DNA of 47,746 bases. It comes from a virus (Duplodnaviria > Caudoviricetes). Positions 1 to 47,746 of the stretch are shown here, in pieces. Every line of letters starts with the position of its first letter. Within the stretch, counting starts at the first letter, position 1. The position numbers and the translations under genes are program-made. Below the pieces are notes generated by a model that was not told where the DNA came from, made no database searches, and worked only from the letters and a program-made list of their open reading frames with translations. The stretch covers positions 1-47,746 of IMG/VR virus record IMGVR_UViG_3300048444_000079. One strand, written 5' to 3'.

Positions 1-134
1 TTGTTGGCGTATTTTGGGTTGGCTTGGTAACGCGCTACGCGATCCATCGCGACCTTGTGTGCGAGTGCAGGCGCGACCATGCCCATGTTGACGAGTGCGC
101 GTAGTTCTGTGCGGGATGTGTGTGAAAGGTTCAT
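1..134 (-). CDS. Partial hypothetical protein (runs off the window start)
   Basis: ATG at 134-132 with AGGAG RBS (ctcct 142-146 on +). Open frame MNLSHTSRTELRALVNMGMVAPALAHKV... to position 1. Not in the ORF track. Confidence 0.6.
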   Translation of the reverse strand, partial: MNLSHTSRTELRALVNMGMVAPALAHKVAMDRVARYQANPKYAN

Positions 135-246
135 TGGAAAACTCCTTGTGTGTGAACCGCCTGTGCAGCAGGCACCGACCAAGCTCCAAAGCAGAGCTGG
201 CAACCCTCTTTGATCCAGAGACCCTATAGGGTCTCGTCGCGAGTGC

Positions 247-278
247 GGGACGACTGTGCGCCCGCAAGCACGTAACCT
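247..278 (+). promoter_or_regulatory. Putative phage late promoter upstream of terS (GGGACGAC-N18-TAACCT)
   Basis: Copy of the GGGACGAC motif that recurs about 18-19 bp before a -10-like hexamer across the genome. Confidence 0.55.
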
Positions 279-541
279 GCGGGTATGACATGCGAACCCC
301 GATTTTCCGCTGCGCAGGGACCACAACCCGAAACGTTCCAACGTAGTTGGAAGCCCATTGACCCTTCCAAGGGGGCAAAAAACCCTTGTAAAACAAGGGG
401 TTTTTGGGAAATCTGCCGAAATCTCGCCCGATCAGGCGATGGGGGGCGGGGGGACCGTCCCGCCGATTGGTTTTTCGACAATCGCCATTGCCGACCCTCC
501 GAGAAATCTGAGCAAAATTGAAAACGTCAGGAGCAACCTCA

Positions 542-883
542 ATGCCAAACAACCCAAAAGGCCGTATTGGAGCGCAAAACGGCAAGAAACTTACGCCATT
601 ACAGGTCGCAAACATGCGTGCTGGCCTCTATTCCAAGGTGGAACGCCAGATTGGTGAGGCTCACAAGGTAGTCATGGGGGAAATAGGGTGGTCGCCCACG
701 CAAGCACGCGTATTCGCCACCATGCTCAACAAGGTTATGCCCGATCTGACCGCACAATTCGTACAGCACGAACACACAATCGACGCTGATCCAGAAAAAC
801 TATCACGCGCACAGCTAGAAGCCATCGCTTCTGGCGTAAACGACATCATCGACGCCGAAGTTGTAGAAGAAGAAGAGAAATGA
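542..883 (+). CDS. terS: Terminase small subunit (putative)
   Basis: Overlaps the terL start. AGGAG RBS before ATG 542. Helical protein with acidic C-terminus (IIDAEVVEEE). Confidence 0.7.
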   Translation: MPNNPKGRIGAQNGKKLTPLQVANMRAGLYSKVERQIGEAHKVVMGEIGWSPTQARVFATMLNKVMPDLTAQFVQHEHTIDADPEKLSRAQLEAIASGVNDIIDAEVVEEEEK

Positions 884-2535
884 GCATCACACCGCAACAG
901 GCTGCACGTCAGCTACTCAAATTAAAGAACGCAGAAGACAGTTTCCTTGGCTTCGTCAAGCTAATGTACCCAAAGTGGGACTTGCCCGACTTTCACCTAA
1001 AGATGATCGACGCCCTTGACCGCCTTGAGAAGAACACCCTCACGTCACACTTCGGCCTAGAGGAAGCAGAGCGACGCAAAACAGACAAAGTACCCGTACG
1101 CAACGTACTAATCACCATGCCACCACGTCACGGCAAATCAACCTACGGCTCTGTCATCTTCCCCGCCTACTTCATGGCGAAGAAACCCAACCGCTTCATG
1201 ATGTCCACGTCATATAACAGCCAACTAGCAACGGACTTCGGTAGACAGGTCCGCGACCTAGTCAACGAACCCCAAGTTCCGCAAGTCTTTCCAGACTTTG
1301 AGATGTCACAGGATAGTCGTGCGGTGGACCAGTGGCGTACCACATCTGGTGGAGCAGCCTACTTTATCGGTGTAGGGGGTACAACATCTGGTCGCGCCGC
1401 AAATCTGCTTTTACTAGACGATCCGCTGAAGTCAAGAGAGGATGCGGAGAGTGCCACACAAAGAAATAAAATCTGGAATTACTATGTATCCGCTTTATCA
1501 ACCCGTCTCCAACCAGACATTGATAATATACCCCCCGCCCAGATTGTCATACTTACCCGATGGCACCCCGACGACCCTGCTGGACGCCTCATGCAAACCG
1601 ACGACTGGCGAGAGGGAAGATGGCTTCATATCAATTTCCCAGCAATTTCCGAGGCACCAGTACGAGGAGATCACGGAAAGATTTCTCGAAGTTCTCTTGA
1701 TCCGTCTGATCCTAGCTACCTCGCTCCTAACGAGGCGTCGAAGATCAGCCCCAGCAAGCGATACATCCGCAAGACAGAGCGAACAGCCCTCTGGCCCGAA
1801 CGCTTTCCCGTCGAAGAACTCGAACGAAGACAACGCCTCAACCCCAGAGAGTTCGCCTCCCTCTACCAGCAAACCCCCTACATCGAAGGCGGCAACCTAA
1901 TCCGCCAACACTGGTGGCGTACTTACCCATCAGACATGAAGCCTGAACGTTTCACCTCTCTAATCATCGCAGCCGACACCGCGTTCAAAGCGAAACAGGA
2001 CAGCGACTACTCTGTAATGATTGTCTGCGGCCTCGACACCAACGGGGACATCTACATAGTCGACCTAGTACGTGAACGTTTCGAGTTCCCTGAACTCAAG
2101 CGCAAGATGATTATGCTAAACAACCAGTGGCGCGGACGCGGCCTACGTGGTATATATATAGAAGACAAAGCATCAGGCCAGTCACTCATTCAAGAACTCA
2201 AGCGGGAAAGCGGCGTGTCCGTCATTCCGTATAAAATTTCATCCGACAAAGTCTCACGTCTCAACGCAGTGCTGCCCTTAATTGAGGGGGGACGAGTATT
2301 CTTACCAGAGACAGCAAACTGGCTGGACGCATTTTACAACGAGTGCCAATCATTCCCTTCTGGTACGCACGATGACCAGATCGACGCCCTCTCTATTGGC
2401 CTCGATGTCCTCGCCCGCACCCCAGCAACAGGCGAATATTATCAGCCACCATCTTTCCTTCCGTCCGAAAAGAACAGCGTCTTCGCTCACACCTCTGACC
2501 TTAGTGGGGGACAGTGGCGAGGATGGGGTGAATAG
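880..2535 (+). CDS. terL: Terminase large subunit
   Basis: Walker A MPPRHGKS, Walker B LLLLDDP, TRWH motif, C-terminal RNase H-like nuclease (ADTAF, IEDKASG, HDDQIDA). Confidence 0.96.
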   Translation: MSITPQQAARQLLKLKNAEDSFLGFVKLMYPKWDLPDFHLKMIDALDRLEKNTLTSHFGLEEAERRKTDKVPVRNVLITMPPRHGKSTYGSVIFPAYFMAKKPNRFMMSTSYNSQLATDFGRQVRDLVNEPQVPQVFPDFEMSQDSRAVDQWRTTSGGAAYFIGVGGTTSGRAANLLLLDDPLKSREDAESATQRNKIWNYYVSALSTRLQPDIDNIPPAQIVILTRWHPDDPAGRLMQTDDWREGRWLHINFPAISEAPVRGDHGKISRSSLDPSDPSYLAPNEASKISPSKRYIRKTERTALWPERFPVEELERRQRLNPREFASLYQQTPYIEGGNLIRQHWWRTYPSDMKPERFTSLIIAADTAFKAKQDSDYSVMIVCGLDTNGDIYIVDLVRERFEFPELKRKMIMLNNQWRGRGLRGIYIEDKASGQSLIQELKRESGVSVIPYKISSDKVSRLNAVLPLIEGGRVFLPETANWLDAFYNECQSFPSGTHDDQIDALSIGLDVLARTPATGEYYQPPSFLPSEKNSVFAHTSDLSGGQWRGWGE

Positions 2536-2567
2536 GGACGACTAAACCTATCAGAAGAGCGTAAATA
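2535..2567 (+). promoter_or_regulatory. Putative late promoter for the portal gene
   Basis: GGGACGAC 2535-2542 followed by GTAAAT/TAAATA at 2561-2567 in the terL-portal gap. Confidence 0.6.
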
Positions 2568-2573
2568 GTACCC

Positions 2574-4502
2574 ATGACGTTGACAACTACACACTATCGC
2601 GCAGAGTACGTTCCTGACGGTGACGGCATCGTGGTCGATCTTTCCGATCACGCCGAAGCACTTATGAACTACGACGACATATCTTCACGCCTTAGTGCGG
2701 AGCAAGAGCAACGTATCGTAGATTACGTCAAGGCCGCGATGCAAATGTCGTATGACCGCATTTCGCGTCGATACGATCATTGGACCCAAGCAGACCGCGC
2801 ACACGATGTGTACGTCCGCCCTGACGCAACCTCTTTCCGCGAAAAGGCCGTTATCGCGGATACGCGAGCCATAGCTGACACAGTACTTACGTACCTTATG
2901 GCTGCGCTCACAGGCCGCAACCCTATGTTCCAGTTGGAGGGTCTTAACCGCAAGTCTCGTAAATCATCGGCTATCATCGAACGCCTTCTGCACCAGCAGA
3001 TGCGTCGAACAGCAGGGGAGGCTCGACTTGCCCAACACCTTCTTGACTGTATTCGGTACGGATACGCACCCACGAAAGTTACGTGGAATGCTGAAAGCCG
3101 AACAAACGAAATCACAAACTTCGACCCGCGTCGCGTATTCCATGACCCCCGTGTCCAGTGGGGGGACTGGGACAAGATGCAGTACATCATCTTCTCCGAT
3201 TACTCTTCCTTCGATGCCTTGGTACAAACAGGAATGTACCCAAAGCTCACGGAGTACCCAGCCCTCCGCAACCGCCTCACACCTCCTGCTGGTGGGTGGG
3301 ACGGACACCGTTGGCACCAAGAAGCGGGACGAGGACTAAGCATTGACCCCGCCGAGCGCAACAAGCGCGAAAGCGGCGGCACCTTCTTCACCCTTGGCGA
3401 CAGCCGCGTAGTCGACGAGTGTTGGCTACGCTTGGCGGGATACGAGATCAACATGCCACAGCTAGACCACGTCTGGCTGTGCGTAACGATCCTAGACGAG
3501 AACGTTGTAATACGTTTTCAACTTAACCCTTACGGACGCCAGTTCCCAGTAACCATAGGCGGGCTTTACCATGACGCACACAAAACCTACTCCCAGTCCT
3601 TGTACGACTTGCTCCTCCCCTTGCACGACATCGCAACGTGGCTCCTTCGCTCACGTATCGACAACGTACAAGCAGCCCTATCAAACCTTATCTTTGTTGA
3701 TCCCACTCAAATTGCAATCGGTGACCTCATTGACCGAAACCCCCATGGGCTTGTACGAACAATGCCTGGGGCCGACGTCGGAAAGGGCGTATTCATAGCC
3801 CAAGTGCCAGATGTCACGAGAGGCCATTGGCAAGACATCGAAGCCATGTCTGGCCTCAAGCAACGTCTTTCTGCCGCGTCCGATGCCCAGCAGGGTATGC
3901 CGACGGCAGACGGGATACGGACAGCCACAGAAATCCAGCGGTTAACACAGCTAGGTTCTCAGCGTCTAGGCGTCCTATCCCGCGTTATCTCGTCAACCTC
4001 CATCCGACCAATGGTACGCATGATGGTTGCGAACATCCAAGACTTCTTCGACCCAGAAGGCTCTATCCGTATCACGGAGAGCGACAGTGCCTCTATCGTC
4101 GCAGACAAGGTCAAGGATGGTTATCTGGACTTCAACCTTCCAGAAATCCAAGGCGACATCGACTACCTAGTTGTAGACGGAACACTGCCACTCGAACCGA
4201 CACGCAACGCCGAAACTTGGATCAACATGCTTAAAATCCTTAACGAGACAGGCATGGCGATGGAGTACAACTCTGGCAAAGTCGTCGAGGAAGCGATCCG
4301 CAGCATGGGCGTTTCTGACTTAGACCAGTTCAAGATTTCCAAAGAGCAATCCAAAGAAGGCCCAACGCCATCGCAGCAAATGATGCTGCTCGAAAAGATG
4401 CGCGGTGCTTCCGTACAGCCGCAAGGCAATATCGAAGACGAAGTTAAGAAGGGCAACCTTGTACCAATGAAGGAGGCACCTAATGCCAAACCCCGTCAGT
4501 AG
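2574..4502 (+). CDS. Portal protein (podovirus type)
   Basis: 642 aa directly after terL, with RTATEI motif and Q-rich C-terminus typical of podoviral portals. Confidence 0.88.
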   Translation: MTLTTTHYRAEYVPDGDGIVVDLSDHAEALMNYDDISSRLSAEQEQRIVDYVKAAMQMSYDRISRRYDHWTQADRAHDVYVRPDATSFREKAVIADTRAIADTVLTYLMAALTGRNPMFQLEGLNRKSRKSSAIIERLLHQQMRRTAGEARLAQHLLDCIRYGYAPTKVTWNAESRTNEITNFDPRRVFHDPRVQWGDWDKMQYIIFSDYSSFDALVQTGMYPKLTEYPALRNRLTPPAGGWDGHRWHQEAGRGLSIDPAERNKRESGGTFFTLGDSRVVDECWLRLAGYEINMPQLDHVWLCVTILDENVVIRFQLNPYGRQFPVTIGGLYHDAHKTYSQSLYDLLLPLHDIATWLLRSRIDNVQAALSNLIFVDPTQIAIGDLIDRNPHGLVRTMPGADVGKGVFIAQVPDVTRGHWQDIEAMSGLKQRLSAASDAQQGMPTADGIRTATEIQRLTQLGSQRLGVLSRVISSTSIRPMVRMMVANIQDFFDPEGSIRITESDSASIVADKVKDGYLDFNLPEIQGDIDYLVVDGTLPLEPTRNAETWINMLKILNETGMAMEYNSGKVVEEAIRSMGVSDLDQFKISKEQSKEGPTPSQQMMLLEKMRGASVQPQGNIEDEVKKGNLVPMKEAPNAKPRQ

Positions 4503-4749
4503 CCGTCATTGGGCATCTCAAGTTGATGCGACAGTACGCGAATATATAGAGGCCCGCATTCACGAAGAATTAAAGCCAATGCGGGACGACATAGAGGCAC
4601 TTCGTGGTGCAATATCACGGACAAGAGAAAGCCTACAGCGCGATATGGGCGACGTGGCAGGCCGCGTAACAAATGCAGAAGACATATTAGAAATGTCCTC
4701 TACCCGCGTAGCACAGTTGGCAAAGCTCGCAAAAGAGAAGGATGAATAA
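4483..4749 (+). CDS. Hypothetical coiled-coil protein
   Basis: GGAGG RBS, translationally coupled to both neighbours. Confidence 0.7.
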   Translation: MPNPVSSRHWASQVDATVREYIEARIHEELKPMRDDIEALRGAISRTRESLQRDMGDVAGRVTNAEDILEMSSTRVAQLAKLAKEKDE

Positions 4750-5285
4750 TGGCACGCACACGCGTCCCCAGTGAACAGCTTAATTTCCGTTCCGAGAACA
4801 CAGGAACGCATCTTCTTGATACATACCTTGAAGACGCCGAGAAAGGTGGGCTTACGCTTGCTGCCCTCATGGGCAAGTTGTTCGACGACGCTACGGGCGA
4901 CATCGACGCATTCGAGTTTCGCTATACAAATGCCAACGACACACAGACATTGGAACTTCGTATCGGTACGGACGCAGAGTTCCAAGAGGTTGCATCCTTC
5001 ACGCAACTCTTCACTGACCTTGAGAACTTCAAGACTACTGCACTCGCAGACATGGAGCTTAAAAGAACAGACGCAGAAGAGAGCGCGGCAGAAGCACTAG
5101 CATCTGAAGATGCAGCCGAACTTGCACAACAACTTTCAGAAGGCGCACGCGACGCAGCTATTTCTGCACGCGACCTTGCCCAGACTTACATGAACCAAGC
5201 GTACCAAACGACACCTACTGTCATCCAGCAGGGCATTCTACTTTCCCAGCTACATGGCGAACTATTTAACGGGAGTACACTGTAA
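4749..5285 (+). CDS. Putative tail-fibre anchor/adaptor protein
   Basis: N-terminal ~90 aa visibly homologous to the N-terminus of tail protein 17162-18730, followed by an Ala-rich coiled coil. Confidence 0.6.
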   Translation: MARTRVPSEQLNFRSENTGTHLLDTYLEDAEKGGLTLAALMGKLFDDATGDIDAFEFRYTNANDTQTLELRIGTDAEFQEVASFTQLFTDLENFKTTALADMELKRTDAEESAAEALASEDAAELAQQLSEGARDAAISARDLAQTYMNQAYQTTPTVIQQGILLSQLHGELFNGSTL

Positions 5286-5653
5286 TGCCCAATATTTCAG
5301 TAGCAGACCAGCAGGCGTTAGCGGACGAACTATCCACGCGCTTAACATCTCTGGACAACGCGACGCCTAACGCCGACTTGGTGTACTTGGCTCGCATGAT
5401 CGAAATTTTCAACGGCAATGCCAACCTATCGGCAGTGTCGTCTGAAGGTGATACGCAGCTTTCGCGTATCCAAGGTGCGGGTGACCAAGAGATTGTAGAT
5501 GTACAATCAGAAGGCACCGTACAGGTGAACGCTGTTCAGACAGCTTCAGCAACCGAGCAGAACGCTCTTAACGGCCTGCAAACGAGCATCCAGTCCGCGT
5601 TGAACGCGTACCAGATGTCACCGTTGAAGGTTTATTTCCTATCACAATCGTAA
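5285..5653 (+). CDS. Hypothetical structural (fibre-associated) protein
   Basis: Coupled ORF with EGxxQ(L/V/I) heptad-like repeats, within the fibre cassette. Confidence 0.6.
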   Translation: MPNISVADQQALADELSTRLTSLDNATPNADLVYLARMIEIFNGNANLSAVSSEGDTQLSRIQGAGDQEIVDVQSEGTVQVNAVQTASATEQNALNGLQTSIQSALNAYQMSPLKVYFLSQS

Positions 5654-5665
5654 ACGAGGACAACT

Positions 5666-7522
5666 ATGGCTAACGGACTATTAGGAAAAAAGGTCGTAAA
5701 TGCTCGCGATACGGAAGTTGTTTACACAGTTCCGTCTTCCCGCACCACGACCTTTAACTTGAACATTCTTAACGACGGCGCAAACGACGCTAACGTTAAT
5801 GTTTTTATTTCGGACAAAGAGTACCAGACAAAAGACTTTGAGGATTATCTTAATCCTACAATGTATACTAAAACATGGGTTGATGCTGACACATCAAACA
5901 CTCTTGATTTGATCGGTACAAACACATCTACGCTTCTGACTGCGTTGAAGACAACTCCTGTCGAGCCAGCATCAGCGAACACTGCGTCCAACCCAATCGC
6001 GGCAAAAGAGATATTCACATATCAAACAGCTACAGATATTGGCGGTACAGATTATCACTTTGCCGTTTCAGACACAGATAACGTTGGGAACCCTCTGCCG
6101 TTTTACAATGGAGCAGAGCTTTACATTCGCGCTCCACACGACGGCGGTGTATACACTCTAACAAATTATGTAACTTCTGGCGGAACGGCTACTACAGCAG
6201 CGTCGAACTACGGCATGACCGCTACGGACAATATCTTGTGGGCCACCAGCCAAGAGGGTGCGTTTGCGATGGCGTATGTTCAGGGTGTTCCTGGTTCATC
6301 AGGTTCGTTGGTCAACACGATTGCGGACTACCGTGCGACTACTGCGGCATACAACACAGCGTTTACATGGGGTCTAGGTTCGATCTCTAAAATTGCTGGC
6401 GTCAAGACTGCTGAAGAGCGTTTCATCGTTGGTACGTCAACAGGCTTTAACTACATCTCTGACGACGCCACCCCAGAAGCGCAGAACGAGTTTACATCTA
6501 ATTCAATGTCACCACCCACAGGCGTATCTGGTTATATGATCGGTGCAGCAGCAATCGAAGGCTCAACAGCCAACGAGGGTAATCTGTTCATCGCGTACTC
6601 TGGTGGCAAAGTTGCGTACGCAGCTTACACAGCAGCAGAACCATTCCCGACAACAAACTACAGCGTATTCGACTTCCCAACAGGGGTTGCTTACGCGGAC
6701 GTCGTTGACATCCGTGCGGAAGGCAGCGCATTGGTTATCGTTGTTGCTGGCGGCAAGAAGCATTCAACAACAGACTTGGGTGTAACTTGGACCGAGAGCA
6801 AGCACTACGCAAAAGTTCCAGTGAACGTTGGCGTATCTTCAGTCGACGGGTCTAACCGTTTTGTTGACGGACAGCTTACTACAAAAGTACCTGAATGGAC
6901 ATTTGTACGTGGGCGCACATATCGCTTCCACCAAACAGGCTCTTCAAACAACAACCATCCAATGCTGTTCTCAACAACAGCAGGTGGTCCACACTCAAAT
7001 GGCACAGCCTATGAAGACGGCGTAACTTACTATGTTGGTGACGCGACAGCCACATCGGATCACGCGCAAGTCGTAACAACAGCGGCAGACTACGAGACAC
7101 ACTTTGAGGACGCGACATATGCATCGCAACCAAAGATCATCGAATGGACTGTGCCTTCTGACGCGCCTGATACGCTTTACACCTACTGCCCTAACCACAC
7201 AGGCATGGGCTGGGCGTTCTCAATCGTGGACGAAGAAACAACCGATCCACATGACGATGCCACGGCTTTGGTTACCTCTACACTGTGGAACGACGCAAAT
7301 GGTGACGCGAACCGCCGTTACGACTTGATGTTCAACGGCGAACTATACATGCGTGAAAAGCGTTTCTTTGAACTGCCACAAGCTGACAAGTACGAGAAAT
7401 CTGAGATTGCTGCTGGCGAAATCTTGGAGCGTACAGCGATCATGGCATCGCAAGGTGAACAAGTAATCGTAACAACGGATCAGGACGACATCATCGTTCG
7501 TATCCACGGCATCGAGGAATAA
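5666..7522 (+). CDS. Virion structural / receptor-binding protein with cupredoxin-like domain
   Basis: GAGG RBS. Thr/Ser/Gly beta-rich. Contains HP...YCPNHTGMG motif and an Asp-box-like STTDLGVTW. Confidence 0.65.
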   Translation: MANGLLGKKVVNARDTEVVYTVPSSRTTTFNLNILNDGANDANVNVFISDKEYQTKDFEDYLNPTMYTKTWVDADTSNTLDLIGTNTSTLLTALKTTPVEPASANTASNPIAAKEIFTYQTATDIGGTDYHFAVSDTDNVGNPLPFYNGAELYIRAPHDGGVYTLTNYVTSGGTATTAASNYGMTATDNILWATSQEGAFAMAYVQGVPGSSGSLVNTIADYRATTAAYNTAFTWGLGSISKIAGVKTAEERFIVGTSTGFNYISDDATPEAQNEFTSNSMSPPTGVSGYMIGAAAIEGSTANEGNLFIAYSGGKVAYAAYTAAEPFPTTNYSVFDFPTGVAYADVVDIRAEGSALVIVVAGGKKHSTTDLGVTWTESKHYAKVPVNVGVSSVDGSNRFVDGQLTTKVPEWTFVRGRTYRFHQTGSSNNNHPMLFSTTAGGPHSNGTAYEDGVTYYVGDATATSDHAQVVTTAADYETHFEDATYASQPKIIEWTVPSDAPDTLYTYCPNHTGMGWAFSIVDEETTDPHDDATALVTSTLWNDANGDANRRYDLMFNGELYMREKRFFELPQADKYEKSEIAAGEILERTAIMASQGEQVIVTTDQDDIIVRIHGIEE

Positions 7523-7528
7523 AGACAC

Positions 7529-9637
7529 ATGGCACGTATCCGTAGACCTAAGAAAATTACTGGTGGCGAGTACACCTTCGGTGGCGGAGGTGGTGGCGCA
7601 TCAGGTGACGTAGTTCGCTTCATGCGATATTCAGACAATGCTGTTGAAAACGGCGGCACTGGTGTTCTGCATGATGCGGGTACGAAAGCCGTTTTTAAGC
7701 CTATCAAAATAACACTGGAAGCGGGTCTTTCTGTCGATAACACCGCCCAAACAAATTCTCGCGTTTATTGGGACCACGCTTTTGAAGCACCTGTCAGTGT
7801 AGACGCGATACTTGTTACCGAGGCTGACGAACTACCAAGTGGCGTTGGGTCAACTGTTCCAACTGGGTTGAGCGTAAACAACAACACTGACAGCACCAAT
7901 ACTGACACTGGTAATATATATTTTAGTGGCACGGTCAATTCGGCAGTAGAGGCTGGCACCTACAAGTTCCGTTATCGCGTTTCACAAAATGGTTGGACAG
8001 TAAATTACATCGACTACGAAGTAGAAGTTTGGCCCCAAGGTACGACCCCTACTTTCTCGTCAACTGTATTTACGGCAGACCGAATTATCCGCAATCTAGC
8101 TGACAAACAATACCTCACACCCGCTATTACTGCGACAGAAGCTGTTGGCTTTTACATCACTGCGAACACTGGTTTCGCTGCTGGTGCAACACCAAAGATT
8201 GAAACGGACGGACGTGTTTATGTTGAGAATGTTGGCGATATTGAAGCGGCATCACAGGCTCACACTGTAACGATCCGTGTTGATCTTGGTCAGTACGGCG
8301 TTGTCGATCAGCAAATTACAGGTAACATTTCTTACGGCGACCCTTATGGCTCTCGCTATTTTGGTCCAGTGAATGCGTATCGTGATTACAGTGGTGGCGA
8401 CTATCGTACCCACTCAGACCCTACTCGCGTAGATGGCAGTTACTGGCACAACTTCAAAATCAACCAAGGTGCATTGAACTTCATCACAAACACTGGACGC
8501 TCAAACACGCCTTATACGTCTTCATACAATGGGGTTGTTAGTTACAGTGATAGTGGTGGTGCTGGTACAAGTGCTTCAGGCACTACAGCAGCAATGCGAA
8601 CTAACTATCAAGGCAGTTTTTGGACAAGTGCTAACGGCTACCAACAAATTTATAAGTGGACTGTTCCAAACGGCGTTACAGAGTTTTCAGTAGTTGCCAT
8701 CGGAGCAGGCGCACCAGGATCATACAACTGGTCAAACCACGGCGGTGGGGGCGGTGGCCTCGCGTACTGTAACGCAATTACATGCACCCCAGGAGAGACT
8801 TTTATTGTTGCCGTTGGTGTTCCTCGCTATCGCGTCAGTAGCCAAAGCCAATACCACAGCGGCGATAGCTTCCTAATGCGTGAAAGCAATAACGAGTATA
8901 TCGTTATCGGCTACGGTGGTGGTCACTATTCTGGTCGTAACGCACCTTATGGATGGATCGGAAGTTCTCGCTCCAATTCAAACAGCGTACCGAGCAACCC
9001 AACAAGCCTAACTCTTTCAAGTAACCCACAGTTTAACAACATGAAAGATCCTGGTTCTGCTGCTGCTAACACAACTTATGGAAGCTACGGTGCTTACTAT
9101 TCTGGCTGGTCAACTAGCTATGGTCACGGTGGTGCCGCAGGCGGTTACCGTGGTGTAGGATCAGGAGGCAGCAACGGGGGGAGTTCATCTAACGGCGCAG
9201 GCCGCAATGGTCGCGATTATTCATCCACTTGGGGTGGATCAGGTGGTGGAGGCACAGGCGCAGACGGAAACGGACGCGGCACGTCAGACTTCGGCTACTC
9301 ATATGGTTCTGGCGATCCCAGCAGCGACACCAACAGCTATGCCAACATCGGCTCACACGGCTACCGCTACGGCGGTTCTGGTGGATCGGGCGGCACCCGT
9401 GGTGATTGGGGCGAAAACCCATACACAGGTCGTGGGCATTTTGAGAACACCAACTACGGTGCGTCAGGTGGACTACATGGCGGCGGTGGCGGCGGATCAG
9501 GCTCCAACGGTAGCCCAGGAGGTGGTCGTGGTGGCCCAGGATGCGTACGGATCATCTGGGGTGCAGTGGGTGGTACGCAACGTGCGTTCCCGAACACTTA
9601 CACCACAGAGCGCATTGAAATAAATGGACAGACTTAA
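7529..9637 (+). CDS. Glycine-rich tail fibre / receptor-binding protein
   Basis: C-terminal Gly-rich domain bounded by WTVPNGVTEFSVVAIGAG and GGPGCVRIIWG, followed by a fibre chaperone gene. Confidence 0.8.
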   Translation: MARIRRPKKITGGEYTFGGGGGGASGDVVRFMRYSDNAVENGGTGVLHDAGTKAVFKPIKITLEAGLSVDNTAQTNSRVYWDHAFEAPVSVDAILVTEADELPSGVGSTVPTGLSVNNNTDSTNTDTGNIYFSGTVNSAVEAGTYKFRYRVSQNGWTVNYIDYEVEVWPQGTTPTFSSTVFTADRIIRNLADKQYLTPAITATEAVGFYITANTGFAAGATPKIETDGRVYVENVGDIEAASQAHTVTIRVDLGQYGVVDQQITGNISYGDPYGSRYFGPVNAYRDYSGGDYRTHSDPTRVDGSYWHNFKINQGALNFITNTGRSNTPYTSSYNGVVSYSDSGGAGTSASGTTAAMRTNYQGSFWTSANGYQQIYKWTVPNGVTEFSVVAIGAGAPGSYNWSNHGGGGGGLAYCNAITCTPGETFIVAVGVPRYRVSSQSQYHSGDSFLMRESNNEYIVIGYGGGHYSGRNAPYGWIGSSRSNSNSVPSNPTSLTLSSNPQFNNMKDPGSAAANTTYGSYGAYYSGWSTSYGHGGAAGGYRGVGSGGSNGGSSSNGAGRNGRDYSSTWGGSGGGGTGADGNGRGTSDFGYSYGSGDPSSDTNSYANIGSHGYRYGGSGGSGGTRGDWGENPYTGRGHFENTNYGASGGLHGGGGGGSGSNGSPGGGRGGPGCVRIIWGAVGGTQRAFPNTYTTERIEINGQT

Positions 9638-9647
9638 GGAGTGACAA

Positions 9648-9899
9648 ATGGCTTTTGAAGACACACTTCGCGCTACACGCGATGCAAAGTTACAGCAGTC
9701 AGATGTTGATATGCTTCGCGCCATAGAAGGCGCAGCATCATTCTCAGCATTTGTCACTGCTCGTGCTGAATGGATCACATACAGACAAGCCTTGCGGGAT
9801 TTACCCGCGAGCTTTCCTGAAGAAATGGATGAAAGCAACATTCCAGCAATGCCTCTTTCACCAACAGAACAGGCAACATTAGACGCAGCAACGGAGTAA
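9648..9899 (+). CDS. Tail fibre assembly chaperone
   Basis: R..RD.KL..SD and WITYRQALRDLP motifs, AGGAG RBS, directly after the fibre. Confidence 0.8.
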   Translation: MAFEDTLRATRDAKLQQSDVDMLRAIEGAASFSAFVTARAEWITYRQALRDLPASFPEEMDESNIPAMPLSPTEQATLDAATE

Positions 9900-9908
9900 A
9901 ACTGCACC

Positions 9909-10148
9909 ATGAAAATCATTTCTTACACTGACCCTAACAACAAACAATGCTACGCAGACGTTAGTCAATTTGCGTGTATCATGACCGAACGCGCTCCCTT
10001 AATACCTGACATGCCTCCTCCCGAACACGAGTGGCTAACAAAGGTATGTCTTTCTCATAGAGGTGGTTACATCCTTGCGACGGAAGATTGCGATACTATG
10101 TGCCGCAAAATCCAAAACGCGCTAGGGGTGGACTGGTCTGATGTATGA
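9909..10148 (+). CDS. Hypothetical protein
   Basis: Fills the gap and overlaps the next start. Confidence 0.6.
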   Translation: MKIISYTDPNNKQCYADVSQFACIMTERAPLIPDMPPPEHEWLTKVCLSHRGGYILATEDCDTMCRKIQNALGVDWSDV

Positions 10149-10872
10149 TAATGTAATTGACGTTTTTGGAACACCAATCTTAGCAGAAGAAATCCCAAAC
10201 GGAGTAGAGATCGCAGACAAGTTCTGCGATCTTTCGCGTCAGTTGAGGGATGAAGACGACCACGGTGGACTTGTTTCGGCTGCATGGCGCAAAGCAAAGT
10301 TAGCAGAAGACCGAAGCGAATACGACAAGTACGGCTACACGTCCTTTGCAACAAGCAACCTTGTGCATGATGAAAGGTTTGACTTTGTACACCATGCAGT
10401 TGTTGCGCAGTTTGAGAAATACCTAAACATGTTTGCGCGAAAGCCAGTTGGCTTTGACATTGGAAACTCTTGGTCCACGATTTACGGCAAAGGTCACTAC
10501 GTTCCTGAACACATACATCCTAATGCTAATCTAAGCTGTGTTTTTTACGGTGATGCAACAGAAGGTACAGGAGAAATAATATTTAAGAACCCAATGTACC
10601 CAACGTATTCAATGAACTACGAAGATGGCTTTGGTCTATTTACTGACAGTTTTTATGTAGGCCCACGTAAAGGAATGATGATTATATTCCCGTCGTTCGT
10701 TCCGCATTACACATCACCTCACGACGATGATAAAGAGCGCATAATATTTTCTTGTAACGCTACCCTGAAGACAGCAGAGGGCTATCAAGACAAGTTCTCT
10801 ACTGATGGAAAGGGCAACGACTACGCTCCGAGTAGGGACGACCAACCTCAGATTATTGAGCATAATCCCTAA
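10141..10872 (+). CDS. 2OG-Fe(II) oxygenase (TIGR02466-like)
   Basis: HIHP..LSCVFY, IFPSFVPH, RIIFSCN motifs. Confidence 0.85.
   Translation: MYDNVIDVFGTPILAEEIPNGVEIADKFCDLSRQLRDEDDHGGLVSAAWRKAKLAEDRSEYDKYGYTSFATSNLVHDERFDFVHHAVVAQFEKYLNMFARKPVGFDIGNSWSTIYGKGHYVPEHIHPNANLSCVFYGDATEGTGEIIFKNPMYPTYSMNYEDGFGLFTDSFYVGPRKGMMIIFPSFVPHYTSPHDDDKERIIFSCNATLKTAEGYQDKFSTDGKGNDYAPSRDDQPQIIEHNP
10835..10866 (+). promoter_or_regulatory. Putative late promoter (GGGACGAC-N18-CATAAT)
   Basis: Motif copy 20 bp upstream of ATG 10886. Confidence 0.6.
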
Positions 10873-10885
10873 AAAGGATTGATCT

Positions 10886-11143
10886 ATGCCAGCTAAACGC
10901 GCCAGCAAGAAAGACATGCCATGCAACAAGCCTCGCCGCGAGAAAAGCGGAGGGAAAAAGTTCGTTGTGAAAGCTTGTGAGGGTGGCAAGGAAAAGATCA
11001 TTCGCTTCGGTGATGCCAACATGTCCATCAAGAAAGACCAACCTGCTCGCAAGAAGTCCTACTGCGCACGCAGCGGTGGGATAAAGGGCAAGAGCAGCAA
11101 GATGTCCGCAAACTATTGGTCACGCAGAGCGTGGAACTGCTAA
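10886..11143 (+). CDS. Small basic phage protein
   Basis: Lys/Arg-rich with IIRFGD...RKKSYCAR...SANYWS pattern familiar from marine phages. AGGA RBS. Confidence 0.75.
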   Translation: MPAKRASKKDMPCNKPRREKSGGKKFVVKACEGGKEKIIRFGDANMSIKKDQPARKKSYCARSGGIKGKSSKMSANYWSRRAWNC

Positions 11144-11162
11144 CCAGAAAGGACATCGACAG

Positions 11163-11255
11163 ATGGCTAAGACGTCTAAAGAAGTCAAAAAGCTCGGCAA
11201 GAAAACGCAGTCTGGCAACATGCAGCACAAAGACTGCCCGTGTACGCAAGGATAA
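11163..11255 (+). CDS. 30-aa Lys-rich microprotein (MAKTSKEVKKLGKKTQSGNMQHKDCPCTQG)
   Basis: GAAAGGA RBS. Below the ORF-track cutoff; translated by hand. Confidence 0.6.
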   Translation: MAKTSKEVKKLGKKTQSGNMQHKDCPCTQG

Positions 11256-11259
11256 TCAT

Positions 11260-11412
11260 ATGAGCCTGTATCGTAATATCAACAAGCGCAAGAAAGCTGG
11301 CACGTCACGCTCCAAGAGCAAGTCTACGATTAGCGACAGCGCGTACGCAAATATGAAGGCTGGCTTCCCAAACTCCAAGAAGAACAAAGCGAAGAAGAAA
11401 AGGAAAGCATGA
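11260..11412 (+). CDS. 50-aa basic microprotein (MSLYRNINKRKKAGTSRSKSKSTIS...)
   Basis: AAGGA RBS before ATG 11260. This is the 3' part of track ORF 11116-11412. Confidence 0.7.
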   Translation: MSLYRNINKRKKAGTSRSKSKSTISDSAYANMKAGFPNSKKNKAKKKRKA

Positions 11413-11483
11413 TGGCTAAGAACACACTGAAGAAAAAAGGTTGCTCTCCAGTAATGGCAGGCAAGCCAATTAAAAAGAAGTAA
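11412..11483 (+). CDS. 23-aa Lys-rich microprotein (MAKNTLKKKGCSPVMAGKPIKKK)
   Basis: TGATG stop/start coupling with AGGA RBS. Confidence 0.5.
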   Translation: MAKNTLKKKGCSPVMAGKPIKKK

Positions 11484-11516
11484 TCCCCCTCCCTTACCTT
11501 CAACAGGACGATCACA

Positions 11517-12107
11517 TTGAGACCTAGAGTAGACATAATCCCCCAACTATTTACGCCCGAAGAGTGCGATATGCTTATCGACGTCGGGCGTATGAATTTG
11601 CAGACAGCCAAGTTCGGAAACTACGAGAACAAGCGCATACCAAGCCTCACACGCCGTTCGCTTGTTTCGTGGCTAAAGCCAAACGACGATCCGAAGGTGG
11701 ACGCATTACTTAACAAAGCAAAGCGTGCAATCATTCAGATCGGCATGAAGCATCATAAGGTTGCCGTTAACTGGTTCGAACATGTGCAGTTCACAGAGTA
11801 CCCTATCCTTGGACACTACAAGTCTCACATGGACGTGGGTATGAGCAGACACCACAGAATTATCTCTGCCACGATAGAGCTTTCTCCCAAAGGCTCATAC
11901 CGTGGCGGTGGCCTATGGCTCGACGCAGCCAACGCAAAGCACGTCAAAACAGAACGCGGTACTGCCGTCGTCTTCCCTAGCCTGATGCGGCACAAAGCGA
12001 AGACGGTTTGGTGGGGTACGCGTAACAGTCTGGTCTTCTGGGGCCAGTTCAGGGACGACATTGCAAAGAAACAGGCAGATAATGCAAAGCGTAAAGCAAC
12101 AAATTAA
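11517..12107 (+). CDS. 2OG-Fe(II) oxygenase (prolyl-4-hydroxylase/PKHD-like)
   Basis: FTPEEC N-terminal motif, HxD (HMD), FPS..H, RxSLVxW. Confidence 0.88.
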   Translation: MRPRVDIIPQLFTPEECDMLIDVGRMNLQTAKFGNYENKRIPSLTRRSLVSWLKPNDDPKVDALLNKAKRAIIQIGMKHHKVAVNWFEHVQFTEYPILGHYKSHMDVGMSRHHRIISATIELSPKGSYRGGGLWLDAANAKHVKTERGTAVVFPSLMRHKAKTVWWGTRNSLVFWGQFRDDIAKKQADNAKRKATN

Positions 12108-12366
12108 AACCCTTATCCAGCTTTCAGAAAGCAACGGATGGGCCACTGTTAACGAAGTGATGAAGGACGAGATACTACAACTCGCTCTTTTAATGGCTCG
12201 CTCCAAAGAGATGTCCCAGCAAGAGATGGACTTCAACCGAGGGGCAATATGGGCTGCTGAACAAATGTTAAACTTACCTGCTCGCCTTATCCACAAGTTG
12301 GAGGGCGATCTTTCACTTGATGAAACAACAGATTTCCGCCAAGGCCGAAATGAAAGGACAGACTGA
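12082..12366 (+). CDS. Hypothetical protein preceding the scaffold
   Basis: Coupled to the scaffold start; start codon uncertain. Confidence 0.65.
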   Translation: MQSVKQQIKTLIQLSESNGWATVNEVMKDEILQLALLMARSKEMSQQEMDFNRGAIWAAEQMLNLPARLIHKLEGDLSLDETTDFRQGRNERTD

Positions 12367-13412
12367 TGGCAAACCCACAAGAAATGGATCAAGTCGCACG
12401 TATTGCGGCAAAGCAACTAGGTGCAGAAGCACCTGCTCCGCAAGCACCTGCACCCGCACCTAAACCACAGGAAGCACCTACAACAGTGCAAGAGAAGGCT
12501 GCTGAAGCTGGATCGCCCAAAACAGAAGGCGATAAGTCTTCACAAGACCCAGTGGTATATAAAGTAAAGATTGGCGACAACGAGCGTGATCTTACTCCAC
12601 AGCAAATTGCTGGCACGTTCGAACGGTATCGCGACCTCAACTACAAGCAGGCACAGATGAAGCCTGTAATGGAGCTTGCGGAAAAGATGATGCAAGCAGG
12701 CAACGCAACGCCAGAGCAAGTTGCTAAGTTCATGGGCGCAGCAGCGCAAGCCATGACAAAGAACGCTAAGATGGGACGCGCACAAAACCCACAACCAGCA
12801 GGTACGGCAGCACCACAGCAACCCCAGAACGGCAACGCCAACATTTCCGAAAGAATGGCGGCAGAGTTCAAGAAGTACGAAGACGATAACGCAATCAGCC
12901 TTCCCCCAGGATATAGAGAAGGTCTTGATGAACTTCAGCGTATGCGTGGTATGTTACAGCAGCAAACAGCGCAAATGGCACAAGTCCTACAAGCTAGTAA
13001 GCAAAACGCCCAGACAGGCGTAAACGCTGCGCAACAAGCAGGTCAAGATAGAGCAGGCATGGTACGCCAAGCGATCTCAAACAACCTAGACAGCGCACAG
13101 CAGGCCAACGGCCTTCCAGACACCGACGCTAAACTGTTTATGGCTTTTGCTGGTGAACGTGGCTACACAGCGGAAGACTTTGCAGACAAGGGTTTAACAA
13201 ACAAAGTCATGCAAGACTTCAAGAACGCAAAGAACGGCCCAGAGCTTGCACGTCTACAAGAGATGCAGCAACGACGCCAAGCGTTCATGCAGGCTCCTAA
13301 CCGTGGGCCAGCAGTTGGTCAGTCTGCTAACGTAAAAGACGATAGCATGGCACGCTTATCAGCGCGTGCTATGGGACAAGCGATGCAACAAGGACGCTTG
13401 AACAGAAAATAG
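12366..13412 (+). CDS. Capsid scaffolding protein (putative)
   Basis: Immediately upstream of the MCP. Pro/Ala-rich N-terminus, YKVKIGDNERDLT motif, Q/A-rich helices. Confidence 0.75.
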   Translation: MANPQEMDQVARIAAKQLGAEAPAPQAPAPAPKPQEAPTTVQEKAAEAGSPKTEGDKSSQDPVVYKVKIGDNERDLTPQQIAGTFERYRDLNYKQAQMKPVMELAEKMMQAGNATPEQVAKFMGAAAQAMTKNAKMGRAQNPQPAGTAAPQQPQNGNANISERMAAEFKKYEDDNAISLPPGYREGLDELQRMRGMLQQQTAQMAQVLQASKQNAQTGVNAAQQAGQDRAGMVRQAISNNLDSAQQANGLPDTDAKLFMAFAGERGYTAEDFADKGLTNKVMQDFKNAKNGPELARLQEMQQRRQAFMQAPNRGPAVGQSANVKDDSMARLSARAMGQAMQQGRLNRK

Positions 13413-13444
13413 GGACGACACACCTATTCAGCCTGCCGTACAAT
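13412..13444 (+). promoter_or_regulatory. Putative MCP late promoter (GGGACGAC-N19-TACAAT)
   Basis: Motif copy in the scaffold-MCP gap with a near-consensus -10. Confidence 0.7.
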
Positions 13445-13580
13445 ACTCGCGTACGGCAGGCGCTACGGCTCCATTATACCGAACACTATAGGGACAAAAG
13501 TAAGACGACGTGATTTCCGCGTCTTATCTGGCGTACCTCGCACATAAAATGAAACCCCTTGCTTAGAAAGGATAACAGCT

Positions 13581-14744
13581 ATGGCTGCTTTACAAGGATT
13601 GCGGGGAACAGGTCAGTTTGATACGGACTTTCGCCCCAAAAACTACCGTGAGTTGTTTACTCTACTTGAACCAAACGGTAACGCTCCATTAAATGCTTTG
13701 TTATCAATGACTTCCTCGGAAGCCACAGATGACCCTGAATTTAAGAACTTTCGCGACGAACTACCAGAGCGTGCATTGACAGCAGACGGTGCGGCAACTG
13801 CCACAGCGACTTCTGTGACAATTGGCGCAAGCGGCGACAACCTATTCGCTGTGTCTGGTACAATCATCGTTAACGCCGCAACAGGCGAAGTTATGCGTGC
13901 TACTGCTGACAGCAGTGCGACTGGCTTGACTGTTGAGCGTAACATCGGTGGTACGTCACACACCATTACTGACGGTGATCGTTTGTTCATCGCTGGTACA
14001 GCTTACGAAGAAGGTGCGAACTCACCTACAGGCGTAAGCTTCGACGCATCAGTTGCTTCGAACTTTACACAAATCTTCCGTACGTCATTCACTGTGACAG
14101 AAACGTTGCGTGCAACGAACCTGCGCACAGGTGACAAAGAAGACGAGATGGCAACAAAAGCTCTTAAATTGCACATGCAAGACATCGAGCGTGCCATGTT
14201 CTTTGGTAAAAAGCACGAAGCAAACGGTACGACTTCACAGCCATTGCGCTACACTGGTGGTCTAATTAACACAATGTCGAACGTGATTGACCGTTCAACA
14301 GCGTCTAATGCCATGACTGAAGACCAGTTTGACCGCGCATTGATCGAAGACGTATTTGCGTTCGGCTCAAAGCAGAAAATCATGTTCTGCGGTGCAAAAG
14401 TTGCAGGTCACCTACAAAAGATGGGTAAAGACCGTTGGCAACCAACTGCTGTCGAAGGTGCGTACGGCGTGAACCTAACTCAATACACTACATTTGCTGG
14501 TGATTTGATGGTCCACCTACACCCACAGTTCCGCCAAATCCCAGGAATGGATAACGCGGCTGTCATCATCGACTTCCCGTACTTGAAGTACCGTCACATG
14601 GAAGGCCGCGATACGCAACTTCTACGTGATCGTCAGTCTCCTGACGCTGATAGCGTCAAACACGAGTACTTGACCGAGTGCGGCCTAGAGTTGATGCAAG
14701 ACAAAGTACACACATACATCAAAAACTGGACAAACCTAGCGTAA
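13581..14744 (+). CDS. Major capsid protein (SU10/DUF5309-like)
   Basis: 387 aa after the scaffold. NFTQIFRT, DIERAMFFG, YTGGL, EYLTECGLEL motifs. Strong AAAGGA RBS and downstream terminator. Confidence 0.9.
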   Translation: MAALQGLRGTGQFDTDFRPKNYRELFTLLEPNGNAPLNALLSMTSSEATDDPEFKNFRDELPERALTADGAATATATSVTIGASGDNLFAVSGTIIVNAATGEVMRATADSSATGLTVERNIGGTSHTITDGDRLFIAGTAYEEGANSPTGVSFDASVASNFTQIFRTSFTVTETLRATNLRTGDKEDEMATKALKLHMQDIERAMFFGKKHEANGTTSQPLRYTGGLINTMSNVIDRSTASNAMTEDQFDRALIEDVFAFGSKQKIMFCGAKVAGHLQKMGKDRWQPTAVEGAYGVNLTQYTTFAGDLMVHLHPQFRQIPGMDNAAVIIDFPYLKYRHMEGRDTQLLRDRQSPDADSVKHEYLTECGLELMQDKVHTYIKNWTNLA

Positions 14745-14766
14745 GCCCAGCTTTGATTGAAAACCT

Positions 14767-14793
14767 AAAGGGCGGCAGTGCCGCCCTTTTCTT
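14767..14793 (+). terminator. Rho-independent terminator after the MCP
   Basis: aaagggcggc-agt-gccgcccttt stem followed by T-tract. Confidence 0.85.
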
Positions 14794-14795
14794 AT

Positions 14796-14829
14796 GGGAC
14801 GACAGTTTAGCCCAGAACCCTCATAAATA
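14796..14829 (+). promoter_or_regulatory. Putative late promoter restarting transcription after the MCP terminator
   Basis: GGGACGAC 14796-14803 with ATAAAT 19 bp later. Confidence 0.6.
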
Positions 14830-14854
14830 ATGTAGGACACACAAGGAGCTTCAC

Positions 14855-15208
14855 ATGGCACGTAAACGCGCCCGCACAAAAGACGGACATTTCATAGCTG
14901 ACGATCCAAGCACACCAGAAAACGAAGCGTGGGTAGAGGACGAAGCACCAAAGAAAACAACACGTAAAGAGGCACCTAAGAAGGCTGCACCAAAGCCTGC
15001 CGAGCCTGCGTACACAATGTATATTTCGTCAGAGCCAGAGAACGGCGCATTCGACATTCGTATAGGTGACGACATCAAGATCAAAGGCGCATGGGACATT
15101 CAACGTGCATTCGTAACTTGGCGCGTTCCATCGGACCTTTTGGACATGGTTAAGAGGCACCACCACGTATGGTCAGGACGTATCGTAGAGTATGACGAGG
15201 AAGACTAA
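14855..15208 (+). CDS. Hypothetical protein
   Basis: AGGAG RBS; RAR..DGHFIADDPSTPENEAW motif. Confidence 0.75.
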   Translation: MARKRARTKDGHFIADDPSTPENEAWVEDEAPKKTTRKEAPKKAAPKPAEPAYTMYISSEPENGAFDIRIGDDIKIKGAWDIQRAFVTWRVPSDLLDMVKRHHHVWSGRIVEYDEED

Positions 15209-15639
15209 TGGTAGAGCAGAAGAGCGTACAAAAGCCCTATGCGGCGGGTAAAAACAATTACTCTCCGCTTGAAGACTTGGTGCGCTCCGCGCTGACTAGG
15301 GCTGGTAACTATTCTCCTTCCCGCATCGACGGCGAAGTAATGATGATGTTCATTGAGCTTGCGAACAGGATAGTCGAAGAAGTACGCAGACACCCATACT
15401 GGACGCACGGCGATATTGATTACTACAACGACCCAACAGAGTGGCGTCCAATCAACGACCTCGTAATGATCGACGGCCTGACAGCCCACTACTTTATCCA
15501 GCAGGGCAGCGAGAAGGCCATGGTCTTTTTGCAGCTATACCAAGCTAACCTTACAGACACACTCCTTGAACGAGACATCGGCAACAAGAAGCTCGAAATC
15601 AATATCAAGGACGGCGGCAGTAATAAGCGATATAAATAA
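15208..15639 (+). CDS. Head-tail adaptor (putative)
   Basis: Size, helical character and position between MCP and nozzle. Confidence 0.55.
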   Translation: MVEQKSVQKPYAAGKNNYSPLEDLVRSALTRAGNYSPSRIDGEVMMMFIELANRIVEEVRRHPYWTHGDIDYYNDPTEWRPINDLVMIDGLTAHYFIQQGSEKAMVFLQLYQANLTDTLLERDIGNKKLEINIKDGGSNKRYK

Positions 15640-17159
15640 TGGCAAGATTATCTTACGCTCCCATAGCTATAAACAGTAATGCCACGACCTATTACGGTTT
15701 TCGTGGCATTGACCGTTCGCGTGACATCGCAGCTATGGAGACACAAGAGGAACAGAACTTCTGGCTACTAGATAACTGTTACGTTGACTATCGCGGTCAG
15801 TTAATCCGCGACCCAAAATTCTTTTTACATAGTGGCTCCAACCGCTTCCCCGTAAAGGCTCTTCGCTTTTACAACCGCGAGGGCGTTTGCTACGCTGAAG
15901 AAGATGCAGCAAACACTCACCTCGCATCAGATCGCGGTCATAGAGTAGATAGTGCTTTCCCAAAGGACGCGATTGTCTCGATGACAAACTTCCAAGGTAA
16001 GGTGCATATCTTCTGTGACGACACACGCATGTATAGATATGACGGCTTCCAGTTTTCCAATGCTACTGCATCTATAAAGCCAGCATTTGGTGTACCTATT
16101 CAGCGTCGCCTTGCGGTCTCTGGCTTCAAGGATCGACCAACCGTTGTAGAGTTTAGCCGCGTTGATAATCCTGACATCTTCTTAGAGGAAGAAGCGATCA
16201 CAGAAGAAGTGACGCGTGCAGCTTTTATCGACATCTCTAACCTTATCGGTACTGCCGACGAGATCATCGGCCTTGGATCATTCGAGGCAAACCGACTTGC
16301 GGTTTTCACTCGTGACCAGACCCTTGTTTACATCATTGACCCTGACTTCGAGCAATGGCAGCTAGACAGTCGTGCTAACTTGCGTATTGGCTGCATCTCG
16401 CACAATACAATCGTGAACGCTGGTTCTGACCTTATCTTCTGCTCACGTCGTGGTATCCACTCTATCATGCGTTCAGAGCAGAACGGCATTACGATTGCGG
16501 AAGCCTCTCTCTCTGACGAGATCGAGCCTCTGTACCAAGAGCTTGTAAAGACCACCCCAGACCCTCGTCAAATCTCTGCGGTGTACGACCCTGATACGCA
16601 AACCTACCACGTGTTCTTCCCAAGACCAGGAGGGCAGCAGTCTCAGCGTCTATCTATGAACTTCCGTGCTGGTTACGAACTTGTAAACTTCCAACTAGGC
16701 GACACCCTCCTACCACGCGCTGGGACGTTCTTGGGCGGACGCCTGATGTTTGGCACCGCTGACGGAGTGTACGAGAGTACAGATCGTACGTTTGACCAAG
16801 ACACAGGTCTAGCAGACCTTCGCCGTTCACCTATGGTAGCGGAGACGCCAGTCCTATGGCTTGGTGATTTCATAAGTTCAAAGCGTACGCACACACTTCT
16901 CGTACAAGCCAGTGGGAAAGGCCGCTTCTACATCGAAGCATTGGACGACCAAGACAGAATGATGGCCTCGCTTGAGGTCAACCTAGATAAACTTGAAGGC
17001 GATCCGCACTGGGGTGACAGCCCCTTGCGCAACGACTTCTCGTTTCCTTTTAACCACGTATTTCGGGGGGTCCGCCTCCGTTTCAGAACTGACGATCAGG
17101 ACGTCGACAGTGAAGTCACGATCATCAGCTTTGCCTTTTTGATGCACAAGGAGAAATAA
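15639..17159 (+). CDS. Tail nozzle / stabilisation protein (putative)
   Basis: Beta-propeller-like 506 aa with IGCISHNTIV..G..LIF.S..GI motif typical of podoviral tail tubular B/gp10-like proteins. Confidence 0.7.
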   Translation: MARLSYAPIAINSNATTYYGFRGIDRSRDIAAMETQEEQNFWLLDNCYVDYRGQLIRDPKFFLHSGSNRFPVKALRFYNREGVCYAEEDAANTHLASDRGHRVDSAFPKDAIVSMTNFQGKVHIFCDDTRMYRYDGFQFSNATASIKPAFGVPIQRRLAVSGFKDRPTVVEFSRVDNPDIFLEEEAITEEVTRAAFIDISNLIGTADEIIGLGSFEANRLAVFTRDQTLVYIIDPDFEQWQLDSRANLRIGCISHNTIVNAGSDLIFCSRRGIHSIMRSEQNGITIAEASLSDEIEPLYQELVKTTPDPRQISAVYDPDTQTYHVFFPRPGGQQSQRLSMNFRAGYELVNFQLGDTLLPRAGTFLGGRLMFGTADGVYESTDRTFDQDTGLADLRRSPMVAETPVLWLGDFISSKRTHTLLVQASGKGRFYIEALDDQDRMMASLEVNLDKLEGDPHWGDSPLRNDFSFPFNHVFRGVRLRFRTDDQDVDSEVTIISFAFLMHKEK

Positions 17160-17161
17160 GT

Positions 17162-18730
17162 ATGGCACGCCTAAAGGTTTTATATCCTGGGAACCACACT
17201 TCTAGCGGGAACATCGGTGCCGATATTGAAAACATTGTGCGCTATTTGAACTCGGCTGAAGTTGGTGACCAAACACTAGCAGAGCTAATTAAAGTTCTTT
17301 TTGATGCAGAAGGTATTTTGAAGGCTCCTGTCGAACTTCGTAACGATACAACAGAAGGTCTACAGTACCGAGTTGGAGAGTACGCAGACAGCGAAACAGG
17401 TTGGCGCGAACTTGCAACAATCGCAGACATTCGCGGTGCTGCTGGTTCGGACGTGGGTACAATCGGTGCGCCACTGTTCTCGGCCCGCCTTGATCTAGTC
17501 ATCAACGAAGCAGACGGCAACGGAGACATTGCGTACCCAACAGGTACGCAAACATTCACTTACATCCACGAAGAAGCCGACGCTATTGTAATTTACCTCA
17601 ACGGCGCACTGCTTGCAGAAGATGACTACAGCAACGATCCAATAGCAAACACAGTTTCTTTGAACGATGCTACACAAGCTGATGACCTTGTTACGATCTA
17701 CAAAGTCCAGTCTGCAAATGACAGTGGCTTTGTACGAGAAGACGTTATCGCTGGTACATCACAGGCCGTGTTCCCCTTCGTACACAACGAGGACCAAAAG
17801 GTTCTTGTTTACCGCAACGGTGTTCTACAACGTCAGGGCGGTACAAACGACTACACGCAACAGCCTGCGAACTCTACAATCACGTTTACATCTGCCCTCA
17901 CATCAGGCGACCTTGTGACTTTCGTCATCGTAGAAGACACTTCGCAGGTTCGTGTGTCTGGCCTTATGACTGAAGACAAGTACACAAACGAAGATGGATT
18001 TATCCCATACAACAAACTAGCGATTGCTGACGACCAAGTACCGACAAACAAAATCAGCGGATTGTCTACGCTTCTTGCAAACCGTGGTCGTGTTTACGTT
18101 AGCTCTTCAGAGCCTATATCGGCAAATGCTGGTGACATGTGGGTCGACACAGGTGCATCACCAAACGTTCTAAAATTTTACAATGGTACTGGTTGGCTAC
18201 TAACATCACCAGACACAGGTATCCCTGCATTCGCCACAACAAACGCTCTACAGTTTCTTCGTGTTAACTCTACTGGTGGTGGCTTGGAATTTGCGAACGT
18301 TGACTTTACATCGCTCGTTCCAAAAACATACATCGGCGCAGCCGATGGTGTTGCGGGCCTAGATGCTACAGGTAAGCTACCAATTGCGCAGCTACCAGAC
18401 ACCTTCGCGACACGCTCGTACTTCTTCGCAAAAGAAGGTTCAATTTCAAACGGCAACTACACAATCACTCGCGCATTTAAGCAGAACGTGCGTATCGACG
18501 CTATTGCAGTGAAGTGTACATCTGGATCGTGCAACATTCAGCTATCAATCGACGGCTTCACAGCAGGTGACGTTGCAGCGGTAAGTTCTTCTCTAAACGA
18601 AACGAACCTTACAGCTTCAATCGCAATCAACGCGTCTACAACATCTAAGGTGATCGGCTTCACTGTTTCATCAGCGAGCAACCTTACTGACATCGAAGTA
18701 ACACTAGCGGCGGTAATTACGAATGTCTAA
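17162..18730 (+). CDS. Tail / tail-fibre protein
   Basis: Two repeats of VY(L/R)NG.L...DY, a GDMWVDT..LKFYNGTGW motif, and GVAGLDATGKLP. Confidence 0.75.
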   Translation: MARLKVLYPGNHTSSGNIGADIENIVRYLNSAEVGDQTLAELIKVLFDAEGILKAPVELRNDTTEGLQYRVGEYADSETGWRELATIADIRGAAGSDVGTIGAPLFSARLDLVINEADGNGDIAYPTGTQTFTYIHEEADAIVIYLNGALLAEDDYSNDPIANTVSLNDATQADDLVTIYKVQSANDSGFVREDVIAGTSQAVFPFVHNEDQKVLVYRNGVLQRQGGTNDYTQQPANSTITFTSALTSGDLVTFVIVEDTSQVRVSGLMTEDKYTNEDGFIPYNKLAIADDQVPTNKISGLSTLLANRGRVYVSSSEPISANAGDMWVDTGASPNVLKFYNGTGWLLTSPDTGIPAFATTNALQFLRVNSTGGGLEFANVDFTSLVPKTYIGAADGVAGLDATGKLPIAQLPDTFATRSYFFAKEGSISNGNYTITRAFKQNVRIDAIAVKCTSGSCNIQLSIDGFTAGDVAAVSSSLNETNLTASIAINASTTSKVIGFTVSSASNLTDIEVTLAAVITNV

Positions 18731-20378
18731 TGATCTATCCCCAGTCCAAATGCGTGCAATGGCGCAAGCCCTTTCTGACATGGGTCGGTTTGGGGATACG
18801 CAACTTGTTCACGTAACACCAGAAGAAGTCGATCTACTGAAGAAGGTAGGCAACGGTACGCGAAACCCTGCCACTGGTCTCCTTGAGTTTAACGACTTCG
18901 ACTGGTCGGATTGGAATGAAGCCAATCCAGACTACGCAGTAGACACAAGTAACTCTAGCTCAAGTGTAACCACAACTAATACAGACGGTACAACTAACAC
19001 CTTCGGCGGCAACAACGATACAGACGATGACTGGCGTAACGGTAGCGGTTCGTTACTTACTACAGACCCAGAGACAGGTAAGACTGTTGGAGTTTCTGAA
19101 GCGGCTAATGGCGGCGAAGCAGGCATTGCTGGTCGTGGCGTACTAAGCGAGGCCCAGCGAGAAGCGAACAGAAAGCGTAACCCATTTGACCGTGACGGCG
19201 ACGGATCAATGTGGACTACCACAGATAGATTTGGTGCAACCAAAAACATCTTTGGTCAACAAATGAACATTACCTCTCAAAATGACAGTGGTTACATTTG
19301 GAATGCACTTGATGCTGATGGCGATGGCAGCTTTCTAACTGCCAACAACAACAGTTACGGCACAAACGCTCTCGTACAAGGCGATAGCACATTTTCGACG
19401 ATAGCAAATGTCGCGGCTCTCGTCTCCAATCCAGTAGGGTATTTAGGCGCAAAAGCAATCAACAACATCTTCGATAAAGACGGAGATGGTAGCATGTTCA
19501 CAAGAGGCGGCGTCTTTAACAATCCATTAGATGGAGGCGAGAATGCAACAAAATCTGTCAGCAGCACTACTACTATCACTGGGGGTGGCGGTGGTGGCTC
19601 TTCTAGCAATACACAAAGCCAAGAAGAAACATCGGCTGAAGGAGCAGACGACACAGCAGCCGACGGTTCAACGTACTCAGACGTAGTTGGCAACTTCCAG
19701 TACAACCAGAACCGATTTAACACACGCGCCGATGGTATGCAGTTCTTGAACTACGACTACAAAGGCGGCGTAGCGGACGTAGCTGGAAGCTATACTGGCA
19801 ACGTAAAGCCCTTCCAAATCGTACACTCTATGGAGGATGCAAAAGCATTTGCCTTCTCCGAGCAAGCTGCAAACTCTATCGACCAGATGATGTCCATGAT
19901 GCCAGCAGAAATATCTGACAGTCTTGAAGGCTCTATCCACACCTACCTTACAAAAGACGGAAACGTTGCGGTGATCTTAGGTACGGACGAAACGGGATAC
20001 GTCGAGGCGACTTACGCAGGTACGCAAGACGGTGCAAAGAACGCAATGAACGACATTGCGAACATGCTTGCGTATATAGAGGCAACAGGAGACACAAAAG
20101 TAGATGCAGGCTTTATGGGCCGAATGGCATCTGCCGAACGCTTTTCAGGCTACAAACTAGCAGACCTGCAAATGCTTCTTTCAAGCATCAATCAAGAACT
20201 AGAAATGTATGAGGTCGGCTCATCATCCTACCGCATGGCAATGGAGCGCAAAGACGAAGTCGAGCGCGAAATAGCACGTCGCAGCGGAGACGCAGCGACA
20301 TCAACAGCAGAGTATTCTGAAGCTGGCGTGACAACAGTTGTTGGTCAAACGGCTGCACAGCTTGTCAATTCAGCATAA
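18723..20378 (+). CDS. Putative internal virion (ejection) protein
   Basis: N-terminal GRFGDT..H...NPATGLLEF module and three DxDGDGS repeats; position after tail genes. Confidence 0.55.
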   Translation: MSNDLSPVQMRAMAQALSDMGRFGDTQLVHVTPEEVDLLKKVGNGTRNPATGLLEFNDFDWSDWNEANPDYAVDTSNSSSSVTTTNTDGTTNTFGGNNDTDDDWRNGSGSLLTTDPETGKTVGVSEAANGGEAGIAGRGVLSEAQREANRKRNPFDRDGDGSMWTTTDRFGATKNIFGQQMNITSQNDSGYIWNALDADGDGSFLTANNNSYGTNALVQGDSTFSTIANVAALVSNPVGYLGAKAINNIFDKDGDGSMFTRGGVFNNPLDGGENATKSVSSTTTITGGGGGGSSSNTQSQEETSAEGADDTAADGSTYSDVVGNFQYNQNRFNTRADGMQFLNYDYKGGVADVAGSYTGNVKPFQIVHSMEDAKAFAFSEQAANSIDQMMSMMPAEISDSLEGSIHTYLTKDGNVAVILGTDETGYVEATYAGTQDGAKNAMNDIANMLAYIEATGDTKVDAGFMGRMASAERFSGYKLADLQMLLSSINQELEMYEVGSSSYRMAMERKDEVEREIARRSGDAATSTAEYSEAGVTTVVGQTAAQLVNSA

Positions 20379-20411
20379 GGGACGACTTAACCACAACTAT
20401 CGTTGTAGATT
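20379..20411 (+). promoter_or_regulatory. Putative late promoter (GGGACGAC-N19-TAGATT)
   Basis: Motif copy directly after stop codon 20378. Confidence 0.65.
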
Positions 20412-20436
20412 ATCGGATAAGAAACAGGAGTAAGAC

Positions 20437-20685
20437 ATGGCTTTTTCAAACGAGGTTTTCGGACCGAACACAGGAACTTCAATCGCGAAGCGAAAAGAAG
20501 CGGCTGCTATAGGCGGAAAGATCGCAGATCAAGGCCGTAACGGTGACAGCATGGTTATCCACGCATCGCCATTCACAATTAAACTACTGTCAGACATTGG
20601 CGGTGCAGGCTCATTCAACCCAGAAACAGGTATGCTTGAGTTCTACAACCTAGACGACGTAGTCAAAAAGAAGATGGGCTACTAA
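20437..20685 (+). CDS. Small protein consisting mostly of the GRxGD...NPxTGxLEF module
   Basis: AGGAG RBS; paralogous to the N-terminus of 18723-20378. Confidence 0.75.
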   Translation: MAFSNEVFGPNTGTSIAKRKEAAAIGGKIADQGRNGDSMVIHASPFTIKLLSDIGGAGSFNPETGMLEFYNLDDVVKKKMGY

Positions 20686-20688
20686 CGC

Positions 20689-21114
20689 TTGGGCAAATGG
20701 AATGAGATGGTCGGGGCGGTCACACAGCTATACGCAAGTGACCCCTACTATAAATCTAAAAGCATCAACTTCCTTGCCGACGTTACGATCCCTGCTCTGG
20801 CCCTCAACCGATACAAGGTTTGGGTCAAGGACAAAAAACTTATTGGCTTTTGCGTTTGGGCATTTGCCACAGAGAAAGAGATAGAAGCAGATGATTGGAC
20901 GGGTGCAGAATTACTTTCCAAAAACGATGGGGAAGAAATACGTATCGTCCACTTCATGTGCCACGGCGGGAAGAGAGAAACGCTTTTGTTTGTGAACCAC
21001 ATAAGACGGACACTCTCCACACAGTACCCGCAGGTAAAGTTCGCAACTGCGAACAGACGTAAGCTGAATGGGTCAGTGCGCCCACACAAATGGTACAGAA
21101 AGGAAACGCAATGA
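20689..21114 (+). CDS. HlyC-like (toxin-activating) acyltransferase
   Basis: Pattern G.VT.L.AS.P.....I......PAL..N.Y.......IGFC.WA......G......F...G matches the HlyC/TAAT family; canonical catalytic His/Asp appear substituted. Confidence 0.65.
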   Translation: MGKWNEMVGAVTQLYASDPYYKSKSINFLADVTIPALALNRYKVWVKDKKLIGFCVWAFATEKEIEADDWTGAELLSKNDGEEIRIVHFMCHGGKRETLLFVNHIRRTLSTQYPQVKFATANRRKLNGSVRPHKWYRKETQ

Positions 21115-23201
21115 ACCGCTTCAGCCTTCTTAACCCTTTTATGCCCGTACTTTCTGTACGCCAAGCTGTTGTGTGGGATGACCCACCTTCTGGTGGGGGC
21201 GGAGGCAATGACGATCCGCCCAGCCCTGCGCCTGCGCCGTCACCATCGCCCGTACCATTTGACATTAACGACCAGTCTACTTGGAACCAACCAGCAGACA
21301 ACTCTGACGTATTCAATGATGACGTTCTTAACAATACGACGCCAAGTTATAGCTTTCCTGACGATGACCCAAGCCCTAATTGGAACGCAAGTAGCGAAGT
21401 AACAGCAGACCCAGCAGCTTGGGATTGGCCTGATGATGACCCATCGCCAACTCCAACATTCAACCCTGCGCCTGCGCCCGCACCATCTCCATCTCCAGAG
21501 CCATATGTTGCGCCATATCCTGACTTCGACATGAACGACCCGTCGACGTTTACACCTGCGCCAAGTACAAACTCTTTGGTCACAGGTACAGCGTCTCCAG
21601 AAAGCACAACGTTCTTCAACGAAAACACAAACAACGTAACACCTACACCTGATCCAAGTGACGACCCTGCGCCTAGTTCAAGTCCAATGACAGACACCAG
21701 TGAAGCTGTCACGGAAACCATGATAGTAGCTGAAAATGCTGGCGTGAGTGAGGCCGCAGTAAAACAAATCCTTGAAGGGGGTCTTTACGAAAGCGACGGT
21801 CAAAACTTGGTTCTGAAAAATAACCCAAATTTCATCTTCGCAAATGGTACGCTAGAGCCTAACCCTAATGCACCAGACAGCGATACGACAACTACAACGA
21901 CCAACACAGACGTTAACACCGACATTACAGACACGTCTTCTCTTGCTGGGGTAGCTAACGCTTCTGGCACTACAGTTAACGAGTTAACGTCTACAGTAGA
22001 CGCCGACACTGGCGAAGTATCGACAGCATCGACAACCGATACCTCAACACTTGAAGGCATCGCAAGTGCGAGTGGCGTTACAGTAGATGACCTTACTGCT
22101 GGACCGTTCTTCGACATGACAGACGGAGACATACTAAAGACCGCAACAGGTTCGCCATTTACTGGTGAGTTTGAAGGTACGCAGTACGTGAACGGTGTGC
22201 CAGTTGTTGACGATACTGGAGCGACAAGTACAACTTCCTCTGTTACAGAGCCAGACTACGACGCAAGTAGTGAAGTAACTCCGTTCACAGACCCAACACC
22301 TGGGGCTGACCCAGTGTCGTCGTCTGACCCAACATCCAACCCATTCCCTGATCCTAACCCTGATCCTAACCCTGACCCCAATCCCGATCCAACGCCAGAC
22401 CCCACACCTGACGGTGATACTGCAACTGCTGGAAACCAAAGCATTACAGTTCAGTACCCAGATGGAACAATAGTTACTGGTACGGTTGATGCGAACGGAA
22501 ACGTGTTCGATGCAGATGGAAACCAAATCGGTACGTGGGATGGAACCTCATTCACACGCAGCGACGGGACCACTGTGGAAGGCTCTTTGCAGTCAGTCAC
22601 CATCAGCATGAACGACGGCAGCACAGTAAGTGCATTCCTAGATGGAAACGGTAACGTCGTCGATGGAAATGGTAACGTTATCGGTTCAATCAATGACCAA
22701 GGTCAGTTTGTTCCAGCGGGTTCAGATGGAACTACAACAACTGAAGCAACAGGAACCGTTGACACTGGCTTTACGATTTCCAATGGCGTCATTTACGACG
22801 CAAACGGAAACATCATTGGCTACGAAGATGGCTACCAGACCGACACTGAAACCCTTGCTGAAAACCTAGAAAGTGCGACAGGTCAAAGTACAGCGGGCAT
22901 GAGCCGTGCTGAAATCATCGCTCTTATCGAAGAGTATATGAGCAGCTTCAACAGCGCGAACTACGACCCAGCCGCGTTTATGAATGCCTTCGGCTTTGCG
23001 CTAGACCCGAACTTCTCTGGTGCTGTAATACCATCGTTCATGTCTGGTGATAGCGGCGTCTATATGCGCCGTCTAGTGAAAGACCGTGACACTGGCGAAT
23101 GGCGTTACATCGACGTCCCAATCGGTGGAGCATTTAGTACAATGTCTGACAACCAGCGTATGCAGAGACGTCGCGGATTTGGCACTACGATTAACTTCTA
23201 G
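21111..23201 (+). CDS. Acidic Pro/Thr/Asp-rich repeat protein, putative virion/ejection protein
   Basis: AAAGGA RBS and ATGA overlap at 21111; multiple internal repeats. Confidence 0.7.
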   Translation: MNRFSLLNPFMPVLSVRQAVVWDDPPSGGGGGNDDPPSPAPAPSPSPVPFDINDQSTWNQPADNSDVFNDDVLNNTTPSYSFPDDDPSPNWNASSEVTADPAAWDWPDDDPSPTPTFNPAPAPAPSPSPEPYVAPYPDFDMNDPSTFTPAPSTNSLVTGTASPESTTFFNENTNNVTPTPDPSDDPAPSSSPMTDTSEAVTETMIVAENAGVSEAAVKQILEGGLYESDGQNLVLKNNPNFIFANGTLEPNPNAPDSDTTTTTTNTDVNTDITDTSSLAGVANASGTTVNELTSTVDADTGEVSTASTTDTSTLEGIASASGVTVDDLTAGPFFDMTDGDILKTATGSPFTGEFEGTQYVNGVPVVDDTGATSTTSSVTEPDYDASSEVTPFTDPTPGADPVSSSDPTSNPFPDPNPDPNPDPNPDPTPDPTPDGDTATAGNQSITVQYPDGTIVTGTVDANGNVFDADGNQIGTWDGTSFTRSDGTTVEGSLQSVTISMNDGSTVSAFLDGNGNVVDGNGNVIGSINDQGQFVPAGSDGTTTTEATGTVDTGFTISNGVIYDANGNIIGYEDGYQTDTETLAENLESATGQSTAGMSRAEIIALIEEYMSSFNSANYDPAAFMNAFGFALDPNFSGAVIPSFMSGDSGVYMRRLVKDRDTGEWRYIDVPIGGAFSTMSDNQRMQRRRGFGTTINF
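22346..22412 (+). repeat. Coding tandem repeat (PDPN/PDPT)n
   Basis: cctgatcctaac x2 followed by degenerate 12-bp units. Confidence 0.8.
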
Positions 23202-23211
23202 GAGATAAGTC

Positions 23212-24372
23212 ATGGATGAAATACTGGACCTGCTTGGTGGTAGCAGCGATACCATTCAAGGTCTTATGTCCATATACGGCATTTATGACAGCGTCACAAA
23301 TGCCAACGCAGCCGCAGGTAGCCTTGAAGGTCTTACACAAGACCAAATTGACCGACAAAACCAAATATCCGCCCTCTACACAGAGGGCGGTGACGTACTT
23401 CGTGAGAACATAAAAAACCTTCTCGCAGATTACGGCAGCTTTGGACAAGTAACACCTGACGTCGTCGACGCATTTACAGAATACTTTGCTAACCAACGCG
23501 CAGCAGAAGAAGCGAGTAACAAACTTACCGTCGACCAAATGACGGCAGAAGACAAAGCACGCTTAACTGGCTTTGAAGATGCGTACCGCGACTACATGCA
23601 GGGCATCATCGGCGGTTCGGAAACAGACGTGTACGCAGCAGACCGTTACGGCAAATCTACTGCACCCGACACGCTAGACTACGCACAGTTGCAAGACGAT
23701 CTGACAATGAAGTTCTACGGACTTCGTAAGCAAATGTCAGACCGCGCTCTAGCAGTACAGCAATCAAAAGTCACTGCCTCTTTGCCTGCTGGCTTGGAGA
23801 ACAGTACGCTCGCGGTGCAGGCGGCACGCTCCATGGCTGACCTTGCATCCGAGCAAGAAGGCCAAAACCTAATGGCGGCGATAGGCGACGCACAGAATTA
23901 TATCTCTGGCTTACAAAATGCTGCATCTAACCAGCAAAACATGACCAACGCTGAACGTAACATGCAGCGTAACCTACTCGCAGACGTACTTAACAATGCA
24001 GCTACAGAAGCAAACATTGAACTTACTGGTGGCGCGTATGGTCAAGACTTTGCAAGCAACATCAACTCCCAGCGCGGTGTCGCTATCGGTGAGTTAGGTG
24101 CATTGCAAGGCATGAGAAACAACACAGCTATTAGTGATTACCTGACAGGTCTAAATGCTACATCTGCTCAAAACACACTTGCGAACGACTACCTGACACA
24201 AGTGGGTCAAATCTCTACGTCTCCATACACGTACGCAGCAGGTGGTATGACGAACACTATAAACCCAGGAGCATCATTATCTGCACTAACAAACTTAACG
24301 AACCAGTACGCAAAAATAGCAAGCTCTAACATGGGCGGAGCAGGTGATTGGCTATCGAGCCTAAAAGTCTAG
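23212..24372 (+). CDS. Putative internal virion (ejection) protein
   Basis: AGGAG RBS; helical Ala/Gln/Asn-rich; position. Confidence 0.55.
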   Translation: MDEILDLLGGSSDTIQGLMSIYGIYDSVTNANAAAGSLEGLTQDQIDRQNQISALYTEGGDVLRENIKNLLADYGSFGQVTPDVVDAFTEYFANQRAAEEASNKLTVDQMTAEDKARLTGFEDAYRDYMQGIIGGSETDVYAADRYGKSTAPDTLDYAQLQDDLTMKFYGLRKQMSDRALAVQQSKVTASLPAGLENSTLAVQAARSMADLASEQEGQNLMAAIGDAQNYISGLQNAASNQQNMTNAERNMQRNLLADVLNNAATEANIELTGGAYGQDFASNINSQRGVAIGELGALQGMRNNTAISDYLTGLNATSAQNTLANDYLTQVGQISTSPYTYAAGGMTNTINPGASLSALTNLTNQYAKIASSNMGGAGDWLSSLKV

Positions 24373-24381
24373 GAGACACAG

Positions 24382-26595
24382 ATGTTTGAATTTGGTGCGT
24401 TCCGCAAAGGCTATGTCCAAGCAGAAGAACGGCATGAGAATAAGCGTGCGAAGAACGCGCAGTTGTACAACGACTTTGTTCGTAACAACCCAGACGCCAC
24501 GCTCGATCAGCGAGAAAAGTACGCATCCGATCTAGCTGGCGGAAGCGAGTACTTCCGTTCGATACTGCCAACGCAAGAGACAATGAAGACGAACGTAGAT
24601 CGTCGCCAAAAAGAACTTGCGGAAGCAGAACAGCAAAAGAAGCAACGCGCCATGCTTGACCAAATGACAATCATGTCAAAGGGCGCAGAACTTCTTACGC
24701 CTTACTACTTATCTGGCAACGCTGACGAAGGCATGTCATTCCTGACAGAACAATTTGGCGGTATGATTACTGACCAAATGGCACCGTATATACAGAACGT
24801 GGCAAAGAACAAAGCGCAGACAGAAGTTGATCGCATTTTGGGTGAGCGCATCACAACATGGCAACTAGCTGGCGCAAACCCTAACGACGTAGAAGGATTG
24901 TTCTCAGGCTTTGACGAAAGCATGACAAGCACTGCACGTCTAAAAGCTAATGGCATCGTGAAAGCCAAGCGCACAGACGCAGCCACACAGTTCGAGAACA
25001 CGCTTAAAAATGCTGCCAATGCTGGCGACGAAGACCTGTACAACAATGTCATCGAGAAGTCAGAGCAGAACAACCCATTCCTGACGCCAGAAGACAAGCA
25101 GTCAATAATTGCGAACAACCAGTCATTACTGACGGAAAGGCTTGCAGTTAAGACAAGAGAAGAAGACGCTAAAATAAGTGCAATCATGCAACAGGCTGAA
25201 ACAGCCATGCGTGAAAACAAGATCGTTTCAGAAGATGAAGTGCGTAAGTTTGTAGACAGCCTGTACAAACAAAATAAAATAGAGCGTCCAATCGAAGAAG
25301 CTGACATTGCAAAGATTGTCGAGAACAACCAAAAGTTCCGCGTTCAAATGCTAGACGCTGCTGAAGAACAAAACATCCAAAAGATGCGTACAGAGAACGA
25401 ACGCAATCGTAACCTTTCTATGGATGAAAAAGACCAGAAGGTTATCAATAACGCGTTTGATGCAGCATCATCCACAGTAGTTGACGCTGGCGCGGATGAA
25501 AAAGAAAACAAGGCTGCAAAGGCTGCATATGAGGCTGCGTTAAGAAAAGCCGTAGGCGAAGCTGTCACGACTTACGGGGTCAACGTAAATGATCCAAACG
25601 TTGCGGCTACTCTTATCGACGCAATCGACAGAGCTAAAAACGCAAGTGGCTTCATGGGTTCAAATGTTGTAGACCCACGCGACGTCGCTCGTGCAGTTCA
25701 CGAGGTAATGTCGTCACCAAGTGCTGGTGACAATCTTCAGGGTCTTGAGAGTGTTGCGTACCAGTACACGCTTGACGAGTTTGGCGTAAATAATCTGGAA
25801 GAAATACCAGCGGGCAGACGTACAGAGTTTCGTGAGAAATTCAAGAACAACCGTCAAGGCTTGTACACTGAAATGTTCGACAGCGTTGATCCTTCTATCG
25901 CCAACCTTAACCAACTTAGCACAACAATCGAGAGCGAAGTTTCTCGCATTGAGAAAGAGCTTGGTAAGATATTTGACGGTGACAACTCTGTTGCAATACA
26001 AAACCAGAAAATCTTGGAAATCCCTGTTGAGAACGTCATTGGTGACCCAACAATTCTCGACCATTGGAATGCTCGTATATCAATTTACAACGAGGTGTAC
26101 GAACTCGACCAAGCACTTGCTCGCCTTGAAGCAACAGAAAGAAGCTACTTGCAGTCTGTAGACAAAGGCGGCTTTGCAAGCCCAGATACAATAGATCAAG
26201 TTGGCAAGATCAGAGAACAGATAGGAAAAGTGAGAGAGTTGCGATCTAACCTAGAGGGTCAGCTTAATACTGTTTCTCAACAATACAACACGATCCAGCA
26301 GCGTATCATGGCATCTAAAGAGCAGGCCATAGAAAACAACGGCGACGGTTCGCAGTCTGACACGCTGGTACAAGACGCAGCAGTCAAGATCGGACTAAGC
26401 CAAGCAAACAGCACGCCAGAGGCTATCGAGGCTGAAATTATGCGCGTAGCTAACGAGATCGTAAACTCTACAGATCGTACGGCTGGCGTGTACGCTGGAA
26501 TGGGGCTTGGCTCTGGCATCATAGCCGCACGTCGCCGTGATGCACAAGTGGCAGAAGTTGCGAAGCAAATACGTGACGCAATAGGTAGTCAATAG
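24382..26595 (+). CDS. Putative internal virion (ejection) protein
   Basis: AGGAG RBS; long helical protein preceding the giant gene. Confidence 0.55.
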   Translation: MFEFGAFRKGYVQAEERHENKRAKNAQLYNDFVRNNPDATLDQREKYASDLAGGSEYFRSILPTQETMKTNVDRRQKELAEAEQQKKQRAMLDQMTIMSKGAELLTPYYLSGNADEGMSFLTEQFGGMITDQMAPYIQNVAKNKAQTEVDRILGERITTWQLAGANPNDVEGLFSGFDESMTSTARLKANGIVKAKRTDAATQFENTLKNAANAGDEDLYNNVIEKSEQNNPFLTPEDKQSIIANNQSLLTERLAVKTREEDAKISAIMQQAETAMRENKIVSEDEVRKFVDSLYKQNKIERPIEEADIAKIVENNQKFRVQMLDAAEEQNIQKMRTENERNRNLSMDEKDQKVINNAFDAASSTVVDAGADEKENKAAKAAYEAALRKAVGEAVTTYGVNVNDPNVAATLIDAIDRAKNASGFMGSNVVDPRDVARAVHEVMSSPSAGDNLQGLESVAYQYTLDEFGVNNLEEIPAGRRTEFREKFKNNRQGLYTEMFDSVDPSIANLNQLSTTIESEVSRIEKELGKIFDGDNSVAIQNQKILEIPVENVIGDPTILDHWNARISIYNEVYELDQALARLEATERSYLQSVDKGGFASPDTIDQVGKIREQIGKVRELRSNLEGQLNTVSQQYNTIQQRIMASKEQAIENNGDGSQSDTLVQDAAVKIGLSQANSTPEAIEAEIMRVANEIVNSTDRTAGVYAGMGLGSGIIAARRRDAQVAEVAKQIRDAIGSQ

Positions 26596-26626
26596 GGACG
26601 ATAAAAGTCGGCTCTCCGTTTAATCT
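26595..26626 (+). promoter_or_regulatory. Putative late promoter for the giant gene (GGGACGAT-N18-TAATCT)
   Basis: One-mismatch motif copy right after the stop codon. Confidence 0.55.
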
Positions 26627-26654
26627 GTGACCATCAGGTTAAATGGAGTACCCG

Positions 26655-29600
26655 ATGGCTGACAATGCACGCAGTATCCTTAGTGGTTCGTTTCGCAACC
26701 AACAAGACAATAACACACCCGACTATCTTTCTAAGAGTGGCTACGAGCTACTATCTGACCAAGATGCGATAGCCGAGGTTCGCGACTATTACGCAGCCAA
26801 CGGGGTATACTTTAATAATACCAGCGAGATGTGGGACAAGTTCTACACAGACAAACGCTGGAGCGATGTCAACTCTTTATCTATGGGCCTCGATGCAGTT
26901 GAGTTTGCCACAGGTGGTGACAGCGGTAGAGAAAAGCTATCCAGACTTTCAAAGCTATGGGCGCAAGCACCATCTCGTGGTGGCGTACTTGATAAAGTAA
27001 TCGACTACGGTGTTGCTGGTGTTGCTGACCCAATCAACCTTATTGGCGTTGGTGCTGGTGGCGCGGCTGTAAAAGCGGGCCAAGCGGCAAGGCTCGCAGG
27101 CAAGACACTAGAGCAAGCAGCCAAGGAAGCAACGAAAGCAGGCGTACGCAAAGCGGCGGCGGGCGAAGCCGCAATCGGTGCTGGCACTGGACTTGCGTTT
27201 GATGCAGCGCAGCAAGGCATGGAGATTGCGCAAGGCGTATCAGAAGACTTCGACGTGGCACGCTTGGCGGGTGCTGGCATCATAGACGCTGGCGTTTCTG
27301 GTTTAGCTGCTGGTCTCCTTGTTAAAGGCGGCTCAATGCTGGGCATAGGCGAAGTCGCCAAGGGCGTTGGTAGCTTGGGCGATTGGGACAACACACGTCT
27401 TGGCTCTATGCTGGTACAAGAGCAAGGCTACATAACTCGTGAACGCGAAGCGATTAGCGCATCTCTATCTGGCGTTACAGACCAGAACGAAATAGACACA
27501 GGTCAGGCAGCACTTGCAGACCTTACTATAGACGAGCAAAATATTGCCGCTGTTCAACAGTACGTCAACAACATGGACCTTGAGCTAGATGATCTAGCCA
27601 AGCGTTTCCAAGACGAAACAGCGAACGGCAACGCATCAGCCGCATCCCAAGTTAAACAGCAGTTCGACGCCCTAGCACAAAAGCGGGCAAGAGTTCTAAG
27701 TATGGAGCCAGACGAACTGTTCGCAAGCGGCGATGTGCAACTACAGCAGCGGGCAGATACGCAACCAGCAGATAGTACGCAAGGTACGGCACCCCAGGAG
27801 CAAACTGGTCAAACAACCTCCCAGGGAGAACCGAACCAAGAACCAGAGAGTACGCAAGATAGTACTCAAGATAGTACGCAAGTAGCTTCCGACACTGCCG
27901 ATGACAGCGGAAATTCTGAAACAGATTTAGAGCCGAACGGTAACGCGCCACAAAATGTTTCTGAAGAAACTATCGAATGGGACTGGGTCAACGACGAACA
28001 AAAAGCTAGAGTTGGAGAGCAACTAGGTCTTGATGGTGACGAGCTAGACGCAGAGATACAGCGACGTGTAAACGATGGATCGCTTAAAGTTACAAAAGGC
28101 GGCAAGCTATATCGTGATACTTACGCAAAACTAACAAAGTCTGCAAAAGCAGCAGATGAAGTATCCGAACCAGAAGTTGAAGCAGAGGCAGATCAACAGG
28201 TAGACGAAGCTTTACCAGAACAACCTAACGCCCAAGAAGAAGATGTAGCTGACGCAGCACAAAGCACTGACGGCAACACAGCCGCGTTCGATGAGGCTGT
28301 ACGCAAGTACGAGAAAATCATGGATATGTCCAAAGGCTCAAGCGAGTTTCTGGACAACATGGATGCCATCATTCGCGGTATGTTGGAAGAAGGCCAGATT
28401 GACGGTCAAGTTTTCCGCTATCTAAAGCAACTTCTAGGGATGCACGCAGACGCAGACAGTCGAGGCATCAACGTCGCTAACGCTGACGAAGTCGTGAAGA
28501 TGCGCCGTGAGTTCTTAGAACGTGAGCAAACATTACCAGACATTAAAGGTGAAACAAAAACCATTGAGGGCCGCACAAGTGGTGGAGCAAAGGTTACAGT
28601 AGATGCATCAACAGATGACGCCACAGCCAAGCGTTCTGCTGGAAGTACAGCAAAAGCTCAAGACGCGCTTGAAAAGGGCGTTAAGACTGCTGGTACAACA
28701 GAAGTTGTAACATTCGACAAGAAGACAGGTGAGCGCATTGTTACGTCTGTGCCTCAATCCTTCTTACGCAGAGGTTTTGAAATTGGTGACGGATACACTG
28801 TCATTAACGCTAAAGATAGGTTCCCGAAACAAAGACTGACGCTAGACATACTTCGCGAGCTTGCAAAAAAAGAAGGCACAAAAGCACGCAATGTATACGC
28901 ATATCGTGCTGTCGGCGGTGAGACTGTCATCGGTAAAAAAGGCGTTAACAAGCGTGCAGGTAAAGCAGCAAAGGGAGAGACGGTTTTCTACTCCCCTCGC
29001 CTAGACAAAGTGTACGCAACAGAAGAAATGGCTATGAAGGCCATGGGCCTGAAGGTTGGCAGCAAGACAGCAAAGACAACTGTCAGCAAAGCAGAGCCAG
29101 AACCAATGACATCGACGGAGGCAGTCGAGGCTCGTGATGGCGCGTTCGAGAAGTTTAAGAAGACTGGCTCGCTAGAAGATTTAGAAAAAGACATCGAGAC
29201 CGTAGACGCTGCAACAGGTCAAACCGCACAGAAAGCAGAGAAGACCGTAAAGCAGGGCGGCGAGGTCAAGCGCGACGACATCCCTGACATCCCACGCGAA
29301 CGCGACAACGGCAAAATCTTTGCAATGATCCCACGCGAGGTTGGCAAAAAAGGCACGTGGTTCCGTAAAATATCACCGAAGCAAACAGACCCACGCCAAG
29401 TCATCGCACGTGCAAACCTAGACGACTATTATCTTGGGTACGTTTCTCCGAACATGACAGCCAAAGACCGCAAGAAGTTACTTGCTGACTTTGAGCCATT
29501 TGGGGAGGGCAACGACCCATATGAAAATCCGCTAGAAAAAGACGTTGAAGTCATTAAGTACCCATTGTCAGAGCAAGAAGCTCGCGATATGCGTATCGAA

Positions 29601-32600
29601 CTGAATGACTTAGATGCGATGATGCGCGAAGGTGTAGAGCTTGCGCTCGACGTGGCGGACGTATCTGCACGCATGAAGGACGCGTTCAAAAACAACACAA
29701 TGACTGTGTATGATTTGCACATCCTGAACCGCAGTTTGTTCGATCTACCTTTTGATGCGCGTCAAAACTTTGGAAGCAATGCAAAAGTAAGAAACAAAGA
29801 CCTTTCGTTTGCTCACCGCACGGCAGTCATGAAGAATGCTCTTGCAGTTCAGGACATATTCGCTCCTGACGGTATTCGCTTTAACGGCACAAATCTTGAA
29901 GACAGTATCCGCCTTGTAAAAGATGTTACTTGGAACAGTGCGCCAGCAAACGCAAAAGCAAACTTTGAAAAGCTTTTGCGTGCGGTTATACCAGACGATG
30001 GCAATGCGCCAAAGTTCGTGCCAACCACAAACACTAATGCTTTTGTGGCATCAACAGGCAAGTTCCATAGAGGACAGTCAAATGCCATAATGTTGAACGT
30101 CAACTTTGCAAATGAGAGCATTACTGGCGAAACAGGATTTAATCCAGAATTTGTATTGGCACACGAGATGGGCCACTGGATGTGGGTCAACGCCTTAGAC
30201 ACGCAAACCAAGTTGGACTTCTTAAAAAGTTTCGAGAAGTTTTATGACGAGAACGGCGTTCTTTACAAAGATGCCGCCTTAGACATAATAGAAAAGTCTC
30301 CAGCGGTTGTTGACCCCAAGACTGGCGAAGTCATGATGGGCGCATCAAATTTTGCTGAAAACTTTAACGAGTATTTTGCGAACCAGTTTGCCTTATTCAT
30401 TACGCAAAAGTACGACATGCTATCTGTGCCAGACCAAAGCATTTGGGAAAAGGTCACAGCTTTGGTTAAGTACTTTGTGCAAAAGATACAGGGCAAAGAG
30501 ATTATCGACCAAGACTTTGTCCCGCTTTTCCAAAAGCTAATTATCGACGATGTTCAAGCAGATCGCGTAAGCGTGATGAACCCAGTGGAGCCAACAACAA
30601 ACAAAGGCAAAGCAATACGCATACGCTTCACTGAAATGAGCAATTCATTCTATGAAGCACGTGCGGCATACGAGGAAAAAGACCTAGATAGAGCCGCCGA
30701 ACGGCTGTCTGACTTCGCTAAAGAACTTCGCGGTATGTCTACCACGAAGAAAGAAGCTGCAATCATCGCTCGTAAGAATGACGAGCCGCTACGTCCATAC
30801 TCTGGTGCATTTGCGGTGGTCGGACGTCATCACACAAAGATGAAAAAAGTTGCGCAGATTATCGAAAGCGTGACGCGTAAGTTCAAGATGGACGTCAAAA
30901 CCAAGGACGGAGAGGACTTCGACGGAATTGGCTTTGGTCCAGAAGTATACGATGGCATCGCTGAAATCTTTGAGAAAGAGCAACTAGACGAGTTCATTAA
31001 AGAAGTTCAGGCCACAATGAACAGAGCCTACGAAGACGTAGAGGGTGGAGACATCCCAGAGTTCAAGGCTACATCTACAGAGATTGCGCGTCGCGAAGCA
31101 CTTCCTAACGGCGTCGAAACTATCAAACGCGCACAACGTTTCAAGCGCGTCAAAGGTAGAGCAAACGCAGCAAAGCGTAAGCGGGCTGCTACAGGTCGTA
31201 ACATTAAGAACAACCAGAAAGTAAAAGACGCAACAGCCGCACCAGACATCAAAGACGCACCAAAGGTACGCATAAACGAGCTTGATATTAACGCTTCAAT
31301 CGAGGCGTACGAGCGCAGCTTGAACAATGGTGCTGAAACAAAGCAGTCTAAGAAGCTTCGCAGCCACATCATTAGCCTTATCCGTTCCATGCCTAATGCA
31401 ACACCTGTTGCTGACAAGAACATTACGAACGAAGTAAAGGCGATGCGTACGCCAGAGCTTATTCAGAATTATACGAAGGCTATCACAATGACGCGTAATG
31501 CGCCTGATACGCTTTCCAACGAAACGCCTGTGTACGAGTTTGCAGCAGACATTGCGCGTGCAATCGAGTGGGAGCTACAGCGTCGTGGTGAAAAGAACGT
31601 TGTCACCAACAACTTAGTCTTTAAGGCAATCGAGACAGAAAAGATGATGGACGCAGAAATTGGGGAAGACCCAAGCATTCCTTCATCTCTGCCATACACA
31701 GCCAGAAACGCACTGCGTGCTATCACACACCGTACCAGCGAACTACAGTCAACTGCACGTAAGATTGCATCAAGACTTATGTACATTGGTGCAGAGATTT
31801 CACCCAAAGTTACTTCTGAAAGTTTCAAAAACCTACGGAATGACGTACGCAAAATTGCGGGAGAAGTCACAAAGTCTGACGACATCATGAACTCTCTGGA
31901 GACTGTCGGTAGATATGTTTACAATTCGAACATTCTACCAGCAGCACAAAAAGAGACGCTTCGTCGCGCTACTGGTGCCGTAGGCTATGACCCGTCTGAA
32001 GTTCTTGCCCGCTTGGTGGCAGAAGACGCAGGCGTAAAAGCATCCAAAAAGACTGCTGCCATTCTTGATACAGTGGATGAAGACTTTGCAAAAGAACACA
32101 TGTTCGACGTTCTAAATGACGTACGCACGTCTATGCGTGAAGGTGTTGCATATGTACTCAATGGTCTTATTGCAAAGCCAAACGCTCGTAGAAACTTTGC
32201 GCCTTTGATGACGTACGGAAACATGATGTCAGAGACATCCAGTTTCGACCCAACATCACCAAAGAACAAGTTTATTGACGACGTCCCAGCAGAGTTCGCA
32301 GAGGACTTTGCGGCTGACTACATACAGCAAGCGTCACCTAATACTATCCGCGCGATGCAAGACTTTGTAAAAGATGGCAACATTGTTCCGTATTACGTTG
32401 ACGTAAGCAGTGTAGGTCCATTGCGTTCTGGAATAAGAGTGGACGCTACACCTCTTAACAAAATATCCAGAATGCCTATGAACGACGTAAGCGATGAAGT
32501 ACGTGACGTGCTTGATGAACTTCGTACTGTTCGTTCGAACATCAACACACTTCGCGCAAGACAAGGCTCTCGCGACAGCATTCAGCAATTATACTACGAA

Positions 32601-35600
32601 GAGGAAGCACTTCGTTTGGAGCTTGCTGAAATGGGTGTTCCTGACAAATACATGTCCACACCTGTTCTTATCCGAGACACAAAGCCTGCTAACTTCAAGC
32701 GTGATATGATCCCATCTGATGGCATTGTTAAGGTTTTATCTCGCGCCATACGCGAAGCAGACGACATAACTGTAGGGATGTCACGATCTGCTGCGATCCT
32801 TGACGGTATGCGTGGGTCGTACAAGCCGTCTGAAATGCTAAATCTTTTACAAGATGCAGCAGGTGGTGAGCAAAAACTTACCTCGATAATGCGCGACATT
32901 GGCTTCACAAGCATCAACATCAATGGGCAGAAAACAATGCTCAATGACACCGATGTGCGTGACTTGCGAGCAGCATTGTTTGACGAGCCAGAAATGGCAT
33001 TTAACGAAAACATGCCTAGCGATACAGTTCCGCACGTTGTTGACGCAATGGAGATTGCAAACGACAACGGAGATCAGGCATTCGAGGATGCACTTTCTGC
33101 ACTTGAAATTGCAGGTATGCCGAAGAAGACAACAGACATACTTGCAAAAGTTAAGCGTAAAAAAGAAATCACGCCGAATGAGGGTAGAGAGCTTCGTCGA
33201 GTAGCCAAGTTCGGCCTTGTACGCAACAACGCGCAGCGTTTGGCTCGCGCTGGTATGCGCTCGATAGCAGAGTTCTTCGAACCAAGCGACGCTGGCGCAG
33301 GCCACTTCGAGCGTTACGCTTTGCGTACTGGTCAGTTCCTTGGCCCGCTACAGCGTATGCTTATAAATCTACCTGACAGCGGAAACGGCATGAAACGCTG
33401 GCTACAAAACGGTCTTGGCGAAATGTTGTACGCGTACAATATCGGAGAGAGTGTAGGCTCCATGCTACGCATTCCGCCTCCCACACGCAAAATGCCTATC
33501 GGTAGCCACTTGAGAGTTCTCGGTGCGCTTCGTAACGAAGGCCGTGTTTCAGAACTTACATCTCAAGAGCGCGAGATTTACGAGTACATGCGCACCTACT
33601 TCAAAGAGGCCCGTGATAGATTGGTTTCTGCTGGATACGACGTAGGTAATATACGCAAAAACTATGTGCCACAGGTTTGGCGTCGCGACCTAATCGAAGC
33701 AGACCGTGAGGGTTTTGTGGACATTTTGTCCAAGTACTTCACAGCAGAACATGCAGAGCGAGGTGCCGTACTAAAACCACAACAAGCACGCCTTAAAGCT
33801 GAAGGTGTGGCTGACCGCCTTGTTCACGAAGACGGTGTGTGGGTTGGAGATGCTCACGCATTCAACAGAAGTGGTGAGCGTGGTGTTGACCATGTCGACT
33901 ACCAGCGTTTAATTCGTCTTGATGAAAGCTGGGCTGCACAGTTCACAAACATGCGTGACCCATCAAACGACCTAACTAAGTTCCTAGAGAACGACCTTAT
34001 GGTTATTGGTGCTAAGTACGCAGACAGTGTAGAACAACGTATCGACATTGCTGATAGATTTGGCGTAGGTGGTTTTGGTTACTTCGACTATCTATCTGTA
34101 ATGAACGGCGGCACAGACGCCATCGCAAGATTGTTGCGTTCGAACAAGGTTTTGCGCAAGGATTACAAACTATTCATCGACCCATCCAACACACAAGATG
34201 AAGTCGCTGGCGAAGGCGCACATGCGATCTTCCAATCAACTGTATTCATGGCTCCCATCCAAAAGGGTGGACCAGAGGGGCAGATGGTTGCAGAGAACAA
34301 AGCAAGAGAGCTTGCCCAAAAAGCGCACGATGGTGCATCAGTAGATGAAATCTACGAGGACATCATGTCCATGGTGGAGCCAGATAGCTTGAGTTCTGGT
34401 GCTGACCAGATGCGCAAGAACTTCTCATTCCGCGCGCGTGCGATTGCAGAAGCGTTGACTGACACTAACGGCCTAGACAAAGACTACATGCCTCAGTCTC
34501 ATATGGTTGAGGAAGCGGACAACCTATTCAAAGCCGTTGCTCGTAAGCCTGTCTATAATGCAAGCTTCGAGAAGCATCTTGAGAAGCCATCTTCATGGTT
34601 GCGCTCTTTCAACAGTGTGACACTTTTGCCATTCGTGACACTGTCTTCATTGGGCGATATTGTCTTGCCGCTTATTAGAAGTGGCAGCTTGCGTTCATCT
34701 ACAGAGGCGTACCGCAAGTGGATGGTCGATCCAGATGTAGGTCCAGCATATCGCGAAATGATCCGCAACGTCGGCGCATCTACACAGAACATCGTACAAG
34801 AGCGTATGTCTCGTGCGTTCGGAATGGACACAACACGCTTCTCTGCTGGCTTCTTTACAGCAATCGGCCTGACTGACTGGACAAACACAATGCGTGATAT
34901 ATCGGCAGCGGTATCTTACGAGTGGTTCAAGTCACAGCAAGAGATTGCAGTACGCAAGCCAAACACAAAAGCTGGACGCCAAGCCCGTCGTGTTCTTGAC
35001 GAGTACGGTCTAGGCGATTTGTACAATCAACCAGGAATGAACATCGAACGTATCTTGCGCAGCGGCTCTTCTGCTGACGTAGATCAGATGTACTACCAAG
35101 TTGCAGGTGCAATGCACAGGTTTGCAAACGAGACAATCTTTACGCCAAACCCACTAGACATTCCAATGTGGGCGCAATCACCAATCGGGCAAATGATATT
35201 CCAGTTGAAGTCCTTCCCATTGATGATGACGCGTATGGGTTACACCGTTTACAAAGAAGCAAAAGACCACAAGAACTTCATGCCTCTAATGTACTTCGCT
35301 GGCGCACCAGTTGTCGGTGCTGGCGTCGTCGGGGCAAAGGACGTAGTTCAGGGTCGTGGTGGTGAAGAGAACAGAGAGTTCGCAGTACGCGATAGACGCC
35401 TTGAGTTCTTGAAGGATTACGGCATCAGCGACGACGAAGGTGTAGCACTGGCACTTGGTTGGTATCGTGACGGTCTAATGCAAATGGGTGGTCTTGGCTT
35501 GATCGGATCGCTTATGTACGACACTGCATCACAACTAGATAATGGTGCGTACGGTGCGCAGCGTATCACCGAAATGCTTCTTGGCCCATCACTTGGCGTA

Positions 35601-35789
35601 CTTCATGACGCACAAACAATTCTTGCTGGCGGCATACAAGCAGGTGAGAATGCCATCATGGGTGAGGGGTCAAACGGCAAGCCACGCGCAGCAGTACGCG
35701 AGATTGTTAGCCGTGTACCACTTATCGGGCAGACAAGTGGTGTACGCGAGACGATTGTTGATACGCTCGCGGGGGAAGCTAAACGCTAG
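26655..35789 (+). CDS. Giant internal virion / polyvalent protein with zincin metallopeptidase motif
   Basis: About 3,044 aa; GGAG RBS favours ATG 26655. HEMGH (30162-30176) plus downstream NEYFA. C-terminal region resembles T7 gp16-like ejection protein ends (QLKSFP). Confidence 0.75.
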   Translation: MADNARSILSGSFRNQQDNNTPDYLSKSGYELLSDQDAIAEVRDYYAANGVYFNNTSEMWDKFYTDKRWSDVNSLSMGLDAVEFATGGDSGREKLSRLSKLWAQAPSRGGVLDKVIDYGVAGVADPINLIGVGAGGAAVKAGQAARLAGKTLEQAAKEATKAGVRKAAAGEAAIGAGTGLAFDAAQQGMEIAQGVSEDFDVARLAGAGIIDAGVSGLAAGLLVKGGSMLGIGEVAKGVGSLGDWDNTRLGSMLVQEQGYITREREAISASLSGVTDQNEIDTGQAALADLTIDEQNIAAVQQYVNNMDLELDDLAKRFQDETANGNASAASQVKQQFDALAQKRARVLSMEPDELFASGDVQLQQRADTQPADSTQGTAPQEQTGQTTSQGEPNQEPESTQDSTQDSTQVASDTADDSGNSETDLEPNGNAPQNVSEETIEWDWVNDEQKARVGEQLGLDGDELDAEIQRRVNDGSLKVTKGGKLYRDTYAKLTKSAKAADEVSEPEVEAEADQQVDEALPEQPNAQEEDVADAAQSTDGNTAAFDEAVRKYEKIMDMSKGSSEFLDNMDAIIRGMLEEGQIDGQVFRYLKQLLGMHADADSRGINVANADEVVKMRREFLEREQTLPDIKGETKTIEGRTSGGAKVTVDASTDDATAKRSAGSTAKAQDALEKGVKTAGTTEVVTFDKKTGERIVTSVPQSFLRRGFEIGDGYTVINAKDRFPKQRLTLDILRELAKKEGTKARNVYAYRAVGGETVIGKKGVNKRAGKAAKGETVFYSPRLDKVYATEEMAMKAMGLKVGSKTAKTTVSKAEPEPMTSTEAVEARDGAFEKFKKTGSLEDLEKDIETVDAATGQTAQKAEKTVKQGGEVKRDDIPDIPRERDNGKIFAMIPREVGKKGTWFRKISPKQTDPRQVIARANLDDYYLGYVSPNMTAKDRKKLLADFEPFGEGNDPYENPLEKDVEVIKYPLSEQEARDMRIELNDLDAMMREGVELALDVADVSARMKDAFKNNTMTVYDLHILNRSLFDLPFDARQNFGSNAKVRNKDLSFAHRTAVMKNALAVQDIFAPDGIRFNGTNLEDSIRLVKDVTWNSAPANAKANFEKLLRAVIPDDGNAPKFVPTTNTNAFVASTGKFHRGQSNAIMLNVNFANESITGETGFNPEFVLAHEMGHWMWVNALDTQTKLDFLKSFEKFYDENGVLYKDAALDIIEKSPAVVDPKTGEVMMGASNFAENFNEYFANQFALFITQKYDMLSVPDQSIWEKVTALVKYFVQKIQGKEIIDQDFVPLFQKLIIDDVQADRVSVMNPVEPTTNKGKAIRIRFTEMSNSFYEARAAYEEKDLDRAAERLSDFAKELRGMSTTKKEAAIIARKNDEPLRPYSGAFAVVGRHHTKMKKVAQIIESVTRKFKMDVKTKDGEDFDGIGFGPEVYDGIAEIFEKEQLDEFIKEVQATMNRAYEDVEGGDIPEFKATSTEIARREALPNGVETIKRAQRFKRVKGRANAAKRKRAATGRNIKNNQKVKDATAAPDIKDAPKVRINELDINASIEAYERSLNNGAETKQSKKLRSHIISLIRSMPNATPVADKNITNEVKAMRTPELIQNYTKAITMTRNAPDTLSNETPVYEFAADIARAIEWELQRRGEKNVVTNNLVFKAIETEKMMDAEIGEDPSIPSSLPYTARNALRAITHRTSELQSTARKIASRLMYIGAEISPKVTSESFKNLRNDVRKIAGEVTKSDDIMNSLETVGRYVYNSNILPAAQKETLRRATGAVGYDPSEVLARLVAEDAGVKASKKTAAILDTVDEDFAKEHMFDVLNDVRTSMREGVAYVLNGLIAKPNARRNFAPLMTYGNMMSETSSFDPTSPKNKFIDDVPAEFAEDFAADYIQQASPNTIRAMQDFVKDGNIVPYYVDVSSVGPLRSGIRVDATPLNKISRMPMNDVSDEVRDVLDELRTVRSNINTLRARQGSRDSIQQLYYEEEALRLELAEMGVPDKYMSTPVLIRDTKPANFKRDMIPSDGIVKVLSRAIREADDITVGMSRSAAILDGMRGSYKPSEMLNLLQDAAGGEQKLTSIMRDIGFTSININGQKTMLNDTDVRDLRAALFDEPEMAFNENMPSDTVPHVVDAMEIANDNGDQAFEDALSALEIAGMPKKTTDILAKVKRKKEITPNEGRELRRVAKFGLVRNNAQRLARAGMRSIAEFFEPSDAGAGHFERYALRTGQFLGPLQRMLINLPDSGNGMKRWLQNGLGEMLYAYNIGESVGSMLRIPPPTRKMPIGSHLRVLGALRNEGRVSELTSQEREIYEYMRTYFKEARDRLVSAGYDVGNIRKNYVPQVWRRDLIEADREGFVDILSKYFTAEHAERGAVLKPQQARLKAEGVADRLVHEDGVWVGDAHAFNRSGERGVDHVDYQRLIRLDESWAAQFTNMRDPSNDLTKFLENDLMVIGAKYADSVEQRIDIADRFGVGGFGYFDYLSVMNGGTDAIARLLRSNKVLRKDYKLFIDPSNTQDEVAGEGAHAIFQSTVFMAPIQKGGPEGQMVAENKARELAQKAHDGASVDEIYEDIMSMVEPDSLSSGADQMRKNFSFRARAIAEALTDTNGLDKDYMPQSHMVEEADNLFKAVARKPVYNASFEKHLEKPSSWLRSFNSVTLLPFVTLSSLGDIVLPLIRSGSLRSSTEAYRKWMVDPDVGPAYREMIRNVGASTQNIVQERMSRAFGMDTTRFSAGFFTAIGLTDWTNTMRDISAAVSYEWFKSQQEIAVRKPNTKAGRQARRVLDEYGLGDLYNQPGMNIERILRSGSSADVDQMYYQVAGAMHRFANETIFTPNPLDIPMWAQSPIGQMIFQLKSFPLMMTRMGYTVYKEAKDHKNFMPLMYFAGAPVVGAGVVGAKDVVQGRGGEENREFAVRDRRLEFLKDYGISDDEGVALALGWYRDGLMQMGGLGLIGSLMYDTASQLDNGAYGAQRITEMLLGPSLGVLHDAQTILAGGIQAGENAIMGEGSNGKPRAAVREIVSRVPLIGQTSGVRETIVDTLAGEAKR

Positions 35790-35965
35790 TCAAAAGGTCG
35801 AGGGTCGATTTCTTCAATCGGCACCTCGGTCATCTTTGCTTGCTTCTGCTTCAAATAAAAAACCGCGCGAGATAAGATCGCTCTTGTCTCTGCGGTCTTC
35901 GACTGCTTCATCGCCTTGAATAAAAGGTCGATACTTACGTCAACTTCGTTTCTCTCTGGCGTCAT
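35786..35965 (-). CDS. Hypothetical protein (MTPERNEVDVSIDLL...)
   Basis: GGAG RBS before ATG 35965; last gene of the - strand operon. Confidence 0.6.
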   Translation of the reverse strand: MTPERNEVDVSIDLLFKAMKQSKTAETRAILSRAVFYLKQKQAKMTEVPIEEIDPRPFD

Positions 35966-36260
35966 GTTCTTGCTCCATTTCTGTAGCTTCCCACCCCGCA
36001 CCGATATAACCAGCTATGTCTACCCAGCTATCGAACTTTAATGGGCTTGTTGTCATGCGCGATAACTTTACAGCTATCATCACCATACTAACGTGGTGGC
36101 ACTGTATTTTCGTCCCATCCTTTAGAATGGGTCGCAACATCACAGTTAGCATCTCTGCTATGTCACGAAAGTTCTCGTAAGGCTCTCCGTAATCTTGGTT
36201 ACGATCCGCATTTATAAGGCGCATGGCCTCTTCCAGAGGTACGTCTCGTATCTTACCCAT
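35940..36260 (-). CDS. DUF6378-like phage protein
   Basis: R..DYG.P.ENF..IA...M..VKLSR...DSWVDIAGY motif. Confidence 0.8.
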   Translation of the reverse strand: MGKIRDVPLEEAMRLINADRNQDYGEPYENFRDIAEMLTVMLRPILKDGTKIQCHHVSMVMIAVKLSRMTTSPLKFDSWVDIAGYIGAGWEATEMEQEHDAREKRS

Positions 36261-36504
36261 TTACGGTAAACCTCGCGTACCCCATTTCGATAGCGTCAAC
36301 TTCTAGTTCGGCAGCACGGCACTTCATGTCTACAAGACGCTCACGCTCGTGGCGTAATTTTGTACGCGCTCTGTGCGCATCATCTCCAGACTTGTCGTCC
36401 AACGCTTCAAGTCTTTCAGCAACACTTTCGATCTCTGCTTCTTTTTTTATTATACTGGTACGCACTTCTTTCAATGCTGCCAGCGTGTCTTTAGAAACTG
36501 TCAT
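36253..36504 (-). CDS. Hypothetical coiled-coil protein
   Basis: Coupled within the operon. Confidence 0.7.
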   Translation of the reverse strand: MTVSKDTLAALKEVRTSIIKKEAEIESVAERLEALDDKSGDDAHRARTKLRHERERLVDMKCRAAELEVDAIEMGYARFTVNG

Positions 36505-36506
36505 CT

Positions 36507-37337
36507 CTAAACCTTTGGCTCTGGTCGGAATTGTTCGTATTTATCACAAGCAATGCTGACCTCTTTGTTGGTTAGCTTGCACGTCCAACCACCGTTCTTG
36601 TTTGCGAAAGAGTGTTTGCAGAAGTGACAGGCAGGGCTAACGTTTGCCTCTTGGCTCCAACAGCTTTCCCTTTTGAAACACGACTTGCATCGCCAATCAT
36701 TAGGTTCAGAAGCTACGCGCCCCGCCTGTCCATCGAGTGCCGCTTGTATCTTAACGTACATTTGGTCCCATTCCTCTTGGTCAAAAGGAACAAGTTCAGC
36801 GTGATATTCACTTGTATTTTTGTTGTACGATATGAAAAAAGCTTGCTCGATACCGAACATCGCCATCATCATCGTCATCTGTCGATAATATTTGCGATGC
36901 GAACTTTTAACACCATTCCTTTGGAAGTTCTTGAAGTTGTTGTCGTTCATAGACTTGACCTCAAGAATTGCTTGTCCAGTACCGTCTTCGAAATCAACGA
37001 TACCATCGGCGTTGCAAACGACGTGACCGTTCAACCATTCACGCCTGTGTTGGCGTCCAGTCATGTCGTCTTTTTCCCACACCCGAAGGTCGGCTCGCTT
37101 CCTTAAATCGTAGACAACCCAATCTTCTATCTTATGACCAGCAAAGAAAATTCTCTGCAACTGCGGGTCAACGGACGTGTCTGGGTAACCACGCAAAGAT
37201 AATGCGAGTTGCGCTATACAATCGGTGCCAGCCATGCTCGCACCGATGTACTGTCTTGCGTCTCCCCGATCTGCTTTGGCGTAGCCTTTGTCTATTGCCT
37301 CAAGGACATTGGCGACCTTCGGATGAACTGGGTGCAT
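36507..37337 (-). CDS. Cas4/AddB-like PD-(D/E)XK exonuclease
   Basis: GHxIE, ADG, LEVKS, YRQ motifs; Fe-S staple cysteines (N-terminal C and CKSC..ESC) plus an extra Cys cluster. Confidence 0.82.
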   Translation of the reverse strand: MHPVHPKVANVLEAIDKGYAKADRGDARQYIGASMAGTDCIAQLALSLRGYPDTSVDPQLQRIFFAGHKIEDWVVYDLRKRADLRVWEKDDMTGRQHRREWLNGHVVCNADGIVDFEDGTGQAILEVKSMNDNNFKNFQRNGVKSSHRKYYRQMTMMMAMFGIEQAFFISYNKNTSEYHAELVPFDQEEWDQMYVKIQAALDGQAGRVASEPNDWRCKSCFKRESCWSQEANVSPACHFCKHSFANKNGGWTCKLTNKEVSIACDKYEQFRPEPKV

Positions 37338-37338
37338 T

Positions 37339-37770
37339 TTAGAATGGGATCTCGTCGTCGATTTTTGCGCCTTCATCCTTCACTTCTAGCTTGAAGTGAT
37401 AGTTGACCTTCTTACGCACGTTACCATTGTACTCGTCGTTAATAATGTTGATGCCCACCTTTTTGCCACGTAAGTACGAGACATCATCAGGTGTACTTTC
37501 GCCATCATGACCCAATGCAAGCAGCAACTTCTTGACTTGTAGCAAGCCAATCTCGGTAGCCTTCTCGCTCGTCGGGTGGTTCAGATAAATCCACTGGCGA
37601 ATTGCACCGTCGCTGTTTTCGTAATTCAAAACCAACTGGTGCGTACCTTTGTCAGCATTAGCTTCAACCTTTGCGTCCTTAATAACAACCTCGTGCTTGC
37701 CGACATCTAACATAGTTTGGCGGTCATCTTTGAGGGTTGATAGGTCAATGTTTCCAAAACCATTAAACAT
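37339..37770 (-). CDS. Single-stranded DNA-binding protein (DUF669-like)
   Basis: DDEIPF C-terminal tail; lies between Sak4-like ATPase and nuclease. Confidence 0.8.
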   Translation of the reverse strand: MFNGFGNIDLSTLKDDRQTMLDVGKHEVVIKDAKVEANADKGTHQLVLNYENSDGAIRQWIYLNHPTSEKATEIGLLQVKKLLLALGHDGESTPDDVSYLRGKKVGINIINDEYNGNVRKKVNYHFKLEVKDEGAKIDDEIPF

Positions 37771-38548
37771 CGTCTTTTGGTCCTTTCGATAAATAATCGT
37801 TGTACTCTTGTTCTGTCATGTAAATACGCTCCAAGAGGTGGGTTACGTCGTCTGTATTCTCAATCGCTGAAAGACGACGGTGGGGATCACGAGACTTGCC
37901 ATGCCATCCATGAACTTGCTCGGTGATTATGTAACGGCGTACGTCCATCTTGCCGTTGTTGTCTGTTGTCTTGCGTACTAAGCAGAACACGTGATCGTAC
38001 AAAGCAGGTACAAGTTTCTGTACCTTTTTTTGTACAAGCATGGGCCAGAAGTTAACGACGCCATTGTCGTCACTTTCCTCTGCTGCAAGCGCGGTAATTA
38101 GTACGTGCATCGGTAGGTCACGTACCCACTTCAATGCTGCTGTGATCTTACGTTCGTAAAGACCCCACTTCTCAAAGCCGTTGTTCGAACCTGACAGTTC
38201 AGCTTCTACGTCAGCAAAGCAACGCTGTGAAAGTTCTGTTGCACTGTCTATGCAAATCCACTTGTAACCTTCTGCCTTGAAGTCTTCGGAACTAACGTAC
38301 CCGACAATGTCTTTGAATGAGTAGCCGTTCTTTGCGGGGCGATCAAAAGTTGTGAATGGTAGGTAGTCGATCTCTCTATCTGCGATAGAAGACAGGCCAC
38401 TTTCACCACTAATCACAAGCCCTTTTCCGTACCGATCATGGTAGTTGGCTGCTTGTGTTGTCTTACCTGCTCCATGGTGTGCGTACACCAGAACCTTTGA
38501 CGAACCCTTCACGGATACGTCGTTTGTTTTTAACGGTTGTATTTTCAT
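37763..38548 (-). CDS. Sak4-like AAA_24 ATPase / recombinase
   Basis: Walker A (AHHGAGKT), ESGL, Walker B ICIDSATE, YDHV, GKSR. Confidence 0.82.
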   Translation of the reverse strand: MKIQPLKTNDVSVKGSSKVLVYAHHGAGKTTQAANYHDRYGKGLVISGESGLSSIADREIDYLPFTTFDRPAKNGYSFKDIVGYVSSEDFKAEGYKWICIDSATELSQRCFADVEAELSGSNNGFEKWGLYERKITAALKWVRDLPMHVLITALAAEESDDNGVVNFWPMLVQKKVQKLVPALYDHVFCLVRKTTDNNGKMDVRRYIITEQVHGWHGKSRDPHRRLSAIENTDDVTHLLERIYMTEQEYNDYLSKGPKDDV

Positions 38549-38967
38549 TATGATACCTTGATTGTTGCTGCTCCGCATTCGATGGTCAAAGCTTCAGCTA
38601 AGACGTTGCGCACTTCTTCTGGTGCGGCCTCGAACTTTTTACGGTCTACTGTGAAGCTTGTGTTTACGCAGTCTGGTGTTAATTCGTTATCGTAAATGTC
38701 TTTGAGACGCTTCTTATCCCAAGACCACTTCTCTGGAATGCGAACCACCATTGTGCGTCCGTCTTCTAGTGCAAGTGTGTGTTCGGCAGGTTCCTCTGGA
38801 AGTTCAGCCAAGATACTCTCCTTTAGATAAGCAAGCGTATCTTTGAGGTGTTGAAGTTTAGCTTCTGCCTCGACATACTTCGAGCCTAAGTCCTTCAACC
38901 TGTCCTCTTTTAAACGAACTTCTGGGGGGAGTTTTATATAGCTGTCGCCAAATATAATGTCTTCCAT
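38548..38967 (-). CDS. Hypothetical recombination-module protein
   Basis: AAGGA RBS; N-terminal coiled coil and WDKK.L motif; first gene of the leftward operon. Confidence 0.7.
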   Translation of the reverse strand: MEDIIFGDSYIKLPPEVRLKEDRLKDLGSKYVEAEAKLQHLKDTLAYLKESILAELPEEPAEHTLALEDGRTMVVRIPEKWSWDKKRLKDIYDNELTPDCVNTSFTVDRKKFEAAPEEVRNVLAEALTIECGAATIKVS

Positions 38968-38992
38968 GATAGTTGATCCTTGACGTTTGAGG

Positions 38993-39036
38993 GTTGTCTA
39001 TTAGTTGTCTTTAGCGTATAAGCAACAGCATTGCAA
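38993..39036. promoter_or_regulatory. Overlapping opposed promoters with a GTTGT-N6-GTTGT operator
   Basis: + strand TTGTCT(38994)-N17-TATAAG; - strand TTGCAA(39036)-N17-TAAAGA; direct repeat at 38993-39008. Confidence 0.55.
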
Positions 39037-39048
39037 GAGGAAAAACAC

Positions 39049-39279
39049 ATGACCTTTGACATCGAAAGTTTAATAAACGACTTGGGAGGCGCAAGGGAGG
39101 TGTCACGTCGTCTAAATACAGGACGTTCCGTACCATATGGTTGGGCAAGGCGTGGCAGTGTGTCTTCTGCTTACCTATCACGTATCAAAGAAGCATTCCC
39201 TTGGGTTAGCTTCGATCAATATTTCATGGGAGAAAACAGTGAGCGAGTATCTGAATACAGCATTGGAGATGCTAGATGA
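39049..39279 (+). CDS. Cro-like HTH protein
   Basis: LINDLGG...VSRRL......YGW.RRG.V pattern; GAGG RBS; first gene of the rightward operon. Confidence 0.75.
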   Translation: MTFDIESLINDLGGAREVSRRLNTGRSVPYGWARRGSVSSAYLSRIKEAFPWVSFDQYFMGENSERVSEYSIGDAR

Positions 39280-41185
39280 AGGATGGTGGGTTGTTCCAAT
39301 CCACCCAAACGAAAAGAGGCCAGTCGTAAAGTGGGGCGAACTTTATGACGAGGGGAAGTTCCCTACCGAAGAGCAAGTAATACAATGGTGGGAAACATTT
39401 CCAAACAGCTACGTTGGGATTGTAACAGGCGAGCTTAGTGGCGTCCTTGTTGTTGACTGTGACAACGAGGAAGCCGAGGCTTACGCTAGGGAAGTCGGCC
39501 TTACCCAAACGCCTTGGGTGGTTCAAACCAAGCGAGGCAAGCACTTCTACTTTAAGTGGCCCGAAGGCGCGGGTCACATTAAGACACTGACGTGGAGTAA
39601 CGCAGACGGCGTTGAGTGGCCTAGAGATGTAGTTAAGGGCTTGGACCGAAAGGCTCACAAAGGCATCGCGCTCGTACCCCCTACTCCAAACTATACGCGA
39701 TTGAGTGGCGATGATTGGGATGACGTGCCAGTGTATCCACTGAAGAACTACGGCACAGAAAAGCCGAGCAACGTAGTTTCATTCGACGACTTCAAGTTTG
39801 GCAACCTTTCTTTAGCGCACATAAAGATCAAGAGAGGTGTTGTCGAAACAACGAGAGAGCGTGTTGAGAAGATGGGCCGTAAGCTTATGGCTGGCGTTGG
39901 TGATAACCGACATCAAATGCTTGTAAGCTTGGCTGGGGAGTTGGCAGCGCAAGGCCACACGCGTGAAAGCTGCGAAGCGTCTATGATCGAGTACGTTGCA
40001 GAGTTCTTTTACGACCCTCACAAGGTTGACGTAAAAGAGTTCCAAAGTGTAATCGACCATGCGTACGCAAAAGAAGAGAAGAAACCGAAGGTCGAGGAAC
40101 CGAAGCCAGAGCCAAGCAACTTTAAACCGATCACGACATTTGATGCTGACCGTCTCGCCGAGGAAGCGAGCAAGATAAAGTACTTTGTTGACCCTATCAT
40201 ACCTGACACTGGTACGATCATTCAGGTTCACGGATACTCTGGACACGGGAAGTCGATGTTCATACGTCACCTTCTATATGCAGCGGCGGCAGGTGCGCCA
40301 TCGTTTGGGCCATTCGACATACACGAGAAGCCACGCGTTCTCTATTTAGATTTCGAGAACAGCAAGCAAAACATATCCAAGTTCCTTACAAGGTCTCGTA
40401 ATTCCTTCGGAGATGCAGAGGGACGCTTTATGATATGGACGCCGTTCATCGACGACAAGATGATGAACCTTAAAGAAGACGCTGGCATCAACAACCTGCA
40501 AAGCTGGATCAACTTCAACAAGCCAGAGATAGTTGTAATCGACACCATCCGTACAGCTTGGTCTGGCCTACAAGAGAACAGCGCAGAAGAGTGGGGCAAC
40601 ATAAACAAGCTTGCCCTTACACTGCGTAACGCAGGTATGACCGTCATACTTGTACACCATTCCAACAAACCCGCGGATGGTGGTAGGTCTGGTCGTGAGG
40701 CGGGAAGTTCGAACCAGTTGACGGTACTCGAAACCCAGATCAAGGTTACGCAAGTATACGCTGACAAAGAAACAGCGGACGTGAAAGCTGGCATATACGA
40801 CGGAGACATACCGCGCACTCCGTACACAATGTTGGGGACCGCACCAGTACGCACGCCCAGTGAGAGACTTCAAGTTTGCATGGAGCTTCGCTACGGGAAG
40901 GTTCGTGAATGGAGTGACGCCCACGAACCAGTCATGTACATCGCATTCCTTGAAGACGAGAACACAGAGAACGTGCGTGTTGTTTCTGAAAGTACAGCGA
41001 AGCAGCGTGCCATTAAAGCTGCGCAACCTTGGACGAATAGTGAGGGTATTGTTATGCCACCTCTATCCGACAAAGAAATATCTAATAAGGTTGGCAAACC
41101 TGTAAGCGTGGTCGCTGACTGGACTAAGCACTTGAGGCACGAGCATATAGAGAGCCAAGTCTCGAATGCAAAAACTAATTCCTAA
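39239..41185 (+). CDS. Bifunctional primase-polymerase / helicase (Prim-Pol + AAA_25)
   Basis: GTG start with GGGAG RBS; VVDCD and T.RGKHFYF prim-pol motifs; GYSGHGKS, YLDFE, VVIDT, LVHH helicase motifs. Confidence 0.88.
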   Translation: MSEYLNTALEMLDEGWWVVPIHPNEKRPVVKWGELYDEGKFPTEEQVIQWWETFPNSYVGIVTGELSGVLVVDCDNEEAEAYAREVGLTQTPWVVQTKRGKHFYFKWPEGAGHIKTLTWSNADGVEWPRDVVKGLDRKAHKGIALVPPTPNYTRLSGDDWDDVPVYPLKNYGTEKPSNVVSFDDFKFGNLSLAHIKIKRGVVETTRERVEKMGRKLMAGVGDNRHQMLVSLAGELAAQGHTRESCEASMIEYVAEFFYDPHKVDVKEFQSVIDHAYAKEEKKPKVEEPKPEPSNFKPITTFDADRLAEEASKIKYFVDPIIPDTGTIIQVHGYSGHGKSMFIRHLLYAAAAGAPSFGPFDIHEKPRVLYLDFENSKQNISKFLTRSRNSFGDAEGRFMIWTPFIDDKMMNLKEDAGINNLQSWINFNKPEIVVIDTIRTAWSGLQENSAEEWGNINKLALTLRNAGMTVILVHHSNKPADGGRSGREAGSSNQLTVLETQIKVTQVYADKETADVKAGIYDGDIPRTPYTMLGTAPVRTPSERLQVCMELRYGKVREWSDAHEPVMYIAFLEDENTENVRVVSESTAKQRAIKAAQPWTNSEGIVMPPLSDKEISNKVGKPVSVVADWTKHLRHEHIESQVSNAKTNS

Positions 41186-41212
41186 AAAAGAAGCCCCGCG
41201 TTAGCGGGGCTT
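41184..41212 (-). terminator. Rho-independent terminator (U-tract on - strand; possibly bidirectional)
   Basis: aagccccgc-gtta-gcggggctt perfect stem, with an A-run (41184-41189) on the left. Confidence 0.85.
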
Positions 41213-41288
41213 AGTGTAAGGAGCCTGTCTGTGAGGCGGACACGCTTCCATTGGGAGATTGCAGAAACAAATGGGAGGATATGTCTGC
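41184..41288 (-). ncRNA. Putative ~105-nt small regulatory RNA with anti-SD tracts
   Basis: TTGTGC-N17-TACATT promoter, three hairpins, CCUCCC loop, intrinsic terminator, no ORF. Confidence 0.7.
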
Positions 41289-41294
41289 TATTTA

Positions 41295-41324
41295 AATGTA
41301 GCGCATAGACAACTAATGCACAAC
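41295..41324 (-). promoter_or_regulatory. Sigma70-type promoter of the sRNA, overlapped by GTTGT-N6-GTTGT
   Basis: -35 TTGTGC (41323-41318), 17 bp, -10 TACATT (41300-41295). Confidence 0.65.
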
Positions 41325-41346
41325 CTTATTACCCTTTATTGAACAA

Positions 41347-41500
41347 ACTTTTTTGCGTACTTTTTTGCGTACCGATTTCGATAAAATCGCTGCCCGCCTT
41401 TGCTTAACCGCTTGTCTCGCTCAATCGACCCGAAGTCCCTTCGGGGCGATCTCGCTTACCTTCGCTTGCAAGTCGCTTGCGATTTTATCGCCTTTGTCGG
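41347..41500. repeat. Tandem repeat plus large inverted-repeat structure; candidate replication origin
   Basis: acttttttgcgt x2 (41347-41370); perfect 12-bp IR 41379-41390/41479-41490; central hairpin 41429-41445; about 7 CGCTT-like units. Confidence 0.55.
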
Positions 41501-41579
41501 AAAAGTCAACACCCTTAGTTGTACAAAAGTTGTTTACATGATATGTGTTGCGTATAGAAAACAGTACAACGGTGACAGC

Positions 41580-41891
41580 ATGTCGAAGAAATTTGCGCTG
41601 TCTACAGAGCAAGAGCATTGGTTGAAGGACAATCATTCAAAATTCACAAACGCACATTTAGCTCGCCAACTAGGTTGCTGCGTAGACACTCTCAAACGTA
41701 TCATGATGAAGATGGACTTAGCATACTTCCCAGGAGCTAAGTACCATTACCGATCAAAGCCAAAGGTCTGGTCTCGACCTTGTATGATATGTGGCTGCAA
41801 GAAGTCACGACCTGTCAATCAATACAGATGTACGCCGTGTCACGAACGTGAGGCGGCTTCTGACTATATGTGGGAAGAGCATTATGGGTAA
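41580..41891 (+). CDS. HTH + Cys4 zinc-ribbon transcriptional regulator (loosely GcrA-like N-terminus)
   Basis: FTNAHLARQLGCCVDTLKR HTH; CMIC...CTPC. Confidence 0.65.
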   Translation: MSKKFALSTEQEHWLKDNHSKFTNAHLARQLGCCVDTLKRIMMKMDLAYFPGAKYHYRSKPKVWSRPCMICGCKKSRPVNQYRCTPCHEREAASDYMWEEHYG

Positions 41892-42276
41892 CCCCCAAAA
41901 AGCCAAAGGCGACAAATACGAAGTAGACCTAGCGAAGTATCTCAATGAACATGTGTTCAAGAAAGAACAATGCCAACGCGCACCTCTTAGTGGTGGCGGC
42001 AGGGTCGGGCTTCATGCTGGCGGTGCCGACATACTCGGAACGCCTGACGTATTCGTCGAAGCAAAGCGGGTCGAAAGGCTCAACTTTCGTGAGGCGGTAC
42101 AACAAGCTGAAAGAAATATTGAGGCGACAAAAAGCCCAGAGTACGCAACCGTTATCACCCGAAGAAATAGAGAGAGCTTGGAAGATAGCCTTGTCGTCAT
42201 GCGATTGAAGGACTGGAAGGAGTTTTATATCTCCCACCTAAGATCAAATGGCTATCTTCGGGACGACACGGAATAG
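41884..42276 (+). CDS. Holliday junction resolvase-like PD-(D/E)XK nuclease
   Basis: KAKG.KYE...ADI...FVEAKR motifs. Confidence 0.75.
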   Translation: MGNPQKAKGDKYEVDLAKYLNEHVFKKEQCQRAPLSGGGRVGLHAGGADILGTPDVFVEAKRVERLNFREAVQQAERNIEATKSPEYATVITRRNRESLEDSLVVMRLKDWKEFYISHLRSNGYLRDDTE

Positions 42277-42292
42277 TTGCGTACGTTATAAT
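42260..42292 (+). promoter_or_regulatory. Putative late promoter of the lysis region (GGGACGAC-N19-TATAAT)
   Basis: Motif plus perfect -10. Confidence 0.7.
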
Positions 42293-42352
42293 AGACAAAA
42301 AACTTACCCTCAAAATCACCTTCACGTCACCAAAAGATATGAGGGTAGTACC

Positions 42353-42820
42353 ATCGCTGTTCTTGAAACCATTGCCGCAGCCAACGCAGCCTACGGTATA
42401 ATAAGAAAGTGTCTCGAAAACGGACGAGAAGTAGCTGACATGGCAGGCCATGTCGGTAAGTTCTTGACGGCTGAAGAAGAGTTAAAAGAAGCGGTACGCA
42501 AGAAGAAGTCGTCACCAATAACAGCCATAGCTGGAGGTGCTGAAGGCGACTGGGAAGAGTTCCAAGCTCTCGAAAAAATCAAAGAGCAACGCAAGGAATT
42601 GGAAAGCTGGTGCAAACTATACGGGCCACCAGGAAGTTGGTCACGCTGGCAGAATTTTCAAATGGAAGCACGCAAGCGTAGGCAAGCTGCAAAGAAAGCG
42701 GCAGAGAAAGCAAGACAGGAAAAGATAGAAGCAATGCAGACAGCAGGCGGCATACTTTTTGCTGCACTTATCTGCGTATCTGGTGTGTACTTCTTGGGTA
42801 AATACTTGGGCAAATGGTAA
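42353..42820 (+). CDS. Membrane-anchored phage protein (C-terminal TM); start probably non-canonical ATC
   Basis: IAAANAAY..I...ENG pattern; GAGGG RBS 7 nt before ATC 42353. Confidence 0.6.
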   Translation: MAVLETIAAANAAYGIIRKCLENGREVADMAGHVGKFLTAEEELKEAVRKKKSSPITAIAGGAEGDWEEFQALEKIKEQRKELESWCKLYGPPGSWSRWQNFQMEARKRRQAAKKAAEKARQEKIEAMQTAGGILFAALICVSGVYFLGKYLGKW

Positions 42821-42921
42821 TGGTGGCGGCTCCGCTTGGGCTGCGCCGCTGAACTAGGTTTTAGGGATGACGAACTTGTCGCACATATATAACTTAAACG
42901 TAGCCAACATAAGGAAGTGAA

Positions 42922-43197
42922 GTGGTGGGGATCGAACATATCATTACTATAGTGGTAGCACTGGTCGGCTCCGCAGGCTTCTGGTCTTTCATGTCTATGC
43001 GTGAGAAGCAAAGACGCGACGCAAACGCCGAGTATCAACAGACATTAAAAGCACAAGTAGACAGGTTGGCTGACAAATTGGATGACAAGACCATCCAGAT
43101 AGAAGAGTTACTAAAGGAGATCGCAGAACTACGCTCTGACCTCTCAACAGCAAAAGCCACCATCACACATTTGGAGACACTTCTGCGCAGTAGATGA
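42922..43197 (+). CDS. TM + coiled-coil protein, holin-like candidate
   Basis: One N-terminal TM helix, in the lysis region. Confidence 0.5.
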   Translation: MVGIEHIITIVVALVGSAGFWSFMSMREKQRRDANAEYQQTLKAQVDRLADKLDDKTIQIEELLKEIAELRSDLSTAKATITHLETLLRSR

Positions 43198-43590
43198 TTG
43201 CCTAGCCAACAAAACATCTATTCAGGACGTGCTGCTGAATTTTACGCAGCATACACGCTAGAGAAAATGGGACTGCGAACCACACACGTAGACCTTCCCT
43301 TTGATGATCTTTGGGTACGCGCCCCCGACCAATCCATAAAGCGCGTACAAGTTAAGTCGGCATCGAAACCGCACGCTCGCAAAGACCATAAGCAGCAAAC
43401 CCTCGTATACAACTTCAAGATAGACAGGAAAGAACACTACGAAGGTATCTTTATCTTCGTGGCTCTCGACATACAGCAGTGCATTGCGCGTACGTGGGAC
43501 GACAAACCTCCCACCACATTTAAGATTACACCTGCTCGCTTCATTTCTGAAGGCGAGAGTGACAGCATCAAACGAGAGTTTAATTTATGA
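43198..43590 (+). CDS. PD-(D/E)XK nuclease-family protein
   Basis: GRAAE...FDDL...RVQVKS motif. Confidence 0.7.
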   Translation: MPSQQNIYSGRAAEFYAAYTLEKMGLRTTHVDLPFDDLWVRAPDQSIKRVQVKSASKPHARKDHKQQTLVYNFKIDRKEHYEGIFIFVALDIQQCIARTWDDKPPTTFKITPARFISEGESDSIKREFNL

Positions 43591-44258
43591 CCATTCACCA
43601 CAAAGGCATCATAGTCCACTGCACAGCCACGCAGCCAGACTGGATGGCAGACGACAGCCTAGAACGGCAGGTCGACGAGATACGCAAGTGGCACACATCA
43701 CCCCCAAGAAACTGGCGAGACATCGGCTACCATGTAGTCATCGGACGTAACGGAGAGGTCGCAAAAGGTCGTCCTTTGGGTACGTCTGGCGCACACGCCA
43801 AAGGCCACAACCAAGATATAGGCATCGCCCTAGTAGGCGGCTTCGGCTCTGACGCTGACGACATCGCATCAGACCACTTCACAGCCCCCCAGCTTTCAAA
43901 GCTTTACGAGATCATCAAAGAATACCAAGAGCAGTACGGCATCAAGACCGAGAAGATCATCGGACACAATCGCGTATCCAGCAAAGCCTGCCCAGGATTT
44001 CGCGTACAAAAGTGGCTCGCTGGTGAAGAGGTCGCTCGCAACCGTACGCAACCCGAACGGGTTAAGCCAACACAATCCAAGACCGTCAAGGCTTCCGCCG
44101 CAACGATTGCGGCGTCCGCAGGCACAACGGTCACATCTCTTTCACGCCTCGATAGTACGGCACAATACATCGTACTAGCGTTCGCAGGGTTAACAGTTCT
44201 ACTGGCAATCTACATCATGAAGGAGAGATTAAAAGCATGGGCAAATGGGTGGCGTTAA
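43587..44258 (+). CDS. Endolysin, N-acetylmuramoyl-L-alanine amidase (T7 lysozyme-like) with C-terminal hydrophobic helices
   Basis: IIVHCTAT, WRDIGYH, GAHAKGHN, GHN..SSKACPGF. Confidence 0.92.
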   Translation: MTIHHKGIIVHCTATQPDWMADDSLERQVDEIRKWHTSPPRNWRDIGYHVVIGRNGEVAKGRPLGTSGAHAKGHNQDIGIALVGGFGSDADDIASDHFTAPQLSKLYEIIKEYQEQYGIKTEKIIGHNRVSSKACPGFRVQKWLAGEEVARNRTQPERVKPTQSKTVKASAATIAASAGTTVTSLSRLDSTAQYIVLAFAGLTVLLAIYIMKERLKAWANGWR

Positions 44259-44492
44259 ATGGCACGACTACAACTCTACGCACTAATCGCAGCAGGTTTT
44301 GTACTTGGACTACTCGGCATCTACTCCGCAGGCATCATGCGCGGTCAAGACAAAGTAAAGCGGAAGCTAGACGAAGACCGCCTCAACAATCTGAAGACAC
44401 ACAAGGAAATCACAGATGAAATCAACCAGCTTGATGACCCTTATCTTGTCGATAGGGCTTCTCAGTGGGTGCGCAAAGATAAGCGGGAATAG
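44259..44492 (+). CDS. Inner-membrane spanin (Rz-like) candidate
   Basis: N-terminal TM, after the lysin, overlapped by a lipoprotein gene. Confidence 0.6.
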   Translation: MARLQLYALIAAGFVLGLLGIYSAGIMRGQDKVKRKLDEDRLNNLKTHKEITDEINQLDDPYLVDRASQWVRKDKRE

Positions 44493-44631
44493 TTACTGCG
44501 ACATCACAAGCCCCATGTATTTTGAAGACGACGCTGTCGTCGACATGCTCATAAACGAAGACCGTCACCTTCTTACCGACATCCTTATCCACAATGAAAG
44601 TTACGAGCGCATCTGTGGAATAGACCCATGA
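44416..44631 (+). CDS. Outer-membrane spanin lipoprotein (Rz1-like) candidate
   Basis: Signal peptide with lipobox LSGC; overlaps the preceding gene. Confidence 0.65.
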   Translation: MKSTSLMTLILSIGLLSGCAKISGNSYCDITSPMYFEDDAVVDMLINEDRHLLTDILIHNESYERICGIDP

Positions 44632-44810
44632 AAGTCCTTATGGTTCTCTTTATAATAAACGGTCCCAACGTTTACTCTATGGCACAAGCACCTGTCGAAA
44701 TAGATAAAGACAGGTGCCTCGAAGCAGCCCTTGAATTCAACATCGGTGCTATCGAAAAGGCGTCTCCCCTCCGAGTACTTTGCTTACCTCTACCCACTCA
44801 AAAGACATAA
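44628..44810 (+). CDS. Hypothetical protein
   Basis: ATGA coupling; hydrophobic N-terminus and two Cys. Confidence 0.6.
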   Translation: MKVLMVLFIINGPNVYSMAQAPVEIDKDRCLEAALEFNIGAIEKASPLRVLCLPLPTQKT

Positions 44811-44903
44811 CTAGTGTCTCAACTTGATGTTTGCGCCCGAGCAACTATATTGTTTTTTTGCGACGAAAACAACAGGATAGCACAAAGGGAGGCAATTATT
44901 TGA

Positions 44904-44953
44904 ACAACTTTAACACAACCAACTTGACAAATGGGTTGCGTCTGCGCAAATAT
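44904..44953 (+). promoter_or_regulatory. Promoter of the LuxR-HTH/integrase unit with adjacent ACAAC-N6-ACAAC operator
   Basis: TTGACA 44924-44929, AAATAT 44948-44953; repeat 44904-44919. Confidence 0.55.
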
Positions 44954-45007
44954 AAGACACCCCAAAACAACGAGGGCAACAACTTTAACATCAAGGATCA
45001 AACTCAA

Positions 45008-45493
45008 ATGCCTAATATAAACGAAAGTTTGCGGTTTGATCTAGCGAGGCTTGAAGCCAAGCTAGATATAATACTGCAACACTGCATAAGCACGAGTGAT
45101 GGTTCCGCGAGCAAGGTTGTCCAGTCGGACGATTTAAACGCAGCCGAGCTATCTCTGCTGCGAAACATGACGACGAAACAACACGTCGTCTTGCAGCTTC
45201 TAATCCAAGGTTTGCGGAACCAAGACATCGCCCCCATCATGGGCATTGGCGAGAACACGGTAAAGCTTCATGTCCGATCAGTCTGTAAAAAGATTGGTGT
45301 AAAAACACGAGGCCAAGCAGCGATGCACGGCAGTGACATATTAAACAGGGCTGACCCTAAAGAATACCAGAGACTAAGCGGTGGTATACCCTTAGACTGG
45401 TCAATTACTTTTAGCGATCCAGACCAATATGCACCTTTGTACGCAGCACAAACAGAAAGGGGGAAAGAGAATTGGGTTTCCTCAAACTTGTAA
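45008..45493 (+). CDS. LuxR-type HTH transcriptional regulator
   Basis: MTTKQHVVLQLLIQGLRNQDIAPIMGIGENTVKLHVRSVCKKIGVKTR; AAGGA RBS. Confidence 0.88.
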   Translation: MPNINESLRFDLARLEAKLDIILQHCISTSDGSASKVVQSDDLNAAELSLLRNMTTKQHVVLQLLIQGLRNQDIAPIMGIGENTVKLHVRSVCKKIGVKTRGQAAMHGSDILNRADPKEYQRLSGGIPLDWSITFSDPDQYAPLYAAQTERGKENWVSSNL

Positions 45494-46488
45494 AGGAAAA
45501 GTCTAACGGCATGTACCGTACCGAAGGTGCCTTCCAAGGAATGCGTATTCGTCACAGCCTACATACCAAGGACCGATCACTAGCAAAGCAAAGACTAAGT
45601 GAATACGAAATGGGCATTCTGTCTGGTGAAGTAAGTCTTGCTTCTAAACTCAAGGGTTCAGCAGCACAAACGACCTTCTCCACCGTAGCAAAGAAGTACT
45701 TACGCTCACGGTCAACTGGATCAGGAAAAACCACACAGCAAAACGTCTCACGTTTCATCGACGAATTTGGTGACATGCCAATACGCTCACTAACCGTCGA
45801 GGCAATCGAAGACTACATCGCTGACTACCACATAGCACGTGGACATTCTAACGGTACGGTACGGCGTACGCTCACATCCTTACAAAGCATCATCAACTTT
45901 GGTGCGAAGCTAGGACACTGTGACTACATCAAGCTCGACAAACCCGCAGACAATCCACACCGTACGGACACAATGACGGATGAAGAGATCGACGAAATAT
46001 TCGAAGAACTCCACCCCGACGTACGACGTTTCTGCACCTTCCTACGGTACAGTGGCGCACGTCCAGTCGAGGCTATCAACCTTCAGTTTACGGACCTTGA
46101 TTGGCACCGTAATCTGGTCACCCTTCACAGCAAGAAGGGCAGAGGCGGCGGCACACGCTCTCGCACAATACCTCTGCACCCCAACGCAAAGATGGTGATA
46201 CCTTGGAGCGAGCCACCGCAACAGACCGCAGTGTTCACGCTCAACGGCAGACCAATAATTGACAGTAACCAACTGTCAAAATACTGGTCAAAAGCCAGAG
46301 AAAAGACGAGCATCTCAGACGACATTGGGATGTACGCATTACGCCACACGTTCGCTACGAACCTGTGTCGCAAGAACGTTCCAGTCAAAGTCGTTGCCGA
46401 CCTTCTGGGACACACAGATTTGAAGATGGTTGTGCGCTACATGAACACAACTCTTGACGATCACATCAAGGCTATTGCAGCTTTATAA
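45472..46488 (+). CDS. int: Tyrosine integrase
   Basis: SGAR..E, K, YALRH, LLGH, RY catalytic motifs; tRNA fragment downstream. Confidence 0.93.
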   Translation: MGFLKLVKEKSNGMYRTEGAFQGMRIRHSLHTKDRSLAKQRLSEYEMGILSGEVSLASKLKGSAAQTTFSTVAKKYLRSRSTGSGKTTQQNVSRFIDEFGDMPIRSLTVEAIEDYIADYHIARGHSNGTVRRTLTSLQSIINFGAKLGHCDYIKLDKPADNPHRTDTMTDEEIDEIFEELHPDVRRFCTFLRYSGARPVEAINLQFTDLDWHRNLVTLHSKKGRGGGTRSRTIPLHPNAKMVIPWSEPPQQTAVFTLNGRPIIDSNQLSKYWSKAREKTSISDDIGMYALRHTFATNLCRKNVPVKVVADLLGHTDLKMVVRYMNTTLDDHIKAIAAL

Positions 46489-46567
46489 GGTGCCATCCGA
46501 CTACCATGTCGGGCGTACACCGAAACAGACAACGAAGGTTTTTGTGTAATTGCAATGACTTCCATGA

Positions 46568-46607
46568 GGCCCAGTGGCTCAACTGGATAGAGCAGCCCCC
46601 TCCTAAG
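46568..46607 (+). mobile_element. attP core: 5' half of tRNA-Arg(CCT)
   Basis: GGCCCAGTGGCTCAACTGGATAGAGCAGCCCCCTCCTAAG has the acceptor 5' strand, D-arm and anticodon loop (CCT 46602-46604); no T-arm or 3' half follows; 80 bp downstream of int. Confidence 0.8.
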
Positions 46608-46724
46608 TGTGGGGTAAAGCGTAACACACACCCCCTAGTTGTCTGAAAACATAACCCAGACGTGACGTCCTCACAGGCGAGGCAGATCGTTTCAAGTTCA
46701 AATGTCAGACAAGCAGATAGGACT

Positions 46725-47417
46725 ATGTTACAAAATAGTATTGTTCAGAAAACCCTAACGGTAAACTTTCTTACGCGCCAAGGTGGTGCGTACGGATACG
46801 ACCCTGAAGACCATAACTTCAAAGCATACATCCCTAAGTGGGTTGTTCGCCAAGAAAATCTTCGGGTCAACGACACGCTTCAATGCAATGTCGGGCCTAA
46901 CTACCCGCAGATGATTAACGTCTGTCCCAACATGGTGAAGTCCCTAGTCGACGACAAGCCCCAACACAACTGGCGTCGAATAGAGCTAAACGAAATGGAC
47001 ATCGTTGACCTAACTCCAGAAGTGCCAGTCACCAAACCTTTGGCTAACGTCGTGGAAATCACGAACAAGTCTCCAGTCAAAACCATTGAGATACAGGACA
47101 CATCCACGGATACATCTACAGACCTCGTTCCATTCAACTTGACCGATATGACCTCAAGTGATTTGGACGAGCTAATCCTAACAGCCTTCGACGAGCTACC
47201 ACGTTTGACGTACGCAGAAGTGTTTTGGATTATATCTGGATACCCCAAGATGAAGCTCCGCGAGATGTCTCTTGTACAACGTTCGGGGTATGATCGTGTA
47301 GGTGTACGCTGCGCACAGCTACATAAGCATGGTGCTTTGGCTTCCGCTGAATTTCGCAAGTCCGAAACAGCCAGTATATCCAAGCGTGTATACGCCCTAC
47401 GGATCGAAGACCTATGA
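46725..47417 (+). CDS. Hypothetical protein
   Basis: AGGA RBS before ATG 46725; possible OB-fold N-terminus and winged-helix C-terminus. Confidence 0.65.
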   Translation: MLQNSIVQKTLTVNFLTRQGGAYGYDPEDHNFKAYIPKWVVRQENLRVNDTLQCNVGPNYPQMINVCPNMVKSLVDDKPQHNWRRIELNEMDIVDLTPEVPVTKPLANVVEITNKSPVKTIEIQDTSTDTSTDLVPFNLTDMTSSDLDELILTAFDELPRLTYAEVFWIISGYPKMKLREMSLVQRSGYDRVGVRCAQLHKHGALASAEFRKSETASISKRVYALRIEDL

Positions 47418-47707
47418 GACATCGCAAGGGCCACGACGCCGACATCTACCGACGGTACGCTAATCAGGGCTACACAAAGGCAGAGACAGCACGTGCATTG
47501 GGGGTTAGCCCCCAATGCGTACACGACCAAGCCTTGAGGCACGGCATAGACTACCCGCGCAAGTGCAAGCGTGGCGGCTACAGAGCCACCTCAAACAATT
47601 TCAAGGTGAAAGTGCTTTGGTCAACCGACCAACATCAGAAAAAATGGGAGCAGAAAATTGGCAAGTACACCACTCAAGTACGTCCGAAAGCAACTGTACG
47701 TCACTGA
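47414..47707 (+). CDS. Small HTH protein
   Basis: GYTKAETARALGVSPQCVH HTH; ATGA coupling. Confidence 0.7.
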   Translation: MRHRKGHDADIYRRYANQGYTKAETARALGVSPQCVHDQALRHGIDYPRKCKRGGYRATSNNFKVKVLWSTDQHQKKWEQKIGKYTTQVRPKATVRH

Positions 47708-47746
47708 CCAAACACCCGCCCTCGCAATCGAGGACGACCTATACGT

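Follow-up and report, generated by a model that had tools for sequence, protein, structure and literature searches.

The stretch of DNA analysed here, referred to as the window, comprises the 47,746 nt of the virus record IMGVR_UViG_3300048444_000079, which is about 85% complete. A primase-helicase gene with domain matches to Prim-Pol and AAA_25 occupies positions 39239..41185 of the + strand. Its GTG start codon (39239) lies inside the 3' end of a gene for a Cro-like HTH protein (39049..39279, +; phrog_8008, E 0.003), which also overlaps the primase ribosome-binding site (RBS) ATGGGAGA at 39226-39233; RBS and start codon together (39226..39241, +) are a candidate target within the phage. The Cro-like gene was present in 12/12 genomes examined. 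Further along the + strand we found a LuxR/GerE-type HTH regulator (45008..45493; PF00196, E 1.5e-13) directly upstream of the integrase gene, and an attP-like copy of the 5' half of tRNA-Arg(CCT) at 46568..46607. Over 40 nt this copy is 97.5% identical to Ruegeria TM1040 and Tritonibacter mobilis, in which the matching site is the tRNA-Arg(cct) gene, and it thus points to a host among the Roseobacteraceae (roseobacters). A scan of genome contigs for the host returned four loci, none of them informative.

Gene content and order (Prim-Pol, AAA, PD-(D/E)XK nuclease, resolvase, LuxR, integrase) resemble those of CRP-810-type phages, and the core genes of this type, encoding Prim-Pol, an AAA ATPase, a PD-(D/E)XK nuclease, TerL, portal and capsid, were found in the conserved order. 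The primase and the LuxR-type protein of the window are 37% and 39% identical to their CRP-810 counterparts. Integration of CRP-810 is reported in the accessible part of PMC11288001, which mentions no small RNA.

Behind the primase gene, and convergent on it, the − strand carries a predicted small RNA of about 105 nt (41184..41288) with homologs in related phages. An earlier inspection of the letters (the sequence-only reading) had described an ORF-less − strand unit here, and all its parts, promoter, two hairpins, linker and terminator, lie where they had been placed; the anti-Shine-Dalgarno (anti-SD) small RNA element is real and its sequence is as described. Hairpin 1 (41261..41288) holds in its loop seed A, UCCUCCC (41279-41273), complementary to GGGAGGA. 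It is followed by a single-stranded linker (41250..41260) whose seed B, UCUCCCA (41258-41252), can pair with TGGGAGA in the primase RBS, by hairpin 2 (41220..41249), a variable module with a CCUCA-type loop, and by an intrinsic terminator (41184..41212). The terminator, a 9-bp stem with 7 G-C pairs (41212-41191) and a U-tract that reaches 41184, abuts the primase stop codon. In the predicted fold both CUCCC tracts are unpaired (1.00 in the hairpin 1 loop, 0.97 in the seed B linker), and the loop of hairpin 1, previously given as 6 nt, measures 10 nt (UCCUCCCAUU). The fold has a z of -4.7 including the terminator (0/200 shuffles equally good) and of -2.4 without it (4/200).

The predicted promoter (41295..41324, −) consists of TTGTGC (41323-41318), a 17-nt spacer and TACATT (41300-41295); G41288, the proposed +1, is the 7th base past the -10 element. 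A direct repeat, GTTGT-N6-GTTGT (41324-41309), overlaps it and is a candidate operator. The promoter sequence is as claimed, but it matches the sigma70 consensus at only 7/12 positions and is absent from the list of our promoter scan, so that its support is its conservation: the closest relatives have GCTACATT or ACTACATT at this place, and promoter-like sequence could be read by eye just upstream of each homolog.

In 15/20 rows of one clade of CRP-810-type phages, defined by the primase (SH-aLRT 100 in a quick tree), a terminator that faces the primase gene is again preceded by a promoter and exposed CUCCC tracts, with largely unrelated stems. The RNA marks this clade, which excludes CRP-810 itself. 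CUCCC was found at most 100 nt upstream of a script-called − strand terminator behind the primase gene in 16/17 clade loci versus 0/8 loci outside the clade, at a background of 3–5% per 100 nt and with clade loci that are related and thus not independent. The terminators of the 17 clade loci differ in sequence. Among 16 homologs, the seed is exposed (unpaired at least 0.8) in 14, seed A is present in 10 and missing in 6, and a loop of the CCUCA type occurs in 8; hairpin 2 is absent in one homolog (L133). The check for conservation that the sequence-only reading had called for thus came out in its favor. RNAalifold on four close homologs recovered compensatory changes at just 1 of 23 pairs, an effect of indels that MAFFT misaligns; for the stems we therefore rely on folds of the 16 individual homologs, in 13/16 of which the first CUCCC sits inside a stem whose sequence differs between homologs. 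A covariance model (R1) matches 10 distinct clade loci besides the window, some of them weakly, and misses the clade loci L245, L248, L250, L240, L139 and L140, which makes it weak for proving absence. A search with a loop-plus-promoter pattern gave 25 stretches, 7 beside a primase gene and 18 apparent chance matches, and viral contigs scanned with a 15-mer from the loop returned 119 stretches, none of which entered the homolog counts.

It is conceivable that no independent RNA is made. A strong sigma70 promoter at 41509, part of a candidate origin unit, is conserved across the family (38/52 loci), and given the poor consensus match of the proximal promoter, the terminator might end a longer transcript from there and shield the primase gene from antisense read-through, the CUCCC tracts being incidental. 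However, CUCCC is kept in otherwise unalignable homologs, each with its own promoter-like sequence, and relatives outside the clade keep the upstream promoter without the terminator unit. Moreover, a 293-nt read-through transcript is predicted to pair both tracts for the most part (0.30 and 0.10 unpaired). We therefore regard this explanation as very unlikely. We rejected a reading on the + strand, with the GGA loops as a CsrA/RsmA sponge or as Shine-Dalgarno sequence of an ORF further down: it is the − strand that has the U-tract and the conserved -10 element, relatives do not keep the ATG that follows GGGAGGA, and RsmY matches cover the terminator only. In a run on record as RNA (X5), one contig spans 41207-41459 at a depth of 7.7, as compared with 2.3–10.1 for other contigs over 39000-43000; contigs of this run reveal no strand or transcript ends and could derive from DNA, and the depth is no support for expression.

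The sequence-only reading had likened the RNA to AbcR and cuckoo/CcsR anti-SD RNAs, and the layout and the exposed seeds bear this out. In AbcR RNAs the 5' loop carries CUCCUCCC, and another anti-SD tract lies between SL1 and SL2 (accessible parts of PMC8844928 and PMC5461406). At the corresponding places the phage RNA has UCCUCCCA (41279-41272) and UCUCCCA (41258-41252), and neither is paired. With AbcR1/AbcR2 (alpha-r15, Rhizobiales) it shares a size of about 105–120 nt, an architecture of two hairpins followed by a terminator, a 5' loop with an anti-SD seed (CUCCUCCC or CUCCCA in AbcR), a second seed between the hairpins and predicted targets enriched for transport genes, the latter in a proxy host only. 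It differs in being borne by a phage with a likely Roseobacteraceae host, in its second seed, which is neither GUUCCC nor UUCCCCUC, and in having a promoter with a phage box instead of a LysR (VtlR/LsrB) gene, of which there was none among the window's family hits. The Rfam search proposed earlier did not yield family membership: the ar15 model gave no match at gathering or with E relaxed to 10, three homolog loci likewise stayed without a match to it with E relaxed to 5, and full-length matches to ar14 (RF02344) reached 19.7 bits (E 0.25) for the window RNA and 32.3 bits (E 0.006) for homolog L217, both below the cut-off of 58.8 bits.

Besides this sub-threshold match, the modular hairpins (two before the terminator in the window; homologs have one or two and cuckoo RNAs two to four), variable stems and C-rich anti-SD loops recall the cuckoo RNAs (CcsR1-4, NfeR1, ar14), which are found in roseobacters. 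Unlike in these, the loops are not identical repeats, the 9-mer cuckoo loop motif CCUCCUCCC is present in 0/16 homologs (UCCUCCC in 10/16), and the RNA has its own promoter and a terminator facing the primase gene. CcsR loci have a DUF1127 gene as partner (PMC8034643, accessible part). A same-strand DUF1127 gene (PF06568, E 1e-8) follows the homolog L137; there is none in the window or beside the near-identical L138, and a DUF1127 search found only this gene itself. We conclude that the data support a conserved, ORF-less AbcR/cuckoo-like anti-SD RNA gene, predicted from sequence, whose layout matches AbcR and resembles cuckoo/CcsR and which by Rfam score is a member of neither. Our literature searches found no RNA of the AbcR/cuckoo type in a phage, and the word 'phage' is absent from the main text of PMC4615179 and PMC8034643.

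CcsR binds Hfq and CcaF1 (accessible parts of PMC4615179 and PMC8034643), and the phage RNA might be a decoy that imitates cuckoo/CcsR RNAs of the host, or the 3' end of 16S rRNA, and titrates Hfq or CcaF1-type proteins. The constancy of the CUCCC core alone, with stems and module number varying, and the DUF1127 neighbor would fit such a role. However, the full cuckoo motif is missing from all homologs, the DUF1127 gene adjoins a single variant, and known RNAs of such a layout act by pairing, which makes a decoy improbable.

The GTTGT-N6-GTTGT box occurs in four copies in the window, where 0.04 would be expected, and always at promoters. The copies at the RNA promoter and at the promoter of the cro-like/primase operon (38993..39022, +) have the same register, each 8 nt away from the -10 element, and both promoters contain the 11-mer ATTAGTTGTCT, which occurs nowhere else in the window. 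The third box (41518..41533, +) is located at the promoter of HTH/Zn-finger and RusA-like genes, the fourth (44904..44919, reversed) just upstream of a TTGACA (44924) preceding luxR. Upstream of luxR the half-sites are of the GTTGT type in the window, G001, G003 and G014 and of the GGTGT type in CRP-810, G008 and G009; we count this variation with clade in favor of a candidate phage regulator acting on the box. The half-site is absent from 3/16 homolog promoters. One phage regulator would bind the box, most likely the LuxR-type protein, which adjoins the integrase in 10/12 genomes examined. A second anti-SD RNA, divergent from luxR/integrase, was looked for in 10 genomes and not found; CUCCC at that place is either not conserved or the reverse of the Shine-Dalgarno sequence of an adjacent gene. 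The shared box in register predicts co-expression of the RNA with the replication genes.

Which messages might such an RNA bind? The 7-nt complementarity to the primase RBS noted in the sequence-only reading is real, and when phage starts were compared as had been suggested, this site was the best of 43 hand-picked ones (-7.6 kcal/mol, next -5.5), with the best pairing provided by the seed B linker. Among automatically called phage starts the primase ranked first or second in 5/5 genomes (2/49, 2/47, 1/35, 1/26 and 2/22), 4 of which are close kin. This high rank is mostly due to the fact that the primase is one of only 2/44 phage genes with GGGAG in the RBS. The primase RBS has GGGAG in 7/14 RNA-bearing rows versus 2/45 other rows, which a purely host-directed RNA would not predict. 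Two homologs without seed B, L133 and L134, have GGGAGC in place of GGGAGA at the primase site, and the RNA of L249 shows a 13-nt pairing with its own primase site. It is therefore possible that the RNA mainly targets its own primase and, being co-expressed, caps early replication as a feed-forward brake that biases lysis-lysogeny without conferring lysogen immunity. However, a permutation of cognate and non-cognate pairs revealed no significant co-variation of RNA and primase RBS (p 0.054–0.10 for 13 representatives; 0.17–0.26 without L249), cognate pairing is poor for the RNAs of L008, L245 and L240, the primase site lies within a translated ORF, and for the window RNA 23/48 host GGGAG sites score at least as well. 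We consider the primase a rather unlikely main target. The L245 RNA has a 14-nt pairing with the primase site of another phage; this match, like the 13-nt one of L249, is within the chance level of the host control, where 4/13 RNAs reach scores of -17 to -18.

A further proposal of the sequence-only reading was that the RNA silences replication genes in the lysogen. P4 CI RNA is a phage-encoded structured RNA that acts as an immunity factor, and an RNA made in the lysogen after this example or that of P1 c4 RNA would suit a phage with integrase, attP and an RNA complementary to its primase message. The ORFs scanned in the window and the additional ones of G001 gave no XRE/S24-type CI match, in line with the earlier argument that the RNA stands in for a missing CI; the LuxR-type candidate repressor beside the integrase had been overlooked there, and the record holds only about 85% of the genome. 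The promoter box, in the register of the lytic replication promoters, predicts expression together with replication instead. Six integrase-bearing near-complete relatives have no comparable unit at the primase slot, among them CRP-810, which integrates (PMC11288001, accessible part); absence elsewhere in these genomes is weakly shown, the covariance model being insensitive. With P1/P7 c4 antisense RNA (PMC12197685, accessible part) the element shares that it is a structured RNA encoded by a phage and that its predicted site of action is a phage message, at the RBS or close to it. Unlike c4, it has no Rfam match, its seed is a generic anti-SD of 5–7 nt without a specific target pair, no antirepressor target or long or repeated target sites were seen in the phage, and its promoter kind is shared with lytic operons. 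Phage target sites co-varying with the RNA, a trait of P1 c4 and P4 CI, were not detected (permutation p 0.054–0.26). Immunity or silencing in the lysogen is thus weakly supported, and we hold an immunity RNA of this kind to be highly improbable.

Host messages were represented by one 800-kb Ruegeria replicon with crude gene calls, a proxy that may not be the host of the phage. The window RNA binds 24/379 called starts of this replicon at least as well as the primase, and for the seven seed A RNAs tested, host GGGAG sites outscore the primase sites (p for 'primase better' 0.87–0.999). The loop seen most often, UCCUCCC, is a better fit to host GGGAGGA sites than to the primase site; GGGAGG is present at 0/44 phage RBSs versus 25/379 in the proxy host, a difference that is not significant (p 0.09). 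Long RNA-target pairings are no commoner in the phage than in the host control. Transport genes account for 9/23 of the strong-binding host starts scanned as compared with 5/40 random others (p 0.026, proxy replicon), and those enriched at GGGAGG(A) sites are of the ABC, TRAP and BCCT types. Any GGGAGG-complementary RNA would yield the same transporter list, which hence indicates opportunity, not use. The earlier suggestion that the RNA reprograms host mRNAs is the best-fitting of the options offered there, its support being predicted pairing in a proxy host.

The explanation we favor, and to which we give an even chance, is a conserved AbcR-like phage RNA that is co-transcribed with the replication operons and blocks GGGAG-type RBSs, mainly of host messages. 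It would likely be transcribed alongside these operons in early lytic growth, and its exposed CUCCC seeds would likely pair with such RBSs and block translation. Seed A would silence host GGGAGG(A) messages, a site that the phage's own genes lack, and seed B may additionally damp the phage primase; the likely gain would be a diversion of host translation and uptake during infection. Directly seen are the sequence layout, its persistence across relatives whose stems differ, the box that the promoters have in common, and the complementarity of seeds and RBSs. The 6/16 homologs without seed A speak against this explanation, as do L245, L249 and L140, which have only the primase-type seed and fit the primase site at least as well as 47–48 of 48 host sites. 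An unlikely extension would be a two-seed AbcR-like RNA of temperate marine phages, one seed shutting off host uptake messages and the other throttling the primase, their own or that of co-infecting relatives, and thereby steering lysis-lysogeny or serving as an inter-phage RNA weapon.

To our knowledge, few phage-encoded trans-acting small RNAs have been characterised. Roseobacters are drivers of marine carbon and sulfur turnover. The shared promoter box offers a testable model of lysogeny control through a LuxR-type protein in a family without a canonical CI match, and the 105-nt RNA lends itself to plasmid-based tests in a laboratory roseobacter free of the phage. Should the prediction for the RNA hold, a marine phage family of high abundance would possess an RNA counterpart of an auxiliary metabolic gene, one that would exploit a difference in RBS dialect (GGGAGG in the host, AGGAG/AGGA in the phage) and dampen the nutrient-uptake genes of roseobacters.

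On the minus strand, the unit facing the primase gene (41323-41184) reads as the sequence-only reading had described it. A predicted promoter (TTGTGC-17-TACATT) precedes a predicted hairpin 1, which starts at G41288 and has UCCUCCCAUU in its loop, a linker (AAUCUCCCAAU), a hairpin 2 with a CGCCUCAC loop, and a GC terminator of 9 bp plus U-tract that abuts the primase stop. In line with its description as ORF-less, no ORF of at least 70 codons runs across the unit. With the terminator, which contributes most of the signal, the predicted fold beats 200 of 200 shuffles (z -4.7); without it, z is -2.4 and 4 of 200 shuffles are as good. Both CUCCC tracts are predicted to be unpaired (1.00 and 0.97). 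The promoter matches the consensus at only 7 of 12 positions and does not appear in the promoter scan's output for the window. RNA-library data consist of contigs, from which strand and ends are not readable; transcription, timing, regulator and targets of the RNA are what we infer here. We regard it as very improbable that the RNA is just the place where a transcript begun upstream happens to end.

As a linear virus record, the window is some 85% complete. It shares its replication gene block with Roseobacter phage CRP-810, and the primases of the two are 37% identical, so we assign it to the CRP-810-type phages (accessible text of PMC11288001). Behind the integrase, the 40 bases at 46568-46607 are 97.5% identical to a tRNA-Arg(CCT) gene found in both Ruegeria TM1040 and Tritonibacter mobilis; six other records reach 86-90% only. 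This attP-like sequence points to a host among the Roseobacteraceae, the group that carries cuckoo RNAs (accessible part of PMC4615179). It corresponds to the 5' half of the tRNA gene; the CRP-810 site is a tRNA-Thr instead. An acyltransferase matching the HlyC Pfam family (20689-21114) sits in the virion module where CRP-810 has a GNAT gene, and a 3048-aa ORF blank in Pfam and PHROG (26643-35789) is probably an internal virion protein.

The RNA resembles two known classes. In AbcR RNAs the 5' loop carries CUCCUCCC, a seed of 8 nt, and another seed follows before the next hairpin (PMC8844928, in excerpt), with their M1 motif CUCCCA in the first hairpin (excerpt of PMC5461406), as in our layout. 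The Rfam check suggested earlier gave zero gathering-level matches in the whole window, but there was a full-length match to ar14 (cuckoo/CcsR) below the cut-off of 58.8 bits (19.7 bits, E 0.25; a homolog reaches 32.3 bits, E 0.006). Membership in either class failed by model score and motif. At locus L137 a small DUF1127 (CcaF1-like) gene lies right behind the RNA terminator (4075-4218, minus strand), a cuckoo/CcsR-like neighbour (PMC8034643, as far as its accessible text goes); it is cleanly missing from the near-identical L138.

The P4 CI RNA differs from the window RNA, which has only a short generic seed. The same distinguishes it from the P1 c4 RNA (excerpt of PMC12197685). We found no phage-encoded AbcR- or cuckoo-type RNA in the literature searched, which was mostly abstracts and covered subscription papers poorly. 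The words cuckoo, ar14 and Shine-Dalgarno are absent from the main text of PMC10690425, which catalogues candidate RNAs of viruses, and none of five terms appears in six of its supplementary files; the RNA may be in it, unnamed. The unit is a real, conserved phage-borne variant of a known alphaproteobacterial RNA class, and apparently an undescribed one.

Its conservation was followed through primase relatives from viral contigs (9 loci plus the best 80 of 243), metagenomes (35) and genomes (4). Our script called the minus strand terminator behind the primase first, then sought CUCCC upstream, and skipped loci with <250 bases. Within one primase clade, 16 of the 17 loci given a terminator call had CUCCC upstream of it (the miss is L243), whereas outside the clade none of eight such loci had the motif. 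The call was absent from six clade loci (L150, L151, L155, L160, L163 and L140, the last with a terminator seen separately). The motif has a background frequency of 3-5% per 100 bases. Of 37 terminators located throughout four genomes, 5 are preceded by CUCCC, among them presumably the terminator of the RNA itself in three of these genomes. In a quick tree built from 40 primases, the unit occurs in 15 of the 20 rows of this clade (SH-aLRT 100) and in 0 of 20 others; the L157 contig stops before the slot behind the primase, and some rows outside the clade are also short. The first five loci without a call have a different structured non-coding minus strand stretch at the slot, with GCCUUCAC or a similar tract and without CUCCC. 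Locus L008 has a second promoter-hairpin-U-tract unit (~3860-3960, minus strand) upstream of the anti-Shine-Dalgarno (aSD) RNA, also without CUCCC. Beside the integrase, a search for an RNA of this kind in 10 genomes of the family found none.

Among 16 curated homologs (~65 to 135 bases), chosen for having CUCCC, the first such tract is >=0.8 unpaired in 14 and framed by a stem of 6-13 pairs, of differing sequence, in 13. UCCUCCC occurs in 10, CCUCA in 8 and CCUCCUCCC in none. An exposed, constant CUCCC in variable stems is the pattern reported for cuckoo RNAs; formal covariation is weak (1 compensatory pair of 23, four close homologs) because of indels. A role as protein decoy seems improbable to us.

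One 11-mer of the RNA promoter recurs in the cro-like/primase operon promoter, with no further copy in the window. In all, the window has four GTTGT-N6-GTTGT boxes where 0.04 would be expected. They stand at the promoters of cro-primase (38993), the RNA (41324) and HTH-resolvase (41518) and, reversed, immediately upstream of TTGACA before luxR (44919). The same four are found in the related genome G001, and three in G002. In the 230 bases before luxR, GTTGT-type half-sites number 5 in the window, 5 in G001, 2 in G003 and 3 in G014; CRP-810, G008 and G009 have 4, 4 and 3 of a GGTGT type, which CRP-810 carries at its cro and HTH promoters too, and G010, G011 and G015 have 0-1 of either. From these sequences we infer one phage regulator that would bind the boxes. 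The simplest candidate is a putative LuxR/GerE-type regulator (PF00196, E 1.5e-13), whose gene adjoins the integrase and is present in 10 of 12 genomes; the Cro-like protein is an alternative. We take the luxR-type gene to be placed like lambda cI at PRM, and the data suggest that its product is the CI equivalent of the CRP-810-type family.

Three neighbouring features were also noted. A Cro-like HTH gene absent from the ORF list (39049-39279) overlaps the primase RBS and start with its 3' end. A conserved 100-aa HTH and Cys4 protein without Pfam or PHROG match (41580-41882) is 41% identical to an unannotated copy in CRP-810. Between it and the primase, a minus strand element (41379-41509) has a family-wide sigma70 promoter (TTGACT-16-TAAAAT) and an inverted repeat of 12 bp, one arm of which contains the promoter's -10. 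The repeat flanks a core of 66-94 bases that is rich in purines and has a hairpin at its centre. Its arms co-change among relatives (38 of 52 loci, one of them CRP-810), and the element is a candidate replication origin or primer-RNA unit.

The end of the second repeat stands 8 bases ahead of the -10 in the RNA promoter as well as in the cro-primase promoter. From this identical register the RNA is predicted to be on together with the replication genes, whether the regulator represses or activates, which argues against an immunity factor of the lysogen. Immunity had been proposed because no CI was seen, and indeed no XRE/S24 match was found in the scanned window ORFs and a further 7 kb of G001. 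However, CRP-810, shown by PCR to integrate (accessible text of PMC11288001), equally has no annotated CI and lacks the unit at the slot. We consider immunity very unlikely. The slot is likewise without the unit in G008-G011 and G015, all with integrase matches. Absence elsewhere in these genomes and CRP-810 is weakly shown, since our covariance model is insensitive and stretches of CCUCCC plus terminator do occur at the 3' ends of genes in G007 and G011. There (L335 3633-3749 in G011; ~15531 in G007) a stop codon is followed by CCUCCUCCC or UCCUCCC and a terminator, possibly 3'-UTR-derived aSD RNAs of the other branch.

Targets were scored by ungapped pairing plus accessibility. The primase RBS, the target named by the sequence-only reading, tops the 43 hand-picked phage starts (GTG 39239; -7.6 kcal/mol, next -5.5; the resolvase start, outside this set, -3.7), and among called starts it comes first or second in each of five genomes. 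GGGAG stands in the primase RBS of 7 of 14 distinct RNA-bearing rows versus 2 of 45 others. These results support the proposed target. A brake on primase that biases the lysis-lysogeny decision is nevertheless a rather doubtful main purpose, as pairing of each RNA with its own RBS shows no significant advantage over shuffled combinations (p 0.054-0.10; 0.17-0.26 without L249), and the commonest loop, UCCUCCC, complements GGGAGGA. GGGAGG occurs in 0 of 44 phage RBSs versus 25 of 379 called starts on 800 kb of a Ruegeria TM1040 replicon, our host proxy (p 0.09).

On this replicon, 24 of 379 starts bind at least as well as primase. Scanning 23 of them (one spanning two loci was omitted) against 40 random others gave transport genes in 9 versus 5 (p 0.026) and solute-binding proteins in 5 versus 1 (p 0.021). 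For 7 of 7 RNAs tested with seed A (UCCUCCC, in the window RNA in the hairpin 1 loop), host GGGAG sites outscore primase sites; for L245, L249 and L140, which have only seed B (in the window RNA, UCUCCCA in the linker), the best primase site is equalled by 0, 1 and 1 of 48 host sites. The results thus agree with a host-type and a primase-type seed, and the window RNA carries both. The most likely reading, which we hold with even confidence, is a trans-acting aSD RNA that would be expressed early in the lytic cycle, would act on GGGAG-type sites, above all those of host uptake genes, to block translation, and possibly trims primase too.
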